Source: Carcharhinus amblyrhynchos (Eukaryota). Taken from it: a stretch of DNA of 64,000 nucleotides. The notes below the pieces were generated by a model. The model worked only from the letters and a program-made list of their open reading frames with translations. It was not told the DNA's origin and did no database searches. Location: NCBI GenBank assembly GCA_965287045.1, contig OZ336886.1, positions 28,396,001 through 28,460,000 on the forward strand, given 5' to 3'. Both the position numbers and the translations under genes were made by a program. Positions 1 to 64,000 of this stretch are shown piece by piece (position 1 is the stretch's first letter; each line of letters opens with the position of its first letter).

Positions 1-129
1 AGCTGTCAACAGTACTATACCTACATGAAAAGGAATCCAGACATGTGAGTGATAGCAGGAAGGGAGGGTGGGGGAGTAGCCATCCAACTTCAAGGGCCCA
101 CCTGCCAGTCTTACATTGGTTATAAGTGA

Positions 130-812
130 CATGGTTAAGTTAAGTGAGTGGGCACCGATCTGGCAAAGGGTGTACAATGTTAGAAAATGTGAAATTGTCT
201 ACTATAGGGGCAAAAATAAGAACAAAGCTTTTTATCTACATGGTAAGAAATTGCAGATGTAGAGAGATCTGGGTCTCCCAGTGCGTGAATCACAAAAGGC
301 TAGTATGTAGGTACAGCAAATAATTAGGAAAGATAATAGAACATTAACAGTTAGTGTGAAGGGAATTGATTACAAGAGCAGGGACGTTGTGCTTTGGCTG
401 TACAAGACATTGGTGAGACCACATCTGGAGACTTTGTATAGTATTGGTCTCCTTATTTAAGAAAATATGTAAATACATTAAAAACAGTTCAGGGAAGCCT
501 TACCAAACTAAAACCACGAATGGGCAGGTTGTCTTATGAGGAAATGTTGAACACTTTAGGCTTGAATCCACTGGAGCTCAGAAGAGTAAGGGACAACTTG
601 ATTGAAACCTTTAAGATCCTGAGGGGTCTTGACAGAGTGGATGTGGAGAGGGTATGGGGGGATTGTAGGAGGATCTAGAACTAGAGGTCACTGGTTAAAA
701 ATAAGGCTGTCACCGATTTACAATCAGATCAGCCATGGTCTTATTGAATGGCAGAGTAGGCTTGAGGGGCCGATTGGCCTACCCCTGCTCCTAATTTGTG
801 TCTTTGTTCGTA
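130..812 (+). mobile_element. CR1 LINE 3' fragment (decayed RT C-terminus and 3' UTR)
   Basis: Decayed ORF2 motifs (LSEWA..WQ..YNV.KCE; LVRPHLE; LIETFKIL.GLDRVD) followed by the CR1 3' UTR gatcagccatggtcttattgaatggcagag...ggcctacccctgctcct. Confidence 0.9.
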
Positions 813-1729
813 CGGTTGATGAACCTGCCCTGGAGCCATTAATTGGCTGCCCCAGGAAATTCCACAAATGAGAGATTGTTTCCTTTTACTCCTACTGTCT
901 TTTCCTGGCAGGTATTTGACATTCCAACTCCGTGAGATTGTGTTCTAAATACATGAACAGCAGACTAGGAGCCAAAGATCTTAGGGCTCTTTTTTTTGTT
1001 GTCATGGTTGCTTTCATGCAGCTAGGAATCATGCAGAAACATGCAACAACATTTATCTCCATGTGGGCTTAACATGCCAGTCATAAAGTCATGAGATCTC
1101 ACACATCAAAATGCAATAAGGAAATCTGTGTGAACCTGCCTCCAACAAATGGCCATGAAATCTGCCCCACCCAACTCCCCACTATTTAGTGGGGGCACTG
1201 GATTGAACCAAGCTATGATACTAAATTTGACTGTCTGTCTGCTGCCCGTTGGTGGAGCTGCTATCATGTTACATGAGCAACCGTCAATTTAAAACCACTA
1301 CTCAACACGATCGCAAACAAGTAATATGATTATAATCTTGTTAAAATTATGAGTGGTTCTCATCGAGGAATTGCCTTACAAGGGGAAATACCATTGGGAT
1401 CTCACTGTTAGTGAAAGATAAAGACAAAGATGTCTGCCAGGGACAGACTATTGTTAACAATCAGGGATATCATTTTTAAAAAACCCTTCAGAATTTACAA
1501 TTATTGTGCCATTAGCATTTCGTCTTGTTTGACACAGAAAAGGGTGACAACTTTCTCAGTGCTATTAGACGTTTACTATAAATGATAGAATCACAGATAC
1601 GATTTACGTTGTGATACTTCCTGTTTTCCTTCTGTGCAGCTACTTCAAGAGAACAGTTCAGTTAGAATCCTAACAGCAGTTTCATATTGACTTTAAACAC
1701 ATTTCTAGTGGAGAAAGAAACCTGGAGTT

Positions 1730-2250
1730 TGGTAGCATGGTGGTTATGTTATTAGACTAGTAATCTAAGGACTGAGCTAATAACCTGAAGACTTTGCATT
1801 CAAATCCCACAGGGGAATTTCAATTTCATTGCTAAAAAAATTTAGAACAGAAAGCAAGTATCAGTAATAGTGACCATGTAAGTATTGGATTCCTGTACCA
1901 ATCCATCTGGTTCATTGATGTCCTTTGGAAAAGAGAATCTGCCATCGTTTTCTATGTGACTGATACATAATGTTTAGATGTGCTCTTAAGCTGATTGATG
2001 TAACAAATTGTCCCTAACTTATTCTCCCCTGAATCTGGTTTCCAATGGGGGTACCATACGCATACGCACAGGTCAAGGTAAGTGTAGGAAAGTGCTTTGT
2101 TAAGATGGCGGCGTGGGCTCGTTGGGCCGAAGGGCCTGTTTCCCGTGCAGTGTTGTTCTTTGTTCTTTATAATGGGGTAACTACTCTCTGAAATGGTCTA
2201 GCAAGCCAAAGAGCTAAGGATAGGACGGGATGGGCAATAAATGCTGGCAA
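1730..2250 (+). mobile_element. tRNA-derived SINE, family B, interrupted at about 2000-2170 by a V-SINE end/CR1-type tail
   Basis: Head gtagcatggtggttatgttattagactagtaat...ttcaaatcccac matches the copies at 55045 and 39290 (reverse strand). The tail gggatgggcaataaatgctggc resumes at about 2228. Confidence 0.7.
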
Positions 2251-2264
2251 CAAGTCCCTCTATT

Positions 2265-2563
2265 ATGCTTCCTGAAGCTGATGATGAACTACTTCATTTT
2301 GTTGACATTGAGGGAGAGATTATTGTCATTGCACCAGTTCACCAGATTCTTTATCCCTTTCCTGTACTCTGTTCCATCATTACTTGAGATCCAATCCACT
2401 ACAATGATGTCATCAGCAACCTTGAAAATTGAGTTGGAAGGGAATTTGACCACACAGTCATAGGCAAATAAGGAGTGTAGTAGGGCTGAGGATGCAGCCT
2501 TGTGGGGCGCGGTGTTGAGGATGATCGTGGAGGAGGTGTTGTAGCCTATCCTTACTGATTGTG
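2265..2563 (-). mobile_element. Rex1/Babar-like LINE reverse-transcriptase fragment
   Basis: ORF 2289-2582 reads YDCVVKFPSNSIFKVADDIIVVDWISSNDGTEYRKGIKNLVNWCNDNNLSLNVNKMK, a decayed FADD motif in Rex1-type context. Confidence 0.8.
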
Positions 2564-2825
2564 CTCCAAGAAACAATAGCAAGCCAGATTTCTAATTTTG
2601 TGTTTTTAAAGAGATAGACACAACTCAATAGCCTCATTTTGAAAAGCTACATAGTGGAAGGCAGGAATTAGCCTTGGAGGGTGAAGGCTATAGTGAAGGG
2701 GGAAAAATTACATCAACTCTGTCATCCCATCATAGAAGGGGAGTCACAGGTTAACAATTGATGCCATCCATCAGTGGCCAAACAGATTCCATTCTTCACA
2801 ATGAACAACCAAAAGCTCATGGTTA

Positions 2826-3161
2826 TCATAGAATTCCTACAATGCAGAAAGAGGCCATCTGGCCATTGAGTCTGCACTGACCACAATCCCACCCAGGCCC
2901 TATCCCCATATCCCTCCATATTTTACCACTAATCCTCTAATCTACACATCTCAGGACACTAAGGGATAATTTTAGCATAACAATCAACCTAACCCACACA
3001 TCTTTGGATTGTGGGAGAAAACCAGAGCACTCAGAGGAAACCCACGCAGACATGAGGAGAATGTGGAAACTCCACACAGACAGTGACCCAAGTCGGGAAT
3101 CGAACCCAGGTCCCTGGGAGCTGTGAAGCAGCAGTGCTAACCACTGTGCTACTGTGCCACC
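2826..3161 (-). mobile_element. HE1-type V-SINE, full length
   Basis: tRNA head ggcacagtagcacagtggttagcactgctgc, V-domain tgtctgtgtggagttt...gggtttcctc...cccacaatccaaagatgtg, and CR1-like tail ending ttctatga. Confidence 0.92.
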
Positions 3162-3344
3162 CTTGATAAGTCTAGATAATTGACCTGGACCCTGTTCACT
3201 GTTGCAGTACCAACAAGTGAGTATGCATCCCAAGAAGGAACCCCAGAGTTCTACTTAGCAGTCCTCCCATACGTTATATCAAGTCAATGAGTGTAGTTCA
3301 GAGCCACATTGATTCAATGATGTAAATCACAAGTTCTCACCCTC

Positions 3345-3600
3345 CACAGGGCTCCAGATGAATATCTGTGGAATGGACCAACTAGGTGGCTGTCTGCGAT
3401 ATACCTGGAGAGAATTTGCTGCATTATTGCAGTTTGCTGCTCTTTACAATCTGGCCAAGCTGAGAGGTGAGGCCCTGTCAGAGAGTGACCTGCAGATCGA
3501 ACTGAGGAGGTGCAGGAAGTCTAGGGGATGCTGAGGCCAATAAGAGTGCCCTGGAAGAGGGGAACTGTGGGACGCATCCCCATGATACCCTCACAGACGA
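3345..3600 (+). pseudogene. PIF/Harbinger (HARBI1-like) transposase C-terminal relic
   Basis: Manual translation with frameshifts: MDQLGGCLRYT-ERICCIIAVCCSL-NLAKLRGE. This resembles the LDRSGG.LQY.P.RV..I..VCC.LHN region of Harbinger DDE transposases. Confidence 0.7.
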
Positions 3601-4559
3601 AAGATTCCAAGAGGAGTAAAACAACATCCACCAACGAGAGCCCAGTAACAAGTTGCACTGAGGCTGACATCACCTGAATGTTAATCTTAAATGGGGGCGT
3701 TCTGAATGTGAGGAAGGCTGAACCTCAGGATAAGAGGATTGCAAAGATCTAAATCAAAATCTGAGCTAAACGTTCACAGACACACGGGATAGTTTTTAAA
3801 AAGTGATAGAGCATTTGTGATCCTGAGGTGACATCAAAACTTGATAACTTTCTGTTAAGTATTGTAAACCATCACTGTGCAGTGTGTCACATGATTGTGT
3901 GGTGACATCATCAGAGGCATTTGGGAGATTTTCCCTCTATTCCATCCTGGACTGTAAACCCGCAACACCGATCGAATAAAGCTCCAAAAACTGTGTGGTA
4001 ACCTTTTCACTCTTCCAACTTTGCTGTTAAAGTAACTGTCCACTTTCATATATAACACTTTGCTAACCCTACCACAATGCCTTGCTGCAGGCCTGACATT
4101 CACAGCAGGAACACTGGCAGCTGCTAACTGCTGCGTCCTGATGCCTGTGATGAACTTGGATGATGTCCTCTGGTGGTTTGAGCCCTGGAGGTCTCCAGCC
4201 TCATAAGGGGCAGAAACACCCTCTGCGGCTTGCACAGCTGGAGTTGGTGTGGGCACTGAAATAGCTTCAGCTCATCCACTGAAGTCCTTTTCTATTTTTC
4301 ATGTAGCAGCAGACAGTAGCCAGCTCACCAGTCCATCAACTCCCCAACACCCCGGAGCACACTTGAGGATAAGAGGGCTCAGAATGAAATGTCACAGCAC
4401 TTGCCCGTACTCTCCACCATCGCAGACTCTCACACACAGACAGATGTAGCATTTCAACATACTGGTAAAATAGTGTGTTCCAAAATCATAGGCAAGGTCA
4501 GTTCTGTCTGAGAGGAATCTGGTAGAGTGTAGTTCAAGGTTAGACTCAGGGTCATTTTC

Positions 4560-5661
4560 TGGGGAACACCTCACAGACCTGTGCCAGCAACAGTCGGAGA
4601 CAAGGACAGCCCAGGTATCTGGCATTTGGAAGGCTGCACATCCTTGGAGTGTCCTGAGTGGAGGCTCTCGGACTGTCCAGCTGCCACCTCTCTTACTCGT
4701 GCAGAAGTGCCAGAGGTCCCCGGCTTGACTCTTGGAGGAGATGGAGGACCTGCAGGATGGTCAAGGTGCTTTACCCCCATGTGTTCTACATCTTAATGGT
4801 GTCCACTGGAGTGTGTGGCCACTGAGTGCAGGGCTGAGTGCAAATCCAGCAGGACCTACTGGTCTGAGGCCTCCATGGTAGACGCCAAACATCCCATAGT
4901 GGTCTCAAGGCACTTGCATGTCTGAGACACTTTTAGTAGATGAACCGAAGCTACTTCTGAGTATGTGGCATTCAGAGTGAATTGCAGGATTGGGTGAAGT
5001 AATGGAGCTGAGACCGGTACAAGAATATTGCGAGAGGCCGAGCTCTGCTTCACCACAGGAGTGATTCCTGTCCTCGTCAGTGAGCCCTGCTGTAGCCTCC
5101 ACCAAGGTGAGTATCTCTGCCGTCCCTCCCAGGGTCTAGGCTCACTCTTACTTGCTGTTTGGCCTGTGTGGAGACTAAAGAAAGAGATATGATCAGCAGG
5201 GATGGAGCAGAGGTTGGGTGAAATGCATGTCCCCTGTGTGTTGTGAACACAACCCAGTGGGGACAGAGTTTGAGCAACAAGACAGATGGGATGTTGGTGT
5301 TGAGAAGGTCTTGTTGAGAGAGTGAGTGTTGACATTTGTCCCCCCGTGACTGGATGCATGAGACCAGGGACGAGAGTAGCTGTTTGAGCACATGATGCCA
5401 TACTGAGAGTTTGACAGGGGAGGGAGCTGAGAGAGGACTTACCCTGGCAGATAATGGATGAGATAATTCATCCACTTCCTGCACTGGATGGCACTGCACT
5501 GACCACCTTGATGATAAGCTCCCAGGCAAAAGAGATGGGCTTGGTGTGCTTCCTCCAGCCATCCCTGAGGTAGGAACATGGCGGGAGGCATGGACTCCCC
5601 ACATAAGGACAACAAGAGCCTTGGCCTGTAAAACTCCTGCTGTCTTCTTAAGGCTATTCAC
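4560..5661 (-). pseudogene. Harbinger Myb/SANT accessory gene relic (spliced)
   Basis: Exon 1 ends SAIQCRKWMNYLI...CCAGG|gtaagt (donor at 5437-5442). Acceptor ctccacacag| at 5163. Exon 2 contains EDRNHSCGEAELG, homologous to the 24.2-24.9 kb copy. Confidence 0.75.
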
Positions 5662-6825
5662 CTTTTCTGGGTTGCTGACATGCTACTTAGTCTGGTAAGG
5701 ACAGGTGGGCGGGAGAGGGTGATATGAAAGTGCTGACCCGATGCCTAAACATGGTGCTCTGACCTTTAAACCTACCAGGGCAGACAAATGAATTAACTAC
5801 CAGCCCACCAGGGGATTGGACAGAAACCCGCCTGTGTTTAATTCATGAGGCACCAAATGTGGAATTTGGTGTAGGATCCTGCCATTCTGGCCAGCGAGAA
5901 AGATGCTGCCAGAGTCACTATCACCTCAAAAATGGAAGTGTCAAGAGATAGGGGGTTGAATCAGAAACTGGGCATCGGGGGATCAGAGGCAGGGGGGATT
6001 AGATAAGGGAATTAGAGTCCAGGTGATGGGGAGGTTGGGGGATTAGACTCCGAGTTGAGGGAGGGGTGTGGGAGGGAGAGGTAATTCACAGTTAATAAAT
6101 GCGTGCCTCTCCCAGCTCAGGTCAGCCATTTTCAAAACTTAAACTATTTTGGCAACAAGTGACTGGGTTTAACTCAAGGCAGACAGCCCTTGCACTGAGG
6201 GCCTCAAACTGGTTTGCAGTGGAAAGAAATTAATATCTGCATCACATTAGGGTATTATTTGACAATTCTTTCCTCTTTGTCATGACATGGGGAATGAAAA
6301 TACAACTACACTTCCTACGCATCTTACTGGGGACTTATTCTGCTGGTGAGAAACAAACATTCAGCCAAATTTATATGTCACTGTGTTCCAGCAGTTGAGT
6401 GTGCAAAACCAGTTTCAACACTGTAATGAGGTAAAGCAATGGTGACATAGACCAACCTGCACAAATAATTCTACGTACAAGCACTGAACTGAGCTATCAT
6501 CAGATAATACTGAACTTGGTTGTGGTGGTATCGTAAGCATGATGCTGAATAGGCAGTTCCTGTCATCCTGATAGAGTTCTAAAGTCATTTTCTCCTTCAT
6601 GAACCAGCCTCAACATTGGGGAACTAATTGGCAAGTACTGCAAGTTCAACCCATTCGACAGAAGTGCTTGTGGTTGGAACTGTCCAGTGGCTCTGTAGCA
6701 GGGGGAATAGAGAGTAGGCATGATGGCCCACAGGCCTTGGGCTTAGGCCTCAGTGGGAGATCCATCTGACATCAGGAAGATCCCAATGTGTCTCTTAATT
6801 AACTTGGGGTTGCTAATTCTAATTT

Positions 6826-7621
6826 GGGGTTGCCAACTCTGGTTGGACTTATTTCTGGAAGTTTGATCACTTGAGTTCAGTGAGATTGCTTATTATAGAA
6901 TTCATACTTTGCCGAAAGAGGCTATTCAGCCCAGCACGCCTACACCAACAACAATCCCACTCAGGCCCTATCTCCATAACCCCATGTATTTACCCTGCTA
7001 AACCCCATGACACTAAGGGGCAATTTAGCATGGCCAATAACCTAACCCGCAGATCTTTGAACTGTGGGTGGAAACAGGAGCACCTGGAGGAAACCCACGC
7101 AGACACAGGGAGAACTTGCAAACTCCATGTAGACAGTGATCCGAGGCTGGAATGAAAGCCGGGCCTGTGGAGCTGTGAAGCAGGGTGCTAACTGTTCTGC
7201 CATCGTGCCAGTTTTAATTGCCCATGTCAGGCAACAAAGGCGATTGTAGCAAAGCTCAAAGAGCATCAGCTCACTGGAGGCAAAATCGTGAGACCAGCCA
7301 GTCCAGAAGAAAGAAACTCTCCCCATTGATCAGATTTGAGAATGAACAAAATAGCACATTTTCCACCTCCTCCATGTAACTAAGGGAATTTTGCAATAGC
7401 TTCATTGCAGTGTTAATGTAAGTCTTAATTGTGGCTAATAAATAAACTTTACTTTTTAACTAATAAACAAAACAAAAAACGTTCAAAGAAAATAGAATAA
7501 AAAATCAATTATATTGAGTGCACCTATGATTCGCTTCTGGGGTTTTGAGTCCCAGCCATGGTCTGGAGATCAATCTTCAATGGTTGGAGACTCCTGGGCA
7601 ACCCTGGAAGGTTTGCAACAC
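6826..7621. mobile_element. Putative non-autonomous hAT-like DNA element with nested SINEs
   Basis: Ends ggggttgccaactctgg and cctggaaggtttgcaacac form imperfect GGGTTGCCA-type inverted termini. No TSD confirmed. Confidence 0.45.
6893..7210 (-). mobile_element. HE1-type V-SINE
   Basis: V-domain and tRNA head as in the 2826-3161 copy. Confidence 0.9.
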
Positions 7622-8001
7622 AAGATTGGCTACACGCTGCGGTGGGTAGGTGCTGCCAGTTTGACTCCACCGCTGGCAATACCACTATGGGGGGTGTTAT
7701 GGTGGCCACGAAGACCACCTGGTATCATCGATAGATCTCCCCATGGGCTTTGCGGAGTACGAGCTGCCATATTGAGTGAGTAGAGGCTCGCCCGATAGGA
7801 ACCAGGCAGTGGGGGTTTTAAAGATTGTAACTCTCCCTGGACCGTTATTGTGGGTCCTGAGCTGAAGGCTACCTGACTGTAAACCGCATGCGCAGCCCTT
7901 TCCTTTGGCGTACAGTAAAGGGTGTTGATGACAGGAAACTGGCATTTGGCTGAATTACTACAGGGAGCCACATCTGAGCATTATTCTCTAATGTTGCTCC
8001 T

Positions 8002-8170
8002 TGGCACAGTGGTTAGCACTGCTGCCTCATAACTCCAGGGACCTGGGTGCGATTCCCGGCTTGGGCCACTGTCTGTGTGGAGTGTGTACATTCTCTCCGT
8101 ACCCGTGTGTGTTTCCTCCAGGTGCTTCAGTTTCCTCCCACATGCTGGTTAGGTAAATTGGCCATGGTAA
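8002..8170 (+). mobile_element. V-SINE 5' part
   Basis: tggcacagtggttagcactgctgcctca...tgtctgtgtggagtgtg...tttcctcccaca. Confidence 0.88.
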
Positions 8171-8933
8171 TTCCACAGTAAATTGTCCAGTTTCCAAACC
8201 TGATAAGATCCCACCCGATGCTACTGGTTCCAAAACTGATTGACTTTATTTTAATCGCTAATCATCTGCAAGATTCACCTCCTGTTTTGTAAACTGTGGC
8301 TTCTGCTTAGGTCATTTGGACACTGAGTATTTGCTCTTTAAGAGAAAAACAAGATTCAAAACCTTGATTTCTGGACCTGATTAATTATAAGTCTTACTGA
8401 TTTGTTAATTTAAGTTGATGACAAATGATTGTGCAGAAACATTTAGCAAACAAACTTTTGGTGTGGCCAAACTATGACTAATAGATAAAGAATGAAGCAA
8501 TATTTATTGAAATAGAGCTAAAGGCACCAGTACTTCAGCCAAGCAGCTGGGAATCTGATTTCGGGAACAAAATGCGTGAGAAAGAAGTTCAAAATTAGGT
8601 TTTTTTTTCAATGAACTGCAAGTAACAAGAGTGCATTTTGTGAGACCCCATTTGTAACCTTATAAGAATGACTATGTATCACATCAGACAATGAATAAAT
8701 ATTTATATGTAGTAAAGAATGGTGACAAATTTGTTTTCCCTTTGTTGTCCAGACTCCAAACTGACTAATGGGCACTGAAGGAAGGTATTAGTGAGGGAGA
8801 TTGACTGATGGAATGTATTCCAATGAGGAATTATCGGCCAACAAAGGAAAGTGGACTCCAAAACTATGAAATTCGGGAAATATTTCAATGTGTTAACTCA
8901 ATTGCAGAAATTAGTGTATCTTCTCTTTATAAT

Positions 8934-9148
8934 CTGTGTGGAGTTTGTACATTTTCTCTGTGTCTCCGCGGGTTTCCTCTTGGTGCTCCGGTTTCATCCC
9001 ACAGTCCAAAGATGTGTGGATTAGGTTGATTGGCCAGACTAAATTGTCCCTTAGTGTCAGGGGAATAGGGCCTGGGTGTGATTGCGGTCGGTGCAGACTC
9101 GATGGATCGAGTGGCCTCCTTTTGCATTGTAAGGATTCTATGATTCTA
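8934..9148 (+). mobile_element. HE1-type V-SINE, 5'-truncated
   Basis: V-domain through to tail ggattctatgattctat. Confidence 0.9.
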
Positions 9149-9249
9149 TAATGTTAAGTAAGCGTTGTAAGCCTAGCTTTTCCCTGATTCTTTTATTATA
9201 TTCAAATGCACCACTGCCCACGTTTCTCCGCATTCTACCAACATAACAC

Positions 9250-9410
9250 TATGAAGTGTAGGAACAGAAGTAGGCCACTCGACCACTTAAGAAATCATGA
9301 CTGATCTGATATGATGATCCTTAAATCCACTTTGCCATAGTTTCCCCAGATCCCTTGATTCCCTTATTGTTTACAAATCTATCTCAACCTTAAACATATT
9401 TAACAACCCA
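9250..9410 (-). mobile_element. CR1 3' UTR fragment
   Basis: ggaacagaagtaggcc...atcatgactgatctg...cccttgattccctta...ctatctcaaccttaaacatatt. Confidence 0.7.
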
Positions 9411-11056
9411 AACTGCCTAAGTCTGAAAATGGTGGACAGGAGAAAAAGAACAGCTGAGTTTGCTCCGTGTGGCCACAATACAAATAAGCATCATGAGGCT
9501 CAGCCTCTACTTAACCCCAAGTCAGAAGCTGTTAAGTTCCGAGAAATGCAAAGGCAAAAACAAACGATAAAAGAAAACCCCAAGACCACTTGATGGGGAG
9601 AAAAGATCTGGAAAAACTGCAGACAATTAAAATGTTTTCCAGGAAAGCAAAGTGATGATGATACATACACCCAATGCTAGATGCTGTGGGTACTGAAATT
9701 CAACCCCGCCTTACAACATTATGACTGGATAGCATTTCAACTAACTTTTAAAAATAAGTATAAATCTTCTTTGAAAAGGTGGTTTGTCACAAAATAAATG
9801 AACTGATGATGCAAACAGCCCACTCATTTCTATGGGCTTCTGAGTTATGTGGCATGATGCCATTAAGTGGTTTACTTTCCAGTAAGACACCACTTCCTGC
9901 TGTGTTTTCTGCACATGACTGTGTTGGAATCTTGCTGACAGTTCAGATGCATTTATAGTTGCTCTGTCAGTACCTCGCTCCTAGAAGCTCATTAAAAAAA
10001 AACTTGATCTTGTAAATGAAGCACTTTTCCTGATCTTTGTTTCACGCTGCTATCACAGGATTGTTATTTTGAATAAATGATCTACCATTAAGACAATGAC
10101 ATTGGGTCGAGCAATGCTGTCAATTCTCAGTTGGATCCACCAAGCTAGACAAATTTCATTGCGTCCCCTCTGTTACAATCAGCCACTATCAGGGTATTCC
10201 ACAGTTTTGTATGTAATTGGGCAGCCATTTAATAAATTGGTCTTTTTCTTTTCACCAACGTTGTCCTTAATATCAAAAGCTTAATCAAGGTAGTGAACAA
10301 CAAAATGTGAGGAAATATTTCCACTACACAGGTCTCAGACCTTGTTAAAATGATTGTACTTTGGCAGCAGACGATGTGTTGGTAATGGCAGATGTCAGAA
10401 GTAAAGGAATTGTTAAATTGTTGCCGGACGTCGTATTTTCTTACTGATACATCCATGCCATAATGGATTCAAGGGCTATTGCACAAAGGCAAACTAATTT
10501 GAAGTCCAAATAAATAATACTCAGGCCACACATAAGCTGAATGTAAAACATAATTGCTGCTAAATTTATACAGGATATTATTTATGCTGTAAGAATCTCA
10601 AACTGTAGTTCAGAATTCCATCAGCGAGACAATGTTACCTGATAGTTTTGGGAGCCTATTATCCTGTTACTTTCTCATGGCAATGATTTAGCCGGAATCA
10701 AGTTGCCAACCTATCAGCTTCCTTTTTCTTCTGTAGCATAAATTGTTGTGTTTGTTAGAAGTTTGGTGGTCTTGCATTTGTTCTGCTGAGTGCAAGACTA
10801 AAAGCTTTGGTAATGTGTCTCCCTTTTCCACAGTATTTGAGTTCTGTATATTAAGCAACTGGTTATTACCTATCCGTATATTTTTTCTACACTATTCTTT
10901 TGCAAACTTGCTGTTTTAACTTTTAATTGAAATAATGGCACACGGATGAATGTTATGCGGACCTCTTGATATTTTCGGCTAATATTCCCAACTGTAATTT
11001 GAGAATATTAGCAGTAACTTTGTTATATTTTTGATTGCTAATAGTTGCATCATTAG

Positions 11057-11171
11057 CGGGGGGAGTTTTCCTGCCCTGAATTGTAGCGGGCAGGGTGGGG
11101 GGGGCGAACCATGCAAAAGTCTGCTGTCCTCAGGCCGGATTTTCTGGTTTTGGGGCCAGAAAATCCCAACC
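11057..11171. mobile_element. Harbinger-type MITE
   Basis: Ends ggggggagttttcc and agaaaatcccaacc; interior resembles the 31164-31290 element. Confidence 0.5.
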
Positions 11172-11919
11172 AAAAGTTCTGCGGTGATTGTGCATTTTAT
11201 TTTTACAGTGCTGGGAAACATTAACAGCCACTTCCAGACAACCTCCCAAAGTGAGCCAGATGTATTCATCATTCCTTATTCATCTTGGGACAGTGGTCTC
11301 TCATTTACAGAAATTGTTTCAACGTATGTCGTGAGAGCAACGTTGCAAAAGTCACGGAAATGAAGTCAGACTTCACTGACTGAAATGGGTAAATAAACCA
11401 ACCTCATCCAAAGTTCAGCAGCAACAGGGAAAAAAAAAATCAAAGAAAATTCTTTCAAAAGGCCCCTTAAATTATTAACTTTGAGACAGATTTTGTTGAA
11501 AAAATAATGGCATGTGAATGCCACTTGCCAGGATTAATGCACAAATCATGGTCTGAGGTTGTCACATGCACAGTTCAGGAGTTTTACTCTGTTATTGAGA
11601 GTGACAGCGTGGGCAAACAAATCAAATTCAACAGTGAACAGGGTGCTCTAACAATTCTTCCATGATGACAATGCAAAACATGGATCATTGAACTCCAGGT
11701 CTGCCAGCAATATTCCAGCCTAAGTGCAGTTGTCTCATCAACCACTGTAAAGTTCTGCTCCCAAAGGGGCCGGGTGTAGCATGCATCAGTGAGTTGCCAA
11801 GAATACTGAAATGATGATTAAAAAAGATACTTCTAATAGGAATCTGCTTCTGGCGCAGTGACAGGGTTCATTTAGTTGGGAGATCAACTGTTTCTGAAAG
11901 ACGAGGCGATTCTGAGGAG

Positions 11920-12214
11920 TTTAAGTTTGTTTATTAGTGTCACAAGTTGGCTTACATTAACACTGCAATGAAGTTACCATGAAAATCTGCTAGTCCCCAC
12001 TCTGGCACCTGTTCGGGTACATTGAGGGAGAAATTAGCATGGCCAATGCACCTAACCAGTATGTCTTTCGGACTGTGAAAGGAAACCAGAGCACTTGGAG
12101 TTAACCCACACAGACATGGGGTGAACATGCAGACTCTGCACAGAAAGCGACCCAAACCAGGAATTGAACCCGGGTCCCTGGCACTGTGAGAAGGTAGTGC
12201 TAACCATTGTGCCA
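11920..12214 (-). mobile_element. V-SINE with alternative 3' tail
   Basis: Same head and V-domain as HE1, but the tail reads ...gaacaggtgccagagtg...aacttcattgcagtgttaatgtaagcc...tgtgacactaataaacaaactt. Confidence 0.85.
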
Positions 12215-12654
12215 AAGAGTCTTTGGGTTCCAGGTTTGCAGTGCTCTTTGGTTGTTCCACTTGTTTCCTGGTGCTGCTTTCTTAACCTTTGGTGCCTTCC
12301 ACTTAACCACTTTTTTAAAATACCTGTACAATATTGACCATAAAGGTTCTTGGGCAGGATGGGTGCAGCAGAGTGACATCTTTGGATTTACGTCCATGAG
12401 TATTGATCAGGTGGGTATTATCGACCAACTTGTGGGTCGCATTGCGTTGGCAGGAGACACAATACATTTCAACCATGAATGGCGACATTAATAAACTAAA
12501 AAACCAATAAATCAGCTAATACTTATTGTGTGGTACCTATTTCCATGAAGAGTAAAAGCTTGAGCAGAAATGGCCTCTAAGCCATTGTTGTAATTTTCCT
12601 TGTGGCAAACCAGTCTACTGAATGCCATTGTCTCAAAGCATTTTGATTCCAGCG

Positions 12655-13098
12655 TTGAGAGGGTTAGCAGATGAGGAGAGACTGAGTAGACTGGGGCTAC
12701 ACTCATTGGAATTCAAAAGGATGAGGGGGGATCTTACCTACAAAATTACGAAGGAAATAGGATAGAATCAGGGAAGTTGTTTCGCTGGCAGGTGAAACTA
12801 GAACTAGGGGGCATGGCCTCAAAACAAAAGGGAGCAGATTTAGAACTGAGTTGAGGAGGAACTTCTTCACCCAAAGGGTTGTGAATCTGTGGAATTCCCT
12901 GTCTAGTGAAACAGTTGAGGCTACCTCACTGAATGATTTTAAGGCAAGGATAGATCAATTTTTGAAGAGTAAAGGAATTAAGGGTTATGGTGAGTGGGTG
13001 GGTAAGTGGAGCTGAATCCACAAAAACATCAGCCATGATCTTATTGAATGGCAGGTTTGAGGGGCCTACTCCTGCTCCTAGTCCTTCTGTTCTTATGT
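12655..13098 (+). mobile_element. CR1 LINE 3' fragment
   Basis: EERLSRLGLHSLEF.RMRGDL...FRTELRRNFFTQRVVNLWNSL, then the 3' UTR ending ttctgttcttatg. Confidence 0.92.
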
Positions 13099-13227
13099 AA
13101 GGAGGGACTCAGGTAATAAAGGAAGAGAAGTCATCTTCAGCTGAAGCTTATTTTGTTGAAGGAAGGGGTTCCATTGAGTTTAAAAATGAATGTATAATTT
13201 CAGTACAACTCAGAATTCCATTATCAG

Positions 13228-13428
13228 TGATGTAAAGGCACCAGTTAACATATTTATAGTGTACAGACAACATCACTTAGCCATTATCACATTGCTGTCT
13301 GAAGGAGCTACCCGTGTTCATAATGCTGCCAAGTTCTCTGCATGACAACATTATCTACACTTCAAATACTGCAACAGCTTTATGAATACTTCGAGATATT
13401 CTGAGATTGGTAAAGTTGCTATATAATT
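13228..13428 (+). mobile_element. DeuSINE (SacSINE1-like) 3' fragment
   Basis: ccattatcacattgctgtctg...ctacacttcaaa...aaagttgctatataa; homologous to the 22065-22523 copy. Confidence 0.6.
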
Positions 13429-15564
13429 GTTTTTCTTGGAGATACTCCATTGTGTTACTGATGGTAAATTCTTTTTCTTTGATGAGATTTATGTTTCTGT
13501 GATTTTTGTTGCCTTGACAGGTTTGTATCTCTTGGTGTGTGCTGATGTCTGTGTTTTACAGTATCAATGTGATATGTTGTGTGAGTGCAGTTGATGTTGG
13601 TGACTTGTTTATATATTCATGTATGGAAAAAAAATCTAGTTTTGATCCATCAAGCTACCACACAAAAATTGTTTGGTGCGTCATTTTTGTTCAGTGATTT
13701 CTCTCTGCTAGAGACACTTGGGTTTTGCTAGTGCATGTTTTTGCTAACCTTTTATTCTGAAGCGTTGATCTAAAGTCTCTGGATACATGATTGGCCAGAA
13801 TGTTTGATGATGAGTCTGTTTCGTGTTATTTGTGCTGCTACCTGCCCCAAATGTTTATTTGTGTATTGAGGTCTTTACTTCTAAGTACAATGCTATGTGA
13901 TATCTGTCTGTGTGATACATTGGCCGGAATTTTACCGGCACGTCTGCCCGATTCCACAGCAGGTGAGGCTCAGAGAACTGCATTCTCTGTTGGCCTCAGA
14001 TGGGTCATATGAACCTCGAGTGGATGTGCTAGTAACGTCCGTCCATTGTTTTTGTCTGCATCTTATGAGCTTTGGCTGCTATCACTGGAGACTTATCATT
14101 GAAATGGCACCTCATGTCTCTCCATTTGTTTGCCTGTATGTTGCCTTGTACACTGCACTATACCTGGATAGGAAGCTGGGGCTGCTGAGCAATTCAGAGT
14201 GACAGAAGTTAATAATTCCTGTCTCTAGCAAGGGCAAATCACTGGCTTCAATGATTGTTGTCATGTGCTTCTAAGAGATGTAATCCAGTCTTAGTTTCAC
14301 TTTTACTTTGAGCAGAGCACAGAAGCACAACTCTAATGCCTTCAAGCTTTATACCCATGTTTTACTATTCTCTTGTGCCTAGCCTTAATAACCGGACCCA
14401 CAACATGTTTACCCGTTCCATTATGGGTGATTGGCACCTTGTGTCTAGTTCAGTAAAAAGCTGAAGTTATGATATCATTATAACAATACGACATGGCGAT
14501 CAGTGCTGCACAGATAGATGGCCGCAAGATGAAGTAAAGGTAAGACAAAGTAGTACAGGTAGCACAGCCTTAGATTGTGCTAAATGGCATTGGAAGACCC
14601 TCAACATTTTAGTCAGACTGCAATGAAGTTGCAGTCGTGGAGACTGAGTGATGGAGGAGAAAATCTTTCAGTAAAGAGCTGATAAGCAGACAGCATGGTG
14701 AGTTTGCAGTGCATAGCTACCAGTTCAGTGAGTGGAACAGCATGCCTATAGACCATAAGGTATAGGAGCAGAATTAGGCCATTGAGTCCTTGTCGAGAGG
14801 ATCAGCACCAGGTTAGTTCAGCCAGGAAAGGTGAGTGACCAGGGTGTGGGCTAGATTGACAGTGAGTGAGGGAATGTCAAATAAAAAAAACCAGATTGAA
14901 TATCAGGCCAGAGAAGGTTGCGATCATAATACACAGCTTTGGGAATGCTGTTACTCAGTTTGCATTCTCACCACAACTCCATCTTCATGGTTGAAGCTTT
15001 GGTAAAGCATGCAAAAGTGGCTGCAATGACATTCATTCCAGATACTATGGAAGGAAGGACAGAAGAAAATTGTTAGAATGTCTGCAAAATTTCCCAGATT
15101 GAACTGGGGTGCAGTTGATCTACTATCCAAATTCAAAATGCTTAAGCAACATACAGAGTTATGGTTTCTTGATTCAAGTGTGTCTGAACCGGACAAACAG
15201 GCCAAAACAATTCACCTAGTAATTGGGAATGAAGGTCTACATAACTGAACACATCAGGATTAACAGAAGAAGAGCCAAAGGATCTCCAAAAAGTGCTGGC
15301 GTGCTGCTTTGGACTTTAGTAGAGTGCTGAAATTGAGGTTTGGTGACTGAGAGAATTTGGTCGAGAGGGCAGGGAGTGCTCCTTTCCTTTTGACCTTTCC
15401 TCAGAAAGAAAAGCAGCGAGTTTGGGAAGTTGGATCTGGTGAGTATTTCCACTGTCCTTATATACCATGAACTCGAAGAGGTAAAAGTAAAGGGAATAAT
15501 TTACAGTACAGTGAAATATATAACTGAATAAAGTAATTAAATAGATAGTGCAATCACATTAAGG

Positions 15565-15690
15565 ATAGCAGAGCAGGTGATGAGTCACAACTGCAGCATG
15601 TGGGAGGCTCCTGGATGCCAGGGCAAACATGTCTGCAGTAAGTGTTTGAAGTTCTCAGAGTTTATGAGCTAGAGATTGAATTATAGACAC
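15565..15690 (+). mobile_element. CR1 ORF1 N-terminal zinc-finger fragment inserted in the gag relic
   Basis: QVMSHNCSMWE...GKHVCSKC...RVYELE resembles the Cx2CxMWE...CxKC start of CR1 ORF1. Confidence 0.55.
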
Positions 15691-15938
15691 TTATTCCGAT
15701 GTTTGTATGTGTATTTGATGTGGTCTACATTGGAAGGCCAATTCAGAATCAGGCTAAACTATTGTATTTCTCAACCAGTGTCATTTCAACAACAGCCTAC
15801 AGAATCCACTTCATCAGCAGATGCAGTGAAATGAGTGTGTACTGTGATTCTTCAAATGCATAGCTGAAAGACATAATTGCTGAGTTGGTGATTGCATCCA
15901 CTACCTGGAAGAATTCCAGAAAGATCTGCCAGACAAGC

Positions 15939-16210
15939 TGGTGAAACAATGGCACCATGGTTAGCACTGCTGCCTCACAGTGCCAGGGACCTGGGTTCAA
16001 TTCCGGCTTGGGTCACTGTCTGTGTGGAGTCTGCATGTTCTCCTCGTGTCTATGTGGGTTTCCTCCGGGTAATCTGGTTTCCTCCCACAGTCCAAAGACC
16101 ATGCTGATTAGGGGCATTGGCCATGCTAAATTTTTCCCTCAGTGTGCCTGAACAGGCACCGGAGTGTGGCAACTAGGGCATTTGCAGTAAATAAACTAAA
16201 CTTAAAACTT
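15939..16210 (+). mobile_element. V-SINE with alternative tail and 6-bp TSD
   Basis: Flanked by acaagc at 15933-15938 and 16211-16216. Tail gaacaggcaccggagtgtggcaactaggg...taaataaact. Confidence 0.88.
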
Positions 16211-16446
16211 ACAAGCCCAAAATGTACAGCATTGAAGAGTGACTCAAGGATGGTTATAACTACAAAGCAATCCTCGCAGGTCTCCAAAGCTTACAGATCT
16301 TAAGCACAAGCCTAATGGTTGATGCACTGAATAGGACATCAAAACCTAGCAATTCATGTAGAAGGTGTGGTTTTCTGCATGCGCCAAGGAAATGCCCAGT
16401 ATCCCATCAGAAACATAGCAAGCAGGCTGCTTTGCCCTGGGTGTCT

Positions 16447-16775
16447 TATAGAATCAAAAAATCCTACAGTGCAGAAGGAGGCCATTCAGTCCATCGAGTC
16501 TGCACTGACCACAATCCCATCTTGGCCCTATCCCCATAACCCCATGTATTTATCCTAGCTGGTCCCCTTGAACTATGGGGCAATTCAGCATGGCCAATCC
16601 ACCTACCCAGCACATTTTTGGACTATGGGAGGAAACCGGAGCACCCAGAGGAAACCCATGCAGACATAGGGAGAATGTGCAAACTCCACACAGAGAGAGG
16701 CCCAAGCTGGAAATTGAACCTGGGTCCCCAGCGCTGTGAGGCAGCAGTACCAATCACTGTGCCACCATGCCACCC
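16447..16775 (-). mobile_element. HE1-type V-SINE, full length
   Basis: Head, V-domain and CR1-like tail are all present. Confidence 0.92.
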
Positions 16776-17459
16776 TTCATGTTGAAGCTGCACTCATCCA
16801 ATAAAGCAGAGAGTACTTCCACACACCAGTTTCCACTGAGTGTGCAATGTTAAAATCAAACTTGAGGTTGGGACACTACCTGACTGGATTCCTATCCAGT
16901 TTCTGGCAGATTCCAACCAAAGTTAGTGTGGAACTCTGCTGAAACGGCTGTCGATCGCCAGCATCTCTGTTCTAGTAACAATAAAAACAAATCAATCTAA
17001 ATGTACCCCATAAAAGCTGTTGAAATGTTTCCTCTTGTTAATTTGTCATCAAATTTATTTCGGGGAGAGCTATTGTAGAGTTGCTGCAGAAAATTTTTGT
17101 TAAAATATAGCTGACAGAATAATCCTCCTGCAAAATTGAATCAATCCAATTAAAAATATTGGATGGAATTTTCCACTCTTGCCAAAGTTAGTGAGCGTCT
17201 GAATAGTTCGCCATATCCATCACTGGGAATCCGCTGCAACTGGGCTGGAAAGTCCTGTCAGTACGTTTAGGATTCTAGGAGAAACTGAAGCTTTCAACTA
17301 AAAACTTTGATCAAGACATGAAAAGTTAATGGGCAAATTTAATTAAGTTACTGGAAGATAAAAATATTCTTTTTGTTCATCCTTTCATTTTGGACATTGG
17401 AAATGTTACTTGCTGGGGAAAAGAAAATTATGGATGGAATCGTCACAAACTTGGCAACG

Positions 17460-17990
17460 TGCAGTCTTGGGTGGCACATCCCAGGATGCTGGCACTCTGA
17501 GGAATGCTGGAGTTCAGGAATTTGCTGAGTTCCAGTCAGGTGAAGAGACTGTGGTCTCAGTCATGCCTCAGTTGCTGGCGATACAAAGACAAGCTCAGGA
17601 ACATCAGAAAGAGATATCTGCTTCACTCCGCAGATTGCAAAACTCGGTGGAGAAGTCCACCCACCTTCAGACCAAGGTGATAGCGCTGACAGGCCAATGT
17701 ACAGGTGGGGTGGTGGCCACTGTGAGAGCTTGGTCTCTCAGTGCAGGAGCCTCACTCCATGGCTGATGCACGTGCTGGCGTCCATCAGTGTCAATGTCAG
17801 AAGAGGAATGGGAAGGGGCATTGCCATCATACTCCAGTTGCCCTTCCCTCTCAGGGAGGCAGCTGGGGGCCCTCAGGCAACCAGAGGGAGGAGGATCAGC
17901 AAGTGCAGAGGACCCTGAGAGTGTCCTGAACATCCAAATCCCCTCCTCTTCTGACTCCTTGAGCCCCAGTTCCACAGTCCGAGGAGGGTG
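17460..17990 (+). pseudogene. Harbinger Myb/SANT gene relic, C-terminal coiled-coil exon
   Basis: GTSQDAGTLRNAG...VMPQLLAIQRQAQEHQKEISASLRRLQ is similar to RISQETGTRRDA in the 23.7-24.1 kb copy. Confidence 0.6.
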
Positions 17991-19530
17991 GCATTGGGTG
18001 GGGGGGGGGGGTGCGGACAAGAGATATTAATACATTGAGATTTGGTGGCAGCTGTGGAATGGGAATGGGGCATGGCTGACCAAAGGAGGGAGGTGACAGC
18101 CCAATGAAGGCTTGTCAGGGATGGCAGGGGGAAGTTAGACTACAAAAGAAAGATCAATGCCTACAGACTGTGAGTCAAGCTTGTTTGTGGGAGATCAAGG
18201 ATTATAGAAGGAGGTTAATGGTGAGAGTCGAGGGTAATAGAGGGCAGGATGATAGAGAAGGGGTTGAGGATGATGGATGTCAGGTTGACGGTGCTGGGGG
18301 CAGGTCCAGGAATCCAGGGGGGTGGTGGCAGCTGTTCCAGAGTTACAAATTCCTCATAAACATTCACACTGTGGGGGTGTTGTAGGGGGGCTCTATGGGT
18401 GAGGTATTCTGTGTGGGGGTGTTGTGGGGGGGCTGTATAGGTGGGGTATTCTGTGGGGCTGGCTGCTGGAGGTGACGTTGGAACAGGGGTTTGATGCTGC
18501 TGGGTGGCAAGGGGTTTAAATATGGCAGCCCAATCTTCAACCCCGTGAGGTGGGGCCAGTGACTTCCTGCCATTTGATTGGCCAGGGGCCTCACCTTTGC
18601 ATATGTAATTGACTGTCTGCTGCATGATGGCATGTGGCCAGCAGCAGTGTGGAAATGCTCGAGGTTCGGGGTACCACCATCACCCTCAACATCAGGATAT
18701 ACTGTCCTGTGTGTGTGAGGCTGACACCCACTGCTTCACAAGCAAGAGTGTTACCACTGAACCATCATCCTTGCTGAGCAGGCATTTTGATGGAACCAAG
18801 AAAATGTAAATTGTTAACTTCACTCACACATGAAAGAAGCTGACAAAAGCTTCCCGACAAATGAAGAAAAGGGAAAAGTAGGCAGAAGAATTACTTTATA
18901 CCTTGATGAAGTTGAACACGTACAGGACTATATAATAATGAAGTAGACAAAGACCGCATGGGGACATCAATATAAGATCAATGCTGATCAGAACAAATGC
19001 AAATTGGATAACCTGGACTTCAAGAAACTGCCAACAAAGAAGATTTTTCCAATTCGGAGATTGCATTGATACTATCACAATGATAAAAGGAACATCTACA
19101 AAGCAGAATAATGATCAAATGAGCTTACCAACATAAGAAATAACTACAGAGCAAGCTCTGACTGTGAGAAGATTATAGGCTATGGAAACAAATCAAAGGC
19201 CCCTTGGCTAAAGTATGTGATCAAATCCTTCCTGTGTCAATCATGCGGCTGGTCCACCCCTTCAGCTAGAATTCAGAGCAAAGTAGTAAGTGTTGCTCAC
19301 CATCCTCTCACTTGGAGTTTTGCTGCACCCAACTGTGAATGAAGAGTCAGGAAGGGAACATCCTTCAACAACACTAAAAACAAAACTATTTTTGGAATAT
19401 TTTTCTCTCTAAATGACTTCGACATTGATGATTAAATGACTTTGTAAACATAATGTGGGGGAGGGGGTCAGTGGTGGGGGAGGGGATATTTTCCACTCCA
19501 GCAGGATTTCCTGTAACAACTGCCACCCCA

Positions 19531-19626
19531 CTCACCTGACGAAGGGGCAAAGCCCTGAAAGCTGGTGGTGCTTGCTACCAAATAAACCTGTTGGACTTTA
19601 ACCTGGTGTTGTGAGACTCCTTACTG
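19531..19626 (+). mobile_element. Penelope-type terminal fragment with a minimal hammerhead-ribozyme motif
   Basis: cac-CTGACGA-a-ggggc-aaa-gccct-GAAA-gc-t-g-gtg at 19533-19567, then ccaaataaacctgttggactttaacctggtgttgtgag, which is shared with 38194-38242. Confidence 0.7.
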
Positions 19627-19753
19627 AATTTTTTTGTGAGCAGAGATGGTCCACTAATTGGTTGTCAAGTGCATGGCGGAAAATCATGGAAAACTGCTGA
19701 TATTTGTAACAGTTCCTGGCGTAGCGCGTGTTCCACTGACATCTCCTTCCAGG

Positions 19754-20764
19754 TACATAAGAACATAAGAACATAAGAAATAGGAGCAGGAGTAGGCCAC
19801 CTAGCCCTTCGAGCCTGCCCCGCCATTCAATAAGATCATGGCTGATCTGAAGTGGATCAGTTCCACTTTCCCGCCTGCTCCCCATAACCCTTAATTCCCT
19901 TATCGATCAGAAATCTATCTACCCGTGACTTAAATATATTCAACGAGGTAGCCTCCACCACTTCAATGGGCAGAGAATTCCAGAGATTCATCACCCTCTG
20001 AGAGAAGAAGTTCCTTCTTAACTCTGTTCTAAACTGCCCTGCCCTTATTTTGAGGCTTTGCTCTCTAGTTCTGGTTTCCTTTCTAAGTGGAGAGAATCTC
20101 TCTACCTCTACCCTATCTAGCCCCTTCATTATCTAGTAAGTCTCTATAAGATCCCCCCTCAGCCCTCTAAACTCTAATGAGTACAGACCCAGTCTATTCA
20201 ATCTCTCTTCATAAGCTAACCCCCTCATCTCTGGTATCAGCCTGGTGAACCTTCTCTGCACTCCCTCCTAGGCCAATATATCCTTTCGCAAATAAGGGGA
20301 CCAAAACTGCACACAGTACTCCAGCTGCGGGCTCACCAGTGCCCTGTACAGTTGCAGCAAGACCTCCCAGCTTTTATATTCTATCCCCCTCGCTATAAAG
20401 GCCAACATTCCATTCACCTTCCTGATCACCTGCTGCACCTGCAGACTGGGTTTTTGCGATTCGTGCACAAGGACCCCCAGGTCCCTCTCTACAGTAGCAT
20501 GCTGCAATTTTTCACCATTTAAATAATATTCCTTCCTACTATTATTTCTTCCAAAGTGGATAACCTCACATTTGCCAACGTTATACTCCATCTGCCAGGT
20601 CCTCGCCCACTCACTCAGCCTATCCAGATCTCTCTGCAGACTTTCCGTGTCCTCCATGCAATTTGCTTTTCCACTCATCTTTGTGTCATCAGCAAACTTT
20701 GGTGCCCTACACTCAGCCCCCTCCTCCAGATCGTCTATGTATATGGTAAACAGTTGAGGCCCCA
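19754..20764 (-). mobile_element. Young 5'-truncated CR1 LINE
   Basis: ORF 20268-20786 reads LGPQLFTIYIDDL...KFADDTKM...LVSPQLEYCVQFWSP. The tail is (ttcttatg)n. Confidence 0.96.
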
Positions 20765-20989
20765 AGGTTGAGGTAATGGGTGCCATCCTCTGATGAGGGT
20801 CTCTCAGTATGAAGCAACCTTACCCTCTGGCTCCCACTTATATCAAAGGAACATCCAGAGTCACATCTGGAGGCCCTTCCAGCTACTGACACCCTTCCCC
20901 CCAACCCACCACACACACTCCTCCCCTCCCCACCCCTCACAGCCCCGCAGGGAGTGCTACTTCAATTATTCAGACAAGTGATTCTGTCT

Positions 20990-21390
20990 TCATAGAATCA
21001 TAGAATCCCGACAGTGCAGAAGGAGGCTATTTGGCCCATCGGGTTTGCACCAACCACAATCCCACTGACTCTTACCCAAGCCCTATCCTCATAACCACAC
21101 TTATTTACTCTGCTAATCCCCTGAACCCATATATCTTGGGACACTAAGAAGGAACTTACTATTGCTAATCCACTTAACATGCAAACCTTTGGACACTAGG
21201 TGGCAATTTTGCATGGCCAATCCACTTAACCTGCACATCTTTGGACTGTGGGAGGAAACCGGAGCAACCAGAGGAAACCCACGTAGACACGGGGAGAACA
21301 TGCAAACGCCACATAGTCAGTGACTCGAGGCCGGAATCTGACCTGGGTCCTTGGTTCTGTGAGGCAGCAGTGCTAACCACTGTCACACTG
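20990..21390 (-). mobile_element. HE1-type V-SINE with short internal duplication
   Basis: Head, V-domain and tail present. The aatccacttaac...tgca...ctttggac unit occurs twice (21166-21250). Confidence 0.9.
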
Positions 21391-22064
21391 GGTAGCATTT
21401 AAATGAGGCAAGGCCTCAGCATTCCCAGCTTTCCTAGGTTCACTGGCTGCCACTGGGCTCCAGTACAGCTTTCAGACTCCCCTGTTCATACTGAGGCCAG
21501 TGTAATCGGATTCAGCAGCCTCGAGCTTTCGCCAGATTTAAACAACTTATCTTGCGAATGCTACGAATGTTGAAGCAGCCAACAAACTGACTTGGGGAAA
21601 TTGGCAGTGGTGTTGGTAATTAAGAAAATTTCCTCAAATGCGGTGCTGTGCAGGATCTTATAATCCTTCGTCAGTATTGATACATATCTATTTAATGTCT
21701 GTTCCCAAAAGCTGCAACAAAATAAATTAAGTCTGACAGTTAGTGGCAATAGCTGACCTTGAGAGAGAATTAGTGGGTCATTTCTCCTTATGGTATTGTT
21801 CTCTTTCTCACTCACTGTGCTGAAACTCCAATTATATTGATTTACAATTGGAAATTATATACTCTAGTGCCACAATGTACAAAAGGAATAGCAATATTGT
21901 CGCTGGAATGCCAGTCTTTTACTTGCATGAATTCAGCCACTGTTCCTGGATTTTTTTCACTTCAGTGTAATTTGATGCACATTGCTCAAGTCAAAGCATT
22001 GCATTTGTGGTAAATAAAATACAAGGCATGCTTCTGTTGGAAACAAAGGAATAAAGATGTGAAT

Positions 22065-22523
22065 TTACTGCAGTGACTCTTATAACCCCAGGATGTCTTG
22101 AAGCACATTACACTTTGAAGTATGGTCACTGTTGCAATGTAGGAAACACAGCAAAAAATTTGCACACCCAACTATGAGATAATGACCAGATAACCAATTC
22201 CTCTCAAGCGATGTTGATAGAGGGGTGAATATTGGTCATGGTATCAGGGATAATTCCTCTTTCCTAATCTAGTGCTATTGGATTTTGTCGCCAGAATTCT
22301 ACCACGCCGTCTGCCACGGAAGCGAGGCCATAAAATCCTACCCTGTATGTCCACCTGGATTAATGTGTTTCTCGAAAGATGGAACATCTGATGGTGCAGC
22401 ATTCCTTCAGCACCAAATTGGAAAGTTGGCTCAGATTTTTGTGCTCAAGTCCCTGGCATGGGTCTTGAACCCACAATTCGCTGGCACAGAATTGCAAGTG
22501 CTACCAGCTAAGCCACAACTGAC
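22065..22523 (-). mobile_element. DeuSINE (SacSINE1-like), near full length
   Basis: Reverse strand gives tcagttgtggcttagctggtagcactt...gtgggttcaagaccc...gacttgagcacaaaaatc...atctttcgagaaac (Deu-domain-like), then an L2-like tail. Confidence 0.75.
22289..22343. mobile_element. 55-bp mini-MITE nested in the DeuSINE
   Basis: cgccagaattctacc...ccataaaatcctaccc flanked by tgt (22286-22288, 22344-22346). Host sequence resumes in register. Confidence 0.65.
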
Positions 22524-22865
22524 TTAAGTATCTGATTCTTGAAGTCAATTAAAATAATCTCCTCATACAGATGCTCTGGTAATCTAAGCCTCTCAAATCT
22601 TTCTGTCTGTCATCTAGTTGACATTCCCCTCCCCATTGTTTTCTTCTGAGAAACCCATTCTCCAATCCATCGAAACATTAAGTACACTACAGGTGATGCA
22701 AAAGGTACATTCATCTGGAGTTTAAAAAAAGTTCTATGATCTTCCCTCTTCTGCAATGGATATTATCATTATTTTGTTTTCAAATCAATGACCCTGTAAC
22801 AAAATAATTTATTAAGTAGCCTGTGTAATTCTAGTATAATTAAAGACAGCAGGTTCTTACATTTA

Positions 22866-23049
22866 TATCATAGAATCCCTACAGTGCAGAAGGAACCATT
22901 CGGTCCATCAAACGTGCACCAACTCTTTGACAGAGCATTCCACCCAGGCCCAACCCTGGTGGCCCCATGCATTCACCCGCTAATCTCTCTAACTCACACA
23001 TATTGGGGCAATTTAGCATGGGCAACCAACTTAACCTGCACATCTCTGG
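22866..23049 (-). mobile_element. HE1 SINE 3' half
   Basis: tcatagaatccctacagtgcagaagg...ggggcaatttagcatgg...aacctgcacatct. Confidence 0.85.
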
Positions 23050-23629
23050 AGATGTAAAGGGTCCAGCTATGTAGACTGACTGCAATAGATTCGAGCAGGC
23101 AGTTGACTGATGGACTCACTGTCTGGCTGCCCAGTCCTTCTGGGAGAGATAACAGATCTCAACTATACCCTCACAAAACTCAGAATGGGTCAACTCTTTC
23201 TGGGGCTGTGTACAGACGTTCAAGACCCTGAACACTGGTCTCTCATCAAGTGACTGACATCATGCTTCTGTCGAATGGCAACCTCTAATGGATAAGTGTG
23301 TTCTTTATACATAACATGGAGTAGAATCCTACACATCGCCACCTCATTTTCACCATGCACAATTAGAGCTCAGGTCCAATTGTTAAAACCCCATTGATAC
23401 CTGCAAGAGTGTCTCAAACCCCAAAGGGTAACTTGAAATAGTGGTTCTTGGTGGTGTATATTTGTTTGGAATAATGTGAAGAACACTGTACAACCCAATG
23501 AGGAACCCAGCCAGTCCTTGTGTAAACAATTAATAAAGAGTATTTATTAAAGTAAAAGAGAAGAAAACATATGACAAGGAAGGCTAATGTGCACAATGAC
23601 ACTTCCGTATATTAATACTAATAGGTGCT

Positions 23630-24854
23630 CCCATTAGTGTGTTGCTCACAGGAAGGGGGGACTTACATAGGGTGGACACCCCCAGGGTCTCCTGGGTGGA
23701 AGGCTCCATGCTGTGTATCAGATGGTCCTCATCCCTTCAGGTGCTCGGTGGACCCAGTGATAATCCTTAGGATAGAGGGACAGAAGCTCCACCATCCTCT
23801 GGCACAGATACCCATGGATTCCCAGCAGTGCCTGTACCTTGTAGCTGAAGTCTTTGGCATCCCTCCGAGTGCCAGTTTCCTGTGATATCCTTGCCTCTGT
23901 CTGCTGTGGATCTTCAGCTGTGAGGTACTCAGCGGTGAATGGTCCAGAAGCCTGTCTACTTAGAGATGCCAGCGAGGTGTGAGTATCTGCATTGCTGGGT
24001 GACCTCTTCCATGGTGGGGTCCAAGACATCCCCTTCAAAGCGGCTGTAGTATGGTGGCTCCAGGGGCTGCGAGGATGGTCCAGGTTGCTTGGCTGCTTTG
24101 CCGGCAAGAGAAAGGAGATGAAATTAATGCATTACAGGGGATAAAGGAGGGAACATTGATTACCCACTTGAGGGTTGAGGAATGATAGCATGTTTTGAGG
24201 ATTCTCATGTTTGTGTGCTGCACACTTCATTCTCAACATAGACATGCCATTCCTCCTCTCCAGCCAGCTTAAGGGCTCTGTCCTGAAAATACGTGAGAGT
24301 TCTGAACTTTGGTATTACTCTGGCTAGGCATGCTTGCTTACGCTTGTTGGGGTTGAGTTTGTCCTGCAATGATACAGATAGAGAGAGTGTAGGTGTCAGT
24401 GTTAATATTTAAGTTAGCGATCAGCTGTGGCAGGAGTTGGTCTTGCGTGTGAGTTGGAGTGTGAGCAGCACAGCATGGAGGGGAACATGGTGATTGGGAG
24501 AAGTGGGGAAGAGCCTCCTTATAGGTGTTGGCAATGGTTAATGTGACTGAATGAGAGATGAAGGTGGAAGTGGGAAGGGTGTACGAGGTGGTCCAGAAAA
24601 AGACTGCAAGAGACTGACTTACCCTGGCTGATCAATGAAGATCATTCATCTTCCTGAGGAACTGCTTCCTGTCCTCTTCTGCAGCGTGCTTGCACTCACC
24701 AGGGCTGCCACTGCATCTCAGGCAGGGTGGGGTGACCTGGTGGGAGGCCTTCTTCTGGAGTGGGGTAGAGTGCAGCCCGCTTCTGCTACACTTCATCAAG
24801 GAATCTGGTCAGGGCGCCCTCTGAGGAACGTGGTGTGGGCTTCCTGGCTGCCAT
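23630..24854 (-). pseudogene. Harbinger Myb/SANT (MSANTD/NAIF1-like) gene relic, three exons
   Basis: Exon 1 (24854-24623): MAARKPTPRSSEGALTRFLDEV*QKRAALYP...A*DAVAALVSASTLQKRTG..RKMNDL..SAR|gtaagt. Acceptor ttgcag| at 24363, then DKLNPNKRKQ...LTYFQDRALKLAGEE. Exon 3 lies in ORF 23718-24107. A TIR-like end ggtaagattggcttc is at about 25097. Confidence 0.8.
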
Positions 24855-25439
24855 CCGCTGCATTGACTGCGGAACAAATGCTGGGGAACTGTTTATATGC
24901 AGCTCCCGAGTGATTGGCGCAATTAAGTGGAGCCATGACGGGTGAATCAGAGGGAAGCCGCCACGGGCAAGGCATGATTCTCATGGCCATACAAACTTTT
25001 GTCAGCGAGGCTCAAGATTCAGTCAGAAATTAGATCAGAGCCATCAACGTGATTCACTCCAGCTGACACTCCGCCAAATTCTGGTAAGATTGGCTTCTAT
25101 AGGTTTAGTCAAAAGGTAGGTGTCAACTTCTACACAAGTAATATTTTTGAGGGGTTGAAGACCACCTCTCCCATCATTTCGCTACTGTTGTATTGTCCAG
25201 GTCAGCGACCAGTTCTGTCAATGCCACCTTCAAAAGTAAGCAAAAAAAAATGTTATTGCCTTTTTATTTAGAAAATAATAACCCCCAAGGTGGCAGATAT
25301 TCATTTGTGTACGCAAAGTTTATCAAATTTATCAAAATCAAAAATAAAAGGCACATATATAAATTAATACAATTTCACTCTAAATTTTTAACATCACTGA
25401 AAAGGCTATTACTTAGCAGTAGAGAATACACTGAACGTT

Positions 25440-25795
25440 TAATAAAATCCACAAAAATTATCCTCCACTTCATCACCAGAATGAAATAACACATTCCATT
25501 CTGCTCTTTGAATAGCATCATCAGGTACACCATCCACATTACCTTCAACAATAATCATTTTATCATTGCCCATATCATTCCTCGAATGATCATCTTCTGC
25601 ACTATCAAGTGCATGAGATATCCCACACTTCAGAAACGACTTGATGACAATGCTGATTCTGATTCCATCCCTGACCTCCACAACCCACTCACACACCCTT
25701 CCTCTTGTGAAGCTCGCATGCTGCCCTCATGATAAACGTCTTCTCTTCTCCGATTATCCAATTCTACTTCTTCCTCATACTATCCAACGGTTAAA
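25440..25795 (-). pseudogene. pogo/Tigger (Tc1-mariner) transposase C-terminal relic
   Basis: MRKK*NWIIGEEKTF..GSMRAS..VCEWVVEVRDGIRISIVIKSFLKCGISHALDSAEDD plus an acidic tail, typical of pogo-family DDE_1 C-termini. Confidence 0.75.
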
Positions 25796-26178
25796 CAAGG
25801 CTGCTTAGACCATCATTGCAATAGCACTGTTTAACAATCTCACCTTTTGTTTTTTGGTCAAAAGTTGGAGATGGTCTTTCACCCAAATATATTTGAAAAT
25901 TCAGTTTTTTTTTGAGGGCCAAGACATATGGGAGAGAAATGTTGTCCTTTTTACACCCTATAAGTTGCTGTATTGTTTGGTAGCTCTTCATGAAGTCTTC
26001 ATAATCTTAAGTAGCTTCACTGAATGTGTTTAATAACTGTAAGAATAATGTATATCCATAGAGGAAAGGGTTAAAGCTGTCTTCGTGCTTAGAGTCACCT
26101 GACTCCTCAGTGTATCCCATGTGTTCTGTTACATCACTGTGTAGGCAATACTGTATTCTGTCCCATGTCAACCCAATA

Positions 26179-26868
26179 GGCAGAGTTTTACAATCCCCCG
26201 CCAATGGGTTCGTAGGAGTGGGATGAGCATAAAGTTCCTCGGATGTGCTTCCTGCTGAATTCCCCTGAGCCCTGACCTCTGTGCAATTTTACACTGGGGC
26301 AGGTGAGGTCTTGGCCAAGCCACCTGCCCTCCCCAATTGAAGACGTTAAGTGGCCAACTATTGACCACTTAAAGGCCATTTTCCCCCACTGGCTGGTGGG
26401 AGGAGTTCTGGGGCATGGGGAGGCCAGAAAATACAGGGCCTAGGCTGGGCACCCATATGCTGCTGCCGACCATTCCCCCTTAACCATCCCCTCCACCTCC
26501 CGCCAAACCCCCATATTTCCACTGATACCCAATGCTTATTGCCCACTTCGCCAGGCCTTTCCTATCCACCCCAAAACCAAATTGTGCCTGGAATCCTGGG
26601 ACCTAGGTTCTGGGGATTGATTGTAATCTCAGTCTTGTCACTGCAGCTTCTGGTCTTGCAGTCTGGAGCACTACTGGCCAACCAGATTGATTAGCAGCTC
26701 TCTAAGGCAGAACTTCCTCCTGAGTGAAGTCCAGCCTCCAGCCAACTAATGTCCATTGGTGTGTGAAATCATTGTGGGACAGGCAGGTTTGGTGGGTAGG
26801 TGTTCACCACCAACTCTTCAGCTGACAGGAAGCAAAAGACCACAACTCCTGGCCTAAAAATGCCAGTT
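26179..26868. mobile_element. Non-autonomous Harbinger-like element
   Basis: Starts ggcagagttttac and ends ctaaaaatgccagttc. The GC-rich interior (gattgattagcagctct...cttcctcc) is shared with 48240-48390. Confidence 0.5.
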
Positions 26869-27189
26869 CCTTTCAATGGGTGCATACGGGTTATCTTGAA
26901 GCAGAAGCAGGTACTATATCTGAGTTATATGAATGCATTTTTTTACCAGCCATTTAAACTGATTCAAGAATCTCACACCAAAAGCACTCTGGTATTGATA
27001 TGAGTTGGGTAGTTAAGATCCTGGGCTATTACCTCGTTCCAAATGGATTTACAATAGAGATCATCAAAATGGACGCTATGTAAATAAGAGCTGAAGTTGG
27101 CTTTTAAAATGTGAGAAAAAACACTACATACCAACTTGCGAAAGCAATCCAGAGTTTCTTAACATTATTTCTACATTTGTTCAAACCGC

Positions 27190-28165
27190 AAGAACACAAG
27201 AAATAGAAGCAGGATTAGACCATGTGGCCTGTTGTGTCAACACTGCCATTCAATATGATGATGAATAATCATAGAATCATAGAAACCCTACAGTGCAGAA
27301 AGAGGTCAGCACCGACCACAATGCCATCCAGGCCCTACCCCCTTATCCCTATGCATTTACCCACTAATTCCTCTAACCTACACATCTTGAGACACTAAGG
27401 GACAATTTTAGCATGGACAATCAACCTAACCCGCACATCTTTAGACTATGGGAGGAATCCGAGCACCCGGAGGAAATCCATGCAGACACAGGAAGAATGT
27501 GCAAACTCCACACAGACAGTGACCCAAGCTGGGAATCGAACCCAGGTCCCTGGAACTGTGAAGCAACAGTGCTAACCACTGTGCTACCGTGCCATCCCTT
27601 TTTCTTTATTTTTTCTATATTTTTCTTTTAGGTTTTAGATCCAAAATACTGGCTTTCCCAGCCTCAAATATATTCAACAATAAAGCATCAACAGCCCTCT
27701 GGGATGGAGCATTTCAAAGATTTACAATCCTTTGAATGAAGTAACTTCTCTGCTTCTCAGTCCTAAGTAATTTCCCTCTTATCCTGAGATCTGCTTTTGT
27801 CTTTAAGATCCCCGGACCAGTGGAAACAATCTCTCAGCAACCACCCTATCAATTCCCCTCAGAATCTTGTACAGTTCAATGAGATTGTTTTTGATCTTCA
27901 AAACTCCAGAGAATACAGACCCTTCATCAAACTCTTTATCTCAGCTGCCAATTTAATACCACCCCCAATGCAACTATACCCTTCCTTAACTATGGAGACT
28001 AAAATTGCACACAGTATTCCATATTTGGTCTCACTAAAGCCTGACACATTTGTGGCAAGGCTTCTTCATTCCTGTACTCCAATTTCCTTGCAAACTAAAG
28101 GCCAATGGGCATGTCATTTGCCTTCCTAATTACTCGCTGTATCTGCATGTTAGCTTTCTGCATTC
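27190..28165 (-). mobile_element. Old CR1 3' fragment interrupted by an HE1 SINE
   Basis: Tail gaacacaagaaatagaagcagga at 27190. Body at 27640-28165 includes aaattgcacacagtattcca (YCVQF). Confidence 0.75.
27268..27597 (-). mobile_element. HE1-type V-SINE, full length
   Basis: Head, V-domain and tail. Confidence 0.92.
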
Positions 28166-28469
28166 CTCACACAGCAGGTAAGTACACCTAGTAGCAGATG
28201 AGTCTTTGTGACACAGATTCTGTCTCCATCATACTTTACATCAACTCTGGAAATTTGAATGATGGGTTTGTCCACAGGAATCCGCAATGCTGAGGTTTCG
28301 GCAGAGAATGGAGGAACAAAAGTTGAGTGATGCCAGACTTCTGATGTTTCCGTACACTCCAGCACAGTTAAACCGCCAGCCATTAACACTTGTGGAAGCA
28401 CAATTATTTTGACTCATCCAAGATATTCTGTATGAATAGGCTGTGGTTCAATTGTGGCACAGTGAGAGA

Positions 28470-29950
28470 GTTGATTTGATTTATTATTGTCTCATGCATT
28501 GGGATACAATGAAAAGTATTGCTTCTTACGTGCTACACAGACAAAACAAACCATTCGTAGGCTACATAGGGGAGAAGGAAAGGAGAGGATGCAGAATGTA
28601 GTGTTGCGGCATTACCTAAGGTGTAGAGAAAGATCAACTTAATATAAGGTGGATCCATTCAAAAGTCTAATGGGATCAGTGCTGGGACCTTTGCTGTTTG
28701 TAATATATATAAATGATTTGGAGGAAAATGTAACTGGATTGATTAGTAAGTTTGTGGACGACACAAAGGTTGGTAGATTTGTAGGTAGCGATGAGGACCA
28801 TCAGAGGATACAGCAGGATATAGATCAGTTGGAGACTTGGGCGGAGAGATAGCAGATGGAGTTTAATATGGATAAATATGAGGTAATGCATTTTGCAAGG
28901 TCTAATACAGATAAGAAACATAGTAAATGGCAGGACCTTAAGAGTATTGATAGGCAAAGGGATCTGGATGTATAGGTACACAGGTCACTGAAAGTGGCAA
29001 TGCAGGTGGAGAAGGTAGTCAAGAAGGCATACGGCATGCTTGCTTTCATCAGCCGGGGTATTGAGTTTAAAAATTGGCAAGTCATTTTGATGCTTTATTG
29101 AACCTTAGTGAGGACACACTTGGAATATAGTGTTCAGTTCTGGTCGCCACACTACCAGAAAGATGTGGAGATTTTGGAGAGTGTACAGAAAAAGTTTACC
29201 AGGATGTTGCCTGATATGGAGGGCATTAACTATGAGAAGAGGTTGGAGAAACTTGGTTTGTTCTCACTGGAGCGACGGACGTTGAGGGGAGACCTGAAAG
29301 AAGTCTACAAGATTATGAGAGGCATGGACAGAGTGGATTGTCAGAAGCTTTTTCCTAGGGTGGAAATTACTGAGAGGCATAGTTTAAGATTCGAGGGGAA
29401 AGGTTTAAAAGAGATGTACGAGGCAGATTTTTACACAGAGAGTAGTGGGTGTCTGGAACTCGTTGCCGGGGGAGGTAGTGGAAGTGGATGCGGTGGTGAT
29501 ACTTAAGTAGCACCTTGACATGTAGATGAATCGGATGGAAATAGAAAGATATGATCCCTGGAACGATAGGGGTTTTAGTTAAGTCAGGCAGCATGGTTGG
29601 TGCAGGCTTGGAGAGCTGAAGGGCCTGTTCCTGAGCTGTAATTTTCTTTGTTCTTTGGCAGCAGGGAAGATGAAGTTCTTAAATTGGTTGGTATGTGACC
29701 TCACACTTTTTATCTTTTTCCTGACGAAAGAAGGTGGAAGCGAGTATGTCTGGGGTGCTTGATTATGCTGGCTGCTTTTTCAAGGCAACAGGAAGAGTAG
29801 ATGGAGTCAATGGGTGGGAGGCTGATTTGTATGATGGGTTGGGCTTCGCTCACAAGCCTTTGTAGTTTCTTGCGGTCCTTGTCAGAGCAGAAGCCATACC
29901 AAGCTGTGTTACATTGGTACATCCGGAAAGGATGCTTTCTATGGTGAATT
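28470..29950 (-). mobile_element. Rex1/Babar-like LINE 3' part, host of a nested CR1
   Basis: (aatca)n tail at 28470. 28470-28671 and 29657-29950 are colinear with 55689-56448. ORF 29710-30015 includes TAWYGFCSDKDRKKLQRLV. Confidence 0.8.
28672..29656 (+). mobile_element. CR1 LINE, 5'-truncated, (ttctttg)n-tail subfamily
   Basis: GSVLGPLLFVIYINDL...KFVDDTK; VRTHLEYSVQFWSP; tail ttttctttgttctttg. Confidence 0.95.
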
Positions 29951-31163
29951 GTGGCATCTGCTGCAATCTGCAATCTGATCCAAAATGCAGCAGTCCTATT
30001 GCCTGTTGTGGTCACTTCAGCCTTTATCTTTTTGACCTCTAATTTATTTTCAGCACAGTGAGTTAATGGGAGATCACCCTGGGGTGCAAAATCGTCTAAT
30101 TCTTCTCACACCAATTCAGGCTGACTGCAAATGGTACTGTCCTTACCTGGGAAAATGAATCTGTGGGTAGAGTTTCTGTGGGTTAGAATTTGGTGATCAA
30201 AATGAATGATGGAGCAGTCTCAAAGGGCTGAATGGCCTTCTCCTGCTTCTAGTTTCTATGTTTCTTTGTTTCTACACAAGCATTAAACTGGCATTGCAAA
30301 TCCACCAACGTTTTAGAGAAACTACTCCATTTTTATTGATTTCAAAGTTAAAAATTTCTCTCTATACAGCAAAGAGAGATGCAATTAACAAGAACAAATC
30401 AAATTAATGGCTTCCCTCCACTGTGAGTGTTACCCTGCCAAAGGCAGCAGGCTATAATTAACCTGCTGCTGTTGAGCTTGTTGAAGCTACATCGATCTTG
30501 CCCAAGCCATCATTGCAAATTCTCAAGTGGCATATTCCCTATTATTGCATTTTATGACCAGCCAAACTACCCCCATTGAGATTTCATTTCCTATTCACCT
30601 CAGAGTAAGCTTTGCCACTTCATACGAAGGTCTTTTTTATATGGAGTTAGGTCACAGATCGTAGTGATTCGATTGAAGGGAAGGATAGGTTCAAGGGGTT
30701 AAATAGCTGACTCTTGTCCCCGTTTCAGTTAGTCTGATGCTGTTATATCAGGGCCAGCCGTTCCTGTATTTTTCAGGTGCTTTTCCTGAAGTTAAAAGAG
30801 AAACAAGATCCATGTTTATACAAAGAAAAATGATTTGACTAACGGTTCCATTTTATCATCTATAACATACTATCACCAGACACTCCCCCTCTCAGTCTTT
30901 CTAATTCCTGCTGCTGTATCATGGCCCATTCTCAGCTGTTTTTGTGATTTTCCCTTGTCCTGCTTTTGCTCTTTGTTTTCTTGGTTTTTTCCATTCTCTC
31001 ATTCCCTTCCTTTGTCCAGCCCCTATTCCTGCCCTTCTGCCATACATGTCACATTTATCTCCCATCACATTTGCCTGTCATTTCATTCGATTTTTTCTCT
31101 TTGAGTCCAAAGAAAATGCGCTTTGCAAAGTCATGGCTAGTGGAACTCCTGGAAAAAAATAAT

Positions 31164-31290
31164 GACTGGAATTTTACCATCTTGCCTGTCACGGAAATGG
31201 GAGAGGGCAAGGGGCCTACCATAGAAAGGTCCGTTGACCTCGGTTGGGATTTTATGGTTTTGGGGTGAGCAAGGCCATAGAATCCTGCCC
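31164..31290. mobile_element. 127-bp Harbinger-type MITE
   Basis: gactggaattttacc...ccatagaatcctgccc flanked by aat (31161-31163, 31291-31293). Confidence 0.7.
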
Positions 31291-33442
31291 AATGTTTCAT
31301 TTTGCCCCATGGGAATCCCAAATTTCTCCATCGCAATTGAAGGTTTTGAGCAACAATTGATTGCAGTAGGGACGTTCCTTTGTTCTTGTTCAGTTTAGTT
31401 TTGGGATAATGTGGTAAATCTGCAGTAAATTCAATTTACTACTAAACAGCTGCCATTACTCAGTAGATGCTAGTGGGCCGAAAGTGCCTCCGTCTACAAG
31501 CCTGTTTCCACAGTCTTCAGGGACTTCAGCAGGGTGGCCTAGTTATTCTCTTCGGAATCCTAAAGTGGTTGTAGGCCTCTCCAATATCAATGAATGAAAA
31601 TCTTTGCCCCAGAAACCTTGCAGCCAGTTTTCATTCCACTGGTGCCTCCCTCCAGAATTGCCCTCGCTTTGTGGATTTTCTATTATTCCTTTGAGCAGCA
31701 CTCACCTATACTCATGGACAAAATGATCTTTGTCTCCCTACTGGATTGAACAGGCAGTACAAGCAGGCAGCTTTCATTGCAGCCTGAAATCAATCTATGT
31801 CCATGGTCTTTAGTGCTATGAATCCAATGGTGATGCCATCAATGCTGATGAAGGCATTGGACAAAGTGAAAGTAAAGGGAATAATCGACTAAAGCCAATC
31901 ATTTTCAAACATATGTAGCAAGTGACGGTAAAAGGAGAGTGTGGATTGAACCAGCCTCAAAGGGTCTTAGCTGGCACTCACTGAGGATAAAGGATCACAA
32001 TTAAAACTGGAATAAAATGAGATTAATGCACAATATCAAATCTATTTAAGGGTAAATGTGAGAAGGACATGCACAGTGCATCCTGAAATACCATCCAACT
32101 ACGGAAAGCTCCCATGTATTTGTAACACTGATGCTTCTTACAGATTGATTGGGTAAATCACTTTGTCATTCCAGACAAAAGTTAGTTAATTCCGTCTGCT
32201 GAGTCCTACCACCTCAGGCAGACAATTAGCTGCTCGCTGCTGAATTCTGTTGGCAGGGAGTTCTGTGCTCCAGATGTGGCATTGTAGCCGTGGCTCCCAT
32301 AAGGATCAGTACATGAAGTATTTAATCCAACATGAAGCTGGTTAAAGAGCTATCGCTGTTACCAAGAAGACAACTTGTTATTCTAACCACTGCCTTGATG
32401 GATTTACCGTCGCGATGTCAGTTTAATGGTGACATTTATGATTGAAAATTGTAACCGAGGGAGGCAATTTCACTATCACAGACCCTTAATGATTAGTTCA
32501 ATTTGGTCTTTTTCATTTTAAAGGAAGGATCAGCAGTAGGCATTAACAGCAGGTGGAAAATGCAAACTGGCACAAACAGATTTACTATCGTCCAGCCCCC
32601 CGGGGAAAAATCTCTTTAACCTAAGACTAGCTCAAATTATATTAACAAGAAAATCTACCCTTCAGCTATTAAGAGGCAGAATTAGACGTTACAGCAACAA
32701 TGTTCGTCATTTTTTATGCTTTTTCGTACATGTTTCTGTGATTTACAAAATAAAAGCACTGATCCTTTCTAGCTTAGTTACATTCCCTTGTCAATACAGA
32801 GAATTCAGTATGGCTTATACGTGCATATGGGTTGTAGAATGTGGCCACAAGTGTTTATTTAGTTACTTGGAAATCTTTTCACTGCTGTGTAAGTGCTGAC
32901 TGTTTAAGTTTACAATTTTCATTCATCCATTTTTCAGTTTCCAGCTGCAGGATGTTCCTCTTTCTTGATGTATTAAGGACATAGCCCCAGTGGACTTCCA
33001 GCACAGCTTCCTTCATCAACAAATTAAGTGAGAAGAAAACTGAGCAAGGCGGAAAAAAAAACAAATCAATAGATTATTTTCTTAATTAGTGACACGCATT
33101 CTAACAAACTGAGTGTTTCAGTTCCCTTCTATTTGATTAATGTTGTATTGACCTTTCATTTATTGCCTAGTTTGCACGTCTGTGACCACCACTTGGGTCT
33201 TTAGATATATATAGAAGCCATGTTGCAGCAGCAATATAAACAGCGCACACTTGGATTTGGTGCACCCTCTACACTGTCTCCCACACATATCCCACTCAAT
33301 CTCTCCCATTCTTCCCATTCTTCTCTGTGGCTTCATGATACCTGAGCAAGTGCAACTAATTCCTCCCAGAGCCTGTATTGTTCATTCTTGCCACTATTTC
33401 TCCATTCTCCCATTTGGTTCTATCTCTGGCCACAATGTAGCA

Positions 33443-34640
33443 AAGAACAAAGAAAGGAAAAAAGAAAAGTACAGCACAGGAACGGGCCCTTTGGCCCTCC
33501 AAGCCCGTGCCAATCGTGATGCCCCAACTAAACTAAAACAAAATCTGCCCGTACTCGGACCATACGCCTCTATTCCCTCCCTATTCATGTATTCATCCAG
33601 ATGCCTCTTAAATGTTGTTAATTTTTGCTTCTACCATCTCCTGTGACAGCACATTCCAGGCACCCACCACTCTCTGGGCCCGATTTTACCATCGTGTTGC
33701 GCCCATTTTCAAGCGCAAAAACTTCATAAAGTCGGGCATGAGGCAAGTAGTGTGATTTGCGCTCACCTCTGCACCAGTTCCCCCTTTACCAAGGCCAGAA
33801 ACGGGCACAACAGCCTTTTAAATGCATATGCTTGAATTTGAATTGACTTAACGGGCTGCACGCCCAACCTTACCGGCACTTCCTCCTTTATCACCGTGTT
33901 TGCCCATCCAAAATCGGCGTGAAACAGGCATACTCCATAGAAGTCCAATTTGGGAGTTTCAATTAGGGAGGAGGTAGGTACCTAGCGTCCGATGGCTCTC
34001 TTTTTGAGTTTGGTTGGAGTGGGGAGGAAGGTGGGTCCACTGCCACTCTGCTTGAGATTGGTGGGTGGGGGAACAATCAGTCTGGGTAGCAGGGAGATGG
34101 GGAGATAAGGAGATCAGTAATGGGGCAATGTCTGTGAGAGTCAGGAGGAGGCATTATCCGGCCCGGGAGAGATGTGGCAGGGGAGCATTTCTCTATCTTT
34201 TTTTTCTGCACATGCACAGTTGGAGGCAGCATTTCGGGTGCATTAAGCCCCGCCCAGAGGCTTCTGCACCATGATTCAGAATTGCTGATGTTTTTGCAAG
34301 CAGACGGGGCACCTCAGAACGGGTCTAAAAGTTGGATCTGAAACAGTCCCTGTTTCAAGTCCACCCAGCATTTAGAATCAAAATAGGGCCCTCTGTGTGA
34401 AAAGCTTCCCCCGCACATCTTCCTTAAACTTTCCCCTTCTCACCTTGACCCTGTGCCCCTCTGGAATCGACACCTCCAACCTGGGAAAAAAGCCTCTGAC
34501 TATCCATCCTATCTATGCCTCTCATAATTTTACTGTCCTCTATCAGGTCTCCCCTCAGCCTCCGCCTTTCCAGTGAAAACAGTTTATTCAACTCTTCTCA
34601 TCCGTCAATGCCCTTGTGGCCAGGCAACATTCTGGTGAAC
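33443..34640 (-). mobile_element. CR1 3' fragment split by a DNA transposon
   Basis: Tail aagaacaaagaa...gtacagcacaggaac. CR1 text caccactctct|gtgtgaaaagcttcccccgcacatct rejoins across the insertion. Confidence 0.85.
33676..34391. mobile_element. 716-bp non-autonomous Harbinger-like element
   Basis: TIRs gggcccgatttta and caaaatagggccc (11 of 13 match). 3-bp TSD tct at 33673-33675 and 34392-34394. Confidence 0.85.
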
Positions 34641-35884
34641 CAGGATAAGACTCATTATTTTCAGCTATTTTGCTCATTACTCTGTGGCTATTTCATCATT
34701 CCTTTCTTTTGACACTGTCACAGACAACCTGGCCTGATTTGAATCCTTTATGTCTTTGTCTGCTACAGCAGAGAAGATCAAGAGGAGATTTAATAAAGGA
34801 ATTAAAAATGCTGAAGAATTTTACTCGGACAAATCAGTAAATTGCTTTTTGTTAGATGGGTCACATGACTTCTTTCTGTGCTATAAAAATGCATGTTTTT
34901 TACTGGACAGTATTGCTTAATGCTCCAAATTTAAGCATGTATCTTAATATTTTTCTATTTCTCCCCAAAGAAATGTGTCCTCAAAAGGTATTTCCATAAA
35001 AATCTTCCAAAGATATTTTTTAGAATCAATGGTTTATATAACTTTCCTTTCATTGTTCTTTGTCAAAAAGAATCACATTCATCTCACATTTCTCCAACAT
35101 GTCATCCAATTCTTCAATTAGTCCAACAATAAAATCCTGAGGGAACTGTAGTTACTTTTATTTCCATAGTTTAATATATTTTCCAGATGTTACAGTAGAA
35201 AACTTTTCACTGACATAGACGTTTTGACTCCACTGTATGAGTGACTGAGCTAAGGCAGCATTTTCAGATGATTTTCCCTAACTGCTGCCTTACTTCAATT
35301 TTGTAATATAGTCAACCTATTCCCTTGAAATACTGAAGAACTGCATTTCAACATTAATCAAAGTAACCATTGCGTTTGCATTGCATTCAGCATTATATTT
35401 TAACCATGTGTTTAATTTCCAAATTGTATGCACATGTTAATGGCCCACTTTTGCGCCAAAACAAAATGTTTTTTTAGCCCTTTCTCACTGCTGCTAAGGC
35501 CTCTGGCAAACCTTCAAGATTATGGGGGCTGCCAAATGCTTATGCCCTCTAACAATAATGAGCAGGAATGTGTAACTGGGATTTCCCTTCCCGCTTAGTG
35601 AGATCATGCCTAGCAGTCAGTTGTTCTGCTATCTTAGCTGAGATCAACACCTCTCGATGGTGAGAATTGCAGATGCCAGGCCATTTCCTTCTAGCCTGTG
35701 GTGGAATGAGTTGACCAGACTGACCTTTCTAGTCCCCATCTCCTGTATTGTAATTCAGAAAGTGAGCTTTTTTTCTGGGCTAAATAGTACTTGTAACGAA
35801 CTTTTTATCAAAATGGGGAACTGTAGCTGTAAAGTCAAGAACTAAAATTCATTGATGGCATTGTAATCCATTGCACACAGATAT

Positions 35885-36740
35885 GTAATGCTCCTTCATC
35901 AATTTAACAATGAGGGTTGATTTGGGATGCATGGACTTCTAAAAGCAGTTTGATAACATGCCACATAATAAGCTCGCCAGCAAGGTTGAAGTCCAAGGAA
36001 TAAAAGGATAAAAGGGACAAGGGCAGTGTTATTGGTAGCATATTAGTACCCCAGGTGTCTTATCGTATATGGACCACTGTTTTTTCTAATTTATACTAGT
36101 GACCTAGACTTGAATGTGCAAGGGTATTATTTCAAAATTCACAGGTGACATAAAACTGGGAAGTATTGTGAACTGTGAGGAAAATAACGGTAGACTTCAA
36201 GAGAACACAGAGAGGCTGATGGAATGCATGGACACATTACAGGCATTTTCAGTGCAGAGAAGTGTGAAGTGAAACATTTCAATAGGAAGAATGAGGAGAG
36301 GCAATAAAAAATAAAGGGTAAATTCTAACAGAAAGACCTGGGGTGGGTATATATATACGCAAACTGTTGAAGGTGGCAGGGCAAGTTGAGAAAGTGGTTA
36401 AAAAGGCATAATGCTTTTATTAATTGAAGCATTGAGTACATCAGTAAGTAAGTTTACATGAATGGTGTCAGTAATTTGGCAGTTCTGTTTGGTTGTATTA
36501 GATAAGGCTGAGAGGAAATTTGATAAAAGATTTTCAAAATCATGAGGGGTCTGGATAGAGTAAATAGAGAGAAATTATTCCCATTAGCCAAAGGGTCAAG
36601 AATCAAAGCATACAGATTTAAGTTGAATGGCAAAAGAAGCAATAACAATATAAGGAATGGGTCTCATGGAGTTGCTCTTGCAGAGAACCAAGTAGAATTA
36701 CATGGACCAAATGGCCTCATTTTGTGCTGTAGCCATTCTA
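35885..36740 (+). mobile_element. Old CR1 LINE RT fragment
   Basis: Decayed motifs MDF.KAFD..PH, KFTGDIKLG, AEKCEV.HF and MRGLDRVNREKLFPL. Confidence 0.8.
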
Positions 36741-36832
36741 TGTGCTTGTGATAAAGGATACTGACAACATGACGCCTCGCAGAAAACCTGTCAAAATGAT
36801 ATATTCTTATGAAGTTCCATGGCCTCAAGTTC

Positions 36833-36975
36833 CAAAGTCCAAAGGTGTGCTGGTTGGATTGATCGAGTATACTAAACTGCCCCTGAGTGTCAGGAGGGTA
36901 AACACATGGGGTTACAGGGATAGGACCTGGGTGGGGTTGTTGTGGCCTCTTCCTGCACTGTCAGAATTCTATGAT
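36833..36975 (+). mobile_element. HE1 SINE 3' fragment
   Basis: gtccaaaggtgtgctggtt...ctaaactgcccctgagtgtc...gaattctatgat. Confidence 0.75.
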
Positions 36976-37130
36976 CCTGTGCTAGGAATTAGCCTTCATT
37001 GTGATTACATCAACGGGGCTTGTGAGTAAATTCAAAATCTATTTAGATTCTCCTTATTTAATGTAAGCTTTGCTTGGAAGCACAGGAAGTGGCTCAAGGT
37101 GCTTCCTGTGTTCCCTGGGGAATCCAGGTA

Positions 37131-37230
37131 GGCTGAAATCTTCCAGCCCCTCCCCACTGCCATGCTCTTCCCGTCCTGCTGAAGTCAATGTGTTTTTGGC
37201 AGGCCTGTGCGTGACCGGAAAATCCCAGCC
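37131..37230. mobile_element. 100-bp Harbinger-type MITE
   Basis: TIRs ggctgaaatcttcc and ggaaaatcccagcc. TSD gta at 37128-37130 and 37231-37233. Confidence 0.75.
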
Positions 37231-38052
37231 GTAGTTTTTTTATTGTTTACAGAAACAAATTTCTCCTTTAACCTCTGGGATACTGCAGCTTCTATATTGT
37301 AGCATGTAAAAAAACCACAGGTTCTCAATAGTTTTAGTTTTACTGACAGTCCTTTAGGGATATAATCCTGGAAAACTGGTGCCCTGCGTTATCTACAGTG
37401 GGAACAATCCGATTTATTCTAACGATATTCCTTACTTGAACCACCCTTTCATAAAGCCTTTTATATTGTATCTAACCTAAGACCCAGAGTGTGAAAATGA
37501 ATTCTCCTAATCTTCTTCTAAGCAGTATTCCCAAATGTAATGATTTTCATCTTGTTTCCCTGCAGAATGCATACCATGGAAAAGGAAAGCCTCAGGAAAT
37601 TAAAGAGAAGCTAAAAACCTTAATGACATCATTTCATAACATTCATTATTCCCATATCTATTCTGTTTCCTTGTTTTAATTAGCTGATATCCAGCTGCAG
37701 AACAAGACTTTACTCAGTGGGATGCATCAGAAAGCAGAGTTTGCTCTGAAATAATTGCCCCCGACATTGATTTCTGTTTTAAAAAATCAAGTTGCTAATA
37801 TTACACAGAAAGAGAAAGTCTGGCAGCTGCCTACCAAAGCACAACAGGCTTTCTGTTGAACAGTTTCATTCACTTGGTTAATCACTGTTTGTCAGTGGTA
37901 ATATAATAAACTGTGTAAACTGTATTCTAGCACCATTGTTCAATTTGAATAGAATACTGTAAAAAAAATGCCATAACAATTCCCAAACTAACAGGGTCTA
38001 CAGACAGGAATTACAGCTCTTGAGTTTGAAGTTCGAAAGTTGTAAATATTTG

Positions 38053-38243
38053 ATAGCCATGATATGGAGATGCTGGCGTTGGACTGAGGTAAACACAATA
38101 AGAGGTCAACACCAGGTGAAAGTCCAACAGGCTTACTTGGAGCACTCTCCTTCATCGCTCACCTAATGAAGAAGTGCTCCAAAGCTCATCATTCCAAATA
38201 AACCTGTTGGACTCTAACCTGGTGTTGTGAGGCCTCTTACTGC
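38053..38243. mobile_element. Palindromic Penelope-type mini-element with 9-bp flanking direct repeat
   Basis: aaatatttg flanks both sides (38044-38052, 38244-38252). Internal inverted arms are caacaccaggtgaaagtccaacagg and cctgttggactctaacctggtgttg. Decayed hammerhead core cacctaatgaagaagtgctccaaagct. Confidence 0.75.
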
Positions 38244-38954
38244 AAATATTTGCAAATGGCTTAACTTAGAAACTGGGAGGTGGCAGACACAAGAGCTCTG
38301 GGGGAGATTTAACACCTTGTCGAGCCCATTTTGTCAGCATTGACTGAATGTAACAAAAAACAGATATGACACCCTGCTGTCAAAGGCGATGTGAACTATT
38401 GGGCCACTTTTCAAACGTTCTTGCTAGTTACCCGAAACAAGTATTAATTAACCTTACACGTATAAATGAACGGATTAATGCCTGTGTTAGGCCCCATCTG
38501 CAAAGTCTGTAGTGATCATCCCACAACACCTGGCAAGGGACAACTTCTTGTGTGGCGCTTGCGGAGGACTTGGCCTTTCCAGAATCAGATCACTCAGTCT
38601 TCAAAGGAAGTGCAGCAGTCAATCTCGTCTCGCCTCACCAAAACTCTGAAGCTGCATTCTTATCATCTCTCGCAACTGGAAAGATACAAATCATTAGATC
38701 TCATCTACCGCATACGATTGTAGATAAGTGGAGGAGGCACTGGACCTGCTCCCGTAGAGATTCCTATGTTGTCATAGAAACATTGAAACTAGAAACAGGA
38801 GCAGGCCATTCGTCCCTTCGAGCCTGCTCTGTCATTCATTTTGATCATGGCTGGTCATTGAAAAATGAGGTCCAGTTCTACCCCTAGTGCATGTCGTTGT
38901 CTGTTTCTCTGGTTCTTGCATTTCTTCTTTCAAAAGGCTGTCTCAGTTTCATTT

Positions 38955-39290
38955 TATTCATCTGTGGGACATGGGCATCACTGGCTGGCCAGCATTTATT
39001 GCCCAGAGGGCAGTTGAGAGTCAACCACATTGCTGTGGTTCTGGAATCACTTGTAGGCCAGACCTGATAAGGATGGCAGCTTTCCTTCCCTGAAGGCCAT
39101 CAGTGAACCTAATGAGTTTTATGGATAATGAACAATGGTTACTTGGTCATTAGTAGATTCTTAATTCCAAATTTTTTCTTTGAATTCAAATTCTACCATC
39201 TGCCATGGTGAGATTTGAACTTGGGTCCCCAAACATTAGCTGATTTTCTGGATTAAATAGTCTCGCAATAATACAGCTAGGCCATCGCCT
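38955..39290 (-). mobile_element. tRNA-derived SINE, family B, near full length
   Basis: Reverse strand gives aggcgatggcctagctgtattatt...agactattt...gttcaaatctcaccatggcagatgg...gggcaataaatgctggccagccagtgatgcccatgtcccacagatgaataaa. Confidence 0.8.
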
Positions 39291-39331
39291 CAGCAATGGC
39301 TGCCTTGATGCTTTTTTATTCAGCTACACTT

Positions 39332-39640
39332 CATAGAATCATGGAATCCCTACAGTGTGGAAGGAGGCCATTTGGCCCATTGAGCCTGCCGGGCAACAAT
39401 CCCACCCAGGCCCTATCTCCATAACATTTACCCTGCTAATCCACCTGACATTAAAGGACAATTTAGCAAAACCAATCAACCTAATCCACACATCTTTAGA
39501 GTGTAGGAAGAAAGCGGAGGACCCGGAGGAAACCCACGCAGGCACGGAGAGAATGTGCAAACTCCACACAGACCCAAAGCTGGAATTGAACACAGGTCTC
39601 TAGCACTGTGAGGCAGCACTACTAACCGCTGTGTCACCCA
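39332..39640 (-). mobile_element. HE1-type V-SINE
   Basis: Head, V-domain and tail. Confidence 0.92.
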
Positions 39641-39844
39641 CTTCAGCAGTCCCACCACCCAACCTCCCCGCCAGCCAATTAGAAGCTTCCTGCACGGTGA
39701 GGTCATGACCTAGCCAAGAGTATTGGTATGCGGATTTATATTTGTCTGAAGTTTTATTTGCTTTTTATTTAAATTTCATTTTTTTTGTTTCTGATTCACT
39801 TTCTCGTTTGATTCCTATTTACTTTGAGTGACTGATTAACTAAT

Positions 39845-40884
39845 GTGACTAGTGGAGTGCCTCAGGGGTTGGTGCTGGGGCCTCAGCTATTTACCATTTA
39901 TATAGATGATCTGGAGGAGGGAACCGAGTGTATGGTGTCGAAATTTGCTGATGACACCAAGATTGGCGGAACGGCAAATTGCGCGGAGGGTGTGGAGAGT
40001 CTGCAGAAGGATCTAGATAGGCTGGGCGAATGGGCCAGGAAATGGCAAATGGAATTTAATGTTGGCAAGTGTGAGGTGGTCCACTTTGGTAGGAAGAATG
40101 GTAGGAAGGACTATTACTTACGTGGCGAAAAACTGCAGCAGGCGACGGTGCAGAGGGACCTCGGGGTCCTTGTGCATGAGTCGCAAAAACCCAGCTTGCA
40201 GGTGCAGCAGGTGGTCAGGAAGGCGAATGGGATGCTGGCCTTCATAGCGAGGGGGATTGAATATAAAAGTAGGGAGGTCTTGCTGCAGCTGTATAGGGCA
40301 TTGGTGAGGCCGCAGCTGGAGTACTGTGTGCAGTTTTGGGCGCCGCACCTGTGCAAGGATATTTTGGCCCTGGAGGGAGTGCAGAGGAGGTTTACTAGGC
40401 TGATACCGGAGTTGAGGGGGTTGAGCTATGAGGAGAGGCTGAATAAACTAGGCTTGTACTCGCTAGAGTTTAGAAGAATGAGGGGAGATCTCATTGAGAC
40501 GTATAAGATGATGAATGGGATGGATAGGATAGAGGTGGAGAGACTCTTCCCGCTCAAAAAAGACAGTAGGACTAGGGGGCACAGCCTCAAGATAAAGGGG
40601 AGGCGGTTTAGAACGGAGTTGAGGAGGAACTTCTTCACTCAAAGGGTGGTGAATCTCTGGAATTCTCTGCCCGTTGAAGTGGTGGAGGCTGCCTCGCTAA
40701 ATATTTTTAAGAAGCGGGTTGATGGGTTTTTGATAAGAGAGGGGATTAAGGGTTATGGGGAGAGGGCGGGAAAGTGGAACTGAGCCACGACAGATCAGCC
40801 ATGATCTTATTGAATGGCGGGGCAGGCTCGAGGGGCTAGATGGCCTACTCCTGCTCCTATTTCTTATGTTCTTATGTTCTTATG
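39845..40884 (+). mobile_element. Young 5'-truncated CR1 LINE, first copy of a tandem pair
   Basis: Uninterrupted 312-aa ORF2 C-terminus (VTSGVPQGLVLGPQLF..SKFADDTKIG..), full 3' UTR and (ttcttatg)3 tail. Confidence 0.97.
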
Positions 40885-41768
40885 AGTCTGCAGAAGGATT
40901 TAGATAGGCTGGGCGAATGGGCCAGGAACTGGCAAATGGAATTTAATGTTGGCAAGTGCGAGGTGGTCCACTTTGGTAGGAATAATGGTAGGAAGGATTA
41001 TTACTTACGTGGCGAAAAACTGCAGCAGGCGACGGTGCAGAGGGACCTCGGGGTCCTTGTGCATGAGTTGCAAAAACCCAGCCTGCAGGTGCAGCAGGTG
41101 GTCAGGAAGGCGAATGGGATGCTGGCCTTCATAGCAACGGGGATTGAATATAAAAGTAGGGAGGTCTTGCTGCGACTATATAGGGCATTGGTGAGGCCGC
41201 AGCTGGAGTACTGTGTGCAGTTTTGGGCGCCGTACTTACGCAAGGATATTTTGGCCTTGGAGGGAGTGCAGAGGAGGTTTACTAGGCTGATGCCGGCGTT
41301 GAGGGGGGTTGAGCTATGAGGAGAGGCTGAATAAACTAGGCTTGTACTCGTTAGAGTTTAGAAGAATGAGGGGAGATCTCATTGAGACGTATAAGATGAT
41401 GAATGGGATGGATAGGATAGAGGTGGAGAGACTCTTCCCGCTCAGAAAGGACAGTAGGACTAGGGGGCACAGCCTCAAGATAAAGGGGGGGCGGTTTAGA
41501 ACGGAGTTGAGGAAGAACTTCTTCACTCAAAGGGTGGTGAATCTCTGGAATTCTCTGCCCGTTGAAGTGGTGGAGGCTGCCTCGCTAAATATTTTTAAGA
41601 CGCGGGTTGATGGGTTTTTGATAAGAGAGGGGATTAAGGGTTATGGGGAGAGGGCGGGAATGTGGAACTGAGCCACGACAGATCAGCCATGATCTTATTG
41701 AATGGCAGGGCAGGCTCGAAGGGCTAGATGGCCTACTCCTGCTCCTATTTCTTATGTTCTTATGTTCT
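40885..41768 (+). mobile_element. Young 5'-truncated CR1 LINE, second copy of the tandem pair
   Basis: Starts at agtctgcagaagg directly after the first copy's tail. Has one +1 frameshift in the G-run near 41305 and the same tail. Confidence 0.97.
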
Positions 41769-42569
41769 AATACGTAGTAATAAAACTCTCTCTTTGTTAC
41801 CTATGAGCAGCAGAGCAGTCGATATTCTAATTGGACCTTTTTGTTTCTTTAGTGAAATTCTTTCCTTACATAAGAAACCTAAAAATGGTGCCAGGAAAAT
41901 GATAAGAGAAGATGCCAGTTCTCATGGCTCTTGGCGTTGCCTCACTATTTCCATCCTCAAAAGTATTGTGTTCTATATGAATTTTAACTCAGAGGGTTAC
42001 GTAAATGCTTTCCTTAGATATAAACTTAAATAAAATGAACTATTGTTGGAACGGAACTAACCACCCGCAGAAGCCACGGAAACACTATTTTTGAATGGAG
42101 TACTATTCATATTTCATCGCAAAATTTATTTATGGAAGATCATACTTAATGTCGAAAGTATAAAGAGAGAGAGTCCATTTACTAAAAAAAATAACTTTGG
42201 GACATATCTTTCTAGGTGTTCAAGGTTCACAAAGAATCTTATATGGTTAGCACATAAAAATCCTGTGCTTATTGCTGTGTCTGGAAACTACTTGCAAGGT
42301 CTCATGATAGTATGAATGATGTATTTATTGGCTAAATTAGAAAAATGGTGAGTCATGATGTTCCAACAAAGTGGCTAAAATCATTCACATTGAACTTAAG
42401 TGGTTGAAAGTTCAGGTCCCAGAAGTGGCTAGCATTCCAACCTGATGAGCGAAGTGGACTGAATTTCAAATGTTTCAGCTGGCATTCCCTTTGACTGGAG
42501 TCCTGAAGCTGAAACAATATGAAAGGTTACAGTTACCCAACACTGGAATTTGTTAACTAGACAGGTTAA

Positions 42570-42822
42570 GTAGTTAGCACTGCTGCTTCACAGCACCAGG
42601 GACCCGGGTTCAATTCCAGCCTCGGGTCGCTGTCTGTGTGGAGTTTGCACGTTCTCCCCGTGTCTGCGTGTGTTTCCCCCAGGTGCTCCGGTTTCCTCCC
42701 ACACTCTGGTTAGAGGCTCTGAACAGAACAGATGCCAGATTGTGGTAACTGGGGGAATTTCACATTAACTTCACTGCGGTGTGAAGGTAGGCCTTAGTTG
42801 TGATTTATAAACAAATTTTAAC
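42570..42822 (+). mobile_element. V-SINE with alternative tail
   Basis: Head and V-domain, then gaacagatgccagattgtggtaact...aacttcactgcggtgt...ataaacaaa. Confidence 0.85.
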
Positions 42823-42962
42823 TTTAAATTAATTAAATTTTAATCTAAATTAAAATAGGTGTTAACTTGCTGTTTAGGAATGGTTGTGCAGTTGTGATCA
42901 TTGGAATCTAAGTTGAGTTTGAGTTTGAACAATGTCAGCCCTAGACTGGCCAGTGATACAAT

Positions 42963-43870
42963 GGGGGGGCGGGGGGAGGAGTTCTGCCAGCGTTCACCAC
43001 AGGCCAACATGGCAACACCGGCGCAAAATCCCATGAGAGCATGGGAACGTGAATCTCGGTGACAAGATCTTGTTCTCTAATTTATCCTGTCTCTCTCTGC
43101 TGATGTAATGAGGGTCCTGCATTTAAATTTATCTTAATAAATTAGCATGTGGTTAAAGGGTTTCCCTGCCATATGTTCCTCCACCCCCCCCACCAACCAC
43201 GCCCCCCCGCCCCCCCCCCAGTACAACATTTCCCCCATTTGGCGAGGTTTATGTCAGGTATTTACAAATGTGGAACAGTCAAGGGGAACCCACAAAGATA
43301 GGTACAGTCCCCAGGGAAGCAATGCCCTGGCACTGCCCGTGTGGCACCGTGGCACTGACAGGTGACAGTGCCAGGGTAGGCCCTTTGGGGAGTTCCATTG
43401 CGGAGGTTCCTTTACATTGTGTGGAGTATTGCCCCTCTGCTTGCTTGTTGCAGAGGGAGATGGTGTTACCCTGGTGCTTGTGTGCGGTGGGGGCTGGGCA
43501 GGGGTTGCCTTGGTGCTTGTGATGGAGGTGGGGAGGTGGTGCTTCCCTGGTGCTTGTCTGAGGGAGGTTGCCTCAATGCTTATGGGGGCATGGGGCAGGG
43601 GTAGAGGGGGATGGGTATTGTATTAATACAGTTTGGGGTGCTCCTTAAAGATGGCACCTCTGTGGAGTCAGTGTTGCCAGCCTTTCAGTCCCTGCCCCAC
43701 TGACATGGCAGAAAAAACCATGCCCCTGCCCCCTCCAGCTTTTCTGTGCACAGAGTGCCAGAGGACCTGGTGAGAAAGCGTGGCTGTACAGCTGGAAAGC
43801 TACATGCCAGTTGTCTTACCCCAGCCAGGATCTCTGTACATTGAGTCAAAATACCACTTAATGAAGCTAA
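42963..43870. mobile_element. Decayed non-autonomous Harbinger-like element
   Basis: GC-rich block with gcatttaaat and taaagatggcacc subterminal motifs like those at about 33815 and 18515. Ends are not crisp. Confidence 0.4.
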
Positions 43871-43874
43871 AATA

Positions 43875-44093
43875 ATTAGCCGCAGTTCACAACGAACCAT
43901 AGGCATCTTTCTCCATTAAATAGAGACAATTGGTTATGTAGCATGAAGTGTATTACGCCACATCAAGCTATGGGACAAGGCAAGGGGACATGCCTCCATG
44001 AGCTACACAGCCAGCGCTGTGATTGAACCCATGCTGTTGGTGGTATTCTGCAGCGTACTCTAGCCATCTAGCCGACTGTGCTGAACAACCCCC
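43875..44093 (-). mobile_element. tRNA-derived SINE, a fourth family
   Basis: Reverse strand gggggttgttcagcacagtcggctaga (A box)...catgggttcaatcac (B box)...gcctatggttcgttgtgaactgcggctaatt. Confidence 0.6.
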
Positions 44094-44497
44094 TGATGCT
44101 GAAACCACCTGCTTAATAATTTAAGATTATATTTTGAGACAGAAGGTAAAGATGAAATATTCACAGTGAACAAAGGAGGGTGACGACATGATCTTCTTGA
44201 GATGGAAAAATATGACTGGTATATTTTCATTGAATAAATTAAGTCCTGAGTTGAAACATCCTGTTGATATTTCTATTAATGTCACTAGCTAATGATGATA
44301 ACTGCTGGAATTGCTTATAGCACCATTGGGTAGGTCAAGCACTTATTACCAGTGACCCACGTGGAAATTGCCATACGAAATTATTTACTTCATACCTAAA
44401 CTTCATAACATGAGGATAGGAATTTACAATTTTTCAACATAAAAAAAATTAATTATATGAAACGACAGATTCTGCAATCAAAAGTTGTCATCCAGTC

Positions 44498-44833
44498 TTA
44501 GAATCCCTGCAGTACAGAAGCAAGCCATTCGGCCCATTGAGTGTGCACTGACTCTCCGCCAGAGCTTCTCACTCAGGCCCTTTCCATCTAACTCCAAGCA
44601 TTTTCCCTGTTAACCCCCTACCTACACACCCTGGGACACTAAGGGGCACTTTAGTATGGCCAATCCACCCAACCAGCATGTCTTTTGGACTGTGGGAGCA
44701 CCCAGAAGAAACTCACGCAGATACAGAGTGAACATGCAAATTCTGCACAGAGAGTGACCCAAGCTGGGAATCAAATCCGGGTCCCTGGTACTGTGAAGCA
44801 GCAGTGCCAACTACTGTGCCACCATGCCGCCCT
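44498..44833 (-). mobile_element. HE1-type V-SINE
   Basis: Head, V-domain and tail. Confidence 0.9.
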
Positions 44834-45679
44834 GTATAGCTGCTTCTCACACATTCTCCTGTGATATGTGAAATGCTCACATCCCGTACGCGTTAGAGTC
44901 TTATAATTAATTCCTTTCAAACTATGTGCCTAATCCTGTTTATTATTTGATGCGAAAATGAAGGAGTCCCGAGTTTTAAGAAAACAATCAGTTTTTAATT
45001 TGCATGAAATTGCAATCAATTTGTAGGAGAGGGCAGCTAACTTAAATATGGATTGTCTGATTCAAAACTGTAGGAATGCAGTGTGCCTGTGAAAATTATC
45101 CTGTGTGACCAAATTGTCGCCTTCCTTTCCTCAGACTTATTCGGCTTTTTAATGTTACATAAAAGAATTGATACTCAAGTGAGCTGCCTCTGTCTATTTG
45201 GAGCAGATTACTCATGAATAAGACACAATGGTAAATAAGGGAGAAACAAAGAGAAGAACATGAGGGGTATAAGTAACAAACGGTTATTTTATTTCATACG
45301 CAAAAAAGTCATGTGAGATGTAAAATGCATATATCCAATTTTACAAAAACACATGTTCAAATCTCCATGCATCACATTAACAAAGGATATTGTAATCCAA
45401 TAAAGTTGATTGAAAGATCAGTAACTTTAATGTGTGACCGATGCGCAACTGGGAGGAAACAAAAATAATTGTGTACACAAAAGCAGGGCAGGCAAACAGT
45501 GACTCCTTGAGATTGTAGCCTGTGGTTATGTAAAAGCACCTACAACATATTGTAGTAAATCCTGTGTTATTAAGCTAAAAGGTAGTCTGTCTACGTGCCA
45601 CGCATACTTTCTTAGTTTAAGTACTTAACAGAAGGTCACATTTTTCAAAGAAACCTATTGCTACAATTGCTTACAATAA

Positions 45680-46480
45680 TTACTTATATTTATATAGTAG
45701 CTTCAATGAAATAAAAATGTCCCAAGGGACTTCACAGGAACGTTATAAAACAAAATAAGGCACTAAGTCACGTCAGGAGATATTTGGTCAGTTGATCAAA
45801 AGCTTGGTCATAGGTTTTAAGATGTGCCCTAAGGCAGGAAAGTGAGGTAGAGGGTGGAGAGATTTAAGAAGGGAATGAAGGCAATGACACCTGTGATGGA
45901 GTGATTAAAACTGGGGCTGCTCAAGAGGCCAGAATTAGGGGAAAATATTTCCCGGAGGGTCGTGGTCTAGAGGAAATTACAGAGATAGGGAGGGAGGGGT
46001 GAAACCATGGAGGGTTTGGAAAATGAGGCTCAGAATTCTAAATTCAAGACATTGCTTGACCAGAAGCCAATATCGGCCAGCGAGCTCAGGAGTGAAGGAG
46101 AAAAGGAACCTGGCATGAGTTAAGATGTGGAAAGCAGTATTTTAGTTGACCTCAAGTTAATAGAAATTGAATATGAGAGAGCAGCCAAGAGTGCGTAGGG
46201 ACAATTAAGTCTAAAGGTTACAAAGGCACGGATAACAAGCTTTTCAGCAACAGATGAGCTGAGGCAGGGGTGAAGTCAGGCGATGTTATGAGGTGGAAGG
46301 GGTCTTACTGATAGCACAAGTATGTGCTCAGAAGCTCACCTTGGGGCCAAATACAACATCAAAGTTGAGAACAGACTGGTTTAATCTCAGACGGTTGCCA
46401 AGGAGAAGGATAGAGTCTATAGCTAGGGAAGAGATTTTACAGTGAGATTTGAAAACAATGTGATTCAGTCTTCCCAACAT
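45680..46480 (-). mobile_element. L2 LINE 3' fragment
   Basis: The L2-type end ...gtgaagtcccttgggacatt...gaagctactatataaatataagta and the decayed ORF motif LNQSVLNFDVVFGPKVSF..H...ISKT..FHL.NIA.L are on the minus strand. Confidence 0.8.
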
Positions 46481-47591
46481 TTACACAGAGGCCTTTTGTT
46501 TTAGTGTAAATGCCAGAGAATTTCTATAGAGGCCTCTAACTCTAACTTCAGTGGGATCCCTGGACAAACACCATAAATGGTCATTTTCATTTATTTACGA
46601 TGTTTCTTCAAGGGTATCGATAAAACAAGTCTTTGAAAATGTAAAGTTTTCAACTGTACATTGCAGGATTATCCTGTGCTGTATGTGTACGGATTGGGCA
46701 AAATCAGCTTGGGCCAATAGTCAATGTGTATCAGATTGCATCATTTAGTAACATTGGGCCATTCATTTAGTACTGTTGGACAGTTTTACCTTGCACCAGG
46801 TCTCTTAAAGTATTTTTGCCTTCTGCACTTGTTCTTGAGTCCTCCAGGTATTTCACACAGTATTACATCTGTCTGCCACCTTCTGTCAGGCATGTTGCAC
46901 TGTTGCCCCGAATGCCAATCAGGACAGCCAACAAAAATATTTCAGCATTTCTAAAAGCTGGAAGACATCTTGCCCTTGTCCACTTATGTTAAAGTGGCTG
47001 TATCCTTTTAAATTATTCCCACAAGGTTACAGGGAAAATGTTATTTTCAGTAAAGTTCTGAAGCAAGGTCAGGTCTTTCCACTGCTGATTGCTGTGCTCA
47101 CCACAATGCCAAGGCTACCTCATTAACCCTCTAGCCCATTTCTGTTTGTGAATTATTTTGCTTTTATTAATCACTCAGTGTACACTTGAATAAATTATTG
47201 ATTTTTACGCATAGTGATTGCATGTTCCTTTTGCTTGTGTGTTTTATTTGGATTTCTTGCTGTTGAAAATTAAATAAAGTTTGAAAATAAATTAAAAATA
47301 CTGTTCAAAGTTTCTCATGATGGCACTTTCCTGGCAATGTTATTATGATTGTGATAATAAAGACATTTATAATTATGAAATTATTCCAGAAATATAACAC
47401 AAGTTCCAAAACAATTCTCAAGAATTGAAAGTACACCATTAGCCTTCACAAACTTTTATCTTTTTATCAGAGATTAACTCAAAACCTTTTACCATATCCA
47501 TCATCTCTCTTTCCAAAATACTGTCCAATTGACTTTTGAATCCATTTTTAGTTTCTGCTTGATAAATTATTCCAACGCTTGATTACCCATT

Positions 47592-48854
47592 GGGCAGGAT
47601 TTTATTCTCTCCTGCCAGCGTAACAGAAGCGTTTGGGTTTTGAAATACAACACTACTAAATGTCCTATCTGATTTTCCATAGTTGTGTTACTTTGCCATG
47701 AAGCACTCACTCTGTAGGCTGTCATTTTAGATCAGGTTAGTAAAGGCACCGCACTGAGAAAGCACCGCTATCTTTGAACACCAAACTTATAAAATGCAGC
47801 CTTTGCCCTGCCCTCTTCCTAACTGCATGCCTCTTATCTATCTCCACTTTTCCAAAGAGGTGGCGGAAACGTTAGATGACCCTGCTCCCCCACCCCCTTG
47901 GTCCCATTGAGATCCATAAGCAGCCAATTCAGTGTTTCATTCTGCTTATACTGCTATTTTACACATGGCAGGGGGAGGTTCACATCAGGCAGATAGCGCG
48001 GCAGTTTATAGTCTGCGGGCTCTTTTCAAGTAAGCAAGGCAGGTGGGGGATCTTCCTTTGGGTGAGCCATGTGCCCATTGGAGGCATCTCTCCCTGGATC
48101 ATACCCTTTTAACCCTCCTCTCTCATACTTTCAAACCAGCCCCTCAATCCCATCACTGGAGCCTGCCAGCCTGGCCCTGCTAATACTCCAGATTTCCCTG
48201 TTTCTGGTCTCCATAGACTCTTCCTCTTGCAGGACCGCCTGTAGTCCCAGCAGTGGCCACCACTCAAACCTGGCACTGTTGGGACTACAAAGCTGCCAGT
48301 CAATATGATTGGCTGGTAGCTTTCCATAAGGTGGGATTTCCTCCCAGATGGGAGCTGAGCTCTCGCTCTGGGACAATGAATGGCCTGGCAAGCACAAAAT
48401 CTCATTGAAACTTACAGAATACTGAAAGGCCCAGATAGAGTGGACATGAGAAAATGTTTCCATTAGTAGGAGAGACTAGGATCAGAGGGCACAGCCTCAG
48501 GGAAAAGGGGCAGCTCTACAGAACTGAGATAAGGAGGAACCTCTTCAGCCAGTGGCTGGTAAATCTTGGAATTCATTGCCCCAGAAGACTATGGAGGCCA
48601 GGTCATTGAGTCTATTTAAGACAGCAATAGATAGATTCTTAACTGGTAAAACAATCAAAGATTATGGGGAAAAAGCAGGATAATGGGGTTGAGAAACTTA
48701 TTAACCATGATTGAATGGTGGAACAAACTTGATGGGTTGAACGGCCTAATTCTGCTCCTATATCTTATGGTGTTATGGTCTAAAATTGCTATGGGGAAAC
48801 AAACCTTACTTTAGTGTTGAGGTGGGAAAGATGGTGCCCTGGAAATTTTAGCCC
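47592..48854. mobile_element. Putative non-autonomous Harbinger-like element containing a CR1
   Basis: Ends gggcaggatttta and ggaaattttagccc, flanked by att (47589-47591, 48855-48857). Confidence 0.55.
48400..48782 (+). mobile_element. CR1 3' fragment
   Basis: tctcattgaaacttacagaatactgaaagg...gggcacagcctcag...tatcttatggtgttatggtc. Confidence 0.9.
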
Positions 48855-48944
48855 ATTGGGCAAAAACATTTTGCCTGACTTGCCCTTTTCCTTGATATTT
48901 GGATTATTTGCTATCTTGCTTGTACAGATGCAGTAGTTGGTCAT

Positions 48945-49200
48945 GACACTGAAATCTTCCATTTGATCACCTCAAAGTCCTTCTTCACAAAAAACAATAT
49001 GGATTTCCTTATGCCTTTCTCATCAGTTAAATCCCTGGTATCTGAAATCATTGCTATTGTTTCCCTTGCTACCCTTTCAAGTGCAAGAGTAAACCTCCTA
49101 TGATTAGATAACCAAAACTGCACACAATACTCCAAGTGGACTCTAACCAGCACCTTAATCAGTAACAATATCTAATCCCTTAATGCAACCTAATACCTTC
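48945..49200 (-). mobile_element. Old CR1 fragment
   Basis: ORF 48941-49168 includes KVLVRVHLEYCVQFW. Confidence 0.7.
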
Positions 49201-50102
49201 TGTGGCTTTTATCTGGGGTTTTATCAGGGAGTGGGGTAATAGTTTTGTAGAATTATCTAATTAACCACTGTAGCTTCTAATTTATTTTATCGTGTGTGGT
49301 CAATTTGCTTAAGTCCGCTGGCCCTATAATTTTTTTTCTACGTGGCCACATACACAGTAACTTAGAGGTTGACTTGCACATGGCCTGTAGTGTTGCTGCA
49401 TATCCCCATAACTGTGCTGCTTAGAGGCGACATCGACTGTAGCCCTTTAATCTCTTTTCCAAGTAGTGCTGCTATCGTACTAATTATTTTACACTTAAGC
49501 AACATTAAAAAGTGCATGCCATTTATTTGGCCCATTTAGCTAAATGATATAAATCCTTTCAAACAAAAAGGTTGCGTTCCAAAATCTGCCCCGCATTCAA
49601 TTTTGATATCATCTGCAAATTTGGAGGGTTTACTTGGAATCTTATAATGCTAACAGGATTGAAAGAGCCATTTTGTCCATGAATAGGAAAGGGTTTCAGC
49701 CTGTCATTAGCTCCTTGTCTGTTCCTCTCAGCAGGAAAGCCATTTGACAGCGCTGTAGTTGTGTGCGAGCTGATAAAAAACACTAATGCCTGAATTAACA
49801 CAGGTCTTATTTTGTTCACAGCCAAGTAGCAATTCAGTAACCAAAACATAAGCCAAAACAAGAATATTTAATGACATTAACAACTGCTGACATACTGAAT
49901 TCGAGCTAAGTATCTAACACTAAACCACGCCTTATGTGCGGGCTTTGCATTTTATCTTTTGATTGTTGGTGGCAAAATCCTGGATCTTTTTAATGATTTC
50001 TGGATATCTTACAGATATGGCTGCATCTCTGTATTCTTGTGTTAAAATGATACTGAAAATACTCAGGCATAGTTTTCAGTACTTTCTCCTTTCCATTTCT
50101 GA

Positions 50103-50374
50103 CATAGAACAAAGAACAAAGAACAAAACAGCCCAGGAAACAGGCCCTTCGGCCCAACGAGCCCGTGCCGCCATTTTAATACCACCAGTCCTCCCCTCCA
50201 CCCATGACCCTTATCTAATGTTTTATGGCCATCCACATTGAGGGAAACTAATTTAGGGACAATTTATTACTGCCAATCAGCCTGATAGCACATCTTTGGG
50301 GTGTGGGAGGAAACCGGAGCACCCGGAGAAAACCCACGCAAGCACAGGGAGAATGCGCAAACTCCCACAGTCAC
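50103..50374 (-). mobile_element. 5'-truncated V-SINE with CR1-type (ttctttg)n tail
   Basis: V-domain at 50255-50374; tail gaacaaagaacaaagaac...ggaaacaggcccttcggccc at 50103-50160. Confidence 0.75.
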
Positions 50375-50902
50375 TGAGCTGTCGTCTTGCCCAGCATCTG
50401 GTCCAGTTTAAGCACACACTAACGACATGAAGCACTAGGCCAATCTCGAACAACCAAGAGAAGCCCAAGTACGACCCATCGCGTGTACGCCCCTCGTTGG
50501 GCAACAAGGCGGACCGACTTAAAACCTGTGAATGAAAAAGAGAAAAAACATTATTATGCAGGTTTCAACTGCAAAATGATCAATTGGCACTTTCCAAAAT
50601 GATCATTCTGCACATGTGAATTTAGATAATGAATATCTGGAGGAGTGTTCAATTATGAGGTGCATCACAACCAAGACAGATCCTGTTCTCACCTAACAAT
50701 CACAGGCATGCATTTTTTCAAGCAGAGTTCTCTGGTTAGGAATCAGGAGTGTGAATTTAGGCAAATTTATTTTCCTCCTTCAATCTAACCTTTAAGCAAC
50801 AAAGTTGGTTGTGCTGCCTGATTTCCTGTTGCTGCTAACTCAGCCTGCAACAGGATGCAAGTTTGATATTCTGGTCTTTACATTAGCATTGCACCAGTTC
50901 TG

Positions 50903-51460
50903 TTTTGTTCATTCATGGGAGTGACACTGCAGGCTAAGCCAGCAATTTTGTCCATTTCTAATTGCCCTTGAGAAGGTGAAGATGAGCCATCTTCTTGAAC
51001 CACCAGGCACCATCTGGTGCAGATGCACCGATTAGGAATTAGGTTGCAGGATTTTTTTGCTATAAGACTGAAGGAGCAGCGACATTGTTCCAAATCAGGC
51101 TGGTGCGGGACTTGGAGGTGAACTTGCAGCCAACAGTTTTCCCTTGCTGCCCTTGTCCTCTTTTTGGCACAGGTTGTGAGTTTGGAAGATGCTGTTGAAG
51201 AAGGCTTGGCGAGTTGCCGCAGTGTATGTTGCAGATGGTATACATACATTTATGCAATTTTGCATTGGTGGAGTGAATGTTTAAGGTGGCGTAGGGGGTG
51301 CTAATCAAGAGGGGCACTTTTCCCAGGATGGTGTTGAGCTTCTTGAGCGTTACTGGAATTCCCCTCATCCAGGCAAGTGAAAAGTATTCCACTACACTCC
51401 TCACTTCCTCCTTGAAGGTAAAAGTTTTGGAGAATCAGGGAGTGAAGTGCTCACCACAGG
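50903..51460 (-). mobile_element. CR1/L2-group LINE 3' end (distinct family)
   Basis: ORF 51060-51404 reads VRSVVEYFSLAWMRGIPVTLKKLNTI. The 3' end reads caccttctcaagggcaattagaaatggacaaaattgctggc...cccatgaatgaa. Confidence 0.8.
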
Positions 51461-53074
51461 CTAGGGAACCAAAACATAATGGTAATGTCACTAGAGTGGT
51501 AATCCTGACACCTGGACCAATGCTCTAAAATTCAAACCCCACTATCTTTCTCACGTTTGGAATTAGGCAACAAAATATGATCAAAAATATTTAAGACAAA
51601 TGAATCACATTTTATCTAAATATCTGGTTTGATAGCAATAGTGGACGCCAACGTGATATGTTAGGTTTATTTTAGGTTTATTTGCATTGCATTTCCTCAG
51701 ACTACGTCAATAATGTATTTAACTATATGCTCAAATAAAGTTGCTGCATATTTATAAATATGGGATTATGCCTCATTGTGAAACCAAAACTAACTTGATG
51801 TGATTTAAAATGTAGATAGTTTCATAGGTATTTTGTAATGCTTTCTTGGCTTAAAGAAATCCAAGTGTGCATGGAGTGACATTGCCAAAAAACCATGAAT
51901 AAACAATGGCTGACTGTACTATATAGGTTTTTCAGATCTACAGCTAAGCGTTTAAGAAATTATTTTCTGCTGGAAGTTTACCAGCACATATTCCGAGGCA
52001 CTTCCAGCCCCTGGAGTGGGCTGGAAACGTCCCAGGCTTTCCGAGGACCTGCAATCTTGGAAGGAACCATTGGCTTCTCATGCTGACTTGGCAGAGTGCT
52101 GGTAACAAAGGGTGGACAGTGGAAAATCTGCACTTCCAGTGTGGGGGGAAGTTGCATTTTGAATGACAACTCAAAAGGTTACAAAAAGGGCAGGGAGGAA
52201 GCAGAAGTGCTCCCTTTTCTGACAGCATGTGATTCTTGGTAAAGTCGGAATTGCAAAGGAAGCGTGTCATTCAGTGGTATGAGGAGCAACCCTTTTGAAA
52301 TGAAACTATCTGTGCTGTATTTAAAAAGATGAAAAAGATAAAAAGGTGCCAACAGCCTCTGATATCAGAATATCTTTGAACCAGAAGTAGGAAATCGATT
52401 CAACAATTTGAAGACGCCTGCCAAGTGGCTTGGGCATCAGTTAGCAGCAACCAGCACTTTCACCTCAACCAACGGTATACTCACATACAGGATGTTGTCT
52501 CAGTTTCACAGACTTCTTTTCTCGTTCTGATGTTATTCACAAATATTGACTGTCTTGTGCTAATGAACCTTTCAGATTGCATGGTTTACAGTTGGGCCTA
52601 AAGGTTTCCACCTACAACCACCTCCTTGTTGCTTGTTCTTGCACCCTTGTTTGGGAGAGGCACAGTGACTAATAGCATGGAAAATACAAGACTCATGATT
52701 CAGTCAGCGCCTCACCATCTTCTTCCGTAAAGAAAGGCACACTGCTGATACAGAAGACAGTAAATTTGAGGGCATTAACCCTTAACCTGCAATCTGTGGG
52801 CCCCCACTCAGCTTAGAGCGGGACTTACAAGTGTCCAAACTGCATCTGCTTCCATGACCAGGAGGACAAGAGGTGTCAGGAGCGTCTGAAAGTGACCAGC
52901 TGGAATACCAACCTGACTGTCTTGCTCTCTCTCTCTGTCTCTCTCTGTCTCTCATCTCTCGCAGAGTCCTGAGAGATCGCGGGATGGAGCCAGCGTTTTC
53001 AGATGGGGAAAAATATTTTTTCAAAGTGTCTAAAGATTGCAATCCAGATTGCACTGCCAGGGCTCATGGAATTC

Positions 53075-53300
53075 AAATTTTTTGGGAAAGTTCTGCCCTA
53101 GAATTCTGTTCCTCAAAAGGCAGTTGAGGCTGAGTCTTTGAATGTCTTTAAGGCAAAAGTAGACAGATTCTTGGTAAGCAAGGGGTGAAAGGTTATTGGG
53201 GGCAGGCAGGAATGTGAAGTTGAGGTTAAAATGAAATCAACTATGATCTACTTAAAATGGCAGAATGGCTCGAGGGGCTGAATGGCCTACTCCTTTTCAT
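53075..53300 (+). mobile_element. CR1 3' end
   Basis: gaattctgttcctcaaaaggcagttgaggc...gaatggcctactcc. Confidence 0.8.
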
Positions 53301-53961
53301 GTGTCTGGATGTTACCAAGGAAGTAGAATCCTAACTTTTCCTCAGAACCTATTTTGCTAAGAGAGTTGGAACTCAAAGTCTCCAAGTTGGGGTCTTGGAG
53401 AGTTTCAGGCATCCAACAGACGTTGAAACTTCCTGGGCAATTCCCATACAGACTTCCGAGGAGTCCCCTGGTGTGTCTTCCTGGGTACCTCAGAGGAACA
53501 GAAGATCTGGGCCATTCTGTGTAATAAGAAATATGTTTAAATAGCAAAGGAAAACATTGGCTGAAGGGCCGGCTCCAAATCACCTTGAATCACAAGATCA
53601 AACTGAGCTGCAGATAAAATGCATGTAAAATGTTGCAATAATAGTAATTTGGAAAGTTTTGAATGATTGACAAACATGGTGGAACATACAGCTTTAAGAA
53701 TACCAGCCAGGACTTCCCCTGACCACATGTTTGTCACTCAGTGCTTTATGTCTATTTATACAGGCGTGCAGCAAAACTGTTGTGCAATTGATGCTCTGCA
53801 GTGTGACCTGGAAACCCCACTCTCAAAGTTTTCTGACCAGAAAATACTAAACCATGCATTATTGCAGCAATTTGACTTTTTCTCCTCACGTGTCCCCTTG
53901 CCTCATGCTCACTTGCACCAACAATACAATCTCCATGTCATTTTAGGTATTCCACCGAACA

Positions 53962-54352
53962 TGGGATCTCATCGAAACTTATAACATTCTAACAGGATTA
54001 GACAGGGTAGATTCAGAAAGAATGTCTCCAACGGTGGGGGAGTCCAGAACTAGGAGTCACAGTTTGAGGATAAGGGGTAAACCTTTTAGAGCTGAGGTGA
54101 GGAGAAATTTCTTCACCCAGAAAATGATGGATGTGTGGAATTCACTACCACAGAAAGCAGTTGAGGCCTAAACGTTGTCTGATTTCAATAATAAATTAGA
54201 TATAGCTCTTCGGGCTGAAGGGATCAAAGGATATGGGGGGAAAGGGGGATCAGGATATTGAATTTGATGATCAGCCATGATCAAAATGAAAGGCAGAGCA
54301 GGCTTGAAGGGCTGAATGGCCTACTTCTGCTTCTAGTTTCTATGTTTCCTAT
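53962..54352 (+). mobile_element. CR1 3' fragment
   Basis: gggatctcatcgaaacttataa...tagtttctatgtttcctatg. Confidence 0.92.
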
Positions 54353-54498
54353 GTCAATATGTTAATGATATGGAAAAGCACAAATTATTATTTTTCTGCT
54401 AAAATTTAAGTATGTACCCTGTTGTGTTAATTTATGGTCTCAAGAATTGACATGCCTTCCTAAAATCACTTTAAGTGCTAGTTGCCCTTCTTCAGATC

Positions 54499-54822
54499 CA
54501 TAGAATCATAGAATCCCTACAGTTCAGAAGGAGATCATTTGGCTCATCAAGACTGCACCAACAACAATCCCACCCAGGCCCTATCCCCATAACCCCACAT
54601 ATTTACCCTGCATTTATCAATAAGGGGCAATTGAGCATGGCCAATGCACCTACCTCGCGCATTTTTGGATTGTGGGAGGAAACTGGAGCACCCGGAAGAA
54701 AGCCATGCAGACACGGGGAGAACATGCAGACTCACCACAGAGAGAGATCCAAGGCTGGAATTGAACTCAGGTCTCCAGCCCTGCGCGGCAGCAGCGCTAA
54801 CTACTGTGCTAACATACCGCCC
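54499..54822 (-). mobile_element. HE1-type V-SINE
   Basis: Head, V-domain and tail. Confidence 0.9.
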
Positions 54823-55044
54823 AATTAAAGATAGAGGGAAAGTTGGATGAAATAATTCACATTCTTTCTATTTCATAAATGTCCTTTTTGTTAAAAGTGA
54901 CATGGTGAAAGCTTACTGGCGGGTCTCAAAGATTTTTATACAGATGAGTTAAAACAGATGAGTTAAATAATTTCTGTTCCCACCATTGACAAATTATTCA
55001 GAAATACGATTTCAATAGTTTTGTTAACGATGTGTGGTGATTGG

Positions 55045-55445
55045 TTGCATAGTGGTTATGTTACTGGACTAGTAAACCAGAGGGCTGGACTAATGTGGTG
55101 GAAACAAGAGCTCAAATCCCCCAACCACAGCTTTGGATTGATGACAATCTGGAAGAAAAAGCTGGTATCAGTAATGGTGATCATGAAACATGCTGAACTG
55201 TTGTTTAGAAAGGAAAGTCCTGGCTAGTTCTCTATATTTCCTCATGGAATAATATTATAATAGTATGTGGAATCTGATGTCCTTACCTAGTCTGGCTGAT
55301 ATATGATTCGAGACTAAAGCAATGTGGTTGATTCTGAATTTTCCCTCTGCAGTGACAGAGCTAGCCTCTCATTTAAGGGAAATTAGTGGTGGGCAATAAG
55401 TGCAGCCTTGTCTGTGATATCCTCATTCCGTGAATGAATAAAATT
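55045..55445 (+). mobile_element. tRNA-derived SINE, family B
   Basis: gcatagtggttatgttactggactagtaa...gggcaataagtgcagccttg...ccgtgaatgaataaaa. Confidence 0.78.
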
Positions 55446-55688
55446 AAAACTGCTCAACTTTTAATTACCCATCTTTTGATTCTTTGTGATTCAGTGTTCA
55501 TTCTCTATATAATTAATGTCCACTGCAAAACCTTTCTCATATCCAATTCTATAGTTAGACTTATGTAACTTGTGTAGGTCTGTGAACCTGGGGTTGAATT
55601 TTACAGGATGGGTACTGCTTACTCCTGCTCCAGAAGAAATGAGCTGACCGATGTTAAACAAAGCCCCCAGCAACCATAATATGCTCCA

Positions 55689-56448
55689 TTTGATTTGATT
55701 TGATTCAATTTGATTTGATTTATTATTGTCACATGTATTAGCATACAGTGAAAAATATAGTTTCTTGCACACTACACAGACAAAGCATACCGTTCATAGA
55801 GAAGGAAATGAGAGTGTGCAGAATGTAGTGTTGCAGTCATATCTAGGGTGTAGAGATAGATCAACTTAATGCAAGGTAGGTCCTTTCAAAAGTCTGACAC
55901 CAGCAGAGAAGAAGCTGATCTTGAGTCAGTTGGTACATGACCTCAGACTTTTGTATCTTTTTCCCAATGGAAGAAGGTGGAAGAGAGAATATCAGGGGTG
56001 CGTGAGGTCCTCAATTATGCTGGCTGCTTTGCCGAGGCAGCAGGAAGTATAGATAGAGTCATAGAAACCATAGAAACCCTTCAGTGCAGAAAGAGGCCCT
56101 TTGGCCCATCAAGTCTGCACAGACCACAATCTCACCCAGGCTCTACCCCCACATCCCTACACATTTACCCACTAATCCCTCTAACCTATGCATCCCAGAA
56201 CACTAAGGGGCAATTTTAGCATGGCCAATCAACCTAACCCACACATCTTTGCGTCAATGGATGGGAGGCTGGTTTGCGTAATGGATTGGGCTACATTCAC
56301 GGCCTTTTGTAGTTCCTTGTGGTCTTGGGCAGATCAGGAGCCATACCAACCTGTGATACAACCAGAAAGAATGCTTTCTATGATGCATCTGTATAAGTCG
56401 ATGAGAGTCATAGCTGACATGCCAAATTTCCTTAGTCTTCTGAGCAAG
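55689..56448 (-). mobile_element. Rex1/Babar-like LINE 3' part with a nested HE1 3' half (56059-56251)
   Basis: (aatca)n tail; colinear with 28470-29950. The host text gagtca|atggatgg is split by the SINE, with gtca on both sides. Confidence 0.85.
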
Positions 56449-56462
56449 TAATATGTGGCCTT

Positions 56463-58024
56463 AACCTCCAACTGCCAATTCCAATGAATCCTTTCCGTAA
56501 ACACAAATTACTGCAGATGCTGGAATCTGAAACAAAAATAGAAAAATGCTGGAAAATTCAGTGAGTCTGACAGCATCTGTGAGGAGAGAGCAGAGCCAAT
56601 ATGTCAAATCTAGATTCTTTGTCATTCTGTTTTCCATGATGTTTCTGCAGGATTCTTTCCAACTCACTGAAATAAGCTGTTGTCCAGTTGAATATTTACA
56701 CGTTTGATTTTTTTCTTGCCCTTTATCATAAATACTCCAAACTTAATGGGTGGGACTTTATGGCCCCTTTGTGGTGAGGGCAGAAACATAGACATAGAAA
56801 TATAGAAGGTAGGAGCAGGAGGAGAAAATCAACTTTAATAGCTCTTGTGCTGAAATTATTGTGGACATTGGGAAGGTCTCTGCAGTAATACAGAGCTCTT
56901 GCTTTTTTGGGGGAAAGGGAGGTGGGAATGGTAAAGGAGGTGAAGAATAGCACAGGAATCCCTATGAGCCTGCTCCATCATTCATCACGATAATGGCTGA
57001 TCATCCAATTCAATAGATTAATCTGCTTTCTCCCTATAACCCTTAAGAAGATGACGGTCGGATTTCCCTCCCCCACTCTGTGCCAGGGACAGTTCCTGGG
57101 CATTACTGGACGAAGTGCCTAGTCAGTACGCTGGAACAACCCAGACATGACCCTCTCCCTCCTGGGGCTGTACTCACCTGTGCTAATGGGCCCTGCTCTG
57201 CAGGTGCACATCGTAGGGTTCCTATCATGATTCAAGCTGGTGTGCTCTAATGCCAATTTAACATTGGGGAGGGGGGCACTTTGAGACATGAAGGCCTGGT
57301 AATGAGATTTAAATTGATGCAAATAGGGTTCCTGATTTTTAAAGTCAAGAATTCTGTTATGTTGTTGGCAGGAGTTGGGGAAAAGCTGCCAGTGTAAAAG
57401 CCATTTTGGGACTCCCATATTATTATCTGCCTCCTCTTCCATTCCCACCTTCCTTCCCCCCAGAAAAGTGAGATCAGGAGGTCCCCCCATGTATTATGTA
57501 GAGATCCTCCCAATGTCCACAATAAATTCAGCACAAGAGCTATTTAAGTAGATTTTCCGCAGTGGTTCCACTGTAGTTACACTGTCCATGCCCTTTGGAT
57601 TCCACAGTTCTCCTGTCAACAAGATTTTCCAGTTGCGCCTAAGTCAATGGACTTATTGTCAATTATGACAATTGGTTGCCATGTTTCCCTGGCCCTGCGC
57701 CCACCACGAAGAGGCCATAAAGTCCCACCCATTAAGTTTAGAGTATTTATGCTAAAGGACAAGAAGCAAATCAAACATGTAAATACTCAACTGGATAACA
57801 GCTTATTTCAGTGAGTTGGAAAGAATTTTGCAGAAAAGTGCTGGAAAACAGAATGACTAAAGGTCATCTACATTCGACACATTGGCTCTACTATCTCTCC
57901 ACAGATGTTGCCAGGCTCACTGAGATTTTCCAACATCTTCCTGTTTTTGTTTCAGATTCCAGCATCCACAGTATTTTGTGTTTATGGAAAGGATTCTGGT
58001 CCAGGTTCATTGCAATCGGAGGTT
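56463..58024. repeat. Long inverted duplication (fold-back)
   Basis: 56463-56782 pairs with 57695-58024, and 56823-56950 pairs with 57420-57558. ORFs 56461-56667(-) and 57811-58038(+) give near-identical MSWKE.CR...ENRMTK starts. Confidence 0.92.
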
Positions 58025-58762
58025 GGCAGATAAAATAGTAAATGAAACCTTGAAAGAACAGATAGTTCAGGTACAGACTAGACACGTTCCCAAGAGGGAG
58101 ACAGAAAGCACTTTCTAAGCCAGAGTTCCTTGGATGACTAAAGTTGGAGAGGAGGCTTATGATAAATGTTAAGTTCATAATTCACTAGAATACAAACATT
58201 ATAGGGGCAAACTATAAAAGCAAATAATAAGGACAGAAAGAAATTATATGTTAACAGATTAGCTTCAATATTATTGAAAACCGAAGTACTTCCATTCACC
58301 TTTTGAAAGTATAATGAACAGCAAGGGTTGTGGGAGAATCTGTAGCAAATCACATCTGAACTCTCTCTACAACAATGCATCACAATCTGGAGGACAAAAA
58401 CCTGATAAATTACCAAAGCCTTTGAGGTTTCTGAAGGAAATGCCTGATGATGGACCTAAAATGGAATTTTAGCTTGGAAGTTGACCACATAACTTGGAGG
58501 TCAGCCGTTGCACTGAATTGCTGGGAAAAGGCATTTAGCTGAAGGTCTCAGCTCATCACCCAGTCACCCAGAGTTTTAGCCATGAATTTTCCCAGATATT
58601 TTAGCTAAACAAAATTCTCAACTAAAGGCTATAAATGAAATAAAGCAATAAAACCTCCAGGTTGATTGCACCAAGAAGTGCTGCATTCATACTACATGCG
58701 TCCCTTACCAATATGAGAAGTCTATGCAAACCATATGAGTAACAGTTATTAGCACATAAAGA

Positions 58763-58799
58763 TCTTGGCCTTTTGGTTAAAGTCAAGTGTAGTATCTGT
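58763..58799 (+). pseudogene. U2 snRNA 5' fragment (about nt 7-43)
   Basis: tcttggccttttggttaaagtcaagtgtagtatctgt versus U2 TCTCGGCCTTTTGGCTAAGATCAAGTGTAGTATCTGT. Confidence 0.85.
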
Positions 58800-58800
58800 G

Positions 58801-59016
58801 ATAGCTTCTTGGTCTTGTGGCTAAGATCAAGCATCAGGGTCAAGTCCAAGATGAGGTATAATGCCTTACCTTGTCAGCTCAGATCTTGTTTGTCTCTCTT
58901 GTGGGGACCATGAATTGGATTCAATTTGAAGCTGTTTTTTTGGAGAAGGCAAGGAATGAATTGGGTCTGCTAGGTCCACTCTGAGCATTGGCTTTGTAAC
59001 TTTGAGAATGGAGTAC
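58801..59016 (+). pseudogene. Full-length divergent U2-snRNA-derived element
   Basis: atagcttcttggtcttgtggctaagatcaag matches U2 nt 1-31. After an insert of about 24 nt it is colinear with the rest of U2: cttgtcag, stem IIb gtctct..ggggac, Sm-like gtttttttggag, gtccactc..gcat, gaatggagtac. Confidence 0.75.
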
Positions 59017-59633
59017 AAATCTTAAAGAAAGGTGTTATCTGGTCCCATTTATTGGTGTTAAAAAAAAGTCTTGAGGAAACCCGAGATCAGTGTGGAGGCA
59101 TAAACATGGGAGACAAGAAAGCTTTCCTTTAGCGAGAGAGGCCATGCATCATAGATGCAGTGATAACACCAGGATTCCAGGTTTGATGGCAGAATATGGT
59201 GAAGCTTTCTGACTCCAGAATCGTCCTGAAAGGTTCATTGTGCAGGAATCCCTTGCTTTAAAGCTAAGCTTTTCAAATAGGAAGTTTTATATCTCTTAGG
59301 TTGATCAGTTTTACTTGTAGCAGTCACTGTTCATTGACTTAGGTTCCCTATGATCGGCAAGGAACTATACATAATAAATGTAGGCAACTATCTTAAGGTA
59401 CAGTGTAATTAAGCACGAACTAGAATACCAAGTGCTGGTAGAGAAAGATGTGCCAGAACTTTATAAGTCCCCAAGATTAGAGAAACATGAGAGTCAAACC
59501 AGCTCAAATATTGTGACTTGCTCAGATAATGGATTCAACTGGAACCAAAGGAGATGCTGTGAAAGCGAGTTCAACAACACAACACTTTAAAAACCAGAGA
59601 ATGTTTACAAGGAAGAGTGGCACTAACATGCTC

Positions 59634-62600
59634 CATTGAGAATAGGGCCCACTCTGCATTGAGAACAGGGCCCACTCTGCCTTGAGAATAGGGTCCACTC
59701 TGCATTGAGAATAGCGTCCACTCTGCATTGAGAATAGGGTCCACTCTGCATTGAGAACAGGGTCCACTCTGCATTGAGAACAGGGTCCACTCTGCATTGA
59801 GAATAGGGTCCACTCTGCATTGAGAACAGGGTCCACTCTGCATTGAGAATAGGGTCCACTCTGCATTGAGAACAGGGTCCACTCTGCATTGAGAACAGGG
59901 TCCACTCTGCATTGAGAATAGGGTCCACTCTGCATTGAGAATAGGGTCCACTCTGCATTGAGAATAGGGCCCACTCTGCATTGAGAATAGGGTCCACTCT
60001 GCATTGAGAACAGGGTCCACTCTGCATTGAGAATAGCGTCCACTCTGCATTGAGAACAGGGCCCACTCTGCATTGAGAATAGGGCCCACTCTGCATTGAG
60101 AATAGGGTCCACTCTGCATTGAGAACAGGGCCCACTCTGCATTGAGAACAGGGTCCACTCTGCATTGAGAATAGCGTCCACTCTGCATTGAGGATAGGGT
60201 CCACTCTGCATTGAGAATAGAGTCCACTCTGCATTGAGAACAGGGCCCACTCTGCATTGAGAATAGAGTCCACTCTGCATTGAGAATAGGGCCCACTCTG
60301 CATTGAGAATAGGGCCCACTCTGCATTGAGAATAGAGTCCACTCTGCATTGAGAACAGGGCCCACTCTGCATTGAGAATAGAGTCCACTCTGCATTGAGA
60401 ATAGGGCCCACTCTGCATTGAGAATAGAGTCCATTCTGCATTGAGAACAGGGCCCACTCTGCATTGAGAACAGGGTCCACTCTGCATTGAGAACAGGGTC
60501 CACTCTGCATTGAGAATAGGGCCCACTCTGTACTGAGAATAGGGTCCACTCTGCATTGAGAACAGGGCCCACTCTGCATTGAGAATAGGGTCCACTCTGC
60601 ATTGAGAACAGGGCCCACTCTGCATTGAGAATAGAGTCCACTCTGCATTGAGAACAGGGTCCACTCTGCATTGAGAACAGGGTCCACTCTGCATTGAGAA
60701 TAGGGCCCACTCTGTACTGAGAATAGGGTCCACTCCGCATTGAGAACAGGGCCCACTCTGCATTGAGAACAGGGTCCACTCTGCATTGAGAATAGGGTCC
60801 ACTCTGCATTGAGAATAGGGTCCATGCTGCATTGAGAATAGGGCCCACTCTGCATTGAGAATAGGGCCCACTCTGCATTGAGAATAGGGCCCACTCTGCA
60901 TTGAGAATAGGGTCCACTCTGCATTGAGAATAGGGTCCACTCTGCACTGAGAATAGGGTCCACTCTGCATTGAGAATAGGGCCCACTCTGCATTGAGAAT
61001 AGAGTCCACTCTGCATTGAGAACAGGGTCCGCTCTGCATTGAGAATAGGGCCCACTCTGCATTGAGAACAGGGTCCACTCTGCACTGAGAACAGGGTCCA
61101 CTCTGCATTGAGAATAGGGTCCACTCTGCATTGAGAATAGGGCCCACTCTGCATTGAGAATAGGGTCCACTCTGCATTGAGAACAGGGCCCACTCTGCAT
61201 TGAGAATAGAGTCCACTCTGCATTGAGATAGGGTCCATGCTGCATTGAGAATAGGGTCCATGCTGCATTGAGAATAGGGTCCATGCTGCATTGAGAATAG
61301 GGCACACTCTGCATTGAGAACAAGGCCCACTCTGCATTGAGAATAGGGTCCATGCTGCATTGAGAATAGGGCCCACTCTGCATTGAGAATAGGGTCCACT
61401 CTGCATTGAGAATAGGGTCCATGCTGCATTGAGAATAGGGTCCATGCTGCATTGAGAATAGGGTCCACTCTGCATTGAGAATAGGGTCCATGCTTCATTG
61501 AGAATAGGGCCCACTCTGCATTGAGAATAGGGTCCACTCTGCATTGAGAATAGGGTCCACTCTGCATTGAGAATAGGGTCCACTCTGCATTGAGAATAGG
61601 GTCCACTCTGCATTGAGAATAGGGTCCATGCTGCATTGAGAATAGGGCACACTCTGCATTGAGAATAGGGCACACTCTGCATTGAGAACAGGGCCCACTC
61701 TGCATTGAGAATAGGGCACACTCTGCATTGAGAACAGGGCCCACTCTGCATTGAGAATAAGGTCCACTCTGCATTGAGAATAGGGTCCACTCTGCATTGA
61801 GAACAGGGCCCACTCTGCATTGAGAATAGGGTCTACTCTGCATTGAGAATAGGGTCCATGCTGCATTGAGAATAGGGTCCACTCTGCATTGAGAACAGGG
61901 TCCATGCTGCATTGAGAACAGGGCCCACTCTGCATTGAGAATAGGGTCCACTCTGCATTGAGGATAGGGCCCTCTCGGCATTGAGAACAGGGCCCACTCT
62001 GCATTGAGAACAGGGCCCACTCTGCATTGAGAATAGGGCCCACTCTGCATTGAGAATAGGGTCCATGCTGCATTGAGAACAGGGCCCACTCTGCATTGAG
62101 AATAGGGTCCACTCTGCATTGAGAATAGGGTCCACTCTGCATTGAGAATAGGGTCCACTCTGCATTGAGAATAGGGTCCACTCTGCATTGAGAACAGGGT
62201 CCACTCTGCATTGAGAATAGGGCCCTCTCTGCATTGAGAATAGGGTCCACTCTGCATTGAGAATAGGGCCCTCTCTGCATTGAGAACAGGGTCCACTCTG
62301 CATTGAGAACAGGGTCCACTCTGCATTGAGAATAGGGCCCTCTCTGCATTGAGAATAGGGTCCACTCTGCATTGAGAATAGGGCCCTCTCTGCATTGAGA
62401 ATAGGGTCCACTCTGCATTGAGAACAGGGTCCACTCTGCATTGAGAACAGGGCCCACTCTGCATTGAGAATAGGGCCCTCTCTGCATTGAGAATAGGGTC
62501 CACTCTGCATTGAGAATAGGGCCCTCTCTGCATTGAGAATAGGGTCCATGCTGCATTGAGAACAGGGTCCACTCTGCATTGAGAATAGGGCCCTCTCTGC

Positions 62601-64000
62601 ATTGAGAACAGGGTCCACTCTGCATTGAGAATAGGGCCCTCTCTGCATTGAGAATAGGGTCCACTCTGCATTGAGAATAGGGTCCACTCTGCATTGAGAA
62701 CAGGGTCCACTCTGCATTGAGAATAGGGCCCTCTCTGCATTGAGAATAGGGTCCACTCTGCATTGAGAACAGGGTCCACTCTGCATTGAGAACAGGGCCC
62801 ACTCTGCATTGATAATAGGGCCCACTCTGCATTGACAATAGGGTCCACTCTGCATTGAGAACAGGGCCCACTCTGCATTGAGAATAGGGCCCACTCTGCA
62901 TTGAGAATAGAGTCCACTCTGCATTGAGAATAGGGTCCACTTTGCATTGAGAATAGTGTCCACTCTGCATTGAGAATAGGGTCCACTCTGCATTGAGAAC
63001 AGGGCCCACTCTGCATTGAGAACAGGGCCCACTCTGCATTGAGAACAGGGTTCATTCTGCATTGAGAACAGGGTCCACTCTGCATTGAGAATAGGGTCCA
63101 CTCTGCATTGAGAATAGTGTCCACTCTGCATTGAGAATAGGGTCCACTCTGCATTGAGAACAGGGCCCACTCTGCATTGAGAATAGGGCCCTCTCTGCAT
63201 TGAGAATAGTGTCCACTCTGCATTGAGAATAGGGTCCACTCTGCATTGAGAACAGGGCCCACTCTGCATTGAGAATAGGGCCCACTCTGTACTGAGAATA
63301 GGGTCCACTCTGCATTGAGAACAGGGCCCACTCTGCATTGAGAACAGGGTCCACTCTGCATTGAGAACAGGGTCCACTCTGCATTGAGAATAGGGCCCAC
63401 TCTGTACTGAGAATAGGGTCCACTCTGCATTGAGAACAGGGCCCACTCTGCATTGAGAATAGGGTCCACTCTGCATTGAGAACAGGGCCCACTCTGCATT
63501 GAGAATAGAGTCCACTCTGCATTGAGAACAGGGTCCACTCTGCATTGAGAACAGGGTCCACTCTGCATTGAGAATAGGGCCCACTCTGTACTGAGAATAG
63601 GGTCCACTCCGCATTGAGAACAGGGCCCACTCTGCATTGAGAACAGGGTCCACTCTGCATTGAGAATAGGGTCCACTCTGCATTGAGAATAGGGTCCATG
63701 CTGCATTGAGAATAGGGCCCACTCTGCATTGAGAATAGGGCCCACTCTGCATTGAGAATAGGGCCCACTCTGCATTGAGAATAGGGTCCACTCTGCATTG
63801 AGAATAGGGTCCACTCTGCACTGAGAATAGGGTCCACTCTGCATTGAGAATAGGGCCCACTCTGCATTGAGAATAGAGTCCACTCTGCATTGAGAACAGG
63901 GTCCGCTCTGCATTGAGAATAGGGCCCACTCTGCATTGAGAACAGGGTCCACTCTGCACTGAGAACAGGGTCCACTCTGCATTGAGAATAGGGTCCACTC
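59634..64000. repeat. 23-bp minisatellite, consensus CATTGAGAA(T/C)AGGG(T/C)CCACTCTG, about 190 units, running off the window end
   Basis: Direct reading of the sequence. The 23-aa periodicity of the minus-strand ORFs equals three 23-nt units. Confidence 0.99.

Follow-up and report, generated by a model that had tools for sequence, protein, structure and literature searches.

A full-length U2-derived retroposon family, apparently undescribed, with a remodelled fold and a candidate U2-targeting LINE partner in the same genome

The element described here, found in a 64,000-nucleotide stretch of DNA (the window), is a copy of a real and apparently undescribed family of retroposons derived from U2 snRNA, which we call family A. 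In our preferred reading, which we consider probable, this is a retroposon family, likely extinct, that stems from a whole, remodelled U2, had a few source loci driven by a U2-type promoter, and was reverse transcribed by a Keno-like LINE of the Tx1 clade. An earlier note on this DNA had left the choice between a U2-derived SINE and a variant snRNA family; a SINE-like family derived from U2 is favoured, and neither a near-consensus nor a promoter-flanked copy was found that would speak for a variant gene. The literature searched (SINEU, Keno, sharks) holds no description of a U2-headed SINE family outside crocodilians, most subscription journals and Repbase Reports lying outside that search, and there is no mention of such a family in the accessible parts of PMC5786205, PMC5499810 and PMC7245038. 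The copy in the window is laid out as follows.

58763..58799, + strand: extra U2 5' fragment, nt 7-43 (89%), directly 5' of the family A copy; rare in family A
58801..59030, + strand: full-length retroposon derived from U2 (family A), at 90% identity to the consensus of its family
58801..58831, + strand: U2 head, nt 1-31, including stem I (58807-58826)
58832..58856 (end also given as 58855), + strand: family-wide insert, 24 nt in the consensus and 25 in this copy, resembling two more copies of U2 nt 20-31
58838..58885, + strand: predicted long hairpin in the register of the U2 branchpoint-interacting stem loop; its loop holds the mutated recognition sequence (58857-58863)
58892..58908, + strand: stem IIb homologue, pairing retained
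58912..58945, + strand: second, low-complexity insertion (11-18 nt, depending on the subfamily) plus a degenerate Sm-like U tract at 58934-58945
58953..58981, + strand: stem III homologue, its pairing decayed in this copy but present in the consensus of the old and middle subfamilies
58987..59011, + strand: stem-loop IV with an 8-nt deletion
59012..59030 (start also given as 59011), + strand: family tail of A run, T run and A run

First of all, the relation to U2 does not depend on the head. With U2 nt 1 placed at 58801, the copy is identical to the genome's own U2 gene (L031) at 132 of 181 aligned bases, and beyond the head it matches U2 with a z of about 10 over 500 shuffles; the colinearity proposed earlier for 58801-59030 is thus real. 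The Rfam U2 model, suggested as a check, does span the copy end to end (58801-59021), at a weak 26.6 bits (E 0.00097) that stays below the gathering score of 46. Stem I, the insert, ATAATG, stem IIb, the Sm-like tract, the short stem IV and the tail all lie where they had been placed; the second insertion, the broken stem IIa and the U2 7-43 fragment had been left out. Where GTAGTA had been said to read ATAATG (58858-58863), the loss of the recognition motif holds family-wide, but the family reads GCAATG at the branch-point recognition site, and the first two letters of ATAATG are decay of a single copy, not a family trait. Stem I pairing, previously taken as a sign of separate evolution, is uninformative, because the family A consensus equals the genome's U2 over nt 1-31 once CpG is restored. 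The window copy as a whole folds like shuffles (z -0.30); its hairpin alone does better (z -2.55). No target-site duplication is recognisable in its flanks. This copy is dead, and it matters solely as a pointer to its family.

Two neighbouring repeats are recorded in their own right. A 23-nt satellite fills 59634-64000 with about 190 units and runs about 2.5 kb beyond the window (L085), and its unit has 16 bases, with a 2-base gap, in common with the stem III/IV region of the element. This score was reached in 5 of 3,000 shuffled units and was exceeded in one of 266 upstream 220-nt windows; because of the latter, an origin of the satellite from the element is not established. The segment at 57890-57985 is a piece of a very high-copy repeat, with a summed contig depth far above that of family A.

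The family becomes apparent in the 2.9-Gb genome. A DNA search with the window copy gave 3,562 candidates, the best 40 of which comprise the query locus and dispersed copies at 78-85% identity to it. Many copies with the insert in common, named beforehand as what would establish a family, do exist: an 18-mer spanning the junction of head and insert has 213 exact matches and a 3' 16-mer has 822, against none for either reversed control. All 30 loci examined for the 3' motif are members, of which 25 reach the head and 5 are 5'-truncated or interrupted. Recapture of the 3' motif in 6 of 60 copies picked by 5' motifs gives about 8,200 copies (range 4,000-22,000). The copies are 79-96% identical to a consensus of about 230 nt (set means 86-91%), with CpG decay present; aligned copies have the insertions in common, and their flanks are unrelated. 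An ordinary old U2 pseudogene, single-copy or segmentally duplicated, is what the shuffle-like fold and sub-threshold Rfam score of the window copy might suggest, and three copies on one contig are indeed segmental duplicates. Thousands of dispersed copies with unrelated flanks and the same insertions and ends have already refuted this reading, which had been named in advance as the refutation, and we give it practically no credence. The contig with those duplicates carries a cluster of four copies, the fourth being an unrelated copy. Contigs from four runs of four organisms stack on the element, at a depth that is not a copy number, and single contigs of two of them span the left flank into it, so both family A and the window insertion are common to relatives.

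Second, the copies bear the marks of retrotransposition. In 87 copies picked by motif or by location, the alignment begins within nt 1-6 in 44 and within nt 1-14 in 69, and a fixed 3' end leads into successive runs of A, T and A (102 tails). Target-site duplications with at least 9 of 10 flank matches occur in 13 of 101 copies versus 3.1% of shuffled pairs, in a mismatch-tolerant test with shuffled controls (an exact-match version gave noise). The window copy, which starts at U2 +1 and has the fixed 3' end of this family, is a retrocopy, as had been supposed. The flanks of 30 loci contain no insertion target common to the copies, and a DNA-transposon target such as that of SINEU-3, considered for the same flanks, was not seen there. 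As for a possible LINE-derived 3' tail, 0 of 30 3'-motif loci sit in a LINE end; the resemblance of the tail, to that of the LINE as well as to the 3' flank of the U2 gene, is at low complexity only and does not decide the matter.

The search for a source locus, which the earlier note had called for, returned no family A gene. Two DNA searches, with the window copy and an old-type query, gave no near-consensus source among the best 40 of about 4,000 candidates each (top non-self match 85-87%). Of two CpG-intact patterns, one had 79 matches, the 30 examined lying at 83-94%, and the other 4 matches at 81-93%, with no source among them; nor was one present in about 480 kb of U2 arrays, in which 200 of the 745 kb of the largest array contig were covered. 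A similarity test against both U2 gene flanks, with no promoter model, found a U2-gene-like upstream flank in 0 of 99 family A flanks. Four RNA runs contain divergent family A pieces only, many of them within longer contigs, which speaks neither for nor against expression. Family A looks extinct, since no source gene came out of the DNA searches (which score the best candidates only, in an assembly that is perhaps incomplete), the CpG-intact patterns or the array scan.

Third, the data support a family A template that evolved as a folded RNA of its own. In the old subfamily the insert resembles two extra copies of U2 nt 20-31, at 9/12 and 8/12 bases, and the third copy of nt 20-31 is predicted to form pairs (G25-C45, C28-G42) with the U2 nt 38-47 homologue, in the same register as the U2 branchpoint-interacting stem loop described in the accessible part of PMC13019295. 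The insert is thus predicted to lock the branch-point region into a long hairpin, which would use up the 3' arm of stem IIa; that stem has broken pairs. Linked variants define old, middle and young subfamilies of 13, 17 and 73 copies, and hairpin stability goes from z -2.4 in the old to z -3.8 in the middle one, U2 nt 19-64 itself having a z of 0.05. Identity to U2 beyond nt 31 is 106/148 in the old, 103/148 in the middle and 99/149 in the young subfamily, a gradient that is partly circular because the groups were set post hoc and partly on U2-like columns. Changes in the 5' and 3' arms of the hairpin are linked in 48, 22, 9 and 3 copies (copies counted, not independent events). Changed stem pairs that still pair number 11/13 in the old, 12/13 in the middle and 13/17 in the young subfamily, with 35-42% expected; without three CpG-suspect pairs the old group retains 8/10 (p 0.006 under a 36% null and 0.055 under a 50% null). 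At one stem III pair, in 129 copies examined, the G-C of U2 gives way to A-U (24 copies) and then to C-G or CpG-decay forms (69). Stepwise subfamily drift and the retained pairs in the old and middle groups thus bear out the earlier suggestion of a template evolving as its own RNA.

Such retained pairing also invites another explanation, in which a functional U2 snRNA variant gene, conserved for a cellular role, left these retrocopies behind passively, with no selfish amplification. Copies that begin at U2 +1, stems I, IIb, III and short IV that still pair through compensatory changes, and a surviving U-rich Sm-like tract are all consistent with it. However, the splicing-critical parts of U2 are lost in family A: the recognition sequence reads GCAAUG for the GUAGUA of a functional U2 and is predicted to be locked, the pairing of stem IIa is broken, loop IV is short, and the Sm-site A is retained in just 10 of 129 copies; upstream of the window copy lies a U2 fragment. 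The two DNA searches and the two CpG-intact patterns gave no near-consensus copy, and none of the 99 flanks is U2-gene-like. Moreover, against the 213-822 exact matches of the family A motifs, a U2 20-mer has about 70 dispersed matches on large contigs, and of 30 rows examined only 7 are plain U2 retrocopies or fragments, the others being joined to a second family, B (13), to a LINE (9 rows, 6 loci) or to an A/B intermediate (1). We regard a variant gene as very unlikely.

The LINE concerned enters U2 genes. There are two U2 gene types in this genome, a 10.5-kb repeat (contig C45) and a ~407-bp tandem array whose U2 is divergent; a Keno-like LINE, some copies of which are intact, has entered both types at nt 38, and C45 also has a tandem LINE run. 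A 200-kb part of one array contains 236 intact U2 units and 32 with an interruption at nt 38, whose upstream parts end at nt 45-58; the U2 heads on array insertions as a whole span nt 40-58. Intact open reading frames of 418 and 1,152 aa lie between U2 1-56 and U2 38-186 inside a U2 gene. The LINE has the Pfam domains zf-CCHC, Exo_endo_phos, RVT_1 and zf-RVT (zinc knuckle, APE endonuclease, reverse transcriptase). Among 30 junctions of poly(A) and U2 nt 38 examined, 25 belong to the LINE, 4 to family B, 1 to neither and 0 to family A; the pattern has 71 matches versus 32 in the reversed control, and only the 30 examined loci are used. Like Keno in the part of PMC4640811 available, the LINE combines an APE endonuclease with a reverse transcriptase and is followed by U2 from nt 38 (38 or 39, as an A may belong to the tail); the same text has Utopia of Phytophthora inserting at U2 nt 39 and Keno at the same site. 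Keno, a U2-targeting member of the Tx1 clade, occurs in frogs, fish, lancelet and hydra according to the partial source. Domains and target site together would make our LINE a Keno-like Tx1 element. On the other hand, family A is unlike Keno in being non-autonomous and in not having been found at the U2 nt 38 site.

Dispersed copies of this LINE bear on its transcription. The full-length copies L302 and L306 start at U2 +1/+2 without array flank and L301 starts at nt 9, and all three carry the same U2(56) junction as the intact copy inserted in the array. Starts near U2 +1 are consistent with initiation at the U2 promoter, although a LINE with a fixed U2 head would look identical. In L153 and L173, a 5'-truncated LINE stands behind U2 1-52 and 1-47, respectively, together with at least about 19 nt resembling the array upstream flank, which suggests that their transcripts began upstream of +1 or that they are displaced pieces of an array. 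Three full-length U2 retrocopies (L165, L166, L177) include about 35 nt of gene 3' flank and were likely copied from unprocessed precursors.

Family B is younger than family A and numbers at least 1,037 copies. Its 18-mer has 1,037 exact matches, its copies of about 310 nt have a mean identity of 94%, and target-site duplications occur in 7 of 28 copies versus 1.7% in the control. Its parts are U2 1-40, a fold-back, another U2-like head, the A hairpin in two versions, an extended stem IIb and an AATAAA tail, and the fold-back is predicted to cover the recognition sequence with 15 paired bases (z -6.5). Compensatory changes distinguish subfamilies of B. Among 27 copies, a pair in stem IIb appears as C-G 13 times and as U-A 12 times, and a pair in the hairpin as U-A 20 times, C-G 4 times and U-G once; pairs changing on both sides (3/57) are alone no better than shuffles (149/500), but the cell counts do beat them. 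Family B occupies the U2 nt 38 site at 4 of 11 dispersed junctions, and in one displaced fragment of an array, B follows a U2 head and array spacer. Older B copies retain the loop sequence of A, and family A likely gave rise to B. The intermediate L169 consists of a U2 head, an unrelated spacer and an A-type body with a duplicated hairpin, and ends after the Sm-like tract. One further B copy (L159) has very many A-to-G changes and about 70% identity to other copies, and possibly derives from hyper-edited RNA.

We infer that the Tx1 LINE was also the carrier of family A. Of 117 family A loci, 11 have a same-orientation A, B, Tx1 or U2-head neighbour no more than 35 nt away (a query containing the U2 head had picked two of the 11), and both Tx1 matches in 338 kb of family A flank follow an A copy at a distance of 21-24 nt. 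Among another 26 loci of the old type, Tx1 lies near the copy in one and 330-1,060 nt away in two. A pattern for a U2 head joined to A matched, genome-wide, the window locus only; a second case, L027, was missed by the pattern, and the heads of the two copies end at nt 43 and nt 50. No family A insertion at the U2 nt 38 site was seen in pattern matches (0), in the 30 junctions or in about 480 kb of arrays; array turnover could have erased old ones. Beyond the low-complexity tail, no A-specific 3' sequence in common with the LINE was found.

These observations have also to be weighed for a U2-derived SINE-like family carried by another LINE (L1 or an older, non-Keno Tx1), with its own fixed U2-type source gene and no homing, the head of the window copy then being a one-off template switch. 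The lack of an A copy at the U2 site, the rarity of U2 heads on A and the lack of a target common to A flanks would agree with this, as would Kojima 2015, which, in the part available, attributes such 5' extensions to template switching (PMC4494074). Against it, family B, which has the modules of A, uses the U2 nt 38 site, A forms chains with B and Tx1 copies far above chance, and the A heads end in or near the nt 40-58 range of the array-insertion heads. We judge another carrier unlikely.

With a Keno-like Tx1 carrier, which we prefer, the history might have run as follows. A U2 gene copy would have triplicated nt 20-31, which would have locked the branch-point region in the hairpin and taken the RNA out of splicing. 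The source RNAs, likely transcribed from a U2-type promoter and copied by the Tx1 enzyme, would have kept evolving under selection for folding. Family B may then have arisen when the hairpin was duplicated, stems III-IV were lost and a new U2 head was acquired. The extra U2 7-43 fragment preceding the window copy could stem from a source that sat within a U2 gene, or from a switch of template to U2 RNA. In a further-reaching version, family A would have founded an independent line of parasites made from snRNA: an entire U2 gene would have disarmed itself by the stabilised hairpin, kept its promoter and start, and hijacked the U2-targeting LINE, and B would home to U2 genes for a promoter and mask its new head by the fold-back. 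We hold this founder scenario only tentatively and lean towards doubt.

How does family A compare with known systems? According to the accessible part of Kojima 2015 (PMC4494074), SINEU was not detected outside crocodilians, snRNA-headed SINEs were known there only, and their transcription was left open. By the features given there for SINEU, family A has a U2 5' head, is shorter than 500 nt, is multicopy and has a common rearrangement. It resembles SINEU-3, as described in that part (PMC4494074), in being short and almost wholly U2, in its polyA-like tail and in the rearrangement common to its copies, in an identity of about 89% to consensus, tandem insertions, internal oligo-T and the lack of an internal promoter, as well as in Tx1 as the proposed carrier and 5' snRNA extensions within the group. 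SINEU-3 has an internal U2 deletion of about 50 nt, a non-U2 3' end and about 1,600 copies, 90% of which are flanked by Mariner-N4 (PMC4494074, in part). Unlike it, so far as the description reaches, family A has homologues of all U2 domains, gained insertions and only an 8-nt deletion, has no common target (30 loci), and shares its genome with a LINE that enters U2 genes. The partial description gives SINEU a poly(A) tail and occasional target-site duplications of about 10 bp; the tail of A is a composite A/T/A run rather than pure poly(A), and its duplications stand at 13/101 vs 3.1%. A Tx1 carrier, proposed for SINEU, is judged by common targets; here B is at the U2 site, a pattern search gave 0 A copies there, and A forms chains with B and Tx1. 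The lack of the internal deletion and of the Mariner-N4 target sets A apart from SINEU-3. Compared with SINEU by description, family A is most like SINEU-3 in its working, yet a separate variant of probably independent origin.

Like processed snRNA pseudogenes and snRNA/LINE chimeras (PMC4494074, in part), the window locus has a U2 5' fragment fused to a retroelement, at 58763-58799; unlike these chimeras, which that text treats as independent one-off events, family A has common derived insertions and subfamilies. A classical Pol III SINE, which has a tRNA, 5S or 7SL head with an internal promoter and lacks an internal T run, is different again, as in family A no tRNA is recognised, U2 is the only Rfam match and a T5 run lies inside the consensus. 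The Alu precursors FAM and FLAM are derived from 7SL and have an internal Pol III promoter; the U2 promoter is external and of the Pol II type. Family A is nonetheless like FAM/FLAM in the path from a whole small RNA gene to a founder and on to composite families, an analogy drawn for SINEU-3 in the available part of PMC4494074.

Taken together, this genome holds a second, probably independent origin of snRNA-headed SINEs, with a graded series from U2 through A to B and an intact U2-targeting LINE side by side. That the recognition sequence is masked repeatedly suggests a need for parasites of this kind to leave splicing undisturbed. Altered U2 RNAs change splicing and expression in human cells, and mutant snRNPs have been speculated to compete with normal U2 (both in the accessible part of PMC13019295). 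The series of U2, A and B, together with the LINE, makes the question of how SINEU is transcribed testable. If the founder scenario were true, the whole path from a splicing RNA to a SINE would be preserved in one genome, and it would answer how the promoter-less SINEU is transcribed.
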